NCBI GenBank assembly: GCA_963751345.1
Contig: CAVVUS010000033.1
Span: 1 to 64,000, forward strand
DNA from: an uncultured Chloroflexia bacterium
Lineage (GTDB): Bacteria; Chloroflexota; Anaerolineae; B4-G1; SLSP01
Direction of reading: 5' to 3'
DNA: 64,000 bases
Within the stretch, counting starts at the first letter, position 1; each line of letters starts with the position of its first letter. Below are positions 1 to 64,000 of this stretch, piece after piece. The translations under genes were made by a program, and so were the position numbers. The notes beneath the pieces were generated by a model. That model had not been told where the DNA came from. It saw only the letters and a list, made by a program, of their open reading frames with translations, and did no database searches.

Positions 1-482
1 CTGTAGCCCATCGGAAGGACTGCGACGGCTTCGTAGCCCTCGGGCAGGGCCAGCACCTCGGCCAACTCGGGCTCGCGGAAGCCGCTGATGTAGCAGCTCG
101 CCAGCCCCAGGTGCACGGCGCCCGAGAAGGATGTTCTCGATGCAGGCCGAGCTGTCGAGATAGACCAGGGTCTTGAGCGCCTTCTCGCCGTAGCGGGCGG
201 CGCTCTTGGCCTTGTTCACCACGACGACGATGAGACCGGCGCCTCCATCAGCCAATCCTGGTGCGCGGTGCCGTCAAAATCGTTGCCCCGGAAGGTCGTA
301 TCGACGATGCGCTGCCGGTTGGCCGGGTCGCGCACGACGATGAACTCCCACGGGTGCAGGTTGCCTGCGCTGGGCGCGGCGTGTCCGTAGGCCAGCAGCT
401 TTGCCACGAGCGCGTCGGGCACGTCCCGGTCTGTGTACGAGCGGATGCTGCGCCGCTTTGCGATGATGTCGTCAAAATCCAT
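1..482 (-). CDS. Nitroreductase family protein (3' end beyond window; frameshift near 235)
   Basis: MDFDDIIAKRRSIRSY...AAPSAGNLHPWEFIVV; continuation in another frame includes LGLASCYISGFREPELAEVLALPEGYEAVAVLPMGY; GAGGAG RBS upstream of ATG 482. Confidence 0.85.
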
Positions 483-533
483 ACTGCCTCCTCGGTGCCG
501 TGGCTGCGTCACCCGCCGTGAATCGCCGGGCTG

Positions 534-785
534 GCAGCGCACGCCATAGCTGCGAGCCCTCGCCCGGCGATGCCGCCCGCTCATTGGCCAGCGCATCCGT
601 ATGGCTGCGATCCCTCGCCCGGTGCTCCAGAGGGCAGGGACAAGCTCCGATAGACATCAGGCTGAGGTCGCCAAGCCGGTGCCGGGGAGCCTTCCGAGGT
701 CCCCGGCACCTGAAACGCAAACCTCGATGGCCGCGGTAGCCCTGTCTTCAAGTGCCGGGCGACTTCACGACAAGGTCCCCGGCAC
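534..785. repeat. Intergenic repeats: two imperfect ~35-bp direct repeats and two GTGCCGGG...CCCGGCAC hairpins
   Basis: cagcgca..gctgcga.ccctcgcccgg at ~534 and ~589; hairpins at ~679-710 and ~752-785. Confidence 0.6.
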
Positions 786-816
786 GTGATCCGCTGGGCG
801 GCGCTGCCGGAGCACG

Positions 817-1570
817 CTACAGGCGAATATACAGCTCGTCCAGGTTGCTGATTTTGCCGCTCTTGATCTTTGGCGGCGTGGCGAAGGCCGTCTTCGAGTG
901 CATCAGCCCACTGCCGACCAGCGCTTCCGCGATCTTGAGTCCCGTCAGCGACGGGTTGACCACGGGTACGCCGACGGCGGCCTCGATCTCCTTGGCAACG
1001 TCGAGGAAGCCCATCGACATACATCCGAGCGCGAGCACGTCGGCGCGGTCACGCTCGACCGCGAGCCGGCCCGCTGCGGCGATCGTCGCCAGCGAGGCCG
1101 CCCGATCGGTGGCCAACTCGAGTACCGGTATGTTGACGGCGACCACCGAGGCGAGTTTCGCCGACACCCCGGCCTTGTAGGCCAGATCGTACCCGCTGGC
1201 GATCATGCTGTCGTCGATCGTGAGGATCGAGAACCTGTGGCCCAGCATCGCGGCGACCTGCAAGCTCGTCTGGCCCGGGCCGACGACCAGCATCGAGTCG
1301 GTGATCTCGCGTGCGGCGTCGAGGCCGGGGTCGCCCGCGCAGCCCGAGGATTGCCGCATCGTAGCCCTGCCGCTGTGCCTCGTAGATCAGCTTCATTGCC
1401 GCGGGAATGCTCAGATACTCCTCGTACATGCTCTCAATGGAGGCCGGACCCTCGCTCGCGCAGATGATGTCCACCTCGGTGCCGGGGAATGCCCATTCGC
1501 GCAGCAGCCCGACGCGCCGGTTCAGTTCGTTGTGGTCCATAGGACCCGGGACGGCATAGAGTATCTTCAT
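817..1570 (-). CDS. Asp/Glu/hydantoin racemase family (frameshift near 1345)
   Basis: GPASIES, (IL)GCAGDPG and LGCMSMGF two-Cys motifs, GVPVVNP; joins ORFs 1049-1570 and 817-1359. Confidence 0.85.
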
Positions 1571-1671
1571 GCGTATTTCCCTTTCTGTTTTCCTCCCACA
1601 CTGGGAGTTTGTCTGCCGCGTATCTTCCCTCCCCCGTGGGGGAAAGAGCTTGCCTGGTGGATAGCTAAGCC

Positions 1672-1766
1672 GGTTCGTAGTAACGACTTCAGTCGTTCTG
1701 GTGCCTCAGAAGGCGCGCCCAGCCGAGTGGGCGGCGCCAGAACCGATGAATCGGTTACTACGAACC
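1672..1766. repeat. REP-like inverted pair (GTAGTAACGACTTCAGTCGTT type)
   Basis: ggttcgtagtaacgacttcagtcgttctgg ... ccagaaccgatgaatcggttactacgaacc; each arm is itself a GTAG-headed hairpin. Confidence 0.75.
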
Positions 1767-1787
1767 CAGAATCAGCTTAACTGAGCA

Positions 1788-2996
1788 CTAGTACCAGACC
1801 TCTTTGAGGACGCGGATGATGTTCTGACCCATCGCCTTGGCGATATCCTCGTCGGAGTAGCCCTGCTGCACGAGATAGCGGAGGGTGTTCTTGGAGCCCT
1901 CGGTCGGGTTCTCGATGCCGCGGACGTAGTCGACTTCCTCGAAGGCGGCGGCGTTCCCCTGCGTGCCCTTGGTCGAGAGGTGCGCGGCGAAGGCGTGATG
2001 CAGCCCGACGTGATCGCCATAGAGCGTGTCGGGGCCAAAGGCCACGTGGTCGATGCCGACCAGGTCCTTGACGTACTCAAAGTGCTCCATATAGGAATCG
2101 ATCGAGTGCTCGGTCGTGGCCTGCGTGATCGTGGTGTGGGGGGCCGCCTCAATGCCGATGACGCCGCCGCGGGCCGCGCACGCCTTGAGCACGTGGTCGG
2201 GCGACAGCCGCCGGCTGTCCCACAACGTCTTGGCGCCGACGTGGCTCAGGAAGATGGGCTTGGTGCTGTGCTCGATGACGTCGAGCGTGGTCTCGATGCC
2301 GACGTGCGAGCAGTCAATGGCCATGCCCAGCTTGTTCATCCGCGTGACGACCTGCTTCCCGAAGGCGGTCAGACCGCCATCGCGATCCTCTTTCAGCCCG
2401 GAGCCCAGGGCGTTGGACTCGCTGTAGGTGATGCCCATCAGCCGGACGCCCAGACCGTAGAGGATGTCGACGCGATCGACCTCGTTCTCGATGGGCGCGG
2501 CGCCCTCGACCACGAAGACCAGCGCCAGCTTGCCCTCGGCGTGCGCGCGCTCGATGTCGGCGACACGCTCGGCCTTGAAGATGAAATCCTGGTGGGCGAT
2601 GTCGGAGAGCCGCATGCCGATGTCGTGGACGACGGACTCCCACTTCCACCCGGCCTTGGAGTGGATCGTGCAGGTGCCGTCCATCAGGTTGTCGAAGACG
2701 CAGTCCCAGTTGCTTCGCGCCAGGGCCGCGTACGCCGTCGCCTGGCGCCCCTCGCGATTGTACTCAAAGACGTCGCGCGCGATGTCCGTCGGGAAAAGGA
2801 CGGGATGCTCGTGCAATGAGATGCAGACCAGGTCTTCGGCGAGCCGGTCGACCCGTGCTTCCTCATCCGTATTCAGCGGGATGAGGTATTCGGGGAAGAT
2901 GTGATCCCCGTCACAGAGATCGAAAGCGCGGTAGTCGACCCCTTCCTCCAGGTACTGGAACGATGTGTAGCCGTCGTAAACGTGTTTCTTTCCCAT
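1788..2996 (-). CDS. M19 (membrane dipeptidase-like) amidohydrolase, paralog 3
   Basis: SLHEHP, VVEGA, LYGLGVRLMGITY, GLTAFGKQVV, IDCSH, LSH, GGVIGI, DHVAFGPD; start MGKKH after GAAGGAG. Confidence 0.88.
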   Translation of the reverse strand: MGKKHVYDGYTSFQYLEEGVDYRAFDLCDGDHIFPEYLIPLNTDEEARVDRLAEDLVCISLHEHPVLFPTDIARDVFEYNREGRQATAYAALARSNWDCVFDNLMDGTCTIHSKAGWKWESVVHDIGMRLSDIAHQDFIFKAERVADIERAHAEGKLALVFVVEGAAPIENEVDRVDILYGLGVRLMGITYSESNALGSGLKEDRDGGLTAFGKQVVTRMNKLGMAIDCSHVGIETTLDVIEHSTKPIFLSHVGAKTLWDSRRLSPDHVLKACAARGGVIGIEAAPHTTITQATTEHSIDSYMEHFEYVKDLVGIDHVAFGPDTLYGDHVGLHHAFAAHLSTKGTQGNAAAFEEVDYVRGIENPTEGSKNTLRYLVQQGYSDEDIAKAMGQNIIRVLKEVWY

Positions 2997-3062
2997 CAGA
3001 TAGGCTCCTTCAATGAATGAGTGTAGCTCGCGTCGTCCGAACGTGGCGATAGCCTCGTCCCA

Positions 3063-3095
3063 ACCTTGCGAAGGTTTCCGAAACCTTCGCAAGGT
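3063..3095. repeat. Perfect 16-bp inverted repeat, REP-like
   Basis: accttgcgaaggtttc-c-gaaaccttcgcaaggt. Confidence 0.75.
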
Positions 3096-3136
3096 CAAGA
3101 TCGGACGCAAGGTTCAGGGCGACCGACGAGCCCGGT

Positions 3137-5257
3137 TCAACTTACCTGTGGCACTGCCGCGTAGAGATGGCAGAGCGCCTGTTGGCCTGCGGCGACCTCT
3201 ATCCAGGGCGGGGCCACCTCACGGCAGACGGGCATGACCTCCGGGCAGCGATCCTGGAAGAGACACCCGGTCGGCAGGTCGACCGCCTGCGGCACGCCCT
3301 CGCGAATGCGCGGCTCGGGCGACGGCAACGTCGGATCGGGCACCGGCACTGCCGACACCAGCGCCTGCGTATACGGGTGCTTCGGCCCCGCGATCACCTG
3401 GCGGGCCGGTCCGAGTTCGACGATCTGCCCGAGGTACATCACGGCGATGCGGTCGCACGTATACTGCAGCAGCGCCAGATCGTGCGAGATGTAGACGGTG
3501 GTTAGCCCCATCTCACGCGTCAGACCCCGCATCGTGTTGAGAATGCCGGCCCGGACCGAGACGTCGAGCATCGAGACGGGTTCGTCGGCGACCAGGAACT
3601 CGGGCCGGAGCACCAGCGCCCGTGCGAGCACGATGCGCTGCAACTGCCCGCCGGAGAGCTGGTGCGGGTACTTATTCAGGAAGCTCTCGGGCGGGTGGAG
3701 GTTGACCGCGACGAGCGTCTCGAGGATGCGCTCGATGCGTCGCCCCTCGTCGTCCCACCCGTGGATGATCAGGGGCTCGGAGAGCGAGCGGTAGATCGTG
3801 GTCCGCGGGTTGAGCGCTTCAAAGGGGTTCTGGAACATCAATTGCGCGCGATTGCGGAACTGCTTGAGCTCGGGGCCGCGAAGATGGGCGATGTCCTCGC
3901 CCTTGAAGCTGACGCTGCCCTCGGTCGGTTCGAGCAGGCGGACCAGCAGGCTGCCGGTCGTCGTCTTGCCGCAGCCGCTCTCGCCGGCTAACCCCAGGCT
4001 CTCGCCGCGTTTCAGATCGAAGCTGACACCGTTGACCGCGTAGACGGTCTGGGGGCCCTTTCCGCGGGCCAGTGAGGCCAACCCGCCGTGCAGCCGGTAG
4101 TGTTTGGCCAGCCCGTAGACGTTGAGCAAGACGTCGTCCTCCGGAAGACGACCCGCCGGGTCGTCTCTACCGGCGGCGGCGTCGTGGAGGCGAGGCAGTG
4201 CCCTGTCCTCTGCTGCCGGGCGGGGCGCCAGGCCGAGCTCGCGCGCGGCCTCGGTCTCACGCCAGGTGGCGGGGTCGGAGGCCCACGCCCGCAGCCCGCC
4301 GAGTTCGGCGGCGCGCAGGCAAGCACTGGTGTGCCCCGGCGCGACCTCGACGAGGGGGGGCTCGCCCGCGCGGCAGGCGTCGATAACGAAAGGACACCGG
4401 TGTGCAAAGCGGCACGCCGTGGGTACCTCCAGCAGGTCCGGCGGATACCCCTCGATGGCGACGAGTTCGTCCTTAGGCCGGACCAGGTTGGGGAAGGCGT
4501 TCTGCAGCCCCAGCGTGTAGGGATGGAGGGGCGCGCCGAAGATCGACAGCGCCGGCGCCTGCTCCATCAACCGTCCCGCGTACATCACGGCGACGGCGTT
4601 GCAGACCGAGGCCACGACCGAGATGTCGTGGGTGATGAGCATGACGGTCAGGTTGAGCTCGTCTTCGAGGCGCTTGAGCACCTGCAGGACCTGGTGTTGG
4701 ACGACGACGTCGAGCGCGGTGACGGGTTCGTCGGCGATCAGCAGCGACGGGTTGAGCGCGAGCGCTGTCGCGATGACGGCGCGCTGCTTCATCCCGCCGG
4801 AGAACTCGTGCGGGTACTGGTCGAGCGTGTGGGCTTCCAGGCCGACGAGATCGAAGAGCTCGACGGAGCGGCGCTTGGCGGACCGGCGATCGAGGCCGCC
4901 GCGCACGCGCAGCACCTCGACGAGCTGCGATCCCACACGCTGCACGGGATCGAGCGAGTCCATCGAAGCCTGGGGGATGGTCGCGATCTCACGCCAGCGG
5001 AGGGCACGCATCTCACGCCTGGAGAGGGAGAGCAGGTCCCGGCCCTTGAAGAGGATCGAGCCTGATTCGATGTGCCCGTTGCCTGCGAGCACGCGCATCA
5101 CGGCGCGCGCGAGGGTGGTCTTGCCGCAGCCCGACTCGCCGATGATGCCCAGGTGCTGGGCCTCCTGCAGATCCATCGACACGTGGTCGACGGCTCTCAC
5201 AGTGCCTCGCTGGGTTCTGTATGCGACGACGAGGTCGCGGATCTCTAGGAGTGACAT
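3137..5257 (-). CDS. Fused DppD/DppF-type peptide ABC transporter ATPase
   Basis: Two GESGCGKT Walker A motifs, FSGGMKQR/LSGGQLQR signatures, IADEP/VADEP, HPYT and C-terminal CxFxxRC oligopeptide domains. Confidence 0.93.
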   Translation of the reverse strand: MSLLEIRDLVVAYRTQRGTVRAVDHVSMDLQEAQHLGIIGESGCGKTTLARAVMRVLAGNGHIESGSILFKGRDLLSLSRREMRALRWREIATIPQASMDSLDPVQRVGSQLVEVLRVRGGLDRRSAKRRSVELFDLVGLEAHTLDQYPHEFSGGMKQRAVIATALALNPSLLIADEPVTALDVVVQHQVLQVLKRLEDELNLTVMLITHDISVVASVCNAVAVMYAGRLMEQAPALSIFGAPLHPYTLGLQNAFPNLVRPKDELVAIEGYPPDLLEVPTACRFAHRCPFVIDACRAGEPPLVEVAPGHTSACLRAAELGGLRAWASDPATWRETEAARELGLAPRPAAEDRALPRLHDAAAGRDDPAGRLPEDDVLLNVYGLAKHYRLHGGLASLARGKGPQTVYAVNGVSFDLKRGESLGLAGESGCGKTTTGSLLVRLLEPTEGSVSFKGEDIAHLRGPELKQFRNRAQLMFQNPFEALNPRTTIYRSLSEPLIIHGWDDEGRRIERILETLVAVNLHPPESFLNKYPHQLSGGQLQRIVLARALVLRPEFLVADEPVSMLDVSVRAGILNTMRGLTREMGLTTVYISHDLALLQYTCDRIAVMYLGQIVELGPARQVIAGPKHPYTQALVSAVPVPDPTLPSPEPRIREGVPQAVDLPTGCLFQDRCPEVMPVCREVAPPWIEVAAGQQALCHLYAAVPQVS

Positions 5258-5269
5258 CGTCCCACCCTC

Positions 5270-6208
5270 CTACTGCCGCCGGAGATGAGGGAAGAGAACT
5301 TCCTCAAATCCCCGGCTGATGAAGAAGCCCGCCATCACACTGAGCATGATGCAGATGCCCGGCGGCACGATCCAATAGGTCGCTCCGCGAGACATCGCCT
5401 GCGATACGAAGGCATCCTGGAGCATATAGCCCCAGCTCACGGTGTTGGGGTCGCCAAAGCCCAGGAAGCTCACGCTGGCCTCGGTGAGAATGGCCCATCC
5501 GATGGCGAGCGAGCCGTAGAGGAAGGTGAGAGGCAGGATGCTGGGCGCGATATAGAGGAGCATAATCCGCATGTCGCTGGCCCCGGAGACGCGCGCCGCC
5601 TGAACGAAGGCCTTCTCCTTGACGATCAGGACCTGGGCGCGGATCACGCGGGCCGTATCGCGCCAGAGCAGCCCCGCCATCGCGAAGACCACGTTCCAGA
5701 TGCTGGGTCTGAGAAAGGCCACCAGGATGATGATCAGCGGAAGGAAGGGGATCCCGAAGGCGATGTCGGTGAGCCGCATCAGCACGGCCTCCACCCAGCC
5801 GCCGAAGTAGCCTGCGACCAGGCCGACGATCGTCCCGATGATCGAGACGGCGACGGCGGCGGAGAAACCGACGAGCAGCGCGGTGCGGGCGCCAAAGACC
5901 AACTGCGAGAAGATGTCACGCCCGAGGTTGGTGGTGCCCAGGATGAAGGGATCCCCGGGTTTCTGGTTGGCGAGCCAGATCCCGACGTCGTCCTGGATCA
6001 CCTCCAGCTCGCCGTAGGGCGCGATGATCGGTGCAAAGAGTGCGACGATAATGAAGATGACGTAGATGATGGCGCCAATGAGGGCCAGGCGATCCTGGCG
6101 GAACACGTCTCTTGCGATCCCAAGGACCGCGGTAAAGGGAGACTCGTGCTTGATGTACGGCAGGACTGCGCTGACTTTCGGCATTCTGGTCGGTAGGGGT
6201 GTAGCCAT
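5270..6208 (-). CDS. Peptide ABC transporter permease (DppC/OppC)
   Basis: LGTTNLGRDIFSQLVFGAR, FVQAARVSGAS EAA loop, SFLGFGDP..SWG. Confidence 0.92.
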   Translation of the reverse strand: MATPLPTRMPKVSAVLPYIKHESPFTAVLGIARDVFRQDRLALIGAIIYVIFIIVALFAPIIAPYGELEVIQDDVGIWLANQKPGDPFILGTTNLGRDIFSQLVFGARTALLVGFSAAVAVSIIGTIVGLVAGYFGGWVEAVLMRLTDIAFGIPFLPLIIILVAFLRPSIWNVVFAMAGLLWRDTARVIRAQVLIVKEKAFVQAARVSGASDMRIMLLYIAPSILPLTFLYGSLAIGWAILTEASVSFLGFGDPNTVSWGYMLQDAFVSQAMSRGATYWIVPPGICIMLSVMAGFFISRGFEEVLFPHLRRQ

Positions 6209-6224
6209 TTGATCCCTCGCTTTC

Positions 6225-7226
6225 CTAGCCATTGGCCCGGTCGGACGAACCGACACGCGGATCCAGGACACCATAGAGAAGGTCGGCGACGAAGTTCATC
6301 AGCAGCATAATGACCGCGATAAAGAAGAAGGCGCCCTGGGCCAGGGGATAATCGCTGCTGGCGACCGCATTGACCAAGAAGCCTGCCCACGCCGGGCCAG
6401 CCGAAGACGTTCTCAATGACGACGTTGCCGCCGATCGAGTAGCCGATACCCAGCGCGAGTGCCGTCACGACCGGGAGCAGCGCGTTGCGCGCCGCGTGCC
6501 GCACCATCAGCCGCCAGTTGGTGTAGCCGATCATCCGTCCCATCGTGATGAAGTCGTCCTGCAGGATCTCCAGCATGTTCGACCGCATCAGCAGCAGGGG
6601 GAGACCGTGCAGATAGAGTGCCAGGGTAAACGTGGGCAGGACCATGTGCCGCCAGAAGTCGAGAGACGAGGACCTTCTGCAGCTCGGTATCATAGATCGT
6701 GCCTGCGCTCGTCGCGCCCGACGATGGGAGCCAGTTGAGCTTGAAGGCAAAGATGGTCAGCAGGATCATGCCCACCCAGAACTCCGGTGCGGAGCGGGTC
6801 ATCAGCGTGAACGTCACGCTGATCTTCTCAAAGGCGCGTGCCCCTGAACCACGCCATCACGATGCCGCCGACGACGCCGAGAAGATAGGCGACGATGAGT
6901 GCCGCGAAGTTGAGGTAGAGCGTGTTCGGGAGGACCGCGAGCACCATCTGGACCACGGGTTGCCGGTGCATGAAGGAGTCGCCGAACTCGCCCACGAACA
7001 GGTTCTTCAGGTAGATCAGGTACTGGATGCCGAGCGGCTTATCCAGGCCGAAGCTCCGCAGCAGCTTCTCCTGTTGATCAGCGGTGAAGTTCGTGTCGAT
7101 ATAGGCTGCCAGCGGGTTCCCGGGCGCGAGCCGGAACACCAGGAACAGCACGGTGACGATGACCCAGAGCACCAGTAGTGCCTGGAGCACCCGGCCTCCC
7201 AGGTAGCGTAAGATCCCCCTCTTCAT
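6225..7226 (-). CDS. Peptide ABC transporter permease (DppB/OppB), several frameshifts
   Basis: LAPGNP, FGLDKPLGIQY, GEFGDSF, PEFWVG, HMVLP, RHAARNALLP, IENVFGWPG, DYPLAQG, ADLLYGVLDPRV across four ORF pieces. Confidence 0.88.
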
Positions 7227-7264
7227 AATTGGCCTCCGATTCCCTCTTGTGCGGTCTCTACGCG

Positions 7265-7324
7265 AGACCTTTGGGGTTTCCTTCTCTAGCAGTCGGCTAC
7301 TCAACAAGGAAACCCCAAAGGTCT
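7265..7324. repeat. AGACCTTTGGGGTTT palindromic element, copy 1
   Basis: agacctttggggtttcctt ... aaggaaaccccaaaggtct. Confidence 0.8.
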
Positions 7325-7333
7325 TCCCCGGCG

Positions 7334-7371
7334 AGGGGAAAGGCCGGAGTCCCCACTCCGCCTTTCCCCTA
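7334..7371 (-). terminator. Stem-loop after SBP gene (terminator or mRNA stabiliser)
   Basis: aggggaaaggc(c)ggagt-cccc-actccgcctttcccct just downstream of the SBP stop; no clear U-tract. Confidence 0.5.
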
Positions 7372-7385
7372 CCGTGAAACGATTG

Positions 7386-9128
7386 TTACTGCCCGGCGGG
7401 CATCAGCAGGTTGCCGTCGGCATCCCAGCTGTAGCCTGCCTCGGCGAGCACCGATCGCGCGGTGTCGAGGCTGTAGTCGTAGTGCGGCAGATCGGGATTG
7501 TGCCAGTAGTCGATGGCGCGGGAGACGTAGGAGTCTGCGGGCTCGGCATATCCCTTGAAGATGTTGGCGATGATGGCATCCACAGGCACCGCGTGGGCGA
7601 TGGCCTGGCGGAAGGCCAGGTCATTGAAGGGCGCCAGGCGTAGGTTCATCGCGAAGAAGCGGAAGCCCAGCTCGGTCGTGGCGACCATCGTCAGGTTGGG
7701 ATCGGCAGCGGCAGCATCCGCGAGGATGGTGGCGTCACCGGTCCACTCCATCAGGAAGTTGATCTCGCCGGTCTTGAGCTGGCCCAGGGCCGACTCGACG
7801 TTGGGGATGATGCGGCGAATCCAGCGATCGGCCACGGGGGGCTGGAAGTAGTCAGGATTGCGTTCGAGCACGACTTCCTCGGAGGCCTTCCAGTTGACGA
7901 AGCGGTAGGGACCGGAGCCGATCGGTACCTCTTCTTGGTAGCTCTCGGTGTTGTCCTCGGTATCCAGCAGGCCGGTGACGATCGGTTCCCAGATGTGTTT
8001 CGGGATCAGGTTGACCTTGGAGAGAGAGGCGGTCTCGAAGGCGACCCAGGGCTCGCTCAACGTGAAGCGGACCGTGAGGTCGTCGATCTTGTCCATATTG
8101 GCCACTTTGGAGGCGAACGGCGCGTACATCGGCGCCTCGCCGCTCATCGGGACCTCGTACGAGTAGATCACGTCATCAGCGGTCAGCGGCTCGCCATCGT
8201 GCCAGAGCTGACCGGGGCGCAGCGTCACCACGCAGTTCAGGTCGTCTTCCCAGACCACGGACTCTGCGGCCCACGGGATGGGCAGACCGTCGGCGCCGAC
8301 GCGCATCAGGCGGTCCCAGATGAGCTCGGTCACGCGCGAGTCGGAGTCACCGGAGATATAGAAGGGGTTGATGGACTTGACGTCCTCGCTCGTGTTGACG
8401 ATCAGGTCTTTCTGATCGCCCACGGGCGTGGCCTCAATCCAGGTCCAGAAGTTCTTGATACCGATGCCCTGGGCGTCCACCACGGTGGCGGGATCCCAGA
8501 CGTCGTTGCGGAAGGCGAAGGGGAGCTTGGGGTGCGCGACGTAGACGTACGGGAGGTCGGTGGCGATCATATTCTGAAGCTCGTAGATCGCTGCGCGGCG
8601 CTCCTCACGATCGGTCATGCCACGCTGGGCCATGGCCAGCTCGTCGTAGGCGGGGTTGTTGTAGCCGACGAAGTTATAGCCATCCTCGGCGGTCGAGGAG
8701 TGGAAGAGGTTGACCACGAATTCGTCAGGGTCCATCCGCTCGGGACGGCCCACCATACGCCAGGCGGTCATCTGCCAGGTGTCGCGCTCGAACCAGACGA
8801 TGTCGGAGAACTGCAGCCACGGCATCGGGCGGTGCTCGGCGTTGATGCCCAGCTCTTTCATGTTCTCGACCAGAAGCCGCGTCATCTCGAACTCGATGGG
8901 GTCCGCCGCCTGGGTCTCGGAGTAGACCTCGATCAGGGGCACCGGGGCGCCTGCCGGCGCCGGGCTCGGCCGTCGGCTCCGCAGTTGCTTCGGCGGCGGG
9001 TGCTGCCGTCGGCGGCAGTTGCGTCGCGGTGGGGTGCCGCCGTGGGGGCCGCCGTGCTGCACGCGGTCACCGAATGTGACCATGACGGCAAGCAGGCTTA
9101 TGAAGCGCAACCAAGATGTGTGTTTCAT
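7386..9128 (-). CDS. Peptide ABC transporter substrate-binding lipoprotein (family 5)
   Basis: PWAAES, WHDGEPLTADDVIYSY, PIGSGPYRFVNW, PFNDLAFRQAIAHA; lipobox VTAC and a PTA-rich linker appear in shifted frames at ~8960-9070 (compensating indels). Confidence 0.9.
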   Translation of the reverse strand: MKHTSWLRFISLLAVMVTFGDRVQHGGPHGGTPPRRNCRRRQHPPPKQLRSRRPSPAPAGAPVPLIEVYSETQAADPIEFEMTRLLVENMKELGINAEHRPMPWLQFSDIVWFERDTWQMTAWRMVGRPERMDPDEFVVNLFHSSTAEDGYNFVGYNNPAYDELAMAQRGMTDREERRAAIYELQNMIATDLPYVYVAHPKLPFAFRNDVWDPATVVDAQGIGIKNFWTWIEATPVGDQKDLIVNTSEDVKSINPFYISGDSDSRVTELIWDRLMRVGADGLPIPWAAESVVWEDDLNCVVTLRPGQLWHDGEPLTADDVIYSYEVPMSGEAPMYAPFASKVANMDKIDDLTVRFTLSEPWVAFETASLSKVNLIPKHIWEPIVTGLLDTEDNTESYQEEVPIGSGPYRFVNWKASEEVVLERNPDYFQPPVADRWIRRIIPNVESALGQLKTGEINFLMEWTGDATILADAAAADPNLTMVATTELGFRFFAMNLRLAPFNDLAFRQAIAHAVPVDAIIANIFKGYAEPADSYVSRAIDYWHNPDLPHYDYSLDTARSVLAEAGYSWDADGNLLMPAGQ

Positions 9129-9279
9129 TGCTCTCTCCTCCTTAGACTATCCAGAATCGTTTGGCTGGTAGATCGGTATGCTGTGATGATGCTTTGACGC
9201 TATCTATCGCTCTTGTGCTATCACCTCCTTGCTTTCTCTCAGATCCGGTCTCGACACCGGTTTGCTCGTCTCCGCAGGG

Positions 9280-10483
9280 CTAGCGGGCCCACGTCCCCCT
9301 CAGGACGCGCAACGCGTTCCCGCCGACTACCTTGCGGATCTGGTCGCGGCTGTAGCCATGGCTGATCAGCCAGCGGATGACATTCGGAAAGCACTCGGTG
9401 GGATTCTCCAATCCCTTGACGTAGGGAACTTCCTCGAATGCCGGCCCTTGATGTGTGGCCCCGATGGATAGCTGCGCGGCGTAAGCATGGTGTAGCCCGA
9501 CGTGATCGCCGTACAGCGTGTCGGGCCCAAAGGTCACGTGGTCGATGCCGACCAGGTCCGCGACATACTCGAAGTGCTCCATGACCGATTCGATCGAGTG
9601 GTGAGGATGCGCCGCCGTCAGCGTCGTGTGAGGAGCAGCCTCGATCCCGATCAACCCGCCGCCGGCAGCGACGGCCCTGATGGCATCGTCGGACTTCATG
9701 CGGGTGGTGTCCCAGAGCGCGCGCGCGCCGCAGTGCGACATCAGCACGGGTTGGGCGCTGGCCTCGGCAGTCTCGATCGCGGTGCGATCGCCACAATGCG
9801 CGGTGTCGATGGTCATACCGATCTTGTTCATACGGCGCACGACCTTGTGCCCGAATGTGGTCAGGCCGCCGTCATGAATCTCCTTCAGACCCGAGCCCAG
9901 GGCGTTGCTCTCGGAGTAGGTGATGCCCATGACCCGCACCCCTAGCCCGTAGAGCACGTCAACCCGATCGACTTCGTTTTCGATCGGTGTGGCGGCCTCG
10001 AAGCTGGCGACCAGCGCGATGCGGTTCTCGCGCTTGGCCCGGTAGAGGTCGTCGATCGTGCGCGCGACGAAGAGCATCTCCTGGTGGTCGAAATCGCTCC
10101 GGCGAATGCCCAGATCGTGGATCACGTCAGACCATTTCCACCCGGCGTTCGAGGTAATGGTGGCCGTCCCGTCCATGAAGTTCTCGAAGACCACGTCGAG
10201 ACCGGAGGTGGCCAGGCCCTCGAATCCCGTGCGCTCGCGTCCCTGACGGGAGTACTCGTTCGACTCGCGCACGTCCTCGGGCATGATGCTGGTGTGCTCG
10301 TGGAGCGACACGATCATGTCCTCGTCCAGGATCTGCTGGACCAGGGCTTCCTGGTCTCTCGGTCACCGGCACGGTGTAGACCGGCACGCGGTGGGTCTGC
10401 TGTGCCAGATCGAAGGGGCGGTAATCTACCCCTGGGTCCAGATACTGGAACGACTTGTAGCCGTTGTAGCGTTTGGTTTTCAC
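9280..10483 (-). CDS. M19-like amidohydrolase, paralog 2 (frameshift near 10360)
   Basis: MKTKRYNGYKSFQYL N-terminus as in the other paralogs; SLHEHT, SFEAA, IDTAH, MSH, FGPD. Confidence 0.87.
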
Positions 10484-11686
10484 CGGGCCCAGGTCGCCTC
10501 GAGTACCCGAAGGGTATTGCGTCCGACGACATTGCGAATGTCGTCGCGGTCATAGCCGTGGCCAACCAGCCAGCGGATGATGTTCGGGAAGTTCTCGCCG
10601 GGGTTCTCCATTCCCTTGACGTAGGGAACCTCCTCGAAGGCCGGGCCGTGGCTGGCCGCCGAGATGGAGAGCTGCGCGGCGAAGGCATGGTGCAGGCCGA
10701 CGTGGTCGCCGAAGAGCGAGTCGGGACCGAAGGTGACGTGATCGGTGCCAACCAAATTGGCGGTGTACTCGAAGTGTTGCATGACCGAATCGATGCAGTG
10801 CAGCGGGTGTTCGGCCGTCAGCGTGGTGTGCGGCGCGGCCTCGATGCCGATCACGCCGCCCTTGGCTGCACACGCCTGAAGCACGTCGTCCGGGAAGAGG
10901 CGGTTGATGTCCCACAGGGCCCGCGGGCCCGCGTGGGTGATCATCACCGGCTTCTCGCTGGCCTCGATGACGTCCATCGCGGTCTTGTCACCGCAGTGCG
11001 AGACGTCGATCGTCATCCCGATCTTGTTCATCCGGCGGACGACCTGGCGTCCGAAGGCGGTGAGCCCGCCATCGTTCGGCTCCTTGAGGCCTGAGCCGCA
11101 GCCGTTGCTCTCGGAATAGGTGATGCCCATCACGCGCACGCCGAAACCGTAGAGCACGTCGACGCGATCGACCTCGTTCTCGCAGGCGGTCGCGGCCTCG
11201 ATGGCGGCGACCATGGCGATCTTGCCCTCCGGCTTGGCGCGATAGAGGTCGTCGATGGTGCGAGCCAGATAGATCATGTCCTGGTGATCGATGTCTGCCA
11301 GGTGGGTTCCGAGGTCGTGAATGACGTCGTTCCACTTCCATCCATTCGGCGACGTGATCAGCGCCGTGCCGTCCATGAAGTTCTCGAAGAAGATGTCCAG
11401 GCCCGACTGGGCCAAGCCCGCGTAGCCGGTGAACTCCCGACCGCCGCGGCGGTACTCGAAGATCTCGCCGACATCCTCCGGGATCTTGCTGGCGTGCTCG
11501 TGGGCCGAGATGATGATCTCCTCATCCAGGATGCGCTGGACCTCTGCTTCCTGCTCAGCCGGTGACGGGCACGATATAGGGCTCGACGCGCCCCACGTCC
11601 GTGGCCAGCTTGATGTCACGATAGTCCACGCCGGGTTCGAGATACTGAAACGCCTGATAGCCGTCGTATGCCTTGCGCTGTTTCAT
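10480..11686 (-). CDS. M19-like amidohydrolase, paralog 1 (frameshifts near 11560-11620)
   Basis: MKQRKAYDGYQAFQYLEPGVDY start; SAHEHA, AIEAA, IDVSH, ITH, FGPD; stop overlaps the next start (GTGA). Confidence 0.87.
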
Positions 11687-11804
11687 TCCTTGCGTTCCTC
11701 CTGTGTCTTCTGACCTATCAAAATCCTTCCAAAGCCCAGGCCCACGATATCTGCGCGCGCAGATAGGGCCGGTTGGCTTTGGGGAAACTATGGGTGAGGC
11801 GGGT

Positions 11805-12569
11805 TCAGGACTGGCGGTAGCCCAGGGCTTGCGAGACCTGAGCGGTGCCCTGCAGGATCAGCTCAGTGTAAGTCTGGGCCTTCTCGTCGGTAAAGCGCGA
11901 GAGCGGGCCGGCGATCGACATCCCGGCGACCACGGTACCGGTGAAATCGCGGACCGGCGCGGCGATCGAAACGGCGCCGACATCGAGGTCGTCGGCCGTC
12001 ACAACGTATCCCTGTGCGCGAATCTGGTCCAGGAAAGCGACCAGTGCCTCGCGGTCGGTGAAGGTATAGGGCGTGATGGGATCCAGGCTGATGCGATCCA
12101 GGATGTCCTCGCGTGCATCCGTGTCCAGGAATGCCAGGAGCACCTTTGGGATACCCCCGGTGTGGATGGGCACCCGGCGCCCAACGGTGCCGAAGAGCCG
12201 CACGGACTGCGGCGACTCGCGCGCCGCGAGAACGATGGTCTCCAGCCCGTCGATGGCGCCGAGAAAGATGGTCTCGCGGGTTTTCTCTACCAGCCAGTCC
12301 ATCGCCGGCGCCGCGGCCTGAATCAGGAGATCCTGGTTCTGCACCTGCTGACCGAACTCGACCATACGCAGCCCCAGGGTATAGTCGCCCTGGGTGTTCC
12401 GCGCGACGAAGCGATTGGCGTGCAGCGTCGCCAGGATGCGGAAGACCTTATTCTTTAGCAGCCCCGTCTTCTCGGTGATTTCTGCCAGCGAGAGCGGACG
12501 GTCGGCGTAGAGAAAGGTCTCCAGCACGCGTATAGCGTCTTCGACAACAGCGATTCGGTAGTTTGTCAT
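11805..12569 (-). CDS. IclR family transcriptional regulator
   Basis: N-terminal wHTH (LSLAEITEKTGLLKNKVFRILATL), YTLG, GRRVPIHTGGIPKVLLA, IRAQGY, SIAAPV, SIAGP. Confidence 0.93.
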   Translation of the reverse strand: MTNYRIAVVEDAIRVLETFLYADRPLSLAEITEKTGLLKNKVFRILATLHANRFVARNTQGDYTLGLRMVEFGQQVQNQDLLIQAAAPAMDWLVEKTRETIFLGAIDGLETIVLAARESPQSVRLFGTVGRRVPIHTGGIPKVLLAFLDTDAREDILDRISLDPITPYTFTDREALVAFLDQIRAQGYVVTADDLDVGAVSIAAPVRDFTGTVVAGMSIAGPLSRFTDEKAQTYTELILQGTAQVSQALGYRQS

Positions 12570-12590
12570 TGGGAATCTCTGGGGTGCCGT

Positions 12591-12654
12591 CGTTATATAT
12601 GAGTATAACGACGTTATATTCTATATAGTCTACCGGATTTCGGGTGGCTGTCAA
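12591..12654 (-). promoter_or_regulatory. Sigma70-type promoter of iclR with adjacent palindromic operator
   Basis: TTGACA (12654-12649)-16 bp-TAGACT (12632-12627); CGTTATA half-sites at 12591, 12604 (inverted) and 12612. Confidence 0.6.
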
Positions 12655-12912
12655 GACTTTTTCGACGCTTCAGGCAGAAGATGGCCCATTCGGGTAGGTG
12701 CGCCAGGTGACGAGGTGCGGCGACCGCAGCACATCCCGCCGGAGACGTGGCGACCCGCCCGTCTCTACGAGGGCCGTACTGGGCTGCGAGCTGCTGGCCT
12801 GAAGGCGTGGACGTGGTGCAAGCGTAGCACGGGCTGCGGCCGCTCCGGAGCGTCGGACGTGGCTCGATCACCGCCGGCGGCGATTGGCGGGGGATCCGTG
12901 TGGAGGTGGGCC

Positions 12913-13893
12913 GTGAAGATACGGGTGCTCGGGCCGGGCGATCAGCCGGCGGTGGAGGCGTTCCTGCGTCCGCACGTCGCGTCGTCGATGTTCCTGCTGG
13001 GGAACATGCGGGCCGCGGGTCTGATCGATCGCGGGGAGCGGCTGTGCGGGACGTACGTGGGCGCCTTTGACGACGATGTGCTGGTCGGCGTGGTGGCGCA
13101 CTATTGGAACGGGATCCTGATGCCGCAGGCCCCGGTGCACGTGGAGACGCTGTGGCGCGAGGCGTTGGCCGCCTCGCGCCGCGCTGTTACCGGCATTATC
13201 GGGCCGGGCGATCAGGTCTCCGCCATCCGGTCGAGCCTGTTGGCCGACGCCGACGCAGCCGGGCGGCCGCTGGACGTGCAGACCGACAAGCGCTGAGAGG
13301 CTCTACCGGCTCGATCTGGCCGATCTGGCCGTGCCCGAGCCGCTGCGGTCGGGGACGGTGGTCGGGCGGCTTGGCAGGGCAGGCGGACTCGGAGGTGCTG
13401 GCGGCGTGGTTCTTCGCGTACGAGGTCGAGTCGCTGGGGCGCGAGCGAGTCGGCGCAGACTCGCGCAAAGACGGGTCCACGGCCGCAGCGGCACGTCGAT
13501 GCGCGGGACACGTGGATTCTGGAGGCCGGTGGCAGCCCGGTCGCGATGAGCGGGTTCAACACGCGCATTCCCGAGGCCGTCCAGGTTGGCGGGGTCTACA
13601 CCCCTCCTGCGCTGCGCAGCCGGGGATACGCCCGCTGTGTCGTGGCCGCCTCGCTCCTGGCGGCGCGCGATGAAGGGGCGGCCCTCGGGGTGCTCTTCAC
13701 CGGGGAGGACAACATTCCTGCCCAGCGGGCTTACATAGCGTTGGGCTTCCGGCACGTGGGGGCCTTTGGCCTGACGCTGCTGCGGGAGCCGTGGGCGCCG
13801 GAGCCGGCAGAAAGTGCCAGGCACCCCGGGCAGGTGCCGGGCACTGGGGAGGCACTGGCAGATGACGGTCGAGACGGTGACACTGAGGCTTGA
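12913..13893 (+). CDS. GNAT acetyltransferase, two-domain (frameshifted)
   Basis: C-terminal VQVGGVYTPPALRSRGYA...LFTGEDNIPAQRAYIALGFR; GTG start after GGAGG; 3' end uncertain. Confidence 0.8.
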
Positions 13894-14530
13894 GGGGAGG
13901 GCGCGGGCGGCAGATGCGCTGGCGCGGGCCTTTGCCGCGGACGCTGCCTACGTGGACCTGGTCCCCGACGCCGCTCGCAGGCTCGACGTGCTGCGACCGA
14001 TGTTCGGCGCGGTGGTCTGCTACGCGCACGTCTTTGGCGTGGTGACCACGACGGCGGAGATCGAGGGCGCCGCATGCCGGGTCGCACCGGGCAAGCTTGC
14101 CTTGACGCCGTGGCGTGTGATCCGTACCGGGCTCCGGATGGGTCGCGCGGCGGGCGACCTTGTGCGCGCGATGGCCGGTCTGGGACGGGATGCACGGCGG
14201 CGCTTCAGGAGAGGCGAGGCCCACGTCGACCGGGTGCACGCACGGCTGATGACGCGACCGCACTGGTATTTGTGGGCACTGGGCGTGGTGCCTGAGGCCC
14301 AGGGCAAGGGGATCGGCGGGGCGCTGCTGCAGCCCGTGCTGGCGCAGGCCGATGCCGAGGGCGTGCCGTGTTACCTCGAGACACAGACGGAGGATAATGT
14401 GAGGTTCTACGAGCGGCGTGGGTTCGACGTGGTGGCGGCAGACGAACTGCCGGGCCAGCGTGTGAGCCTGCCGATGTGGTATATGGTTCGCGAGGCGCGA
14501 ACTCCGGTTCGCGAGGCGCGTACAGCATGA
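13862..14530 (+). CDS. GNAT acetyltransferase (puromycin N-acetyltransferase-like)
   Basis: HWYLWALGVVPEAQGKGIGGALL...CYLET...NVRFYERRGF. Confidence 0.88.
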   Translation: MTVETVTLRLEGRARAADALARAFAADAAYVDLVPDAARRLDVLRPMFGAVVCYAHVFGVVTTTAEIEGAACRVAPGKLALTPWRVIRTGLRMGRAAGDLVRAMAGLGRDARRRFRRGEAHVDRVHARLMTRPHWYLWALGVVPEAQGKGIGGALLQPVLAQADAEGVPCYLETQTEDNVRFYERRGFDVVAADELPGQRVSLPMWYMVREARTPVREARTA

Positions 14531-14546
14531 CGGGGGCCACGACGTA

Positions 14547-15182
14547 ATGCGCTACCAGCTTGCTGCCTTTGATTTCGACGGCACCCTGGCGGACACGCTG
14601 CCGTGGGTCGCCAGCATCCTGAATGAGGTCGCCGATCGATATGGGATCAGGCATATCGCCGAGAGCGAATACGATCTGCTCCGGAGCTACAACGTCCTCC
14701 AGATCGCGAAATACTTCTCCATCCCACCGCTGAAGATCCCTGCCATCGCGGCTTATGTCCAGCGGCGGATGTCGCGCGAGATCGACGCGATCAACCTGGT
14801 GCCGGGAATACCCGATGCCCTGCACGCGCTGAACGATGCCGGTGTCGCCTTGGCCGTGGTCAGCTCCAACGCAGAGAACAACGTGCGCCAGGTCCTGGGC
14901 CCCGAACTCTCCTCCCTGATGATGTCCTGGGAGTGCGGTGTCGCGCTTCTGGGAAAGCCATCCAAGCTCCGGCACGTCCTGCGCATCGGCAACGTCGCGC
15001 CGGATCGGGCGATCTATCTCGGCGATGAGATCCGCGACATCGAGGCTGCCCAGAGCGCCGGCATGGCCTCCGGCGCCGTCACCTGGGGCTATAACAGCGT
15101 TGGGGCGCTCGCGGTGCACCATCCCACGGTGATTTTCGAGACGGTGGACGCGATCGTGCCCACGATTCTTGGCGATATTTAG
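14547..15182 (+). CDS. HAD hydrolase (phosphoglycolate phosphatase-like)
   Basis: FDFDGTLADT, VVSSN, K, YLGDEIRDIEAA, VTWGY. Confidence 0.9.
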   Translation: MRYQLAAFDFDGTLADTLPWVASILNEVADRYGIRHIAESEYDLLRSYNVLQIAKYFSIPPLKIPAIAAYVQRRMSREIDAINLVPGIPDALHALNDAGVALAVVSSNAENNVRQVLGPELSSLMMSWECGVALLGKPSKLRHVLRIGNVAPDRAIYLGDEIRDIEAAQSAGMASGAVTWGYNSVGALAVHHPTVIFETVDAIVPTILGDI

Positions 15183-15265
15183 GCTATTTTTATTGACTTT
15201 ATCTGCTTTATAGATATACTAAGGAATAGGAGAGGCGATACCGGCTGCGCACCAAGGGAGCACCG

Positions 15266-15691
15266 ATGCAAGGCGAGGAGACCGAAGATCAGGAGATGAG
15301 CGGCGACGATCTGGCGATGGCGCAGAAGTGTCGCCTGCAGTATCTGCGAATTCCCTTCGTTACAGCGGACGAGTTTGAGGCGCGGCTGAAGTCGGAGCGC
15401 TGGGCGATCGTAGACGTGCGCCCCGAGTGGGAGCGGCGGGTATCCTCTATCCCCGGTGCGTTCAGCCAAGAGACCTTTGAGTCGTGCATCGACATGTATC
15501 GCACGCGCAAGATCTTGACGGTCTGTACCGTGGGCTGCCGGAGTGCCGCTTACGCCAGGCAACTGCGGGCCGAAGGCCTAAGCGCCTACAGCCTCTACGG
15601 CGGCATGCTGGCGTGGACGGCAGAGGGCCGCACGGCCACGGACGCGAACGGGCAGCCCACGCGGTCGGTCGCGATGCCGGACGGGGTGTAG
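15266..15691 (+). CDS. Rhodanese-like domain protein
   Basis: IVDVRPEWE..SSIPGA, VCTVGCRS active loop, SLYGGMLAW. Confidence 0.82.
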   Translation: MQGEETEDQEMSGDDLAMAQKCRLQYLRIPFVTADEFEARLKSERWAIVDVRPEWERRVSSIPGAFSQETFESCIDMYRTRKILTVCTVGCRSAAYARQLRAEGLSAYSLYGGMLAWTAEGRTATDANGQPTRSVAMPDGV

Positions 15692-15710
15692 GCGGGTCGC
15701 GCGTCCCCGA

Positions 15711-18700
15711 TTACGGGCCGGCCCGCACGACCAGCGGCAGGTAGATGCGTTGCTCAGTTGTGAGCGTCGCCGTCGCTACCTCACTGATTCGCCCCGCGTA
15801 CTTCGCGTAGCTGATGACCCTGTAGTCTCCTCTCGCGATTCCTGTGGTCTGCCACGTGTCCTCCAACACTACCTGCTGTCCCGGCGCGAGGCTCGTGACG
15901 GCGTGGGTGTAGGCCGCCGTGACGGTGAGACCGCCGATGGTCTGGACCTGGACGATGAGGTCGCCCGCCACCGTGGTGGGGCCTGTGTTGCTCAGCGTCA
16001 CCGCGACGTCGACGGCGTCGCCGGGGGTGAAGACCTCCGGTGAGGCGGTCAGTGTCGTGATCTCGGCGGCAGCGGCTCCGACTTCCACCATCTCGCTGGC
16101 GCTGTCGAGCCAGTTGCCGGCGCCGTCGTAGAGGTCGATCCAGAGCAGATAGAGCCCCGGAGCGATGGCACCCGTATCCCATTCAACCTCTACCTGGGCG
16201 GGGCCTGCGAGGTCGTGGAGTGCCTGAAGCGGGAGGCCTTCGATGACGCCGCCCGTGTTCAAGCTGCGGACCGTAGGCGCAAGGATCACGTCCTGCGCGG
16301 GGCCGGACTTCGAGAGCCATACATCCGCCTGCACCACGTCGCCCGGGTCGTACGGGGCATTGCCAAGCTGCAGGGCGTCGATGGCGACCTCGGACGTGAG
16401 GACATCGATGGCAAAGGTGAAGTCGTCGTACCACTCTGCGTTGGTGGTGGCGAGTTGGGTGTGGAACGGGAGCACTTGGACGTGCAGCACCGAGCTGCCA
16501 TCGGGGTTCTGCACCACCTCCCAGTCGTAGATCTCGTCCAGGGCCGGGAACCACTCGTCATCCTCGACGAGGTCGAGAGGTCTTATGATGCCGCTATCCG
16601 GCAGTGGATCGGCATCGTAGGTCATCACTGTCGTGGGCAGGACCAGTCCGGTGGGTGTGGAGCGCCCGCTGCGAGCGGTTAGCGTGACGTCCTGAACCCG
16701 GACGCCCGGCGCGTAGTCGACGGTCACGGCCCAGTAGGGCACGCTGGGTTGGCCCTGATCCTGGAGCGTGCGACCACCGGGGATCGTGACCTGGTCGAAG
16801 CCGTCGACCGTGGTCGAGACAACGTAGGCCGGGACCTGGACGTGGAGCGACGTGACGGGCGCAAGCGGGGCGGCCTGCAGGGCGAGCCCTCCCACAGGTG
16901 GGGCGGACGCTCCGAGCTTGGGATCGCCGTAGAAGTTGTACTCCTTCACCCAGAAGCGATACCAATCATAGTAGGCCCACTCGTCGTAGAAGTCGCGCTC
17001 GAGTTGGGAGAAGGCTTTGCCGAGGCTCTCGCCGGTCTCCCAGTCCCAGTTGTGCGAGTAGAACCAGGCCGACATCTCGTCGTTGACCGAGATCGGCGAG
17101 ACCTGGACGGCGCCGATGTAGGCGGAGGCGCCGTGGTCGAAGAGAGATTCGGCGAGGCTGGTATCGTTTGAGCTCTCGTATTTGCCCGTGAGGCACGACG
17201 CTGCAAAGACGAAGGGCGAGAAACCGTAGAAGTCGGGCGGATCAGCCGTCGACAGCGCGCCCTCGAATGATGTAGGCCCGCCGTGCCCCATCAGGTGGAG
17301 CAGGCTGACCCCGGACGAGAGGCCCGACTGGACCGCCAGCCCCGGGTAACTGGACGGTAGGATCAGCTCCTCGACGAGCCAGTCGTCATCGCCACCGTTG
17401 TTGAGGATCATCTCGATGGTGCTGATGTTGTCCGCGAAGGTGCTGGCGTTGTCGTTGGAGCCGGCGACCAGGAGCGCGCGACCCGGTGCCTGGTACTCAT
17501 AGCCGGCCAGACCTTCGTAAATGTTGTTGCTGACGATCATGGGGCGGTCCAGCTGCCAGGCCGCGTTGCCGACAATTCGGCCTACGATGAGCTCCGGCGC
17601 GCCGTCGCCCGATGTGTTGGCGTACCACTGGTCGTGGGCAATGATGTCGTTGTCGCCCCCATAGCAGTGCAGATCGTCGCCGTCGATCGACCAGCAGACG
17701 TCCATATCCCAGGAGTTGAAGGCGGGGACGATCTCGGTCTCGCCGACGATCAGCATATAGCCGCCAAGCGTCGTCGAGAAGGCCGGGTTCAGCGCCTCGG
17801 CCCAGTAGCCGCCCGGCTGAGTCAGGTCGCGCAGGTTCTCGTCCGACCCCGTGTAGGTTTTCAGCAATCCCAGGGCACCGTTCCGTATGGTGGCGAGGCG
17901 GGCCATACTGCTGAGCAGGTTGGCTGTGCTGCTGTCACCGTACAGGTCCATGAGGTTCGGCGGGTTGGTCACCAGGATGTAGTCGGCGGCGTTGAGGGCG
18001 CTCTGTACCGAGGACAGCGACTGCCAGTAGCGGTCGTAGGATGTCGTGTACGTCTCACCCTCGTAGAGGTAGGTGACGTCGATGTCGGAGACCCCGATGC
18101 GGGGATTGGCCTCCCCGTCCTCGTAGAGAGCGGGCACTGCTTTGTAGGAGACGGTGTGGCTGTTGCCGGGAGCGAGGTAGATCCAATCCTGGCTAGTGGT
18201 CCCGAAGTCGACGGTGATCCGGCTGCGGCGTTCGGCGGTGCCCAACCAGAGGGAGTATTCCATTTCCAGCGTGTAGGTGGGCGTCTCGGTCTCGACGGGG
18301 ATCAGCTCGTCCACATAGTCCACAAGCTCTTTCAGTCGCGCAGGGCCGGCGGCGTCGGGATCCAGCGAGAGGGTGAGGTCCACCTGGTAGTAGTTCCCGT
18401 GGCGGGTGACCGTGCGGTCGACATCGAGGGCGGGGGTGCCTTCGACGACGTGAATGGTACGAATGGCTGACGCATGGCTCACACCATCGGTATCCACCGC
18501 GATAGCGAGGACCGTGTGATCGCCGAGTGCCAACCCACCGGCATCCCACTGCAGCACATAGAGGTAGTCTGCCGCCGGTGCGGTCGTGGTGCCCACCAGT
18601 GTGCCGTCCACGTAGTAATCGACTCTCGAGACCTGGTGTGCGACGTCGCCGCAGTCGGGCGGCATGGCGTAGGGGTCACTGCCCCGGAAGCTGACGTACT

Positions 18701-20908
18701 CGCACTCCCACTCGTACTGGATTGCCTCTGCGGCGATCTGGATCGTCTTGCCGGCAGGCAGGACTCCAGTTTCGTCGGTCTCGTAGGTGGTGTCGTCGAA
18801 GGGCGTCCACAGCGCTATGTCCACGGGTATGTTCTCGCGCACCGGACCGAACTGCCGGATCATCTGGGTGATCGCGCCCGCCGGGTCCGCGATGGTGACC
18901 TTGAGCTGGTGAGCGGTCTCGCCGGGATCGACGAAATAGGTATCGCGGCTCCAGCCCAGGGCGACCGGCGAGATCGTGACTTCGTACTGCGCGTGGCTGC
19001 CGGAGACGAGACTGGCCGTGTAGTCCCGCCCGACGAGCACGTCGTCCACATAGACCGCCACCTGGTCGACGCCGGGGGCGGAAGCGTCGGCGCCGGCGGC
19101 GCTGAGCGCGCCGGACCCCGGGAATGTGACCAAGACGTCGTAGGCGGGGTAGTCACCCGTGCGGCGAACCACGTCGATGGTGGGTGCCGGCGGCGAGGTG
19201 GAGGGCGCCGGCGTCTCGAAGAAGCCCTCGTCGCTGACGACGGTGTTGCCGTTGCGATCGGTCGGACTCAACTACGTAGTGGTAGACGGTCGCAGGCGTG
19301 AGCCCGGTGAGGGTCAGGCTGTGGCCGGTGAGGTCGAGGGCGTTGTAGGCCGTTTCCGGATAGCCGCCGGCATCGGTCCCGTAGCGCACACGGCTATCCG
19401 CGGCTTCGTCGGTCGTCCAGGCGACGGTCACCGAGGTGGTCGAGACGGGCGTCACCGTAGGACCCGAGGTGACCGTGGGGGGTTCAGTATCGCAGAGCCA
19501 GGTCTCCTGGCGGGCGTTGTTCTTGTCGTTGGACTCGATGAGCGCCGCCGTGCCGTCGGCGGTCACGCGGACGGTATCACTGGCGCCGCTGCAGCTCCAA
19601 GTCGTGATCGTGCCGTTGTAACGCTCGCCCGGAGCGAGCGTGAGGGGCACCGTGCCGCCACCGGCGGGCACACCGTCGAGCGTCAGTGTGGCCTGGTGAC
19701 CTGAAGGAGCGGCGCCCAGACCGACGTTCTGCACCTGGTAGGCGATCTGGTTACCGGCGTCGAGCCAGACGTCGTTCACCACGAGGTCGGGGGTTGCGGC
19801 CATCCACGCGTGGCGCAGCCCGGCGTCTGTCTGATAGGCGATGTGGGGAAAGCCCGCCGAGTCAATGTCGATCGAGGGGTGAGCGGGGTGCCCACCTGTC
19901 TCGATGGTGTTGGTGAGCCATGTGGTGCCGTCGACGTAGACGAGGTGCCCGGTGCCGAGATCGTCCGCGTAGGCCAGGTGAACCCCATCGGCCTCGTCGA
20001 CGGCGATGGCGGTGTAGACGGTGGATTCGCTGCCGATCGTGGCGACGGTCTGATCATACCAGCGCCCGCGGGCGGGGTCCCAGTAGGTGTAGATCACGCT
20101 GGTCCCGTCGAAGAAGCTGATGTGGGGACTACCACCGGAGTCGAGTGCTAGGGAGACATAGCGCCCCCCCTCTCCAATTGCGTTGACCGGTGACTTGGCC
20201 GTGCTCCAGCCGGATAGGGTGCCCTCAAAGTACTTGAGCTGATTGGTGCCGGGGGCGTAGTAGACAATGTGGGGGTAGCGGGTCAGGTCGAGAGACGTGA
20301 ACTGCCACGAGCCGGTGTTGGCGTCCAGTGTCTGACTGACCCAGGTGCCGCCGCTGAGGCGTGCGTACTTCAGCGCGCTGTTATCCGCGTCATAGTAGCT
20401 GATGTGAACGTTGCCGTAGACATCAACGCCCAGGGAGCTGTACTCGCCCACGTCGCTGCTGTAGTCCACCGGTTCATTTGACCAGGACGACCCGCCTGTA
20501 GACGGCGTGGCGCAGACCGGACTCGCTCTCGTAGTAACTGATGTGAGGATTCCCGGAGCCGTCGAGGTCAAGAGACGAGTATTGTCCGACGCTGCCGCTG
20601 TTGTCGACGGTGATCGGGGCCCAGGTGGTCCCATCGAAGCTTGCGTAGCGCAGGGCGGTGTTGGGCGCATCGTAGTAGCTCACGTGAAGGTGGTCGGAGG
20701 CGTCGATGGCCAGTGAGGCGAACTGCCCCAGACCGCCTCCGGGGTCCACGGTCTCGGTGTACCACGTGGTCGCGGCGAGGGGAGCCGGGACGGGCGCGGC
20801 CAACGCCGCGGGGGGCCGGGGAACCAACGGGCCCAGGACCATCGTCAACAACGCGAAAACGGCCAAACTTGAACGTGCGGCGATCCACTGCTGGGCTCTT
20901 CGGTGCAT
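15711..20908 (-). CDS. Large secreted multidomain protein with C25 (gingipain-like) cysteine peptidase domain (frameshifts near 20500 and 19265)
   Basis: Signal peptide; repeated SLxxD..G.PHISYYD propeller-like blades; CARDB (PDLVV..ESNDKNN); FN3; Ig; YMLIVGE, PELIVGRI, LMGHGG, FAASCLTG, YNFYGDP; propeptide-like GQPSVP segment; tail IYLPLVVRAGP. Confidence 0.8.
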
Positions 20909-21375
20909 CGTTGATCTCCTCTCGGGTCCTTACCTGTGCTGACCAAGGGCCTACACCAAGAGAGACCGCACGCGTGTGCGCGCGGTCTCTCGTCTGGAGA
21001 TGCGCTAAGCGTGATCTATGAGCGTCAGATCAATGTGGAAGGTGCAATCGTGAGAGAGAGTCTACACCTATTTCTGCCGGGGCGAAAGTGGACGCCTCGG
21101 CATCTTCGGTCCGCTGAGAGCGGTGGGCAGGCCGCATCTGCCTCGTTGGCCACCTCGATGCGAGAGCTCGACCTCCCTGGTGTCTGTGCCGATATGACGA
21201 TTGCCCCAACGCAATTCCAACCTGGGTGCACCCAGCTCCGACACTCGACCCACCAAACTCGCCCATAGCCGTGCACTGTTCGTTCTACAATGGGACTATC
21301 AAGGTGGTGGGGATTTCGGGCTGTACATCAGCGCGCTGCCCACGGAATAGGACATACAATGTATAAGGAGGAATC

Positions 21376-23336
21376 GTGGACGCTAAGCCACCGCAGACCC
21401 AGACGCCGCGGGTACCGTGGATCTGGCTGGTATTGTTGCTGGTCGTCATCATCTGGAACGCGTACCTGCTATTCAGTACAGGGGCGCCGAAAGCCAGCAT
21501 CCCCTACAGCACGTTCCTGGCACAGGTTTCGTCGGGTAACATCAAGCAGGTGACGATCCAGGGGGATGCGATCACCGGCACAACCAAGCAGTCCTTCCAG
21601 TGGCCGCAGTCAACGCCGACTGCCGTGCCCTCCACACCGACGGCCGGCTCGCCGCAGATTGGCGCCACGCAGATCCTGACCTATACGGCCTTTCAGACAA
21701 CCTTCCCCCAGGCCGTCGGGGATACCTCACTCTTGCCGCTGCTGGAGAAACAGAACGTCACCATCGATGTTTTGCCGACAAGCACGCCGTGGTTCTACTA
21801 CCTGCTGACCGATGGATTGCCCATTCTGGCTTTGCTCGCGGTCCTTTTCCTGCTGGGGCGCAGGGCTTCTCAGGATCAGGGCGGGCTTTTCAACTTCGGG
21901 CGGACCAAGGCACGGCGGAGCGTCGCCGGGGGAAGTCGCCCGCGCGTCACCTTCGAGGACGTAGCCGGCGAGGATGAGGCAAAGTCCGAACTACAGGAAG
22001 TGATCGACTTCCTGCGCCATCCCAGGAAATACCACGAACTTGGGGCGCGTATACCGAAGGGGGTCCTGCTGGTGGGGCCTCCGGGTACCGGCAAGACGCT
22101 ATTGGCGCGCGCGGTCGCCGGGGAGGCCGAGGTGCCGTTCTTTAACTTGAGTGCATCGGAGTTCGTGGAGATGTTCGTGGGCGTCGGCGCGAGCCGCGTG
22201 CGCGACCTCTTCGAGCAGGCGAAGAGCGCTGCGCCGGCGATCGTCTTCATTGACGAGCTGGATGCCGTCGGGCGCCGGCGCGGCGCAGGGGTGGGGACGG
22301 TCAACGACGAGCGCGAGCAGACACTGAACCAGTTGCTGGTGGAGATGGACGGCTTCGACGAGCGACACGAGGTCATCGTGATCGCAGCCACGAACCGCCC
22401 CGACGTGCTCGACCCGGCACTGCTGCGGCCGGGCCGCTTCGACCGTCAGGTGACGGTGGGCATGCCGGATCGCAAGGGGCGTGAGGGGATTCTGCGGTAT
22501 CCACACGCGCAACTTGCGGCTTGCCGACGACGTGGATCTCGACGTGCTGGCTCGCAGAACGCCGGGCCTGAATGGCGCCGACCTGGCGAACCTATGCAAC
22601 GAGGCCGCGCTGATCGCAGCTCGTGAGAACCACGAGGTCATTCACCTTGATGACTTCGAGCTGGCGTTGGACAAGGTGATGCTGGGACAGGTCCGGTCGG
22701 TGCTGCTGGATGAAAACGACCGCCGGACGGTAGCCTATCACGAGTCCGGGCACGCGATTGTCGCTTGGCTGACGCCGCTGGCTGATCCCGTACAGAAGGT
22801 GACGATCGTCCCGCGGGGGCAGGCGCTGGGCGTTACCGAGCAGTTGCCCGGCGAGGATCGCTACAACTACGCCCGCGATTACCTGGTGGCGCGGATCGAC
22901 GTGATGCTGGGCGGGCGGACCGCGGAGGAGTTGGCGCTTGGCACGTCGACGACGGGTGTGGAGAGCGACCTGGTCGCAGGCGACGCGGCTCGCCAGGCGG
23001 ATGATAACGCGCTGGGGTATGGGGTCGCTGGGCCTGGCGGCCTACCAGGCCGACGAAGAGCATCCGTTCCTGGGCTACGATATGGCGCAGGGGCGGGACT
23101 ATAGCGAGGCGACGGCGGCGCTCATCGATCAGAATGTGCAGAGCCTGCTGACCGAGCGCCACGAGGTGGTCCGGACGCTGCTGGAGGATGCGCACGATAA
23201 GCTCGATGCGTTGGCTACCGCGCTGTTGGCAGAGGAGAGCATCGGGCAGGCGACGCTGGAACGCGTCTTGGGGCCAAGGCCGGAGACGGAGACGGGGGCA
23301 GAGACCCCGGTCGTGATCGCTCCGGCGGCGGCCTAA
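21376..23336 (+). CDS. ftsH: ATP-dependent zinc metalloprotease FtsH (frameshifts near 22497 and 22980)
   Basis: Two TMs, [62 protein letters not shown]. Confidence 0.93.
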
Positions 23337-23353
23337 CGATGGGAGGCACCAAG

Positions 23354-24469
23354 ATGGCTGCGGATGGTAAGGATAGGGAGCTGGACTTCGGCATCGGATC
23401 CGATGTCTTCTGCAACGATGGACGTTGCGGGAAGCTTGTCAGAGTGGTCGTCGATCCTGACACCGACGAGGTCACGGACCTCGTCGTTGAGAAGGGGTTT
23501 CTCCAGAGGACCGACCGCGTCTTGCCGGTCTCGCTGGTGGCCTCGACCGGCGATGGAACGGTCGAACTCACGGTCGGAGTCGAGGAGCTGAGGGAATGTC
23601 CCGAGTTCCACGAGCACCATTTCACGACGCCCGTTGGGGGCTATCGCCACGAGACCGATTCGCAGACGGACATGCGCCTCTGGCCGGCGCCGTACGGGAC
23701 CGCCTCTGTGCCCGCGTCGGTGCCGGTGGTCGAACACCGCGTGGTGGAGGGTATCGACTCGGAGCTGGAGGTGATCGGCCGGGGAACGCCGGTGCTGACG
23801 CTCGAACAGAAGCGGGTGGGGGAGGTCGACCACGTGCTCGCCAGCGCGGAGACAGGGGATATGACCCACCTGGTTGTGCGCAGGGGGTTGTTGCCGGACT
23901 ATCGCATCGTGCCGGTCGATGGATCGACAGCGTGTCGGAGGACGGTATCTACCTCAAGCCCGGGATGGAGGACATGGACGAGCTTCCCCATTACCGGCCC
24001 CGGCACCGAAGGTAACGGAGGCGGAGCTGTTCTCGCGGCTTTCGGAGGAGGACTATGACTATGCCGGCCTGACCGCCAGCATGGAGTCGGGCATCCTGAC
24101 CTTGACGGGTGCGGTCGAGGATGGAAGGCAAAGCGCCGGGCCGAAGCCGCGGCACGGGCGACACCCGGCGTCGTGAACGTGGAGAACGCGCTCGACACCG
24201 ACACGGCGATCGGCTCGCGGGTGATTGCGGCGTTGGATGAGGATCCGCGCACCAAGCTTGCGGTGATCGGCGTGTCAAGCAGCCGGGGGCAGGTGAGGCT
24301 GTCCGGCAAGGTCGACACCGAGGCGATCAAGGAAGATGCGGGGGAGGTCGCAGCGGGACAGAAGGGCGTGCTCAGCGTGACCAACGCGCTGGTCGTGGCG
24401 CCCGACGAGGACACGCCGGTGCTGAACCCCTTCCCGCCGGGTGTCCACGGTTCGGACGCGTATCGTTAG
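23354..24469 (+). CDS. PRC-barrel plus BON domain protein (frameshifted)
   Basis: Two PRC barrels (GKLVRVVVDPDTDEVTDLVVEKG; VGEVDHVL..MTHLVVRRG) followed by two BON-like domains (GILTLTGAV..GVVNVENAL; GQVRLSGKV..GVLSVTNAL). Confidence 0.72.
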
Positions 24470-25410
24470 TGGGTGGATGACGGGCTGAGATGCCAGTCTC
24501 GGCCCGCGTTCAATTGAGTAGGACGGCTCGCCCGAGCCGTCCTACTGCTGTCGGAAACCTTAGAGGCTGTGTCGCGTCGAGGCTCTGCCGCCGGGAAGGT
24601 CGGAAAGGTCAGGGGACGCAGGCTGCCGGACGACGATGAGTGCCAGTCGAGCGTCGGGTTGCCGGCGTAGCGCACACTGCCGCTGCTGCTCAACTGGGCG
24701 GACAGGCTCTCCTCGACCCAGACGGTGGCCGAGCCGCTGCTGCTCAGGCGCAGCGTCGCCGTGTTGGTCTTGACCTCGCGGGCATTGTAGTCGCCCGAGC
24801 TGCTCAGTCGCACGTCCTGGCTGTCAAACGCGCCGCCGCCGATCGTCAAGCTCCCGCTGCTGCTGATGGCCACGTCGAGCGTCGCGCCGGTGGCACCGGC
24901 GATCCTGGCATTGCCCGAGCTCGACAGCCGCACGGTCAGATCTTGGCACGAGAGGTTGCCCATGGTGAAACCGCCGGAGCTGGAGACGCGGACGGTGAAG
25001 TGGTTGGCATCCAGGTCACCGGCCTCGGCGTCGCCGCTGGATGAGAGGCTCACCTCGCTGAGATCGACGACGGTCAGGTAGTAGTCGACGGGCCGCGTCG
25101 TGTGGAGGTTGGTGTTCGGCTGCGTATCGATCGTGAGTCTCCCCCCGGTGACGTCGGTTCGGATCACGGGCAGGATGTTGTCCTCAGCGCTGATGCGCAG
25201 GGCGGTCTCGTTTCCCACCTCGATGTGCAGCGTGCCGATGGTTGCCAGTGAGACCGCCGTGATCTCGCCGACGTTGCGCGATTCCTCGACCATCTTGCCT
25301 GATCCCCGCACGATGGATCCCTGCAGAGGCCCGATAGCGGGCAGCCGGCAGGCCAGCGTCACCGCCAGCACCGCCGCGATTGTGAGATAGACGATTGCTC
25401 TCTGAATCAT
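24466..25410 (-). CDS. DUF2807 (GIN domain) lipoprotein; true stop probably near 24610
   Basis: Lipobox TLAC, VRGSGKMVEESR, ISAEDNILP, repeated (L/V)SSSG beta-helix turns, YAGNP; the extended tail reads through an intergenic hairpin. Confidence 0.82.
   Translation of the reverse strand: MIQRAIVYLTIAAVLAVTLACRLPAIGPLQGSIVRGSGKMVEESRNVGEITAVSLATIGTLHIEVGNETALRISAEDNILPVIRTDVTGGRLTIDTQPNTNLHTTRPVDYYLTVVDLSEVSLSSSGDAEAGDLDANHFTVRVSSSGGFTMGNLSCQDLTVRLSSSGNARIAGATGATLDVAISSSGSLTIGGGAFDSQDVRLSSSGDYNAREVKTNTATLRLSSSGSATVWVEESLSAQLSSSGSVRYAGNPTLDWHSSSSGSLRPLTFPTFPAAEPRRDTASKVSDSSRTARASRPTQLNAGRDWHLSPSSTH
24518..24545. repeat. GTAG-flanked palindrome between convergent genes
   Basis: gtaggacggctcg-cc-cgagccgtcctac. 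Confidence 0.7.
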
Positions 25411-25449
25411 TGTGGTCCTCCTGTATCTGATGAAGCCAGTGTAACCTTC

Positions 25450-25475
25450 TACGAGCGGGCGGCGCAAAAGTTGCC
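25450..25475 (-). promoter_or_regulatory. Candidate ECF-sigma promoter for the DUF2807 gene
   Basis: GGCAAC-N16-CGTA on the minus strand, matching the AAC-N16-CGT(A) ECF pattern, ~40 nt upstream of the start. Confidence 0.45.
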
Positions 25476-25583
25476 GGCCCGGACCCGCCTCTTGCTCCGC
25501 CTCCGGTCCGTGGTAGGCTGTGGGCCTGCTGAGCGAGTCGCTCTACTGCTTCGTGACGCTATGTCTCTTACCCAAGGACTCCT

Positions 25584-26885
25584 ATGAATTACGCCGGTAG
25601 TCTCCGCCGCATGCACCGCGGGGCACGGGCGGTCTTTGCGGCGTCCATCGCGCAGGGCGTCACGTGGGCCGGCCTGTCGGATGCCGTGTTGAGCCTCTAC
25701 CTCGTCCGCATGGGCTTCGGCCCCGACTTCGTCGGCTCATCCGCTGCTGCGGCCAACCTGGGCTCGGCCATGGGCGCCATGCCTGCCGCGGCACTGAGCC
25801 GAAGGCTGGGTCCACGCAGGGCGATGTTGCTGGGCACGATCATGTGGGCGGCCGGATTTGCCGCCCTCTCGTTGGCCGACCTGGTCGCCGACCCGCTGCG
25901 CGCCCCCTGGGTGCTGGCTACGCGCGTGGTTGCGTCGTTGGGCCTGGTGCTTTTCATGGTGACAGCCAGCCCTACCTGGCGGAGGTGACGACGTCCGACG
26001 AGCGCCCGCACGCCTTCGCCATGGTGATCGCGCTGCGACCGCTGGGCGCGGTGTTGGGTGGCGCCATCGGCGGCATCCTGCCGGTGTGGTTCGCCCGACT
26101 CGGCGGTGCCTTCGGATCTTCGTTGGCCGATCCCCGCCCGTACGGCTTGACGCTGGCCGTTGGTGTGCTCGTCTACATCCCGGTTTTCTGGGCCCTGGCC
26201 ACGCTGCCGCGTGACGCTCCGGATCCGGTCCCGATCCACGGTGTCAGTGCCGCCGTGGATCGGTCGGACTCCAGCCACCGGCCTGGAACCGCCTTGCCGC
26301 GAGGATGCGCCCGGCGCCGTGGGGCGTGCTGATCGCGATTGCCGCGGTCTGTGCGCTGCGGGTGGGGGGAGAGTTCACGGCGCGTGCCTTCTTCAGCGTC
26401 TATCTGGACGCTACCTGGGCCGTGCCCGTTGCACAGATCGGGGGCGCGATCGGGCTCTCAAGCCTGTTGACAATCCCGGCTCCCCTGGTCACGCCGGGGC
26501 TGGTGAAACGCTGGGGGCGCGCCGCGACCGTTGCCGTGAGCGCCGCGGCGGTAGCGGCCAGCATCCTGCTCCTGGCCATAGGCGGCAACTGGCTGGTGGC
26601 GTCGGCGGCTTTCATCGGGCTGAGCGTCTTTGGGGCGATGGCGCGGTCGGTGTGAGCCTCGTGATCCAGGAGTCCGTCTCCGAGGGCTGGCGCCAGGCTT
26701 CAGCCGGCGTGGCGAACCTCTTCAGCGGGCTGGGGACGATGGCGATGTCGTCTGCCGGTGGCGTACTGGCGGCGACCGTCGGCTACCGCGCGACCTTTCT
26801 CACCAGCGCGGCGATGGTGGGACTCGGTGCCCTGACGGTGTGGTTCGCGTTCCGTGGGCGGGGCGTGGATGGAAGAGACGACTGA
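25584..26885 (+). CDS. MFS transporter (frameshifted)
   Basis: LSLYLVRMGF, LSRRLGPRRAM motif-A-like, ERPHAF, LVKRWGR, GYRATF; about 12 hydrophobic segments across four ORF pieces. Confidence 0.8.
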
Positions 26886-27160
26886 CCCCCAAATCGGCGC
26901 CTGCAGGCTTGTCTTTTTTCTTAAATAGACATTATAATAATAGCGAAAATTGCAACTATTGAGGTTGCTGTTGTGGATCCGGAAGGCCGGGCGCGGTCAC
27001 GAATCTGGTAGATGGTCTCAGCGCCGCTCGCCGCAACGTTTGGTGACCGAAATCCTGTGGCGGGAGAGGTCAGCGGGGCGCGCCAGCGCGAGCACATCCG
27101 GTCTCGAATCTACCTTTCGGCCAAGCTTAGCTTGGCGCAATAACTGAAGGGAGGTGTACC

Positions 27161-27481
27161 ATGCGTATGTTGATGATTGTTACACTACCGGTCGAACAGA
27201 CCAACAAGGCGATGGTTGAGGGCTCCTTTGTTAAGACGGTCACATCCATCTTGGAGGAGCAGAAGCCGGAAGCCGCCTACTTCACCGAAATGAACGGGCA
27301 GAGAACGGCCATGGTCTATGTGGACCTCAAAGACGTCTCGGAAATCGTGAAGTTCGCCGAGCCCTGGTGGCATGCTTTTGGCGGCAGCCTTGAGTGGCAT
27401 CCCGCTATGACGCCTGAGGATCTGGCGAAGGGCGGGCCGTTCCTGGAGGCGGCTGTCAAGAAGTACGGTCGCCGGGGGTAA
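27161..27481 (+). CDS. Small conserved hypothetical protein (probable dimeric alpha-beta barrel)
   Basis: Strong GGAGGTG RBS; KPEAAYF..NGQRTA..EPWW...HPAMTPEDL. Confidence 0.7.
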   Translation: MRMLMIVTLPVEQTNKAMVEGSFVKTVTSILEEQKPEAAYFTEMNGQRTAMVYVDLKDVSEIVKFAEPWWHAFGGSLEWHPAMTPEDLAKGGPFLEAAVKKYGRRG

Positions 27482-27622
27482 CCCAGGTCCGGCGACGAGG
27501 GGATCAACGCAGGGACCGCAGGTCCCTGCGTGTGCTTTTCCCCCAAGCCCGGGTGCCACCGGGTAGGGCAGTCGTCCCGGCCTTTCGGGAAGCTGCCTAG
27601 GGCAAGATCAGTGTCTTGACCT

Positions 27623-27768
27623 CGTTCCAGGCGGATCTGTGATCCGCCGGCTCTTCGTGTAGACGGCGGATCACAGATCCGCCTGGAACGTATGCCTTGC
27701 GAACCTCTCCTGCACCACCTGGTGCAGGGCATGGTGCCTGGGATGGCGTAGCGCCATCCCAGGCACTT
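27623..27768. repeat. Cluster of long palindromes
   Basis: Perfect 27-bp arms 27623-27649 / 27664-27690; gtgcctgggatggcg-tag-cgccatcccaggcac ~27734-27766. Confidence 0.75.
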
Positions 27769-27797
27769 GCGTTGACGGCTGCGAGGCTACAGCGTTC

Positions 27798-28090
27798 TCA
27801 CGGTGCCGGGATCGTCACGGTGATCATGAGTTCGCGGTCGCCGAGCCTACCGAGCACAGGTCGAGCAGGTAGTCCTGCGTCAGCAGTGGCACGCCGGTGA
27901 AACCGGTGGCGCCCGAGTAATGGCTCACGAGGACGCTGCCGTCGGCACCGTAGACGATCGGGACCACCTGGCGCAGATCGGGCGCGCCCTGGCGTTCGCG
28001 AGCCTGGTGAGTATCCCGGCGTCATTCGGGATTTCGGCGCGGTCCGCTATGTCACGCGGGAACCCGGGCGAATGCGTACGTATGAAGGGC
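27798..28090 (-). pseudogene. Decayed copy of the 3' end of the 40213-41766 lipoprotein gene
   Basis: 27798-27970 aligns by eye to 40213-40390 (same VYGADGSVL..GATGFTGV...LDL...VTIPAP-stop) with indels; no start or signal peptide. Confidence 0.75.
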
Positions 28091-28105
28091 TGCTCCGCTG
28101 CCACC

Positions 28106-28580
28106 CTAGGGATCGAAGTGAACGTCACCCTCGTACCAACAGTCGGGGCCCTCCGCGCCGAACCCGGGACCTCCCCAGGTTCCGCCGCCGTGAGCATTTG
28201 CCAGGTCACCGGTGCCGCTGAGAATCACCCACGTGCCGGCCCAGTCGCTATCCGCAGGCTTCTTGCCGATCAACTGCAGGACTAGCGTGCCCTCCCTGTC
28301 GTTCACCGTGCCTGTGAACTCACAGCGAAGCTGGACCGTCCAGAAGTCCTTGAACATGCCCACCGTGAACACCAGTCGCCCTCGCCGGCCATGTCTCCCT
28401 GCCAGATCTCGTGCTCCGTTGCTTCCATGAACGTGTTGGGGCCGGCCTCTCTCATACCGTTACGGCAAAGGTGTATTCGAGCGTGCCATCAACGTGCGTA
28501 GACCCCTTGGCATATACCGCCGTCGATGCCAACGGTAGCAGTGCGCACACTATGAGCAGCGTCAGTAGTTGCCTTTTCAT
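28106..28580 (-). CDS. Small secreted beta-barrel protein (DUF3224/AOC-like), frameshifted
   Basis: Signal peptide MKRQLLTLLIVCALLPLASTAVYA; GTWVILSGTGDLANAHGGG motif. Confidence 0.6.
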
Positions 28581-28729
28581 CCTGTCATCCCCTTTCATCA
28601 GCAAAGCTGAGTTGTGCCCCCCTTGGGGCTGTTGGATTCGGCCATCTGTCATCGGGTCCCGATCGTTCATTCGTTTGCCTGCTGTCGGCAGCACCTCCGT
28701 TCTCTATGCCTGCAAACCGGCCCACCAGA

Positions 28730-31134
28730 CTACTCCCTGACGACGATGGGCAAGAAGACGTACCGGGTCGAGCTGAGTCGGAGGATGAGCGGATAGTCCT
28801 TGACGAGCAGATCCCGGATAACCAGGTTCCCGCCCACGGTGGCGGTCACGATCTGCTGCTGATAGCTGTACAGGGCGTCGATCGCCGTCACCTTGCGATC
28901 TACGATGCCTGGGAGCACAAGGGTGGTCGTGATTCCGCGGTCGTCATCGGTCGCCACGCCGTCGGTCCACAGGGCGACGAGGCGATCCTCGCCTGAGAGC
29001 GCGAAGGTGTAGCTGACGACATTCGTCACGGTTGTTTGGGCCTGGACCGGAAACGACGCCGCCCGCGCACCCGCGAAGACCGTCGCCAGGTTGCTGGCCA
29101 TGGCGCTGTTCTCCCGACGCCTGCCGCTGACGCCCCCGATGTGCACCGCCACATCCCTGCCCAGGTGCATAATGATGCCTCGGCCCAGGTACTTCGCGGC
29201 AGCGGTATTGGTCTGCATATGTGCCGCGGCACCGCAGTCGCCGCTGTCCGGGCTGCACCAGCCGATCTCATCGCCTCGGAACTCTCCCTGGAAACCGTGG
29301 GCAGTTGCCGTTGCCATGATGAGCTGCAGGATCCCCGGATAGGCGTAGTAATAGTCGCGCTCGTCCTCGTAGTCAGGCGACGTCCCGTACAATGGGTGCC
29401 AGGACACCCCGTCTACCAGGGGCATGACATCCGACTGGACCAACTGGGCCAGGTAGTATTGCCCATACGGCTCGCGCAGGATCACCCCTCCGATCACGAT
29501 CCTCGCCTCAGGAAACTCATCCCGGATCACCGGCACCACACGGTGCACCAGCGCCACGTAGTCCAGGGGCCTGATATGCTGGATAGGACTCCCGGCGTCG
29601 GGCTCGTTCCAGAGCTCATAATAGGCTACGCGGTCCTTGAAGTGCCCCACGATGAACCGCACATACGTCAGGTAGCGCTGGATCTCCTCCTCGGTGGTGA
29701 AGCGTGACTCCAGCCCGGACCATCCTTCGGGGTGGTTGGCCTTGTCCCAGAAGGTCAGGATGTAAGTGATCGTGATGCCGCTGTCTGCCAGGCCGGTCAC
29801 GAAGGCATCCTGTTCGGTCGAGATGCTGAGTTCCGGGCGAGTCCAGTCGATCGATGGCCAGTCTTCCACTTCGTTGAAGGAGAAGCGCACCATCTTAAGC
29901 CCCTTGACCCCCTGTGGATTGCACGCGAAATCGCCGTCCATCTCGGGGCTCGCCAGGTAGCCCCAGAAGGTGCCCAGGTGATTGTCCAACAGCGCCGACG
30001 AGCACTGGGCCCGAAACGGTGAGATCGGCAGGCTGTTTCCCCTCTGTACAACCAGGGCTCTGGACGAGATCGATGTCGGTACCGAGAATTCGCTGGTATT
30101 GCCGCCGGGGTCGGTAGCTGTCGCTGTCACGTTTGGGCCGGTGAAAGCCGAGCCCTTGGCGAAGGAGAAGACCCCCGTGCCATCGGCCACGGTCGAGCCT
30201 TCATAGACCGCTCCCTCGTCGTCATCGTCAGAGGTGATCTCGACCGTGCAGTTGGGGCAGGTGATACCCATCAGCGTTCCGGCGTGCAGGTCGAAGTCCA
30301 GGACCAGGGGCTCGGCCAACTCGGCGTTGCCGCCGTCCCACAGCCCAATGCCCCTGGCACCATTGTCGTGGAGGCTGTTCCGGGTCAGGGTGTTGTGCAG
30401 TGTATCGGGGTCCTGCACGACGATGCCATATCCACCGTTGTGGGCGATGACGTTGTCGGGACCGATAGTATTGTTGTGTGCACCCCCGGAGATCCAAACT
30501 CCGGTCTGATCGCCCAACGCTGCCGTACCCGTGGCGTCGGTGCCGATCAGGTTGCCCGTGACGACATTGAGCGAAGTGCCGCTCGTCGACAGATCGACAC
30601 CGACGCCGCTATGGGTAAAGAGGTTGCCCTCTCCAAGGGGGCCGGCGCCGACGTCGCGGTCGCCGCCGATCACGTTGGTCCGGGCCTCGCCGCTTATCGC
30701 AATCCCCGGTCCCGAGAAGTTGGCGAAGTGTATGCCGCGAATTACGTTGTCCTCGGAGCCCACGATCTGTATCCCGGCTTCCCAGTCGCCGACTAGTGCG
30801 TGCCGTCGATGACCACGCCGGCGCTGCTCGCGTCGAGGGTCATGTGGCTCACGTGGATGTGGGGTAGGGCGCTGGTCAACGTGATGGTCACCGGCGCGCC
30901 GGGGAGGAAGACGGCTGGGTCGAACGTGATGGTGTCGCCGTCCTGCACGTCGAGCAACGCTTGGCGCAGCGTGCCGGGGCCGCTGTCGGCGGCGCTGGTG
31001 ACGGTGAGGACCGTCGTTGGTGTCGCCAGCACCTGCGGCGCCTGGAGCGCGACCAGCGCTGCCAGGACGATCCAGCGGGCCGCGAATTGGACGACATTCC
31101 GCCTACGCTTGCTCCGTGACCGGGGTGCCTTCAT
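28730..31134 (-). CDS. Secreted parallel beta-helix plus clan GH-A (GH39/GH5-like) glycoside hydrolase with FLPIVVR tail (frameshift near 30795)
   Basis: Signal peptide; VTSAADSGPGTLRQAL, GNLIGTDATG, NVIAHNGGYGI, TATATDPGGNTSEFS; YELWNEPD acid/base, VSWHP, GDEIGW nucleophile; ATGA overlap with upstream gene. Confidence 0.8.
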
Positions 31135-32893
31135 CGCGTGCCTAGCACGGGGCGGACGGTGACTTCGGCCTGCCTCCGGGCCCACCGATGCCGTGCGTCC
31201 CATCCAAGAACAAGACCGACCAGTAGCGTGCCCACGCCGAAGGCCCACCTGCCACTCTCGACGGGCGCACCTGCGCGCTGCGGCGCATAGCCACCGGCAG
31301 CTGCGGTCGATTCTAGGGCTGTCAACCGGGTCTCCAGGTCGCTGAGCTGCCGGCTGAGGGTCTCAATCTGCGCCTGCTGGTCGAGGTCGCGCGTGGTGAG
31401 CTCCTGGACTGCCGCAAGCGCGACGCCGTTGGCGTCCAGGGCCGCGATGTGCCGGTCGTCCTCTCCCAGACCGAAGGCGGCATAGAAGTCCTGCGCCGTC
31501 GGGCCCATGTGGACGATGGCTGCATCCTGTGCGCTGTAGTTCCAGGTGGTGATGGGTACCCCGGCAAGCCGAGCGAGCACGTCCTGCCCATCCACGGGGA
31601 CGAAGTTCTCCTTCAACGCGCGGTCGGATGTATCGGTCCAAGCGCCGCCGGTGGAGAGATAGCCGCCCGTGGACGTATTTATGAAGCGGCCTGTTGGGAT
31701 CGTGGGCGATCCAGATGCGCCGAACCAGATGCCGCCCCCGGCTTTGACGCTGAAGGTATTGGTGGCTGGCGAGGTGGTCTGGCTGCTGAAACTGTCGGCC
31801 CACACGAACGCGCCCTCGTGGACCGCGTTCGCACCCCTCCCGCCGCGTAACTATAGTCGCCACTGGCAAAGTTATTCGTGCCCCCTGGTACGGTGGCCGC
31901 ATAGCCACCGGCGTTGTTCATATACCCCCCGCCGACACTTGAATCCGTTCCGGTAGCGCTGTTGTTGTTACCGCCACTCACAGTACCTGTATTGCCGGCT
32001 CGGTTGCCGACGCCTCCGCCGATCGTTGCTTCTAGGCCATCGGCAAGGTTACTGAGCCCTCCGCCCACGACGGACCACTCGCCGCTCGCCGTGTTCCGGC
32101 GCCCGCCGCCGACCGTACCACCGTCCGCCGTCACCTGGTTGGGAGATAGCATAGATCCGCCACCACTGATGGTGGCGCCTGCCGCGTCCGGGGCTACAGA
32201 GTTCGCAGCGTGGCCCCCGATCAGGTTCGGGCTGGTGGCGTTGGGCTCGAGGCGCAAGGCCGCGGTGCCGCTCACCGCCAGCGTCAGCGAGACGCCGTCC
32301 GTCGTGCCGAGGATGTGGGTGCCCGCGACCGTGCCGGCGTTGCCCGTGAGCGACCATGCGTCGCCTGACGCGGCAACTGCCGGGGTCCAGGCAGTGCCGT
32401 CCCACGTCAGAACCTGGCCGGCCACAGGTGGCGTCTCCGCCACCGGATACCCGCGGAGCGCGCCAGCCGTCTGGGCATAGAGGGCATAGGGGGTGGCCGT
32501 GAGTCGCTGGCGCCCCATATCGGTGAAGGTAGCGTCGGTCGAGCATCTGACGCGGACGCCAAGCCAGCGCGCGTCACCGTTGAAGACCTGGGCGCCGAAG
32601 TTGAGGTTGGCAAGGAACAGGCCGGCGGTGACGGGGACCGTGGTGGTGATGGCAATACTTACCTGGCTGCCCGCCGTGGCGTCATCGTAGAGGCGGAAGG
32701 CCATTCTGCAGTCGTCGGTGATCGGCTCGCCGTCGGATGCCAAGTGGCCCTGGTAGGTGAAGCCCGATCCTAAGTTCGCCAGCGGTGCGGCGAACCCTGA
32801 CGCCGTCGGTCCCTGCGCGTAGCTGAGGAGCATCGCGGGAACCAGCAAGCATATCAATGCGACTCTCCTCGTAGCTCGTGATGGTGTCACCAT
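31131..32893 (-). CDS. Secreted tail-fibre-like protein with Peptidase S74 autocleaving chaperone domain (frameshift near 31835)
   Basis: Signal peptide; FTYQGHL...FRLYD...ARWLGVRV..RQRLTATPYALYA N-domain; (T/V)xGGGxxNxA repeats; TSDRALKENF, HMGPTAQDFYAAFGLG, GVALAAVQEL coiled coil; C-terminal hydrophobic helix. Confidence 0.85.
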
Positions 32894-32974
32894 GGACTCC
32901 CTCCTGTCAGGTGTTGTGGGCGGAGGCCGAGAGAGACGTCCCATAGGTGTCTCTCTCTAGCGCACCGTTCCGGC

Positions 32975-34504
32975 TCATCTCCTTACGACCAGCGGTAGGA
33001 AGACCTGCGTCTCAGTCGTGATGCTGCTGCTGGTTGAGTAGTTGCCCGCGCGGTCGACCGCGCGGGCATAGACCGTGGTGGACTTGCTCGGCGTCCACGT
33101 GATCTCAGTGATGCTGTCGGTGGCGGGGTAGGTCGTGAAGGGCTCGAAGCCGGCGTCGTCACTGACCTCGATGGCGTCAACCCCGCTATTGTCGTCGCTG
33201 GTCGTCACCTCAATCGTGACTTCCTGGGCGGCCGCAGACTGGGCGCCCAGCGCCTTCCTCGAGATGATGAGCATCACGGGCGCGGATGGGGGTACCGGGT
33301 CGTAGATGATGTCGTCCTGCACAGGCCCGAACGGATCTCCGCCTGCGTCGCGGAACTTCGCGTAGACGATACGGGGGATGCGCAGGTCGCCGTAGGTCGT
33401 CATAACCCAATCGTCGTAGGTCATGTCAGGCACCACGGGGAGCCAGTCGGTCGAGCCGGCGCCGAAGGCCCCGTCGTTGCTGAACCTGACCTGGGTGATG
33501 GCGTCGTCGACGTTGGTGCTGTACTGCAGCGTGACCGTGGGAACGTTGGTGTAGACGGTGCCGTCGTTGATCGTCAGGCCGTAGCCTGGGTTGTAGGCCG
33601 AGCTAGCCTCCAACAGCGTCACGCGACCCAGCCCATCGTCGAGGGTGGCGGTGTTGACGATAGTGGTCCCGACCTGCAGGGCTGTGGTCGTCACCTCTAC
33701 GCTGAAGCGCAGGATGACCGGGGACCCCTTGACGACCTTGCCCGTCCAGTGAAGCGTGCCATCCGCGAGCGTCACCGGACCTCCGTCACTGGCCTGCGCT
33801 CCGCCCGCGTAGGTCGTGTGCAGCGGGATCGCGTCGCTCAGGCTCGCGGTAGCCGTGACAAGGGCACGGTTGTAGAGGACCAGCGTGTAGGTCACCGTAT
33901 CGCCTACATCGAAGGTGGCACGGTTCACCCACTTGCCCGACAGCGAGAGGTCGGGGAGCGGCAGGGTGCTCACCGCCACAGTGAAGGCTTGGAAGTCGGC
34001 GTGGCCGGCGGCGTCGCGCGCCCTCAGGACGACGTTGTGACTGCCGACGTCCGCCACGCTGGGAGTGCCACTCAACGTCGCCGTGCCGTCGCCGTGGTCG
34101 ACGAGTGATAGCCAACCCGGCTTGAGCGGCGCGGTGATTGTGAGAACGTCGCCGACATCGGGATCGACCGCGGTGATGGCATAGCTGTAGAGCATCCCGA
34201 CCTTGGCGACCGTATCAGGGGTGCTAATGATCTCAGGGGAACTGCCTGTGGGCAAGGGCGCCACCGCTGGTTGCCAGAAGCCGCCACTCAGAATATACAC
34301 GCCGCCATCGAGCGTGCCGGCAGCGGTCTGGCCGATCGTGCCGTCCATCTCATAGCCGCCTAACGCGGCGTGCCCGCCCCCGCCAGCCACAACGTAGCGA
34401 TCAAGGTTGAGCCCGTCGAGCGGGGCTGCCAGAGCGCCCATCGCGAGGAGGCCCACTATCGCCACACCGACTATCCATGCCACGCACCGGGTCCTCACCT
34501 GCAC
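32975..34504 (-). CDS. Secreted protein: Gly-rich N-domain, Ig/cadherin-like, DUF11 and Ig-like domains, FLPLVVRR tail
   Basis: Signal peptide; VVAGGGG..GGYEMDGTIGQ..GGVYILSGGFW; PGWLSLVDHGDGTATLSGTP; GDTVTYTLVLYN..LSDAIP; VDRAGN. Confidence 0.82.
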   Translation of the reverse strand: MQVRTRCVAWIVGVAIVGLLAMGALAAPLDGLNLDRYVVAGGGGHAALGGYEMDGTIGQTAAGTLDGGVYILSGGFWQPAVAPLPTGSSPEIISTPDTVAKVGMLYSYAITAVDPDVGDVLTITAPLKPGWLSLVDHGDGTATLSGTPSVADVGSHNVVLRARDAAGHADFQAFTVAVSTLPLPDLSLSGKWVNRATFDVGDTVTYTLVLYNRALVTATASLSDAIPLHTTYAGGAQASDGGPVTLADGTLHWTGKVVKGSPVILRFSVEVTTTALQVGTTIVNTATLDDGLGRVTLLEASSAYNPGYGLTINDGTVYTNVPTVTLQYSTNVDDAITQVRFSNDGAFGAGSTDWLPVVPDMTYDDWVMTTYGDLRIPRIVYAKFRDAGGDPFGPVQDDIIYDPVPPSAPVMLIISRKALGAQSAAAQEVTIEVTTSDDNSGVDAIEVSDDAGFEPFTTYPATDSITEITWTPSKSTTVYARAVDRAGNYSTSSSITTETQVFLPLVVRR

Positions 34505-34536
34505 CTCCCACGCTCAGGCGACTTTGCTTCGCGTGT

Positions 34537-34639
34537 AGCGTACTTCTCAACCGTGTGAACAGCGTGTGATGTCGTGTCAAGTGCAGTGCGACAGGAGGTC
34601 CACCGATCACACGCTATTCACACGGTCGGTCGGTATGCT
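34537..34639. promoter_or_regulatory. Divergent promoter pair with SARP-type direct repeats
   Basis: Minus: TCACACG (34569-63), TCACACG (34558-52), 9 bp, TACGCT (34542-37). Plus: TCACACG (34607-13), TCACACG (34618-24), 9 bp, TATGCT (34634-39). Confidence 0.75.
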
Positions 34640-34697
34640 CTAGGACAAGAGATTCGGCCCAGGTGTAGCGCAGGATCGGTGGTTCCCAGATAGACCT

Positions 34698-34910
34698 ATG
34701 ATGAGGGAGTCGTGTTGCAAGTATATGTCGTACCTCTTGCGGCTTTGGCTGGTGCGGACAGAGTTGGGCCTATCCTGGCGGGCGTCACTTGAGGACACCC
34801 GTACCAGAGAACGCCATGGGTTCACCAGCCTTGATGACCTACTCGGCTATCTGCGCGGCCTGGCCGAACCGCCCGAAGCCTGTCCTAGCAGAGAGGAGAA
34901 CGAGCGATGA
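34698..34910 (+). CDS. Small hypothetical protein (SYLLRLW...WRASLE...GFxSL type)
   Basis: 70-aa ORF, first gene after the rightward promoter, ATGA-coupled to the next gene. Confidence 0.72.
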   Translation: MMRESCCKYMSYLLRLWLVRTELGLSWRASLEDTRTRERHGFTSLDDLLGYLRGLAEPPEACPSREENER

Positions 34911-35422
34911 AGAAGGGAGTCTTTCGGTTGTGGCCTTTGGTGTTGGTGGCTTTGGCCTTGCTCCTGGCGAGTTGCGCGACGGCGCAGCTCAAAGCTCAGG
35001 CCGCCCAGGAAGCTGCCAACAAGGAAGTGGTGCAGTCCTTCCTCGGCATGTTCATGTCGGGGAATTGGGGTGACTTCGACCAGGTGATCGCCGCTGACTG
35101 CGTCCTGCACGAGCCCGGTGGCACCGACCTCGTGGGGCTGGACCAGATGAAGGCGGCCTGGGTCGAAGCCTACACGCCGCTCACGGACCTCAACGTCACA
35201 TCGGTTGCCGAGGCCGGCGAGGGCGAGTACCTGATGGACTTCTACGTCATGGACGCCACGTACGAAGGGGAGTACATGGGCCAGCAGTTTTCGGGTGTAC
35301 CGGTGAGCTTTTTTCAGGCGGAGACGATGCACATCGTCGATGGCAAGATCGTCGAGTGGTGGGTGGAGTTCGACCGGCAGCGGTTGGCGGAAGAACTAGG
35401 GTTCGCGCTGCAGCTGCAGTGA
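34907..35422 (+). CDS. SnoaL/NTF2-like (ester cyclase) lipoprotein
   Basis: Lipobox LASC; ANKEVV..F, IAADCVLH, AGEGE, DGKIVEWW. Confidence 0.82.
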   Translation: MKKGVFRLWPLVLVALALLLASCATAQLKAQAAQEAANKEVVQSFLGMFMSGNWGDFDQVIAADCVLHEPGGTDLVGLDQMKAAWVEAYTPLTDLNVTSVAEAGEGEYLMDFYVMDATYEGEYMGQQFSGVPVSFFQAETMHIVDGKIVEWWVEFDRQRLAEELGFALQLQ

Positions 35423-35532
35423 GCCGTGTGGCAGCGTGCGGCGGGGCGATGCATCTGACGTTGCCCGGCCGCCCGTTTGGGTCTATCATCGATATACCGT
35501 CAGCAAGGTCTTCCAATGGAGGGTTTGGTCCA

Positions 35533-35964
35533 ATGAACACACCGGATCAGGTAGCAAGCAACAAGCAGGTCCTGCAGGAGTTCCTGGAGCTGTTCATGTC
35601 AGGAAGGTGGGACGAGTTCGACCGCGTCATCCACCCGGACTGCGTGATGCACTACTCGGGCGACGTTGACGAGGTGGGGCTGGAGCAGATCATGGAGGGC
35701 TGGCGCCACTTCTATGGCAGCATCAGCGACATACAGGCCGGCACCGACGCCATCGCCAGTGAGGGCGACCTCCTGATGGCGCTCTATACGATCGGGGGTA
35801 TCTACGAGGGCACCTTCGAGGGCTTGGCCGTCGGCCCGCTGCCGGTGAAGTACCGCCAAGCCGAGACAATGCGCATCGCGGATGGCCGGATCGTTGAGTG
35901 GTGGGTGGTCTACGATGAGGTTGTGCTGGCACAGCAACTGGGGTTCGCGCTGACCGCAGCTTAG
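35533..35964 (+). CDS. SnoaL/NTF2-like (ester cyclase) protein, cytoplasmic paralog
   Basis: SNKQVL..FMSGRWDEFD, HPDCVMH, ASEGD, DGRIVEWW, AQQLGF. Confidence 0.82.
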   Translation: MNTPDQVASNKQVLQEFLELFMSGRWDEFDRVIHPDCVMHYSGDVDEVGLEQIMEGWRHFYGSISDIQAGTDAIASEGDLLMALYTIGGIYEGTFEGLAVGPLPVKYRQAETMRIADGRIVEWWVVYDEVVLAQQLGFALTAA

Positions 35965-36020
35965 CAGGCCATAAGGGGCCTTGCTGGGCGGAGGGCCCGC
36001 TAGCAAGACAGGGCGGAGCG

Positions 36021-39000
36021 CTACGTGAGGAGCGCGTTGGCCCGGGCGACGAACTGCTCGCGCAAGTCCTCGACCGGCACGGTCTCGGCTAGCTCGAGTA
36101 TGTGCGCGCGGGCCTGGGCCAGTTCCTTCTCACTCTCCGACTGTCGGTCCAACGCACGGTAGACGCGGGCGAGGCTCGCGTGCAGGCGCCATAGCGGCAG
36201 CCGCGCCGGGTAGTCCTGAGCGTGGGCCAACGCAGTCTCCAGCAAGAGGAGGGCCTCCGTCGTGCGCCCCATCGCCGCGAGTATCTCGGCTCGAAGTTGC
36301 CATAGGAAGGGGATGACCGGTCGGGGCTCCGGTGACGGCGCTGTGTGAGGTGCCGAGTCGATCAGGCGGTCCACGATGTCAAGCGCCTTCGCCGGGTCGC
36401 CCTCCATTAGCGCCACTTCTGCGCGCCGGGCCCAGCATGTGCGCCGGTGGATGGTGTCCATCGGCGCCGGCGGCGCCAGGACGCCATCGAGGCACGATCG
36501 AGCCAGATCCACGTCGCCACAACTGCAGCAAACCGCTGCCAACGTGCCCGTGGCATAGTGAAACCAATGGCGTGACTGGAGCTTCTCAGCCAGGGCCAGG
36601 GCCTCCTCGAGCTCCGGTCGCGCCAACTCGGGGGCAAGAAGCTCGGTGTAGATCCCCCCAAGAATCGCGTGGGCGCCGGCGATCCATTCGAGATGCCCGA
36701 TGGATGTGGCCACAATCCGAGCGCGCTCGATATTGTTCAGGGCCAGGCCGAACTGCCCCTGCGCCAGGTCGTGCAGGCTGAGGCTCCACAGGGCCCAGCC
36801 CGCTGCAGCGGGCGCGTTTGTCTCCTGGGCGATCCGCAGCGCCTCCTCAAGATCACGACGGCTGACGACAGTCCCGCGTGGCGGAATGAGTGTCGTCGTG
36901 AAGGTCTGCGCGGTTGCGGCTAGGGCCCGTCCGATGAGGCTGCTGCAGAGGCCGAGCAAGTCCCCGAGTTCACGGAATGCCGCGATGGCGCGGTCGTAGT
37001 AAGTGATGCTGGCGCAGAGGTCTCCGTGAATCTGGGTCGCGAGCCCGAGGTCGTCGAGCGTGTGCGCTACCGCCTCCTGGCTGCCCAGCGGCTCGAGGAT
37101 GGCCAGTGCCTGCCGGTGATAGTCAATCGCCTGCGGGAGGTGTTCTTGGTTCAGCCACCAGTTACCCACCCGATTGAGCGTCGTTGCCAGGACCGCAGGG
37201 TCGCCGATCTGCTGTGCCAGCTCGAGGGCCTGATCGATTAACTCGCGGCTGCGACCGTAGTCGCGCAAGGCCCACAGCCCGACCAGGTCGAGCAGGGCGC
37301 GCCACGCAGTCCGCTGGTTCCCGGCTGCCCGGCCGATCGCGAGACATGTCTCGAAGTCGCCTCGCGCGCGCTCGAACTCCCCCAGGGCCGCGCTGCCCAG
37401 ACCGCGCCCCCGGTGCAGTTCGGCGCGCCGGACCGTGTCGGATCCCACACGGTCAGCGAGTTCGATGGCCTGGGTATACAGAGCAATCGCGGCCTGGTGG
37501 GCGTGGGCGCGTTCAGCATTGGCTGCGGCGACGATGCTGTAGCGGAAAGCCCGCTGGTCATCGGCGGCGCCCAGGAAGTGGCGGGCCAGCTGCACGGCGA
37601 CCTGGTCCGGATCCTCGCTGTGCAGAACCAGGAGCGCCTCTGCGACCTGCCGGTGCAGCAGTCGACGCTCGCCGCTACCTAACCGGCGATACAGATGGTT
37701 CTGCACGAGAATGTGGCTGAACTGGTAGTGAACGGTCCAGCCCGAGCCCGTCTGCCCCTCGGACTGCAGTCGCACAAGATGGTAGAGCCGCTCGAGCCGT
37801 CCCAGTGCCCGCAGGCATGATCTTTCGGGCATCGGCATCGCGGCGGCAACCAGTTGTGCGTCGAAGGAGTCCCCCACGATGCCGGCCACGCTCAGGATGT
37901 CCAGAAGTAGGGGCTCAAGACGGACGATGCGTTCCTCAATCACGGCCTCCACCCTAGCGGGAAGCCGGTCCCAGTCGAGACCGGGCGTCTCGACCCAGGC
38001 TCGGTCTCCGCCAGACCGGCGCACCAGATCGCCGCGCTCCTGCATCGCCCGCAGTAATTCGATGGTGAAGAGGGGATGTCCGGCGGTGTGAAGGTAGAGG
38101 GCATCACGGAAGCCTGCATCGAGGTGGTTGGGCTCGGTGTCGAGCAGGGCGTCTACGAAGCGGCGCCCCTCCTCATGGTCCCATGCGTCGAGATCTACCC
38201 AGACGTCGCCGTAGAGGCGTTGCAGCTCGTGGAGCGGCCTCTCCAGCGGGTGCCGCTCGCCGGTGGGCCCGGGGACGAGTTCCTCAGGCCGGTACGCACA
38301 CACGATCATGATGCGATGCTGACCGCCTGCAAGCCGCCTGCCAAGGTGAAAGAGCAGTCCAATCGAGGCCCTGTCGGCCCAATGGACGTCATCCAGGATG
38401 ATGAGGAGCGGCTGCTGATCTGCGAGCGTGCACAGCACGTCGGTGACTTGACCGAAGAGGAAAGTCTGGTCCACGGGAACGCTGCCGTCTTGCGCCTGAC
38501 CCGTCAGGGCCCGGATGCGCCCCAACCAGTCATCGCGGCCGGGCACCGCGCTGGCGGCCCGAGAAAGCAGGCTCTCGCCGGCCAGGATGGTCCCGACAAG
38601 CGAAGGTCCCCGTGTCACCAGTGCCGATAGCGCCGACGGCAGCGCACTCCAGAGACGTCGAGCGCCGTCAGGACCGATCCATCCTCGCGACCCGTGCGGC
38701 TCGACATCGCCCGTCAGCATCTCCAGCACATCGCGGAAGGGGAGGTAGGGATCCCCGACCCCGGCATAGGCTGTGCAGCTTCCGCGTGCTACCAGCAGAT
38801 CGGCATGCGCCCCTAGCCCCTGCCGCGCGACCTCATTCAGGAGGGCCGTCTTGCCCTGGCCGGCGGCGCCGACGACGAAGGCGAGCCGACACGCACCCCG
38901 AGCCGCCTCCTCAAGTAGGGCGAGGAGTCTGCTGATCTCACGTTCCCGACCCACGAAGACGGAATCCGGTCCGGGCGACGAGGCCTCGTCCGGGTGAGAT

Positions 39001-39848
39001 GGTCTCCCGGAGTAAGGGGGATCGAGCCGCGCCCACGCAGGGCTAGCCAATGCCCCATCTCGGATTCGTTGCCAGAGCTGCGTCGTCTCCATCTCCGGCT
39101 CGACGCCGAGTTGTTCGGCCAGCAGCGTACGGCAAGTCTCGTATTGGGCGAGCGCCGCGCTGCGCCGGCCGTTCAGGGCCAGAAGCCTCATGATCTGCCG
39201 CTGCGCCTGCTCATCGCACGGCGCAAGTTCGACCTGCCGCCAGGCGTAGGCCAAGGCGCGCCCCCACTGACCACGTCGCTCGTGGCGTTCGGTGAGCTGG
39301 CGGAGAAGCGCGATGGCCTCACGCTCCAGCCGTTCGCGCGTGATCGTGGCCCACTCCGAGAAGACTGCACTGTCATCGATCGAGACGTCTGACAGGAACG
39401 GGCCCCCGCAGAGGGACGCGGCTGCCTCGAGCTCATCCGTCGACGGTCGGACCGGCCCCGCAGCGCCGCCGGGGTTTCTGCTGCGTAGCAGGTCTTCGAA
39501 CGCCCGGACATCCACCCAGACGTCGGCATCACGGTTGAGCTGTAGCGTCTGGCGGGTTGTCAGGAGGTAGGGGATCGCCGTTGCATCGACTGTGCTAGTG
39601 AGGGAGGTCACGTCACCGATCGCGGTTCGCAGGCTGGCCAACGTGTGGCGCAGGTTAGCGCGGGCCGAGCCTTCGGGCCGCTCGGGCCACAGCATCTCGG
39701 CCAGCGCGTCGCGACGCTGGGGCCGGTCGACCTCGACGGCCAGGAAGGCCAACAACGCGCGTACCTTCTCTGTCTCGAAGTGGGTGATCGGCCGATCATC
39801 CAGCGTTACCTGCATCGGGCCCAACACCTTTATGGAAAGACGGGCCAT
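36021..39848 (-). CDS. AfsR/SARP-family regulator (wHTH-BTAD-AAA/STAND ATPase-TPR)
   Basis: LSIKVLGP, RALLAFLAV..RDALAEMLWP..ANLRHTLASLR; BTAD (EQAQRQIMRL..ALAQYETC..LGVEP); FVGRERE, GAAGQGKT, ILDDVHWAD, GHPLF; TPR-like C-terminal half. Confidence 0.92.
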   Translation of the reverse strand: MARLSIKVLGPMQVTLDDRPITHFETEKVRALLAFLAVEVDRPQRRDALAEMLWPERPEGSARANLRHTLASLRTAIGDVTSLTSTVDATAIPYLLTTRQTLQLNRDADVWVDVRAFEDLLRSRNPGGAAGPVRPSTDELEAAASLCGGPFLSDVSIDDSAVFSEWATITRERLEREAIALLRQLTERHERRGQWGRALAYAWRQVELAPCDEQAQRQIMRLLALNGRRSAALAQYETCRTLLAEQLGVEPEMETTQLWQRIRDGALASPAWARLDPPYSGRPSHPDEASSPGPDSVFVGREREISRLLALLEEAARGACRLAFVVGAAGQGKTALLNEVARQGLGAHADLLVARGSCTAYAGVGDPYLPFRDVLEMLTGDVEPHGSRGWIGPDGARRLWSALPSALSALVTRGPSLVGTILAGESLLSRAASAVPGRDDWLGRIRALTGQAQDGSVPVDQTFLFGQVTDVLCTLADQQPLLIILDDVHWADRASIGLLFHLGRRLAGGQHRIMIVCAYRPEELVPGPTGERHPLERPLHELQRLYGDVWVDLDAWDHEEGRRFVDALLDTEPNHLDAGFRDALYLHTAGHPLFTIELLRAMQERGDLVRRSGGDRAWVETPGLDWDRLPARVEAVIEERIVRLEPLLLDILSVAGIVGDSFDAQLVAAAMPMPERSCLRALGRLERLYHLVRLQSEGQTGSGWTVHYQFSHILVQNHLYRRLGSGERRLLHRQVAEALLVLHSEDPDQVAVQLARHFLGAADDQRAFRYSIVAAANAERAHAHQAAIALYTQAIELADRVGSDTVRRAELHRGRGLGSAALGEFERARGDFETCLAIGRAAGNQRTAWRALLDLVGLWALRDYGRSRELIDQALELAQQIGDPAVLATTLNRVGNWWLNQEHLPQAIDYHRQALAILEPLGSQEAVAHTLDDLGLATQIHGDLCASITYYDRAIAAFRELGDLLGLCSSLIGRALAATAQTFTTTLIPPRGTVVSRRDLEEALRIAQETNAPAAAGWALWSLSLHDLAQGQFGLALNNIERARIVATSIGHLEWIAGAHAILGGIYTELLAPELARPELEEALALAEKLQSRHWFHYATGTLAAVCCSCGDVDLARSCLDGVLAPPAPMDTIHRRTCWARRAEVALMEGDPAKALDIVDRLIDSAPHTAPSPEPRPVIPFLWQLRAEILAAMGRTTEALLLLETALAHAQDYPARLPLWRLHASLARVYRALDRQSESEKELAQARAHILELAETVPVEDLREQFVARANALLT

Positions 39849-40153
39849 CGCGATTCGACGATCCTATCGATGAAAGAACCAGGCCGGCGGCGCGGGAGAT
39901 GAGGCCTGTGCCTCACAGTCAGATGACGCCCGACTCCCGTGCACGCAGCGCCGCCCCTGGCTTCACGGCGATCACGGTCAAGCGGTGTCCGAGGGTTAGG
40001 TCATGACGCTATTACACTCCACTTGGGCGATCTCGGCAAGCGGTGTGCGCGCGAGGGTGCGTCGAGATTGGACCCATCAGCGCTCTCTGCCGCTTGGAGC
40101 GGACAGGCTTCGTTGACCTTGGCGAAGAGATGGTGGCGGAGCCGCAAAGCAGA

Positions 40154-40194
40154 TAGGAGCGGCATCGGGACATCAACGCCCCGACGCCGCTCCT
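40154..40194 (-). terminator. Probable terminator hairpin after the lipoprotein gene
   Basis: aggagcggcatcggg...cccgacgccgctcct 20 nt past the stop. Confidence 0.5.
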
Positions 40195-40212
40195 TCGGTA
40201 GCGCCTATGGCC

Positions 40213-41766
40213 TCAGGGTGCCGGGATCGTCACGGTGACCATGACGTTCGCGGTCGCCGAACCCACCGAGCGCAGGTCGAGCAGGTAATCTTCCGTCAGC
40301 GGGAGCACGCCGGTGAAGCCGGTGGCGCCCGCGTGGTCGCTCAGGAGGACGCTACCGTCGGCACCGTAGACGATCAGGACCACCTGGCCCTGGCTCGTCG
40401 CCGTCTCCACGGTCATCGTCTGTCCGGCGAGCGCGTGGACCACGAAGTGTCCGGTGGTCGACGGCGGTATGCTGGCTTGCCCCTGCCCGCTCACTGCGCC
40501 CGGCGCAAAGGTGATCCGCTGCGGAATGATCACCGTCATCGTGTAGTCAACGGCCAGGCTCCCCGACGTGACCATCAATGTGTAGTCCTGGGTGGTCGGG
40601 ACGACGCCGCGGAAGAACGCCGGACCCGGCGGCATCACGACCTGCCCGTTCGCCCCCACGACCGCCAGTGTCAGGCCCGTGGTCGGGAAGAAGTCGACTT
40701 CCATCAACTGCCCCGCGGAGACGCCGACGAGATAGCGGTTGGTGCTATTGGCGTCGATGTGCCCAGGGAATTGCGCCTGTGTCTCGCCGGCAGCGAAGAG
40801 GATGCGCGTAGTAGCGCCCGGTTCAGGCGTGGGCGTGGGCGTGGCGGTGGTGCTGCCCATGGGCGGGACCGAGACGTTGAGCGTGTAGCTGGCGGGCCCG
40901 CCCCCAACCGCCCGGACGTCGATCAGATAGTCCTGCGTCGTGGGCAGGTTGCCGGAGAACGTGGGGCTCCCGGCGTGATCGGTCTGGAGCACGGTGCCGT
41001 CGGCACCGTAGACGATCAGGATCACCTGACCCTCGGTGGCCACGGCATCCAGGGCCAACGTCTGCCCTCCCAGCGCCCGAATCACGAAGGCCAGGGAGCT
41101 GTTTGCAGCCTGGGTCTCCGGGATCTGGATCGTGCTGGTGCCTGGCGCGAAGGTGATCCGTATGGGGATCATCAAGCTCAAGGTGAAATCTGTGGCTGCG
41201 CCGCTGTTGGTGATCGCGAGGGTGTAGTCCTGTGTCGTGGGCACCGTCCCACGGAAGAAGGGCTGTCCCTGGATCTTGATAATGACGTTGTCCGCGCCGA
41301 CTATTGAGAGGCTCAGGGTGCCCTGGCCCACGGGGATCGTGTCGACACTCACCTCCATGAGCTGGTCGCTGGTTACGCCGAAGACGTAGCGAAGGGTCTC
41401 CCCGGCGCCGATGTGCCCCTGGATCGTGGCGTAAGTGGTCCCGGCGGCAAAGGCAATCCGCTCAGCCATGGATGTGGGCGGGGTCGCCGTGGATCCCGGG
41501 GCTGCCGTCGGCGGAACGGCGGTGGGTGTCGATTCTGCCATCGGGGTGCTCGTGGCCGCTGCGGGCGTCTCGATAGGCGAGGTCGCCGGTGTGGCGGTCG
41601 CTCTGTCCCCGGCGGCAGAGCTCGATGCCGTCGGACTGGACGTGGGCAGCGGCGGAGCAGCCGACCGGATCAGCGCGCAGGATGCCGTTGAGACCATCGT
41701 CAAGATGATGAGCGCCACGGCGCCCAGTTGCATCAGTTGGTGTGGTCCTGTCATTCGCTTCTTCAT
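40213..41766 (-). CDS. Lipoprotein with four PPC-like beta-sandwich repeats (2x2 duplication)
   Basis: TASC lipobox-like, PT-rich linker, four RIxF(A/P)xG-initiated domains with PTTQDY motifs. Confidence 0.75.
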   Translation of the reverse strand: MKKRMTGPHQLMQLGAVALIILTMVSTASCALIRSAAPPLPTSSPTASSSAAGDRATATPATSPIETPAAATSTPMAESTPTAVPPTAAPGSTATPPTSMAERIAFAAGTTYATIQGHIGAGETLRYVFGVTSDQLMEVSVDTIPVGQGTLSLSIVGADNVIIKIQGQPFFRGTVPTTQDYTLAITNSGAATDFTLSLMIPIRITFAPGTSTIQIPETQAANSSLAFVIRALGGQTLALDAVATEGQVILIVYGADGTVLQTDHAGSPTFSGNLPTTQDYLIDVRAVGGGPASYTLNVSVPPMGSTTATPTPTPEPGATTRILFAAGETQAQFPGHIDANSTNRYLVGVSAGQLMEVDFFPTTGLTLAVVGANGQVVMPPGPAFFRGVVPTTQDYTLMVTSGSLAVDYTMTVIIPQRITFAPGAVSGQGQASIPPSTTGHFVVHALAGQTMTVETATSQGQVVLIVYGADGSVLLSDHAGATGFTGVLPLTEDYLLDLRSVGSATANVMVTVTIPAP

Positions 41767-41889
41767 TTGCTCTGTACCCTTCCTCTCTGCATTCGTATCT
41801 GTTGGGTTTGTCCTCCATCTTATACCATATCCGTTGACTTTGGCGATGGCTTGGGTTGGATCGGGCGGTGGTGGGTTTGGGCGGTGGGA

Positions 41890-42330
41890 GTATAGTGGTG
41901 CGGCCGAGATCGACATCACGCCCTGTGTGGGCACGACCTGACGGGATACGTGGCACGGCTGGGTCCCTCTGTGGGTGTACGCGACCGGCTAAACGCGCGG
42001 GCGCTAGTCATGGACGATGGCACGACGCGGGCGGTGATCGTCGTCTGTGATCTGGTGGGGCTGGACGGGGTGATTAGTGCAGCTGCCCGGCGCCGCGATC
42101 GGTGCGGTGCCTGGGTCCGTCATGGTGGCCTGCACGCACACGCACTTCGGCCCGGCTACGATCATTCTGCATGCGGGTACGATCCCACGGCCTTCGGCGG
42201 GAGGGACCGCGCGTGGTTCCTTCAGGCGCTCAACGCCGGGGGGATCCCGTGCATGGAGGGTTACGTGCCGCTCTATGAGCTGCCCGCGATCCGCGGCGGC
42301 AATCATCTTCGAAGCATTCATCTTTCTTGA
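41890..42330 (+). pseudogene. Chimeric remnant: ceramidase-like N-terminus joined to DegT/DnrJ aminotransferase-like fragment
   Basis: GAAEIDITP..GY.AR..SVGVRDRLNARALV..DL...ACTHTHFGP, then YDPTAFGGRDRAWFLQALNAGGIPCMEGYVPLY. Confidence 0.55.
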
Positions 42331-42341
42331 GGGGGTGTCCG

Positions 42342-43560
42342 GTGGACGCTAGCGGTCGTCGACTGCGGTTGGTGTTGTTCACGACGGTGTACTTTGTCGA
42401 GGGGGCGCTGCTGACCTATTTCTCAGGGTTCAACGCGCTCTACCTGCGGTCCTATGGTGTCTCATACACGCGCATCGGGCTGGTCGGCGGGATCACGCTG
42501 ATACCCTTCGTGCTGAAGATCTTTATCGGGCTCCTGAGCGACCGCGTCAGCCTCTTTGGGATGGGGCGTCGCAAACCCTACATCGTCATCGGGCTGGCGC
42601 TCCAGGCCGTGGCGATCGGGGTGCTCACGTTCGTCTCGCCGGTGGACCAGTTTCCGCTCTACCTCGCGCTGATGGTGCTGACGGCGCTGGGGATGTCGAC
42701 GTACGACACCGCCACCGATGGCTTCTCCATCGACAGCACGGCAGAGGGCGATCGTGGGCTGGTGCAGGGGCTGATGGTGGGCGGCAGGGCGCTGAGCGGG
42801 GTGGTGATGGCGCTCGCGATGGGGCAGTTGTCGCAGCGGGGCCAGTGGTCGGGCATCTTCCTGCTGATGGCCGCCCTGGCCGTCGTCACGGTGCCGCTGG
42901 TGCTGTCGACGAAGGATGCGGGCAGCCGTCGTGCCGCTGCGCAGGCGCCGACACGCGGCGCGTTCCGGGCGTTCCTGGACTGGGGCTTCGTCCTCTTCCT
43001 GGTCCTGGGCATCGTCTATCCGTTCGCGCTCTACAGCACCAACGGCATGGTCAACGTCTTTCTGAACGAGGGCCTGGGCGTCGGGCTGGGACGTGTCGGC
43101 GTCTACACCTCGGTCTTCGGTATCGGGACGCTGCTGGGCGGCGTGGTGGGTGGCCCGCTGATGAAGCGCATCGGCCGTCGCACCAGCGTGATCGCTGCGC
43201 TGCTGATCACGGCGAGCGCAACCCTGGGTCTCGCCATCGGTCCCGTCGGTGGGGCTGGCCTGGGCCGTCGTCGCGCTCTTCGGTATCGCCTTTGGCTACT
43301 ACGAGACCGTCTACTTCGCGGTGGGGATGGAGTTCTGCGACCCGCGGATCGCGGCCTTCACCTTTGCCTTCATCATGGCGGTGGGCAACATCGGCATCGG
43401 GCTCGGCCAGCCCGTCGCGGGCATGTTGGTGGATAGCGTGGGCTTCCGGCCGATGTTCGGCATCTTCGCGGGCGTGCACGTCCTGGCACTGCCCGTGGTG
43501 TGGGGGGTGTTTCGAAGGAAGCGGTCAGCGATCAGCGGTCAGCAGGTAGCTGTCAGCTGA
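42342..43560 (+). CDS. MFS transporter, AmpG-like (frameshift near 43245)
   Basis: YFVEG, PFVLKIFIGLLSDR..GRRKPY, DTATDGFSID, DRGLVQGLM. Confidence 0.82.
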
Positions 43561-43568
43561 TAGCTGTC
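43520..43568. repeat. Heptamer tandem repeat AGC(G/T)GTC-like, 7 units
   Basis: agcggtc agcgatc agcggtc agcaggt agctgtc agctgat agctgtc. Confidence 0.7.
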
Positions 43569-43584
43569 GGTGACCGGTTCGAGA

Positions 43585-43640
43585 AGACCTTTGGGGTTTC
43601 CTGCTCACAGATGCTTCTCGACAGGAAACCCCAAAGGTCT
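43585..43640. repeat. AGACCTTTGGGGTTT palindromic element, copy 2
   Basis: agacctttggggtttcctg ... caggaaaccccaaaggtct. Confidence 0.8.
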
Positions 43641-43662
43641 CTGCGCCAAAGGAGTCCACACT

Positions 43663-44775
43663 ATGCGCATCACATCCGTCGATGTCACGCCGCTGAACCT
43701 CATCCCGCAGGTCGCGCTGACCGTGGCTTACGGCAGCTATTCCGTCTTCGAGTACGCCATGCTGGTCATCCACACCGATGCCGGGGCCGTCGGGCTGGGC
43801 GAGGCGTCGCCCGATCCGGTGGTGACCGGCGAGACACAGGCGGGCGTGGTCTCGGCGCTCGAGGCCATGGGGCGCGTGCTGATCGGACGCGACCCGCTGG
43901 AGCTTACGGTGCTTCTGTCAGAGGCCGAGGCTGCCGCGGCCTCCGCCTCAGCGGAGGTTGGCTTCCCGGCGGCCTTGGCCGCGGTCGATATGGCGCTCTA
44001 CGACCTGGCGGGCAAGGCGCTCGGCGTCCCGGTCTCGACGCTGCTTGGGGGCAGGGTGCGCGACGGGATGCAGCTCTACCCGGTCGTGCCGATGGACACG
44101 CCGGAGGCGATGGCCGCGCTGGCGCAGGGGTTCTCGGCGATGGGAAGCGCCGTGTTGAAGCTCAAGATCGGGTCGCGCGACCTCGATCTCGACGTCGCGC
44201 GGGTGGCGGCGGTTGTGAGGGCCGTGGGCGGCGACACGCGGCTGCGGCTGGACGTCAACCAGGGGTGGGGCGACGCCGCCACCGCGATCGAGGCGATCGG
44301 GCGCCTCTCGAGCTTCAACGTTGAGTACGTCGAGCAGCCGGTGGCGGCGGACGATCTGGCCGGGATGGCACAGGTGGTGGCTGCGGTCGATATACCCATC
44401 ATGGCGGACGAAAGCTGCCACACGGCGGCGGACGCGCTGGCGATCGTGCGCGCGGGCGCCGCCGACCTGCTCAACATCAAGCTGATGAAGTGCGGGGGGA
44501 TCCGGCGCGCGCTCGATATCCTGGCGGTCGCCGAGGCGGCTAGCACCCTTGAGGGCGCGGGCGTCGGCTGCATCCTCGGGTCGATGGTGGAAAGCTCGAT
44601 CGGCAGTGCCGCGGGGATGCATCTTGCCGTGGCGCGGGCCGGTATCGCGTCCTGCGAGCTGATCGGACCGCTCTTCGTCACCGGCGATCCGGCGACGGGT
44701 TACGTCGTCGACCCTGCCACGGGCTGGGCCGAGGCGCCCGATGGGCCGGGGCTGGGGGTGAGGTTGCGGAAGTGA
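43663..44775 (+). CDS. Enolase superfamily MLE-subgroup racemase/epimerase (N-succinyl-amino acid racemase-like)
   Basis: KLK, DVNQGW, EQP, DES, NIKLMKCGG, GSMVES, ELIGPL. Confidence 0.85.
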   Translation: MRITSVDVTPLNLIPQVALTVAYGSYSVFEYAMLVIHTDAGAVGLGEASPDPVVTGETQAGVVSALEAMGRVLIGRDPLELTVLLSEAEAAAASASAEVGFPAALAAVDMALYDLAGKALGVPVSTLLGGRVRDGMQLYPVVPMDTPEAMAALAQGFSAMGSAVLKLKIGSRDLDLDVARVAAVVRAVGGDTRLRLDVNQGWGDAATAIEAIGRLSSFNVEYVEQPVAADDLAGMAQVVAAVDIPIMADESCHTAADALAIVRAGAADLLNIKLMKCGGIRRALDILAVAEAASTLEGAGVGCILGSMVESSIGSAAGMHLAVARAGIASCELIGPLFVTGDPATGYVVDPATGWAEAPDGPGLGVRLRK

Positions 44776-44811
44776 TGCCGGTTGCGGACGTACGCCGCTC
44801 GGCTGTCCCGG

Positions 44812-44871
44812 AGAGCTTTGGGGTTTCCTACTCAACAGGGCGCCTCGTCGACAGGAAAACCCCAAAGGTCT
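44812..44871. repeat. AGACCTTTGGGGTTT palindromic element, copy 3
   Basis: agagctttggggtttcct ... aggaaaaccccaaaggtct. Confidence 0.78.
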
Positions 44872-44900
44872 TCGCCTTGCATCAAGGAGTCTTCATAGAC

Positions 44901-46244
44901 ATGATCGATTGGTCCTCCGTCGCCGACGAGGCGGCGTTGCTGCTGAGCCGGTATGTGCAGATCGACACGACGAATCCGCCGGGGCACGAGCTGCCCGCGG
45001 CGGAGTTTCTGTCCGCGGAGCTGCGGGCGCGCGGCTTCGACCCGGTGGTCTACGAGCCGGCGCCCGGCAGGGCGAACGTGGTGGCGCGGCTTCCGCATAC
45101 CTGTCCCGACGCGGAGGCCCGCGGCGCGATCATCCTGCTGCACCATATGGACGTCGTGACGGCGGATCCGGCGCGCTGGTCGTTCGACCCGTTCGGCGGC
45201 GAGGTGCGCGACGGCTACGTCTGGGGCCGTGGGACGATCGATATGAAGGGTATGGGGATCATGGCCCTGCTGGCGCTCGATCTGCTCCGGCGCGACGACG
45301 GGCCGCGCACCCGTGCGCCGCGCACGCGTGATCTGATCTACCTGGCGGTCGCTGACGAGGAGGTGGCGAGCGTGCCCGGCGTGCGGTGGCTGCTCGACCA
45401 GCACGCGGCGGAGCTCGAGGCCGAGTTCGTCTGGGACGAGGGTGGCTTCGGGCTGCGCGACTTCTTCGGGCCGGGCACCGTCTTCACGGTGGCTGTGGCG
45501 GAGAAGCAGGCGCTGTGGCTGAGGGTGGTCGCCGAGGGCGAGCCGGGTCACGGTGGCATGCCGCACGCGGAGAACGCCAACGACATTCTCGTCAGCGCGC
45601 TTTCGCGTATTCACAACCACGAGCCCGAGATCCGTCTCCACGATGTCACGCGCAGGATGTTCAGCACCATCGCCGGCTCGTTGCCGTTTCCCAAGTCGTG
45701 GGTGCTGGCACACCTGGACAACCCGCTGGCCCGGGCAGTCGCTGCGAAGGGACTGACGGCAGCGCCGGCTATCGCCGCGATTCTCCAGAACACGGTGAGC
45801 GTGACCGGACTGCACGCGGGGAGCAAGGCGAACGTCATCCCGGAACAGGCCGAGGCGGTGCTGGACGCGCGACTGCTGCCCGGTGAGTCGCCGGACGCGT
45901 TTGTCGCCGAGCTGCAGCGGATCATCGCTGACGCCCGCGTGCACATCGAGGTCGTGCAGTACCCCTCGCCCAACAGCGTCTCGGACTACGACAGTATCTT
46001 CTTCCGGACGCTCGCGGAGGTCGCGGGCCGGCTGGTGCCGGGCAGCCTGACGGTGCCGCTGTTGACGCCGGGCGCCACGGACTCGGCCTATTTCCGCCAG
46101 CGGGGCTACAGCACCTACGGGCTGTTCCCCGCTATCCTGAAGGCTGACGAGCTGGCGGGGTTCCACGGGATCGACGAGCGGATCTCGATTGAGAACCTGG
46201 GGTTGGGCACGCGGATGATGTTCGAGGTGCTGAAGAGCTTCTGA
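44901..46244 (+). CDS. M20 family metallo-amidohydrolase (aminoacylase/desuccinylase-like)
   Basis: IDTTNPPGHE, HHMDVV, GRGTIDMKG, ADEE, DEGG, GHGG, NVIP, GATDS, HGIDERI. Confidence 0.9.
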   Translation: MIDWSSVADEAALLLSRYVQIDTTNPPGHELPAAEFLSAELRARGFDPVVYEPAPGRANVVARLPHTCPDAEARGAIILLHHMDVVTADPARWSFDPFGGEVRDGYVWGRGTIDMKGMGIMALLALDLLRRDDGPRTRAPRTRDLIYLAVADEEVASVPGVRWLLDQHAAELEAEFVWDEGGFGLRDFFGPGTVFTVAVAEKQALWLRVVAEGEPGHGGMPHAENANDILVSALSRIHNHEPEIRLHDVTRRMFSTIAGSLPFPKSWVLAHLDNPLARAVAAKGLTAAPAIAAILQNTVSVTGLHAGSKANVIPEQAEAVLDARLLPGESPDAFVAELQRIIADARVHIEVVQYPSPNSVSDYDSIFFRTLAEVAGRLVPGSLTVPLLTPGATDSAYFRQRGYSTYGLFPAILKADELAGFHGIDERISIENLGLGTRMMFEVLKSF

Positions 46245-46337
46245 GCGGCCAAATCCGTGGTTCAGACAGCTTGACCGCTTGCGCGTGTTGCCGTCCGACA
46301 TATAGCGTGCGTGTTCAACGCACAAAGGGAGGAAGCG

Positions 46338-47252
46338 ATGAGCCGTCGACGTCTGCGTGGGTTGGGATGGGTGGCGCTGTTGGTCCTATGTGCCTTGGCA
46401 TGTCATCTACCGAATGCCTCGACGCCGGCCTCGCCGGGAGCGAAGCCGCCCGCGACCCTGGCGAGCTCGATCGGGGGGAAGCCAACGCCTCCGCCGCCGC
46501 AGGCGGCTGCCACCGTCGCGCCCACCGATGAGCCTCCGGCCGCAGCCGGGCCCTGCCCACAGGGCAACGCGGCCCGGGCCGGCGCCGTCGTGCTCTGCTA
46601 CGATCCCGCGGTGGCCTCGAATGTGAACGGCTCCGTACTCCCTGCCGCGCAGGAGGACGTGCTCTTCGGCGACATCTGGGCGATGCCGGAGCGGGTGCGC
46701 TTCGAGATGCAGGGGTATCCCTCAGGCGTGAGCAATGCGCAGCCGTACATCGTCGTGTACCCGACCGACGGACTCGAGGCCGCCAGCCCCACTGCAGCGG
46801 AGATCCTCGACCAGATCCGGCTGATCCTCGACACCAAGCCGGCGCCGAGCACGATTGATAGCATCCCCATCCTCCCGCCCGTAAACGCAGCTCAGGTCTA
46901 TCGTGCCCGTGTCGGCTACCTGGAGGGGGGCAACGCGCGGGGCATCCACTTCCTGACGCAATACGCGCAGGACGTCACGCCCGTGGTGAACGAGGCACTG
47001 ACCTACGTCTACGAGGGCTTTATCGGCGATGGCAGCCACTTCGTCTTCGCGTGGCTGCCGGTCTCGCACCCCACACTGCGCGATCACTGGTCGGACTACA
47101 GCAACGAGGAACTCGCGCCGCTCTACGACGATTACGACGCCTATCTCTATGAGGCGCTTGCCAACCTGGAGATGCAGCCCGCGGCGAGCTTCACGCCGGA
47201 CCTGGATCTGCTGAAGGCGATGCTCGAGTCGATACAGGAGGCGAGCGACTGA
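46338..47252 (+). CDS. Lipoprotein of unknown function
   Basis: Lipobox ALAC, P/A/T-rich linker, globular domain (LPPVNAAQV..GIHFLTQYAQ..FTPDL). Confidence 0.75.
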   Translation: MSRRRLRGLGWVALLVLCALACHLPNASTPASPGAKPPATLASSIGGKPTPPPPQAAATVAPTDEPPAAAGPCPQGNAARAGAVVLCYDPAVASNVNGSVLPAAQEDVLFGDIWAMPERVRFEMQGYPSGVSNAQPYIVVYPTDGLEAASPTAAEILDQIRLILDTKPAPSTIDSIPILPPVNAAQVYRARVGYLEGGNARGIHFLTQYAQDVTPVVNEALTYVYEGFIGDGSHFVFAWLPVSHPTLRDHWSDYSNEELAPLYDDYDAYLYEALANLEMQPAASFTPDLDLLKAMLESIQEASD

Positions 47253-47270
47253 GGGCGGACCGTGCTTGCC

Positions 47271-47835
47271 CTATGCCTGCGTGGCCTCCGGGCGATAGCA
47301 CAGCAGGACATTCCCGTTGCCGAACGTCCTCGTTCTGACAAGGTGGAGACGCAGCCTCTCATCCGGGCCTGAAGAGCGGCGTGCCGGCACCCAGGATCAC
47401 CGGGTTGAGCATCACGCGATGCTCATCGACCAGGTCAAGGCGCATCAACGTGGCCATGAAATTGGCGCTGCCGAAAACGGCCAGGGCTTTCCCGGACTGC
47501 TGCTTCAGCCTCGCGACTTCGTCACCCACGTGGTCCTTGACGAGGCGTGCGTTCTGCCACTCCAGCTTGTCCAATGTCGTCGAGGCGACGACTTTGGGTA
47601 TGCGGTTCATCAGGTCGGCGACCACCGGGTCATCCCCGATCGCGGCTGGGGTGGGCCAATAACTTGCCATGAGCTCGTAGGTCACGCGTCCGAAGAGCAG
47701 CGTGCCTATCTCGTGGAGTTGGGCGATGGCGAACTCGTTGAACTCGTCGTCCACGCTGTGCCAACTGATATCCTGTCCCGGCCCCTCGAAGTAGCCATCG
47801 AGGGTCATCATGTTGAATGTGAAGAGCTGTCGCAT
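47271..47835 (-). CDS. Dihydrofolate reductase-like (RibD C-terminal) protein; frameshift near 47365
   Basis: MTLDGYFEGP, LLFGRVTYE, PKVVAS, FGS, DLVDE..PVILGAGTPLF, then RTFGNGNVLLCY in another frame. Confidence 0.85.
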
Positions 47836-48027
47836 CCCGATCCTCCTGTGCGTCGATTTCAGCGTATACGGATCAGATGCGCCATCCCGGAACGATCATA
47901 CCCGTGTTGATTCTGCGCCGACCTGTCGTATAACCGTGCTGGGCACCGTACGTGTAGGGTTGCCCTGTTCCGGTGTCGGCGCGCCGTCAGGCGCCGCCTA
48001 CGTCTATGCTTTACAGGAGGTGTCCAC

Positions 48028-50926
48028 ATGCCCGATGGTGCATCGTTCTACACGGTACGACTCCTGGACCCCAAAGCCGTCTACCTCGACTCCGGGGCGT
48101 TTCCCGTCCACGGGGACGGCATCCTGGACGACACCGTGGCGCTCCAGCACGCGATCAACGCGGCGCAGGAGGCCACGGGCTTCGGGATCGTCTTCGTGCC
48201 CGAGGGCCGTTACCGGCTCACCCACACGCTGCACGTCTGGGCGGGGATCCGCCTGATCGGGTTCGGCGCCCGCCGCCCGGTCTTCGTCCTCGGCCCGAAC
48301 ACGCCCGGCTACCAGGAGGGAGATGGGCGGTATATGATCCACTTCACGAGCGGGCGTCCCCAGGAGGGACAGCCGATTCGCGACGCCAACCCCGGCACCT
48401 TCTACAGCGCCCTGAGCAACATCGACATCGAGATCGGTGAGGGGAACCCCGCCGCGGTTGGGGTACGGTCGCACTGGGCACAGCACTGCTATCTGGCCCA
48501 CGTCGACTTCCGCATCGGGTCTGGGCGGGCGGGGATCGACGAGGTGGGCAATGAGATCGACGATTGCCGCTTCTACGGCGGCGACTACGGCATCATCACC
48601 ACCAAGCCGTCGCCGAGTTGGCCCTTTCTGATGATCGATTCGTCCTTCGAGGGGCAGCGGGTGGCGGCGATCCGCACCGAGGAGGGCGGGTTGACACTGG
48701 TGCGTACCCTGTTCGCGCACGTGCCGACCGCGATCTCGGTGAACCTCGACCGCGCCGAGGAGCTCGTCATCACCGACTCGCGCTTCGAGGATATCAGCGG
48801 CCCCGCGCTGGTCATCAGCGATGAGGGCAGCGCCCGCACGCAGGTGAACCTCGAGAACGTGGTCTGCGCCGGTGTGCCGGTGCTCGCGTCGTTCCGCCGG
48901 GGCGGAAACACGTTCGCGGGGATCGGGCCGCTCTACCGCGTCAGGTCGTTCTCCCACGGGCTGCAGATCACGGATCTGGGCGCGGTGCCCGAGGTGCGGA
49001 CGACGGTCGACCTCGAACTGCTCGACGCGCTGCCGCCTGCGGTGCCTTCGGACGTGCCGGACCTGCCCCCGTGTGAGACGTGGGTCAACGTGCGGCAGCT
49101 TGGCGCGGCGGGCGACGGGGTCACCGACGACACGCAGGTGCTGAGGGATGCCGTCGCGCAGCACCGGGCGATCTATCTGCCGACCGGGCGCTACAGGGTC
49201 ACCGACACCATCACGCTGCGGCCCGACACGGTGTTGATCGGGCTGAGCCCCATCGCGACGCAGATCGTCGTGCTCGACGACACGCCCGCGTTCCAGGGCG
49301 CGGTAGCAGAGCGCGAGCCGCCGGAGGCGCCGCCGTGGTTGGCGGCGATGATGGCGCGCGCCGGAAGGCGGGAGAGGGCGGGCCCCCGCGGCTGCCTCGC
49401 TGGCTGATGGGCCCGCCCCCCGCGATCGAGGGGCCGCCCAAGCCGCTGCTGGAGGCGCCGCAAGGGGGGACCAACATGGTCACCGGGATCGGGCTCGACC
49501 CTGGCGGTACCAACGGGTGCGCCGTCGCCGCCAAATGGATGGCGGGGAGCGCTCGATGATGAATGACGTGCGCTTCATGGGCGGGCACGGGATGTTCGGG
49601 CCGGACGGGTCACGGGTTCAGCCCTACAATGACAATCGCACGGCCGATGCTAACCCCGACCACGTCTGGGACTCGCAGTATTGGAGTCTCTGGATCACGG
49701 ACGGGGGCGGCGGGACCTTCAAGGACATCTGGACGCCGAGCCCCACGGCGGCCGCGGGGGTCTACATCTCGGACACCGAGACGCCGGGCCGGATCTATGC
49801 GATGTCGGTGGAGCACCATGTGCGCAACGAGGTGATCCTGCGGAACGTGGCGAACTGGCGGATCTTTGCGCTGCAGTTGGAGGAGGAGAGCGGCGAGGGG
49901 CCGCACGCGCTGCCGGTGGCGCTCGACCGGTGCCGCAACCTGCGTTCGCCAACCTCTATCTCTACCGCGTGATCCGGATGGTGGGGCCCTCGCCCTACGG
50001 TGTGCGGATGACGGCTGCCGCGACATGAGGTTCCGCGGGGTGCACGCCTACAGCCCGACCAAGTTCTCATTCGACGCCACGGTCTCGACACGACGACGGG
50101 CGTGAGGTGCGGTCGAGCGAGATCGCCCGGCTGACCGTGACGGGTGGGCGACCCCGCGGTCCACGCTGGGGGACGTCCACGTGTGGAGAGGGTCGCGGGC
50201 GGGTTCGAGTTCATCGACGGGGCGACGGTCGATGCCGCGGGGAACGTCTATTTCGTCGACGGGCGGTGGCACCGGATCTACCGCTGGCCCGCGGACGGGG
50301 GCGCGGTCGAGCTGGTGAGCGACATCCCCATCGCGCCGGTGAGCCTGGCGGCAGACCGGTCGGGACGGCTGCTGGTCGTGACGCGAACGGGGACGGTGCT
50401 CTCGCTCGACCCGGACGGGCGACCCGAGGAACTGCAGATCGTGCAGGAGGTGCCGGCGGTCGACCGGCCCGGGGCGGTGGCGATGCTGCCGGGACATCGG
50501 TGGCGCGATGCGCACGACTTCCTGGCGGTGAGCCAGGCGCCGGTCGAGACGCAGGTCGTCTCCCCGGACGGGTCGATCTTCATTCCCAAGAGCCCGGATC
50601 TGGTGCGGGCGTTCTCGCTGCGCCCCGCCGTCGTGGGGCAGCCGTTCTACCTCGCCGACGAGTTCGGGCAGAAGACGTGGCGGTTCAAGGCGCACGCCGA
50701 CGGGTGGCTCTCCGATCCTGAACTCTTCGCCGAAGAGGGGGAGCTTGGGGTTGCCGTTGACGCGGCGGGGAACGTCTACGTGGCGGCGGGCGCGATCTTC
50801 GTCTATGACCCGAGCGGCAAGCAGATCGAGCGGATCGAGGTGCCCGAGCGCCCGGCGTGCCTCGTCTTCGGCGGGGGGGACCGTCGGACGCTGTACATCA
50901 CCGCGCGGAGCGGACTGTACGGGTGA
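48028..50926 (+). CDS. Pectate_lyase_3/GH28-related beta-helix fused to SMP-30/gluconolactonase domain (multiple frameshifts)
   Basis: Two GDGxxDDT..LQ..I/PxGRYR motifs; SVEHH; C-terminal propeller (VDAAGNVYF, IEVPERPACLVFGGGDRRTLYITAR). Confidence 0.75.
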
Positions 50927-51109
50927 CGATGTTGAAGGGGCCAGGAGGTGAGAGTGACGGATACCGAGGGGATTCGAGGCACAAAGCGCCTGTCCGAGGG
51001 AGACGGCTAGCGTGCGGGGCCGGTGGGGCAAAGTGCCAGGCGCCCCGCCTCGGGAGGCGGGAAGTGCCAGGCGCTGAGAAGCCGCGAAGGCACCGAGAGA
51101 AGGAGTGCT

Positions 51110-52276
51110 ATGAAGATTCAGTTCATTGAAGTCTATCTGATCGACCTGGGGCACCGGAACGTGCCTTACGTCCGCGTGCTGACCGACGAGGGCGTGCACG
51201 GAGTGGGGGAGGCATATAGCATCGGGCCCGACCGTGCGACGGTCGCCGCGATCGAGGACCTGGCCGGGTGGCTGATCGGCCGCGACCCCCTGGCGATCGA
51301 GGGACTGTGGCAGTTGATGTACGCCGGGTCGCGTTTCCCCGGTGGGTCAATTCTCAACGCCGCCATCAGCGGGATCGAGCACGCGCTGTGGGACATCAAG
51401 GGGAAGGTGCTTGGGGTGCCCGTCTACGAGTTGATCGGCGGCAGGTGCCGCGACAGGGTGCGGGTCTACCAGTCGGCGGGCGGCGACACACCGGAGGCAC
51501 TGGCCGAGAGCGCGCAGCGACTGGTGCGCACCTACGGCTATACGGCGCTGAAGATGTTTCCCTTCGACCGGCGGGACGAGCCGCTCTGGCACGATATGGG
51601 GCTCGCGAAGGCGATGCGCGGTGCAGAGGCGCGGATCCGGGCGGTGCGTGAGGCGGTAGGCGACGACGTCGACATCGGGCTCGACGCCCACGCGCAGATC
51701 TTCCAGCCGTCGACGGCGCTGACGCTCTGCCAGGTGCTGCAGCCTTTCCATCCGCTCTTTCTGGAGGAGCCGCTGCGCCCCGAGAACCGTGAGGCGCTGG
51801 GGCATCTGCGCTCCGAGTCGCCCATCCCGATCGCGACCGGCGAGATGCTCTACACCAAGTACGAGTTCCGCGACCTGTTGGCCAACGCTGCTGCGGATAT
51901 CGTGCAACCGGATGTGTGTCTGATGGGCGGCCTCTGGGAGATGAAGAAGGTCGCGGCGATGGCGGAGGCGGCGTACGTGACCGTGGCGCCGCACAACCCC
52001 TGCGGGCCGGTCGCGACCGCGGTGAACACTCACTTCGCGCTGAGCACGCACAACTTCCTGATCCTGGAGTATCACCCGGATGACGACCCGGAACGCGCCG
52101 CGATTGTCGACGAACCGATGCGGCTCGTCGACGGTTACCTGGAGGCGCCCACGCGGCCCGGGCTGGGGCTCGACCTGAACGTGGATGTGCTCAAGGAGAA
52201 GGTGGCGGCGGAGGGGTACAAGTCGTGGCACCGGCGGTTCCTGTGGCGTATAGATGGCGGATTGGGGTATCAGTAG
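51110..52276 (+). CDS. Galactonate dehydratase-like (mandelate racemase subgroup)
   Basis: AISGIEHALWDIKGK, GGRCRDRVRVY, KMFP, DAH, EEP, ATGE, QPD, APHNP, ILE. Confidence 0.85.
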   Translation: MKIQFIEVYLIDLGHRNVPYVRVLTDEGVHGVGEAYSIGPDRATVAAIEDLAGWLIGRDPLAIEGLWQLMYAGSRFPGGSILNAAISGIEHALWDIKGKVLGVPVYELIGGRCRDRVRVYQSAGGDTPEALAESAQRLVRTYGYTALKMFPFDRRDEPLWHDMGLAKAMRGAEARIRAVREAVGDDVDIGLDAHAQIFQPSTALTLCQVLQPFHPLFLEEPLRPENREALGHLRSESPIPIATGEMLYTKYEFRDLLANAAADIVQPDVCLMGGLWEMKKVAAMAEAAYVTVAPHNPCGPVATAVNTHFALSTHNFLILEYHPDDDPERAAIVDEPMRLVDGYLEAPTRPGLGLDLNVDVLKEKVAAEGYKSWHRRFLWRIDGGLGYQ

Positions 52277-52311
52277 AGATTGGTCCAGTCTTCCGAAGAT
52301 TGGACCAATCT
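52277..52311. repeat. AGATTGG(A/T)CCAATCT palindromic dimer, copy 1
   Basis: agattggtccagtcttccgaagattggaccaatct immediately after the stop codon. Confidence 0.75.
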
Positions 52312-52335
52312 TCGATCGCAGGTTAGAATGATGCT

Positions 52336-53121
52336 ATGAACAATGCCACGGATGCCTCGGTTCGCTCCACGCCGGTGCCGGCTGCCCCGCGACGTCCCAA
52401 GGGCCTGCGCTTACTGTGGCAGCGCCTGATCCTGCGACGGCAGGCGCGGCGGGATTACGAAAACGCCCGCGGGACCCTCCACGTCGAGATGCTGCGCAAG
52501 GCGCAGGCGCGGCTGGATGTGGCTTCGAGCAAGTGGCAGGCAGAGCTGCAGGCCGTGGAGCGGGAGCGGGCGGCGCTTCAGGCGCAGTGCGACGAGGAGC
52601 TGGTGCGGCTTCTGTCGCGCTACCTGGTGCTGACGCGCCTCGACGAGGTGCGCGGTATGGCGCCGAAGACCAAGGCCGACATCATCCGGGACGTCTTTGA
52701 CGACCACCTGGAGGATCTGCGCAGTGCCCAGTGGGTGGCGGGCGTCTCCGAAGGATGCCAACGCGCGATCAACGACTGGATTCTCCACTACCGGCGGCAG
52801 TTTCCCGCGCTGCTCGAGGAGGACTTTCCGGGCCGGCGGCAGGTCATGGGCCGCTACGAGGCACGCCTCGAGCGCTTCGATGTCCGGCTCCGGGTCCTTC
52901 GCGCGCGGGTGGATGACCTCGTTGCGCTGCGCGAGCGTGTCGGGCAGGCGTTGGCGCGGCTGTGGCCCGTGACGGTGCAGGATTTCGTCACGGCGGCACG
53001 CGATCCGACCGATGCCACGGCCTACACGGCGGTGCAGGGGTACCTGCGGGGCGTCTTCGCCGAGTGGGAGCCGATGCCTGAATGGTTCCGCCGGGCGTGC
53101 ACGGTGGCGGAAGACGAGTAA
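52336..53121 (+). CDS. Hypothetical coiled-coil protein with possible helix-hairpin-helix motifs
   Basis: Long helical ORF; LDEVRGMAPKT and VAGVSEG resemble HhH. Confidence 0.55.
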   Translation: MNNATDASVRSTPVPAAPRRPKGLRLLWQRLILRRQARRDYENARGTLHVEMLRKAQARLDVASSKWQAELQAVERERAALQAQCDEELVRLLSRYLVLTRLDEVRGMAPKTKADIIRDVFDDHLEDLRSAQWVAGVSEGCQRAINDWILHYRRQFPALLEEDFPGRRQVMGRYEARLERFDVRLRVLRARVDDLVALRERVGQALARLWPVTVQDFVTAARDPTDATAYTAVQGYLRGVFAEWEPMPEWFRRACTVAEDE

Positions 53122-53149
53122 CGGGTGACGATGGACGAAAAGGGGTACT

Positions 53150-53917
53150 ATGCTCCCTACGCTGGTCTACTTTCACGGTGGCGCGGGGCTGTTCGGGTCG
53201 CCGGATGACTTCCATCCGCGCCATCGGGCGCTGCTGGAGGAGGTCGGGTTCACCACGATCTCCGCGGACTACCCGAAGGCCATCGGCAGGTCGCTGCACG
53301 AGGTTGTTTCCGCGGTCGAGGCGACCGCGCGGCGGGCGGCGGTCGAGTCGCCCACCGGGTCGATCGTCGTGATGGGCCATTCATTTGGAGGCTATCTGAC
53401 GCTCTGGCTTGCATCGACGCAGCCCTACGTGGCCGGAGCCGTCGCGCTCGCGGGCTACGCGGATCTGCTCGCGCCTTTCTACACCGAGCCGTCGGCGCAT
53501 TACCTCGCGGCAAAGGATCTGACGGGGTTCCGCCCGGAGACCGTCACCGCGGCCTCGCCGCCCGGTGACAAGTTCGATCTCTACCTTTACCTGCGGCAGA
53601 CGGCCACCTGGCCCGACTATGTATCCGGAGGACATCCCGCGGACCTGGCACGGCTATCGCCGCTGCGGCTGCCACCGGCCCCGACGCCGGTCTTTCTGGT
53701 GCACGGCGAGGCCGACACCGACGTCCCCTCCACGGCATCGGTGGCCTATCGCGAGCACGTCGCCGGTGTGTCGCCTGACACTGCCCTGGTGCTGCATCCC
53801 ACCGGCGGCCACGGCCTGATGTTCGACATGGACAATCCGGAGGTGGCGGCGATCTGGGATGCGGTGGTCGGATGGATGTCGGGTCTGGCAACCGACAGCC
53901 GCCTTCCGCCCAATTGA
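53150..53917 (+). CDS. Alpha/beta hydrolase (esterase)
   Basis: YFHGG, GHSFGG, HGEADTDVP, GGHG; start may be ATG 53131 via a frameshift. Confidence 0.85.
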   Translation: MLPTLVYFHGGAGLFGSPDDFHPRHRALLEEVGFTTISADYPKAIGRSLHEVVSAVEATARRAAVESPTGSIVVMGHSFGGYLTLWLASTQPYVAGAVALAGYADLLAPFYTEPSAHYLAAKDLTGFRPETVTAASPPGDKFDLYLYLRQTATWPDYVSGGHPADLARLSPLRLPPAPTPVFLVHGEADTDVPSTASVAYREHVAGVSPDTALVLHPTGGHGLMFDMDNPEVAAIWDAVVGWMSGLATDSRLPPN

Positions 53918-53961
53918 AAGCCGGAAAACGGACGACGGGAAACTGGTTCGCGGAGGCTACG

Positions 53962-54909
53962 ATGGAATACGTGAAGTTCGGTAATACAGGCGAGAGTGTC
54001 TCAGCCCTGGCGCTGGGCTGCATGAGCCTAAGGATGGACAAGCTGGAGGAGAGCAAGGCCACGGTGCGGAGGGCGTACGAGCTCGGGATCACGTTCTTCG
54101 ACACCGCCGACATCTACGCGCGTGGCGACTCGGAGCGGATCCTGGGCGCAGCCGTGCGGGAGGCGGGCATTCCGCGAGACGAGATCTTCATCGCGTCAAA
54201 GTGCGGCATCGTCTTCCAGGGGACGAACCCCGAGTACGCGTACAAGGCGTATGACCTCTCGCCCGGCTACCTCAAGGCGAGCTGCGAGGCGAGCCTACAG
54301 CGGCTGGGCCTGGAGACGATCGATCTCTATCAGCCGCATCGCATTGACTACCTGACCCACCCCGAGGAGACGGCCCGCGCGCTGGAGGAGCTGAAGGGTG
54401 ACGGGAAGATCCGCCACGTGGGGGTGAGCAACTTCACCGCCGACGAAGTCCGCGCCCTGTCGGCCTACATCCAGATCGAGAGCCTGCAGACGCAGTACAG
54501 TATGCTCTTCCTCGAACCGCTGGAAACGGGACTGACCGCGGTCTGCCTTGAGAAGCACATGGCGATTCTCCCGTGGAGCCCGCTGCACCAGGGCGTGCTC
54601 ACCGGCGCACGCGCGCTGCCGCACGACGAGTGGCAGCGCCAGCGCGAGGCGGGCGTGGTCGCGCAGCTCCGGCCCTTTGCCGAGGCGTACGGTGTGACCG
54701 TTGGACAGCTCTCGCTCGCATGGCCTATGCGGCAGCCGGGGCCCGTCATCCCCCTTGTGGGCACGGCCAATCCCGACCACATCGCGGAGGCTGCCGGTGC
54801 GGCCGACGTGACACTGGAGCGCGACGACTGGTATGAGCTGATGGTCATCGCCCGCGGGCGGTCGATGCCGTGGGGGCAGCGTCCTTACCTCTATACGAAG
54901 GAGCGCTGA
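53962..54909 (+). CDS. Aldo/keto reductase
   Basis: ALGCM, FFDTADIY, ASKCG, SLQRL..IDLYQPH, GKIRHVGVSNF, WSPL. Confidence 0.92.
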   Translation: MEYVKFGNTGESVSALALGCMSLRMDKLEESKATVRRAYELGITFFDTADIYARGDSERILGAAVREAGIPRDEIFIASKCGIVFQGTNPEYAYKAYDLSPGYLKASCEASLQRLGLETIDLYQPHRIDYLTHPEETARALEELKGDGKIRHVGVSNFTADEVRALSAYIQIESLQTQYSMLFLEPLETGLTAVCLEKHMAILPWSPLHQGVLTGARALPHDEWQRQREAGVVAQLRPFAEAYGVTVGQLSLAWPMRQPGPVIPLVGTANPDHIAEAAGAADVTLERDDWYELMVIARGRSMPWGQRPYLYTKER

Positions 54910-55721
54910 TGACCGAGCGTCGACATCTTCTGCTGACCGGCGCAACGGGTCAGATCGGGACGGCCTTTCGCGGCTACGCCGGCGACCGCTACCGGATGCG
55001 TATGGCGGCCCATACCCCCGACGAAATCACAGGTCCCGAGTGGTCGGACGTGGCGCCCAACGAAGTGATCACGCTGGAGGTGGCCGATCCAGAGGCGTGC
55101 ATGGCGGCGTGCGAGGGCATTGACACGGTGGTGCACCTGGCGGCGGTCACCAGCTCGCGGGTGGGGTTCTACGACGGGCTCCTGGACACCAACATCAAGG
55201 GACTCTACAACATCCTGAGCGCGGCCAAGGCCCAGGGCTGCCGGCGCGCCATCGTCGCCAGCAGCGTCCAGGCGATCAGCGGGTATCCCCTGGACGTCCA
55301 GGCACGCACCGGCGATGCGCCCCGCCCGCTGAACATGTACGCCGTGACCAAGGCCTTCGCCGAGCTGATGGCCCACTACTTCGCCATCACCGAGGGGCTG
55401 CCTTGTATCGCCATTCGCGTGGGCAGCTTCGAGGCCGAGTGGGTGCGCAGATCGCCGACAGCCCGGAACCTGAGCACGTTCATCAGCAAGCGAGACATTA
55501 GCGAGCTGCTGGTCCGGTGCATCGAGGCGGAGGACGTGCAGTTTGCGGTTGTCCACGGCGTGTCGGACAACCGGTTCAAACGGCTCGACCTGACCGACAC
55601 GCGGGAGAAGCTGGGATACCAGCCGAGGGACGATAGCTTTCGCATCTTCGAGACGGGGCTGGCGTACATCGACCGGTGGTACGACAGCGCCCCGGGCGAT
55701 CCGGAGAAGCGTGAGCGGTAG
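54909..55721 (+). CDS. NAD-dependent epimerase/dehydratase, uronate dehydrogenase-like
   Basis: TGATGQIG, VVHLAA, NIKGLYNI, ASS, YAVTK, RVGS, HGVSDN, LGYQPRD. Confidence 0.82.
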   Translation: MTERRHLLLTGATGQIGTAFRGYAGDRYRMRMAAHTPDEITGPEWSDVAPNEVITLEVADPEACMAACEGIDTVVHLAAVTSSRVGFYDGLLDTNIKGLYNILSAAKAQGCRRAIVASSVQAISGYPLDVQARTGDAPRPLNMYAVTKAFAELMAHYFAITEGLPCIAIRVGSFEAEWVRRSPTARNLSTFISKRDISELLVRCIEAEDVQFAVVHGVSDNRFKRLDLTDTREKLGYQPRDDSFRIFETGLAYIDRWYDSAPGDPEKRER

Positions 55722-55964
55722 GGGCGGCCCCACCCTGTCGCCGGTTCCCGGCCCATCCCTTTCCCAACTTTCCTTTCCTTTTTCTAACCTATCCTAACGG
55801 GATCCTGCGGTTACAGGCGGCAGCTTCGTCAATAATGTGGGAGGCTGCCAAGGGGTGTCCGGGCGGCAGGTCCGGATCCCGCGCGGGAGCACCATCTCTG
55901 CGCTGCGGCGACGCGGCATCGTACTCTACATCGGCACGAGAGATCGTGAGGCGGGAGGTGTCTG

Positions 55965-58415
55965 GTGAACGGTCGGTACAGGACGGGTCTCAGGATTGTC
56001 TACGTCGTGATTCTGCTACTGTCGGTGTCGGTCAGACCTGTGAGAGCCGATCGCATTGACATTCCCGTCGGGCCGCCGCCATCAGAAGCCGAACTATCCG
56101 ATTCCGACCTTGTCGCCTCCTCCCCCACGTGAGGCGGGCGCCTTGTCGGCCGCTGCGGCTCAGCCGCTGCAGTTCATCACCGATCCTCTGCTCGATATGA
56201 AGGTGCTGGTGATCCTCGACAGCGTGACCGATGCGATCGGCGTCAACCAGATGATCCTCGGCTATCTCGATATCCTGGGGATTCCCTACGACGTGGTCGA
56301 TGTGAACGGACGCATCTCCGACACGCCGGCGCTGGTGACGGATGCTATGCTATGGGATGGCGTCAACCACGGGCACTACTACGCCATCTTCGTCACCACG
56401 AGCGACGTCTGGTCGCCCATCATCGCACCGGGCAATACGGCCGGAGAGGGTTTGACGGCGACCGAACGGGATCTCATTCGGGCCTATGAGCGCACCTTCA
56501 ACGTGCGCCAGGCCACGCTGTACGCATACCCCGAGGCCACCGATTACGGCCTGATCGCCCATCACGGAGACGGGGGCGCCGTTGACGACGACGCTCACGT
56601 CTGCGGGGCAGGGGGTCTTCAGCTACCTCAACCCGAACATCGAGATGCCGGTATCCGATGCTTACACCTATCTTGGCGTCCCGGCACCGGGGGCGGTCAT
56701 CACGCCGCTGTTGGAGTTCGTCGACACCGGCCACATCTACACGACAACGGTCGAGACGTATCCCATCGTCAGTATCTTCGATCCCGTCGATGCCGGTGAG
56801 CAGATGGTCGTGACCGCTGCGGCCTATTACCCGGCAACACCTCCGGTCAGTCTCCACGGCCGGTTGCTGCCGTATGGGATCATCAACTGGGCGACAAAGG
56901 GCGTCTTCCTCGGCGAGCGACATCTCTACTTCGAGCCGCAGGCCGACGACGTGCTTTCCTACGGCGACCGGTGGGATCCTACCACGCACAGCACGATCTT
57001 CGACACCGGCTACCGGCTGCAGCCAAGCGACGTCGACAATTTGCTGGCGTGGATGACCCTCTTCCGCGGGACACCGAACGCAGTCGAGCTTCCTGGTCGA
57101 GATGGCGTTCAACGGGGAGGGGGTCGACTACGACAGCGATCCGAATACCGGTCAGATCATCTCCGGCACGCTCACGGACAAGCTCATGCAGACGCAGAGC
57201 GCTTTCACGTGGCTTAACCACACCTGGAGCCACCAAGATCTCTACACGGTGACCTACCAGACAGCCTACCAGGAGATCTACAGCAACACGCTGACCGCGC
57301 AGCGACTGGGCTTCACGGATTACACGACGTCGACGCTGTTGACCGGCGCTTACAGCGGCTTGACGAACACCCACGTCATCAGCGCGGCCTACGACCTGGG
57401 TGTCCGCTATATGGAGTCGAATGCGTCAAGGCCGGGTTTCGGCAACCCGAGCCCCAACACCGGGATTCTCACCGGCACGGGAGGGGCCATGCTCCTGGTG
57501 CCACGCCTGGCCAACAACATCTTGTACTTCGCGAGCACGCCTGCAGCGGAGGTCGATTACTACAACTTGGTGAGCGATCCGAACAGCGGGCCGTACTGCC
57601 CCGCTTACTACAACGACCCCACCTACGATCCGGCGAACCTCTGCTTCACCTACCCGCAGATCCTGGACTCGACCACCAACCAGGCCTTGGGGTTTCTGCT
57701 TGACTTCAATATCGACGCGACGATGTTCCATATGAACAATCTCAACGCCTACAACGCCCCGACCAGCACGAATACGCTGATGGGCGACTACGTCACCGCG
57801 CTCTACGCCAAGTACAACACGTATTACAACTCAAACGTGCCCATTCTGAGTCTGCGCACGCAGGAGACCGGCAGCTTGATGCAGCAGCGGATGGATTACA
57901 ATGCGTCCGGTGTGTCGGGCATCATCGGGTGTGCCAATCAGATGACCGTGACGGTGCCGGCGGCAGCACCGACCGGCGCGAGGGTGCCGGTCACGGGCGT
58001 GAGCTACGGCAGCGATACCGAGACCTACGCAGGACAGCCGATCTCGACCTTCCAGATCAACCCGGGCGATGTCCTGAGCATCCCGGGTACGGCGTCGCCC
58101 TCCACGCCTGCCGCCGTGACCGGCCTCACCGTCACGACCGGTGTGATCACCAAGACGCTGACCTGGGATCCTGTCGCCGGCGCCCTCGGGTACCGCGTCT
58201 ACAGCGGCACGACCCCAGGCTTTGCCCTGGGCTCCGGGCACCAGCTTGGCGTCGTGACCACGACGACGTATCTGGACGCCTCCGGGAGTACCAACTACGC
58301 CGTGACCGCCATCGCCGATGACTGCTGGAAGCACGAGTCTTCGCCGGCCTACGTGCCGCCCGCCCCAACGTCATACGCGATCTATCTTCCGCTCGCGATG
58401 CGGTTGGCGCCATAG
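55965..58415 (+). CDS. Secreted Agd3-like (CE18) polysaccharide deacetylase with FN3-like domain and YLPLAMR tail (frameshifted)
   Basis: GTG after GGAGGTG with signal peptide; LGIPYD, INWATKGVFLGER, QADD, AFNG, WLNHTWSH, SGL, VPR, MFHMNNL. Confidence 0.75.
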
Positions 58416-58441
58416 GGCAGAAGCAAGGCAGCGCTTCGGGA

Positions 58442-58503
58442 AAGACCTTTGGGGTCGTGTGCACAAGCAGGTGCTTGCTTCACAGGAAAACCCCAAAGGT
58501 CTT
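58442..58503. repeat. AGACCTTTGGGGT palindromic element, copy 4
   Basis: aagacctttggggt ... aggaaaaccccaaaggtctt. Confidence 0.78.
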
Positions 58504-58791
58504 CTGTGGTTGAAGTAGGCTCCTGCACCTGCTGGTAGGGAAGCGTTCCGTGCGCCTGTGGGGCGCCTGTTCGTGGCTGCGGCAACCGGGATGGCGGTTG
58601 ATCCCGCTCTCACTCTCGTCCATCGTCCCGGACTTTCTTGCGTCGAGTCTCCGATACGCTATCATCCCAGGTGTGTCAGCCAAATCGTATGTGAAGGCAG
58701 TCGAGACCGAGGAGAACCTGCCATACAGTGCCGGGGAGCCCCGGTGCATCGAACGGCACGGGGCTCCCGACCACTCCAAAGGAGATCATCT

Positions 58792-60883
58792 ATGACCAAG
58801 TCCACGATGCCGCGCATTCCCTACGGCGCAGTTTACTTCCGCAAGTCCAATCCCCCGCGCGAGGACTGGGCGCGGGATTACCGGACCGCGTCCGAGGACG
58901 GGATGAACACGTTCCGCCACTGGTTCCTCTGGGGCGCGATCGAGACCGCGCCCGGCGTCTTTGACTGGGCCGGCTACGATCGCCAGCTCGACCTTGCAGC
59001 CGAGCACGGCATCAAGACGATCATCGCCGAGATGATCGTGGTCGCGCCGGAGTGGGCCTATGAGACCTACGCGGGCGCGCGCTATGAGACCCACGATGGG
59101 CGGAAGCTGGGCCCGCAGATGCACGGGAGCTGCGTCGTGGGCGGTGCACCGGGGCTCTGCCTTGACAACACAGAAGCCCGCGAGGCCGCCGGGCGGTTCC
59201 TCCGTGCGCTGGTCACGCGGTATCGCGACCATCCGGGCCTGGGCGGCTACGACGTCTGGAACGAGTGCAACTACCCTTCGGACGTCTGCTACTGCCCCGC
59301 AACGCAGGCCGCGTTCCGCACATGGCTGCGCGGGCGGTACGAGAGCCTCGACGCGCTGCGTGAGACCTGGCACCGCTACAGCATGCCCACGTGGGACGAC
59401 GTGACGGCACCGCGACAGCTCGGACCGTATCCCGACGCGCTCGATTGGCTGGCGTTCCGGATCGACAACGCGTATGCCCAGATGCGCTGGCGGGTCGACG
59501 TGATCCGCGAGCTCGATCCTGATCACCTCATCACGGCACACGGGGTGGCGGGGAGCCTCACGGCAATGGCGTCCAATACCCGCGACGATTGGCGGGGGGC
59601 GGCGGAGGTCGAGAGCTATGGGCTGACCTGGATCGCGTCGCGAAAGGGCGACGAGCCCTGGAAACAGTGGCACGCGGTCGATATGACCCGCGCCGCCTCG
59701 CGCGGCAAGCCCTTCTGGCACGCCGAGGCGGAGGGCGGACCCCTGTGGCTCCAGCCCCAGGTGATCGGCAAGCCGAGGGATGAGGGGCGGATCGCGTCGC
59801 CCGAGGACATGCGTCTGTGGCACCTCACCTCGTTCGCCGCGGGGGCCACGGGCCTGCTCTATCCGCGGTGGCGCCCGCTGCTCGATGGGCCGCTCTTCGG
59901 CGCCTTCGGACCGTATGGGATGGACGGCGGGCGGACACCCCGCTCCGAGATGACCGGCGCGATCGCCCGCTGGGCCAACGCGCCGGAGCAGGCCCAGCTG
60001 TGGACGTCGCGGCCCGTCCGCGGCGAGGTCGGGATCGTGGTGGTGCCGGAGACCCAGCTCCACGCCGCCATGCTCTTCGGCAGCCCCGACGTCTATGGGC
60101 GCGCGATGGAGGGAGCCTACCGGGGTTTCTTCGACGCCAACATCCAGGCCGACTGGGTCTACATTGACGACATCGCGGCGTACGACGTGCTCTATCTGCC
60201 CTTCCCCCTGATGCTCAGCCAGTTGGCAGCCGATCGGCTGCGCGCCTGGGTCGAGGCCGGTGGCACGCTCATCGCGGAGGGATGTCCCGGTTACTTCGGC
60301 GATCACGGCCACGTGGGGACGGTGCAGCCGAACCTCGGCCTTGACGAGCTCTTCGGCGCGCGTGAGAGCTACGTGGAGTTCACGCCCGACTTGCTCGCGG
60401 ATCTCGCGTTGACCGTCGACGGTGTGCCCACCTGGGGCGGCGTCGTGCTTCAGGCCTATGAGCCCACCACCGGCAGCGCCTCGGGGCGATACGCCGATGG
60501 CCGCGTCGCCGCGGTTGACCATGCCTATGGGCGGGGCAGGACACGGCTGATCGGCACGATGTGCGGCACGGGATACGGCACACACGCGGACGCAAGCCAC
60601 GCGCGTTTCTACGATGAGCTCCTCGCCTTCGCCGGGGTGACCCCAGCACGTGCGGGTGAGCGACCCGCGGATCACCGCGCGGCTGCACGATGGCCCGGGC
60701 GGCACCTATCTCTGGGTGATGAACCCTGTCCGGCAGCCGGTGCCGGTGCGGTTCACGCTCGGCCCGGCGTGGGGGCCGTTCTCGACGGTGCGGTCGCTCT
60801 GGGGGGCGGAGGCGACGGTGGACGGGCGTGTGGTCTCGATGACCGCGGGCGCGCGAGACGTGGCAGTGCTGGCGCTCGCGTGA
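58792..60883 (+). CDS. GH42-like beta-galactosidase (frameshift near 60645)
   Basis: WGAIETAPGVFDW, RYRDHPGL..YDVWNE, CYCP, AAFRTWLRGRYESLDAL, KPFWHAE, trimerisation domain YDVLYLP. Confidence 0.85.
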
Positions 60884-60887
60884 ACCA

Positions 60888-60921
60888 AGATTGGACCAAT
60901 CTTCCGAGATTGGTCCAATCT
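60888..60921. repeat. AGATTGG(A/T)CCAATCT palindromic dimer, copy 2
   Basis: agattggaccaatcttccgagattggtccaatct, intergenic. Confidence 0.75.
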
Positions 60922-60936
60922 GTGTCGTTGAAGGAG

Positions 60937-61599
60937 GTGCTGAATTGGCGAATCGATGAATCATATCTTGCCGATCTCGTTGAGGAGCTGAAACGGCACT
61001 GGCCCGACAACCGGACCGTGACCATCGTCTGCCACGGGCACAGCGTGCCCGCGGGGTATGGGGCGACGCCCTTCGTGGACACGTTCAACGCCTACCCGCA
61101 CCTGCTGCATCGCGGGTTAAAGGCGCGGTTCCCGTTCGCCGTCGTCAACGTGATCGTGACGGCGATTGGGGGAGAGAACGCGGTGTCGGGGGCGGCGCGG
61201 TTTGAGAGCGACGTGCTTACGCACCGGCCCGACGTCGTGACGATTGACTACGGGCTCAACGACCGCGGGATCGGTCTGATCGCCGCGCGCGAGGCGTGGG
61301 CGGGGATGATCGAGCGTGCGTTGGCGGCGGACGCGCGGGTGGTTCTCCTGACGCCAACGTGGGACGTGACCCAGCGCCCGGGCTACCTGGGCGAGGACGC
61401 GGCGCTGCTAGGTGCACACGCGGCCCAGATCCGCGAGTTGGCAGCGACCTACGACGTCGGGCTGGCGGACAGCTTCGCGGCATTTGGGGCGTATGCGGCT
61501 TCGGGCGATCTCTCGGATCTGTTGGCCTGGCCGAACCACCCGAACCGGGAAGGGCATGCCCTCGTCGCGCGCGAGCTGCTGCGGTGGTTCCCGGCGTAG
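60937..61599 (+). CDS. SGNH/GDSL hydrolase (start approximate)
   Basis: CHGHSV, AIGGEN, DYGLND, NHPNREGH; AAGGAGG RBS at 60931. Confidence 0.82.
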   Translation: MLNWRIDESYLADLVEELKRHWPDNRTVTIVCHGHSVPAGYGATPFVDTFNAYPHLLHRGLKARFPFAVVNVIVTAIGGENAVSGAARFESDVLTHRPDVVTIDYGLNDRGIGLIAAREAWAGMIERALAADARVVLLTPTWDVTQRPGYLGEDAALLGAHAAQIRELAATYDVGLADSFAAFGAYAASGDLSDLLAWPNHPNREGHALVARELLRWFPA

Positions 61600-61660
61600 C
61601 GCCTCGGACGGCGTAGCGCCTCGGACGGCGTAGCGCCTCGGACGGCGTGAGCGCCTCGGA
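61592..61660. repeat. 17-bp tandem repeat, 4 units
   Basis: cggcgtagcgcctcgga x3 plus one copy with a 1-nt insertion. Confidence 0.8.
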
Positions 61661-61676
61661 GCCGGCGTGGCTGCCT

Positions 61677-61801
61677 GTAGAGACGGGCGGTGCCCCGTCT
61701 CCGGACGCAGTGATACCCGCAGACCGGGGTGCCACGCGAAGATCATATTGGTGTTCGACGGCACCTGCACGCCGGAAGACGGGCCACCGGCCCGTCTCTA
61801 C
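61677..61801. repeat. GTAG-type REP inverted pair
   Basis: gtagagacgggcggtgccccgtctcc ... gaagacgggccaccggcccgtctctac; related single unit at 12739-12768. Confidence 0.7.
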
Positions 61802-61942
61802 ACGGATTGTGCCAGGCGTTGCGGAAAACGACGCGCACCGGCACTGAGAGAGGCGTTGTGGGAAACCGCCAGGGGACGTACAATAGATGCCGACACGCGG
61901 CGCGGATCGTATTCACAGCCTTGACGACCTTCGGAGGATCAC

Positions 61943-63008
61943 ATGCGGATTGAGAAGACTCCTTTCGGGACCTTGCCGGATGGTACCCAGGTCAGTATCT
62001 ACACACTGGTCAACGCGTCGGGGATGACGGCGCGGATCATGCCCTATGGCGGGACGCTGGTCTCGCTGACGGCGCCGGATCGTGACGGGGTGATGGGCGA
62101 TGTGGTGCTGGGCTTCGACACCCTCGCGGAGTACCTCGACCACAGCCCGTTCTTCGGCTGCCTGGTGGGGCGGTACGCCAACCGGATCGGCGGCGGGACG
62201 TTCTCGCTGGAGGGGGTGGACTACCAACTGGCCAAGAACAACGGGCCGAACTCACTCCATGGCGGCACGCGGGGGTTCGACAAACGCGTGTGGGCGGCGG
62301 CTGCGAGCGAGACCTCCGCGTGGGCCGGCGCTGGAGCTGAGCCTCGTGAGCCCCAACGGCGATCAGGGCTATCCCGGCACGCTTTCGGTGATGGTCGTCT
62401 ACACCTTGACCGATGAGGGCGCGTGGCGCATTGACTACACGGCGACCACCGACAAGAGCACGATCCTGAACTTGACCAACCATTCGTACTTCAACCTCTC
62501 CGCGGGGGCTTCACCGACCGTGCACGACCACGAACTGTGGCTGAACGCGGAAGCCTTCACGCCTGTGGACGCGACGCTGATCCCCACGGGCGAGGTCCGT
62601 TCCGTTGCGGGCACGCCATTGGATTTCAGGCAGCCCGCGCGCATCGGGGCTCGCATTGATGACAACCACCTTCAACTTGGCTACGGTGGCGGCTACGATC
62701 ACAACTGGGTCATCAACGGCCGTCCGGGCACGCTGCGGATTGCGGCGCGGGTCGCCGAGCCCGTGTCAGGCCGCGTGATGGAGGTATCGACCACCGAGCC
62801 GGGCGTCCAGGTCTATACTGCCAACATGATGCCGCCGATGCCGGGCAAGGGCGGCCTGACGTATGTACGCCGCGGCGCGATTTGCCTGGAGACGCAGCAC
62901 TTCCCGGATTCCCCCAATAAGCCCGAGTTCCCGTCGACGGTACTGGCACCGGGACAGACCTTCCGGTCGACGACGGAGTACAGGTTTACGACAACGGATC
63001 GAATTTGA
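61943..63008 (+). CDS. galM: Aldose 1-epimerase (galactose mutarotase), frameshift near 62320
   Basis: GRYANRI, SLHGG, GYPG, NLTNHSYFNL, GYDHNW, CLETQHFPDSPN. Confidence 0.92.
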
Positions 63009-63059
63009 ACGTTAGCACGTCGGAACGTCAGTTCGAACGTCCTAAACGTGGGAGGGCGT

Positions 63060-63539
63060 ATGCTGGAGAAGAAGCCAAGTGGATGCAGCCGGATGCTCTT
63101 CCGGCTGCCTATTGCCCTCTATCGTTGGGGGGTGGGGTGGGTGCTGGGGCGTCGCTTCGTGATGATCCAGCACGTCGGGCGGAAGAGTGGCCTGCTGCGC
63201 CGTGTGGTCGTCGAGGTGGTCCGGTACGACCGCGCGTCGGGCTCGGTCGTCGTTGCGGCTGCCTGGGGACGAAAGTCGGACTGGTACCGGAATGTCCTCC
63301 AGACGCCGGAGGTGACGCTGACGCTGGGCGCGCGGCGATTCCGGGCTGTTGCCACGGTGCTCGACGAAGCGTCGGCGGCAGATGCGGTCTGCGACTATGC
63401 CCGGCGGCACCCGCTGGCATTTCGGGAGCTCACCAGGCTGATGTTGGGCCGCAGGCCTGAAGGAAGAGACACGGACTGCCGTGCGGTGGCGCACGCCGTC
63501 CCCGCGGTGCGTTTTGACCCTGTGGGAGAGGCTAGCTGA
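63060..63539 (+). CDS. Deazaflavin (F420)-dependent oxidoreductase, Ddn-like family
   Basis: HVGRKSGLLR, SDWYRNVLQTPEVTL, YARRHP. Confidence 0.82.
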   Translation: MLEKKPSGCSRMLFRLPIALYRWGVGWVLGRRFVMIQHVGRKSGLLRRVVVEVVRYDRASGSVVVAAAWGRKSDWYRNVLQTPEVTLTLGARRFRAVATVLDEASAADAVCDYARRHPLAFRELTRLMLGRRPEGRDTDCRAVAHAVPAVRFDPVGEAS

Positions 63540-63544
63540 GAAGT

Positions 63545-64000
63545 ATGGATCCTCGTGTGACGTCGGCAAGGCTCAAGGTGGTGGGGGTGCAGGGCGTCGT
63601 GCGGCTAGACCAGGACACGACCCCGCAACTCGGGAGGCTCTACGACCGGCTTCTTGGGCTGCTGACCAAGATTCCCGATATCCGCAGGCCCTACAGGACG
63701 GTCGGCTACTGGCAGTTCGTGCAGGATCAGGTCCGGCTTTACTTTGCCGCGGTTGAGGTGGATGCCTTCGCGCGGTTCAGATGGGACGCCAAGTCCGGGT
63801 TGGTGGCCTGGGACCTCGGCGCGACGACGTGGGCGATCTGGACAGAGCGCAACGGAGAGGAGGGATCGCTCAGGGCGAGCGGTGCCTGCTGGGACTGGAT
63901 GGCGGGCTCGACCTACCACTACGACAGCCGTTTCCTGGGCGACTTCGAGGTCTTCTACTGGCGCACGTTGGGGCGCGAGCCCCAGTCATCGTTTCACGAG
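63545..64000 (+). CDS. Probable GyrI-like effector-binding protein (runs off window)
   Basis: Open frame from ATG 63545 to the end: LKVVGV..YFAAVEV..WDWMAGSTY..DFEVF. Confidence 0.55.
   Translation, partial: MDPRVTSARLKVVGVQGVVRLDQDTTPQLGRLYDRLLGLLTKIPDIRRPYRTVGYWQFVQDQVRLYFAAVEVDAFARFRWDAKSGLVAWDLGATTWAIWTERNGEEGSLRASGACWDWMAGSTYHYDSRFLGDFEVFYWRTLGREPQSSFHE

Follow-up and report, generated by a model that had tools for sequence, protein, structure and literature searches.

In this work, an accessory chromosomal locus of an uncultured Anaerolineales (Chloroflexota) bacterium with a 5.4-Mb genome was analysed in a stretch of 64,000 nucleotides, referred to below as the window. We hypothesize that the locus makes and regulates a phage-independent surface fibre that would be capped and anchored by a partner protein with a Gly-rich (GG) module, and we give this full mechanism a probability of about 0.6. 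The left operon (minus strand) encodes, in order, the GG-module protein Ig509, an S74 fibre, a beta-helix/PslG-like GH39 enzyme and a DUF3224 protein. On the plus strand, the right operon encodes the small protein mini70 and two SnoaL proteins, and a SARP-NOD-TPR regulator adjoins it. Signal-peptide-like N-terminal segments were read by eye from the sequence in all four left-arm products. Every element listed in an earlier note on this DNA is present where that note had placed it, and the domains were recovered by Pfam/NCBIfam profile search. The idea of a fixed eight-gene system did not hold, since the fibre occurs in 2/21 same-genus genomes (8/41 relatives), enzyme orthologues adjoin a fibre in 0/7 loci, and a SnoaL gene stands beside a mini gene in 1/18 related loci. 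The whole locus is not a conserved unit.

The fibre and its GG partner

The fibre gene (31131..32944, minus) matches PF13884 / Peptidase_S74 with an E-value of 1.6e-11 and 44.7 bits against a cut-off of 22. Its product begins with a signal peptide and a conserved N-terminal domain with an FTYQG.L strand, continues with GGxxNxASG repeats that match UspA1 (3pr7, E 1.9e-15) and the S74 chaperone, and ends with a coiled coil, a C-terminal hydrophobic helix (approximately 31206-31247) and a basic tail; its profile also matches the ICA domain of MYRF (7dc3, E 5.3e-4). The predicted autocleavage serine is the S of SDRALK (codon 31626..31628, minus), with the lysine five residues on, and this S60/K65 dyad is invariant in 7/7 aligned fibres within the SDxxxK motif that the available sections of PMC10769870 describe for S74 chaperones. 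The hydrophobic segment with basic tail was found at the C-terminus of 29 of the 42 Chloroflexota S74 ORFs, compared with 3 of the 56 from other or unknown phyla. Together with the absence of phage genes nearby, the invariant dyad bears out the proposal of a non-phage, self-cleaving fibre, the cleavage itself being predicted from sequence. Judged in the same way, the fibre is a membrane-tethered, Sec-exported and predicted self-cleaving protein.

Ig509 (32975..34504, minus; Pfam and NCBIfam matches), the product of the first left-operon gene, consists of a signal peptide, the GG module (residues 27-95, 34220-34426; alignments A2 and A5), He_PIG, DUF11 and Ig-like / OmpL47-like domains, and a YLP-box tail (32978-33004). 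The GG module comprises about 60 residues, and its family numbers 12,960 representative proteins at E<=1e-3. Directly 3' of the S74 ORF, a GG gene is present in 25/42 Chloroflexota cases and in 8/56 other cases. In the related loci L010-L016, a GG gene of about 95 aa follows the fibre or fibre-like gene in five of the seven (called ORFs in L011, L013, L014 and L016; found by tblastn in L015, whose contig is shared with L067). Its product has a signal peptide, the GG module and a YLPLVLR tail, and in L011, L014 and L016 the stop codon of the fibre-type gene overlaps its start. In a phylum-wide sample with 1.5-kb flanks, only 6 of 29 GG loci, the best-scoring non-self ones, have an S74 end directly upstream; GG genes also stand 3' of fibre-like ORFs without an S74 end (L020, L046). 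In the present locus the GG protein is enlarged and encoded upstream of the fibre, whereas in the relatives it is encoded downstream.

The earlier note had called for a multimer prediction, and in this prediction the GG module caps the N-terminal strands of the fibre trimer. The complex gave ipSAE values of 0.86, 0.84 and 0.81 in three runs, while the best of three controls reached 0.01; this score is the model's own confidence, obtained outside the calibration set-up. The ipSAE mark was reached by 116/157 solved complexes and 2/215 mismatched pairs, counts that apply only roughly to the present prediction, since it relied on own alignments and a 3+1 chain arrangement. The partner had a pLDDT of at least 75, at least 85% of the contacts were common to the runs, and the predicted contacts are invariant residues of both families, the site on the fibre being its invariant N-terminal strands. 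The role of fibre adaptor that had been proposed for the Gly-rich protein thus gains from both the conserved gene pairing and the complex prediction (ipSAE 0.84 against 0.01 for the best control). Furthermore, the C-terminal end of GG proteins changes with phylum, from a YLP tail to a membrane helix with RRKR, a T9SS-like domain or an FYRL-ending domain, as would be expected of an anchoring handle. On the basis of these models, the GG partner is predicted to cap the fibre N-terminal strands and to anchor the fibre.

The C-terminal tail that the earlier note had described as an LPL tail is indeed present, but it is not new, as it corresponds to the YLP-box putative sorting motif of NCBIfam. The Ig509 tail scores 15.0 bits with NF050076 (cut-off 15) and 13.4 bits with NF053834 (cut-off 10); the tail of a C25 peptidase also passes both cut-offs, and that of the small GG protein of L011 passes too. 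Genome-wide, 23 of 81 occurrences of the motif lie at most four residues from an ORF end, compared with about two expected. The enzyme tail (VFLPIVVRE) was not matched by the YLP-box models, and the YLP-box name was not found in the literature searched. NF050076 and NF053834 are ultrashort CTERM models whose sorting function is only "putative" in NCBIfam; they name a motif only, and the NCBIfam records are silent on a mechanism, on a sorting enzyme and on any connection with fibres.

The enzyme, the DUF3224 protein and gene intactness

The third left-operon gene (28730..31134, minus) shares the ATGA at 31131-31134 with the fibre gene, as TGA stop of the fibre and ATG start of the enzyme. It encodes a secreted enzyme of about 790 aa with a beta-helix (Beta_helix, 32.9 bits), an Ig-like domain, a PslG/GH39-like domain with the WNEP acid/base motif, and the YLP-like tail. 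Its sequence matches 5jvk (GH39) with an E-value of 4.7e-6, and the best Foldseek match of its AF2 model (pLDDT 82.6) is PslG (4zn2, E 3.3e-16, TM 0.64-0.68), in agreement with the proposed glycan hydrolase of clan GH-A. By its model the enzyme is PslG/GH39-like, a predicted sugar-polymer cutter. Intact orthologues of 785-932 aa exist. The last gene of the operon (28106..28580, minus) encodes a small secreted DUF3224 protein, of which the C-terminal piece matches PF11528 (27 bits against a cut-off of 25); its signal peptide, middle piece and C-terminal piece lie in three frames.

One-base gaps split three left-arm genes, with one frameshift in the fibre (31834-31840, a G run), one in the enzyme (near 30795-30801) and two in the DUF3224 gene. 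These frameshifts are not mentioned in the earlier note. Independent Logan metagenome contigs carry one extra base at three of the four break sites, namely behind 28373 and 28456 in the DUF3224 gene and behind 30801 in the enzyme, where the extra G is carried by two runs. Because these contigs restore three sites and other genes of the window, encoding FtsH, an MFS transporter and a permease, are split as well, the breaks are most probably consensus errors of the assembly. The fibre site has no independent contig coverage, and therefore the break in the fibre gene could be genuine in this strain; in relatives the gene is a single intact ORF of 683-914 aa.

Control of the two operons

Between the operons lies a bidirectional control region (34537..34639) with two mirror-image SARP-type promoters. 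The heptamer repeat TCACACG-N4-TCACACG, its heptamers 11 nt apart, occurs at 34607-34624 (plus) and at 34569-34552 (minus). A TAnnCT -10-like hexamer (TATGCT rightward, TACGCT leftward) stands 9 nt behind each double heptamer, and both operators lie inside a 34-nt inverted repeat. A sigma-70 consensus promoter was not found in the control region. No further copy of the exact double heptamer exists in the genome. The SARP type that had been claimed for the mirror-image promoters is consistent with this 11-bp phasing, since the geometry rule given in the available text of PMC10936776 sets two direct repeats at a distance of one helical turn, where they overlap the -35 region. The SARP-type regulator (36021..39848, minus; 1275 aa) has wHTH, BTAD, AAA_16/NOD and TPR parts, with scores of 96 bits for BTAD, 80.8 for AAA_16 and 64.8 for TPR_12. 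Its wHTH reaches 17.3 bits with Trans_reg_C, below the cut-off of 26.2, and the AfsR model matches it partially. It is encoded at one of 11 BTAD loci of the genome and is convergent with the right operon, while a divergent arrangement is usual. The adjacent regulator is taken as the cognate one because of its proximity alone.

The mini70 gene (34698..34910, plus; alignments A3 and A7) encodes the motif SYLLRLW..WR..F..L..L, and its product has an AF2 model of beta-beta-beta-alpha fold with a pLDDT of 84; no family matched it in Pfam or NCBIfam searches. The mini family is multi-copy in Chloroflexota, being found in 35/41 relatives with up to 14 genes per genome. A BTAD regulator adjoins the mini gene in 11/18 related loci, in line with the suggested link between the mini-protein and SARP-STAND regulators. 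An exact 7-mer repeat at 11-nt spacing was found in 9/20 mini upstream regions and in 53/5000 random genome windows, and other spacings upstream of mini genes in 0-2/20. A mini gene lies directly 5' of a fibre-type gene in L047, L049, L050, L053, L070, L113 and L139, and in L010 a divergent BTAD regulator comes first, followed by mini, the gene of a YLP-tailed FG-GAP protein, the fibre gene and finally a GG gene. The mini70 stop codon overlaps the start of SnoaL-like protein 1 (34907..35422, plus; PF07366, 67 bits against a cut-off of 28.4), which has a lipoprotein-type signal peptide (..LLASC). In SnoaL-like protein 2 (35356..35964, plus; PF07366, 79 bits against the same cut-off) the domain begins at ORF residue 71, and translation probably begins further downstream, at 35449 or 35533; a signal peptide was not seen in its sequence. 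Nothing was found in support of the view that SnoaL pockets handle the signal, and the SnoaL proteins appear to be another secreted cargo encoded by a mini operon.

Proposed mechanism and alternative readings

We propose that a cue triggers the NOD/TPR part of the regulator, which would then bind both afs-box-like operators as side-by-side dimers, so that both operons are switched on. The fibre chain would be exported by Sec and remain tethered to the membrane through its C-terminal helix, while the S74 chaperone would trimerise three chains, after which the Ser-Lys dyad would cut the fibre free. Three Y.L.G-type pseudo-repeats of one GG module could then cap the three invariant FTYQG.L strands in the N-terminal domain of the fibre trimer, and the C-terminal YLP-box of the GG protein, as a putative sorting signal, would hold the fibre on the envelope. 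The enzyme, with its YLP-like tail, may be deployed alongside and cut exopolysaccharide of the cell's own matrix or of a target.

It would be most surprising if the fibre gene were a prophage tail-fibre remnant without a cellular role. Its S74 piece does match tail-fibre PHROGs (phrog_1980, E 2.9e-8), but it is the only match to phage families of known function among 20 ORFs tested at 15.7-47 kb, the other 19 having no match to a phage structural or replication family; moreover, a signal peptide and a C-terminal membrane helix are part of the fibre, whose conserved cellular partner gene carries a cellular sorting tail. Weak PHROG matches of unknown function were also seen for an MFS-like fragment (26305-26655) and for the regulator. 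Decay of the left arm, in which all four frameshifts would be real and the fibre, enzyme and DUF3224 protein no longer made, is very improbable. The four breaks do fall within 3.9 kb, while the 3.8-kb regulator and 1.5-kb Ig509 genes are intact. However, near-identical contigs from independent runs hold the missing base at three of the sites, the split genes elsewhere in the window are of housekeeping type, and an added base is needed at all four breaks, the direction for fibre and enzyme having been worked out by hand.

The two arms might also be unrelated neighbours, with the SARP regulator serving only the mini-SnoaL operon or another target and the fibre operon obeying a different factor. 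In relatives, the majority of mini/SARP pairs drive secreted cargo of other kinds (hydrolases, Kelch/FG-GAP proteins), the fibre cassettes of L011 adjoin a histidine kinase and a LuxR-type response regulator, and the genome holds 11 BTAD paralogues. We nevertheless regard this as improbable, given the identical double heptamer at the same distance from the -10-like hexamer on both sides and nowhere else in 5.4 Mb, and given mini genes directly 5' of fibre-type genes in at least seven other loci. It is somewhat less improbable, though still unlikely, that the GG protein is not an anchor: it could be an assembly cap or chaperone, for example one that shields the sticky N-terminal strands until export has taken place, or the outermost tip of a fibre attached in some other way. 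The model places the GG module at the N-terminal end of the fibre without showing whether that end points towards the cell, disorder is predicted for the small GG protein by itself (Atlas model, pLDDT 0.33), as for many chaperone-like partners, and the distant likeness of the module is to PamT, a predicted tip pilin. On the other hand, sorting or anchoring C-termini that depend on phylum fit an envelope handle better than a transient chaperone, and the available discussion of PMC10769870 argues that the N-terminal domain of the Bdellovibrio MAT fibres is cell-proximal. Anchoring by the GG protein is thus the reading that we retain.

Comparison with known systems

PslG, the Pseudomonas aeruginosa GH39 exopolysaccharide hydrolase (4zn2, 5bx9), is the best structural match for the C-terminal 443 residues of the enzyme, with which it shares a TIM barrel and a beta-sandwich. 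The identity is only 15-16%, and PslG has neither the N-terminal beta-helix nor the Ig-like domain and YLP-like tail. In the eukaryotic protein MYRF, an S74-type intramolecular chaperone (ICA) stands right before a membrane helix, and self-cleavage frees the N-terminal part, which is a cytosolic transcription factor. The fibre likewise has an S74-type chaperone followed by a membrane helix, whereas the released part is predicted to be an extracellular fibre. The GG module aligns weakly with model positions 7-83 of PamT (NF058579), described in the accessible part of PMC13278184 as a predicted tip pilin of the CPR Pam pilus, with 13-34 bits against a cut-off of 240, and the module lacks the Ig-like pilin domain that PamT has. 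According to the same part of this preprint, a tail-fibre-like gene co-localises with pam operons.

The Streptomyces AfsR-AfsS system, as far as described in the available text of PMC10936776, also has a large SARP regulator with NOD and TPR domains, an operator whose two direct repeats are spaced by one helical turn and overlap the -35 region, and a small ORF that adjoins the regulator gene and is its direct target (here predicted). Compared with that description, mini70 has a predicted fold and a motif of its own, the operator is doubled in mirror orientation for two operons, the cargo consists of secreted surface proteins and not of antibiotic genes, and the module is multi-copy in Chloroflexota.

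Another close system is the S74 subgroup, including Bd3182, of the mosaic adhesive trimer (MAT) fibres of Bdellovibrio bacteriovorus (PMC10769870, available sections). Both are chromosomal, signal-peptide-bearing trimeric fibres (here predicted from genes), each with a conserved beta-rich N-terminal domain that immediately adjoins the signal peptide and with an S74 chaperone at the C-terminal end that carries the SDxxxK motif. S74 and non-S74 versions of MAT share the N-terminal domain, and GG genes follow both types of fibre here too. According to that paper, it is unknown which surface element the N-terminal domain of MAT binds. The present host, a member of the Chloroflexota, is not a predator, unlike Bdellovibrio. 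In contrast to MAT as presented in those sections, the fibre has a coiled coil and a membrane helix behind the chaperone, a shaft of UspA1-like head repeats, and a dedicated partner gene that combines the GG module with a YLP-box.

Gene Layout and Frame Breaks of the Locus

The genome holding the window comprises 5.4 Mb in 49 contigs with ~63% G+C, and the window lies on contig C33. The left arm (28106-34504, minus strand) consists of four genes, the first transcribed being Ig509 (32975-34504), which encodes the Gly-rich/Ig protein. It is followed by the S74 fibre gene (31131-32944), found in two frames in the assembly, by the gene of a beta-helix enzyme (28730-31134), also in two frames, with its ATG overlapping the fibre TGA, and by the gene of a DUF3224 protein (28106-28580) in three frames. 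On the plus strand, the right arm comprises the gene of a 70-aa mini-protein (34698-34910), the stop of which overlaps the start of SnoaL1 (34907-35422), and then SnoaL2, which extends to 35964. The two SnoaL proteins matched the PF07366 profile with 67 and 79.2 bits (cut-off 28.4). Convergent to the right arm is a gene (36021-39848) for a 1275-aa regulator containing BTAD, AAA_16, and TPR domains. All Pfam and NCBIfam calls matched the domain labels given in the earlier note from sequence alone. Just beyond the regulator, a 573-aa ORF (40213-41934, minus strand) shows good codon bias and has no Pfam or PHROG family.

The frame break of the fibre gene lies in a G run at 31834-31840, and that of the enzyme gene near 30795-30801. 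Programmed frameshifting was considered for the four breaks of the left arm and was ruled out for two reasons. In contigs from four independent metagenome runs over 28000-35000, one extra base was observed behind 28373 (two runs), 28456 (one run), and 30801 (two runs), coinciding exactly with both DUF3224 sites and the enzyme site, and one of these contigs is otherwise identical to the window. Moreover, the same kind of split affects unrelated genes elsewhere in the window, namely those of FtsH (21376-23104), an MFS transporter (25584-26655), an ABC permease (5998-7307), and a GNAT protein (13546-14530). Thus, the two DUF3224 breaks and the enzyme break are deletions in the window consensus and not gene features. 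The fibre break had no cover in the four runs, so the confirmed sites are three of the four; a single added G there would give one fibre ORF of ~600 aa. In relatives, the fibre is a single ORF of 683-914 aa, in which the motif ..YS.AAG..A.A...G.FVW.DS.. is continuous; in the window fibre it is cut between the two frames. Since many genes outside the locus are also split between frames, the assembly has frequent 1-base errors, and independent reads are required before any gene of this genome is called a "pseudogene". In three runs, contigs connect 28844 directly with 34308 and leave out 5463 nt, one side of the joint having just 21 letters; this joint is probably DNA of other organisms sharing a short stretch.

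The S74 Fibre

The fibre is composed of a signal peptide, a domain of ~110 residues, GGxxNxASG repeats, a Peptidase_S74 domain, a coiled coil, a hydrophobic helix, and a basic tail, in this order. The N-terminal domain is conserved in 17 fibres (alignment A6) and includes an invariant F-T-Y-Q-G-x-L strand. The Peptidase_S74 family PF13884 was matched with 44.7 bits (cut-off 22), and the SDRALK of the window fits the SDxxxK motif given for S74 chaperones (PMC10769870); S60 and K65 of this Ser-Lys dyad are invariant in all seven aligned fibres. Self-cleavage of the fibre after trimerisation is predicted from the S74 domain. The C-terminal profile also matches the ICA domain of MYRF (E 5.3e-4), in which this domain is followed by a membrane helix. 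Among 101 S74 ORFs surveyed in 79 loci of named genomes (the best 80 of at least 612 matches in a locus search with the 5-row alignment A4), with phylum labels hand-coded from record titles, the hydrophobic segment with a basic tail occurred in 29 of the 42 assessable Chloroflexota ORFs versus 3 of the 56 from other or unlabelled phyla. Tandem arrays of two to four S74 fibre genes occur in some genomes (L128, L121, L129, L139). The genome of the window yielded no S74 fibre other than this one. Among the literature matches listed, none combined S74 or intramolecular-chaperone work with Chloroflexota.

Two other origins of the fibre were weighed. The GGxxNxASG repeats matched the head of UspA1, a trimeric adhesin (3pr7, E 1.9e-15), which would fit a trimeric autotransporter adhesin of the YadA/UspA1 type. 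This reading was rejected because Pfam detected no autotransporter beta-barrel anchor domain in the fibre; the C-terminus consists of S74, the coiled coil, and one helix, and the head repeats alone match. A prophage remnant was also rejected as a reading of the fibre, since among 20 ORFs between 15.7 and 47 kb the S74 piece alone matched phage families of known function, and the non-phage nature claimed earlier for the locus stands.

The GG Module and Its Predicted Complex with the Fibre

Behind the fibre gene of related genomes stands a gene of ~95 codons, the start of which often overlaps the fibre stop; it encodes a signal peptide, a Gly-rich stretch of ~60 residues (the GG module), and the tail YLPLVLRNx. 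The consensus of the module is GGG..Y.L.G..GQ..AG...Y.L.GGFW. Residues 27-95 of Ig509 are a GG module with 30-39% identity to that of the relatives, and they are followed by He_PIG, DUF11, and Ig-like domains and then by a tail of the YLPLVLRNx kind. In the same survey of 101 ORFs, 25 of the 42 Chloroflexota S74 ORFs, as against 8 of the 56 others, had a GG gene immediately after them. Among the cultivable Chloroflexota, fibre-GG pairs are present in Herpetosiphon and Chloroflexus. The Gly-rich adaptor proposed in the earlier note is therefore a real family, and the neighbourhood conservation expected there holds for the fibre-GG pair, although the full gene set is unconserved. In a phylum-wide sample, the module was present in 29 of 301 genomes and 16 of 172 genera. 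An S74 end lay upstream of GG in only 6 of the 29 best-scoring non-self loci, which were fetched with 1.5 kb of flank each; at others, GG was located behind fibre-like ORFs with different ends (L020, L046) or behind other beta-rich proteins. A second small GG gene of the window's genome (102 aa, with a YLP tail) is found on contig C4 (1547-1855, plus strand).

In an exhaustive profile search, a threshold of E ≤ 1e-3 yielded 12,960 representative proteins and one of E ≤ 1e-10 yielded 4,550, mostly of 90-130 aa. No Pfam family exists for the module, and the Atlas clusters are annotated as "hypothetical protein", with Chloroflexota as the commonest source. Outside this phylum, the N-terminal part of GG is kept and the C-terminal end varies. 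As judged by eye from the C-termini, without a family scan, the ends include a membrane helix with RRKR (L121), a T9SS-type domain (L141), a domain ending in ..FYRL (L108, L111, L130, L137), and FN3-like or dockerin-like pieces. The PamT model (NF058579) gave 13-34 bits over its first ~80 positions only, and with the equivalog cut-off at 240 bits the GG proteins fall outside PamT.

The multimer prediction suggested in the earlier note, a fibre trimer with its adaptor, was carried out with three copies of the fibre N-terminal region (residues 45-262, A6) and one GG module (Ig509 27-95, A5). It passed, with ipSAE values of 0.86, 0.84, and 0.81 in three runs, while the best of three controls reached 0.01. 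The pLDDT of the partner was at least 75, and at least 85% of the contacts were common to the runs. Among solved complexes, 116 of 157 attain the mark of the tool, and among mismatched pairs 2 of 215, a calibration that is rough here owing to our own alignments and the 3+1 chains. In the model, each of the three fibre copies is contacted by the single GG chain, at fibre residues 18-28, where the invariant FTYQG.L strand lies. Contacts are made by GG residues 30-80, the tightest by 52-58 and 72-77, including the invariant G, Q, F, and W. For the small GG protein by itself, the Atlas predicts disorder (pLDDT 0.33). The prediction supports, at the level of a model, a GG module that would cap the N-terminal end of the fibre.

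The YLP-Box Tail

The C-terminal "LPL tail" described in the earlier note is a real motif, but it is not new, being already known in NCBIfam as the YLP-box. Two models, NF050076 ("sort_motif_YLP") and NF053834 ("ultrashort_CTERM"), both bear the name "YLP-box putative sorting motif". The tail of Ig509 passed both, with 15.0 (cut-off 15) and 13.4 (cut-off 10), as did the C25 peptidase at 15711-19271 and the small GG protein of the related locus L011. For the tail of the beta-helix enzyme, VFLPIVVRE, no match to a YLP-box model was reported. Genome-wide, 23 of 81 occurrences of the motif lie at most 4 residues from an ORF end, compared with ~2 expected, and the carriers of the tail are secreted hydrolases and adhesins. 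In a relative of the same genus, a beta-helix protein behind the fibre-GG pair has a "choice-of-anchor Q" domain before its YLP tail. Neither "YLP-box" nor "ultrashort CTERM" was found as a name among the papers listed in a literature search, and the motif letters led to unrelated peptides only. The C25 peptidase belongs to a giant secreted Peptidase_C25/CARDB/Big_7 protein (15711-20670, minus strand) with a YLP-box end passing both models; it is encoded by two overlapping ORFs, probably through another frameshift. An Agd3-like polysaccharide deacetylase (57102-58415, plus strand) ends in ..IYLPLAMRLAP, a YLP-like tail missed by the NCBIfam models.

The Beta-Helix Enzyme

The last 443 residues of the enzyme were modelled with 8 sequences at a pLDDT of 82.6. 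The best Foldseek matches were to PslG of Pseudomonas aeruginosa (4zn2, 5bx9, 9g17; E ~3e-16, TM 0.63-0.68), followed by the GH39 enzyme 5jvk, also found by phmmer (E 4.7e-6) and known as GH39wh2 (PMC6933502). By fold match, the enzyme has the (beta/alpha)8 barrel and C-terminal beta-sandwich of GH-A enzymes, and WNEPD in its sequence fits the NEP acid/base motif. No Pfam GH family matched the enzyme; its placement in GH39 rather than in a neighbouring GH-A family is therefore probable but not proven. The glycan hydrolase suggested earlier is thus retained as a predicted assignment. Orthologues were found at seven loci (L147-L153) in seven other genomes of the order, with lengths of 746-932 aa, the last of these ORFs being cut by a contig end. 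Most have a signal-peptide-like N-terminus and five of the seven a YLP-like tail. None of the seven has an S74, GG, or mini gene beside it within 1.5-kb flanks, and the eight genes, read in the earlier note as one system, form a modular locus and not a fixed unit. Other YLP-tailed beta-helix proteins were located behind fibre-GG pairs at L014 and L015/L067 and, at L013, between the fibre and GG genes. Thus, the combination of a fibre with a tailed beta-helix enzyme recurs loosely, whereas the link of this particular enzyme does not.

The Control Region, the Regulator, and the Mini-Protein

The spacer between the two arms is 193 nt long and contains a 34-nt inverted repeat. On either arm, two TCACACG heptamers 11 nt apart are separated by 9 nt from a hexamer, TATGCT in the rightward and TACGCT in the leftward direction. 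Nowhere else in the 5.4-Mb genome is the exact double heptamer present; with 543 single heptamers on the two strands together, ~0.03 double pairs would be expected. According to PMC10936776, SARPs target direct repeats spaced by 11 or 22 bp, and the -10 element lies ~8 bp from the 3' repeat. Both arms fit this geometry, so the mirror-image SARP-type promoters noticed earlier are upheld as a putative operator. No sigma-70 consensus promoter was found by a scan of the control region, which is expected for activator-dependent promoters and hence is not evidence. The regulator matched BTAD with 96 bits (cut-off 22.1) and, in its NOD/sensor part, AAA_16 with 80.8 and TPR_12 with 64.8 bits; Trans_reg_C, at 17.3 bits, stayed below its cut-off of 26.2.

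The mini-protein is a member of a family that 35 of 41 relatives carry, in up to 14 copies each, and for which neither Pfam nor NCBIfam has an entry. It was modelled as beta-beta-beta-alpha (pLDDT 84). Foldseek detected no PDB structure similar to this model at E ≤ 0.001; PUR-alpha and monellin, at E ~0.4, came nearest. At 18 non-self mini loci, a BTAD regulator was directly beside the gene in 11; one more had a wHTH alone, in a gene cut by the locus end, and two had a TPR/HTH_11 regulator. Upstream of the mini genes, an exact 7-mer repeat at 11-nt spacing with a -10-like hexamer was observed in 9 of 20 regions, including that of the window, as against 0-2 of 20 at any other spacing in the range 7-16, and 53 of 5000 windows drawn at random from the genome; the repeat sequences vary between loci. 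Given the BTAD adjacency and these repeats, the mini gene behaves as a standard first target of SARP-STAND regulators in the order. The gene behind it encodes varied secreted proteins, such as abhydrolases, Kelch, FG-GAP, beta-helix, and ChW proteins and, at one of the related mini loci, SnoaL. The SnoaL proteins, proposed earlier to handle the signal, are without support in that role. The mini gene stands directly before a gene with the fibre N-terminal domain at seven loci (L047, L049, L050, L053, L070, L113, L139), and at L010 the order is divergent BTAD regulator, mini, YLP-tailed FG-GAP protein, fibre, and GG gene. On the other hand, the regulator of the window is convergent and not divergent, the genome has 11 BTAD loci, and the fibre cassettes of L011 adjoin a histidine kinase and a LuxR-type regulator rather than a SARP; these observations count against a simple SARP picture.

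Further mini genes were noted in the course of the analysis. A second SARP/mini pair of the window's genome, on contig C21, has the divergent arrangement typical of such pairs (BTAD 104344-104817, minus; mini 105381-105536, plus). In the SFVLRIWWE subtype (L047, L049, and L062, from G027, G031, and G026), the operator core (A/G)AGACAC is nearly common, at 11-nt spacing. Minis of this subtype precede fibre-type genes at L047, L049, L050, and L053 and an FG-GAP gene at L062; the regulator adjacent at L049 and L062 is of the TPR plus HTH_11/DUF1670 type and not BTAD. Mini arrays also occur, with three copies in 4.5 kb (G021 C11, 54226-58703) and three in 11 kb (G002 C2, 673868-684756).

Proposed Function and Comparison with Known Systems

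The locus, which is real and cellular, is probably functional, and its best reading is that of a single cargo set under a SARP/mini switch. The membrane-tethered fibre would trimerise and then cut itself free, and the GG-module protein would cap its N-terminal end, with the YLP-box as a handle. The PslG-like enzyme, with its similar tail, would be a further cargo, and the DUF3224 protein and a SnoaL lipoprotein would be two small secreted members of the set. We infer binding, cleavage, anchoring, and activation by the window regulator from conservation, one passed complex prediction, and promoter geometry.

We hypothesize, with a probability of about 0.35 for the joint reading, that GG is the missing docking piece of MAT-type fibres generally, attached to a phylum-specific handle, that the YLP-box anchors, and that the SARP/mini pair is an AfsR-AfsS-like switch. 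It would mean that a chain of ~60 residues with threefold pseudo-symmetry folds on three invariant N-terminal strands and leads to a single C-terminal handle, the device differing by phylum: the YLP-box in Chloroflexota, a T9SS domain, a membrane helix, or the pilin-like domain of PamT in CPR. The YLP-box would then be a working envelope-anchoring signal, and SARP/mini pairs would choose the surface equipment that a Chloroflexota cell puts out. A very large unannotated family, predicted to cap a conserved N-terminal domain, provides a concrete candidate for the fibre holder and ties the fibres to an uncharacterised C-terminal sorting tag of Chloroflexota. Fibre anchoring, the role of the YLP-box, and the reason for a membrane-tethered chaperone become testable with two or three recombinant proteins. 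Moreover, the mini-protein/SARP pairing of the Chloroflexota, which are abundant and poorly studied, supplies many natural operator-regulator pairs.

Phage-like S74 fibres that bacteria put to their own use have been described recently in Bdellovibrio, where their attachment to the cell was stated to be unknown (PMC10769870). The MAT-type fibres have a signal peptide and then a conserved beta-rich N-terminal domain common to their S74 and non-S74 members; the conserved N-terminal domain of the window fibre is a possible counterpart. The YadA/UspA1 adhesins have head repeats in common with the fibre, but their C-terminal beta-barrel translocator anchor is absent from it. For the GG module, the sole named likeness, sub-threshold, is PamT, a predicted tip pilin whose operon co-localises with a tail-fibre-like gene (PMC13278184). 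The closest parallel to the regulator-mini pairing is AfsR with its small neighbour afsS, and the pairing would extend AfsR-type regulation beyond actinomycete antibiotics to secreted surface proteins.
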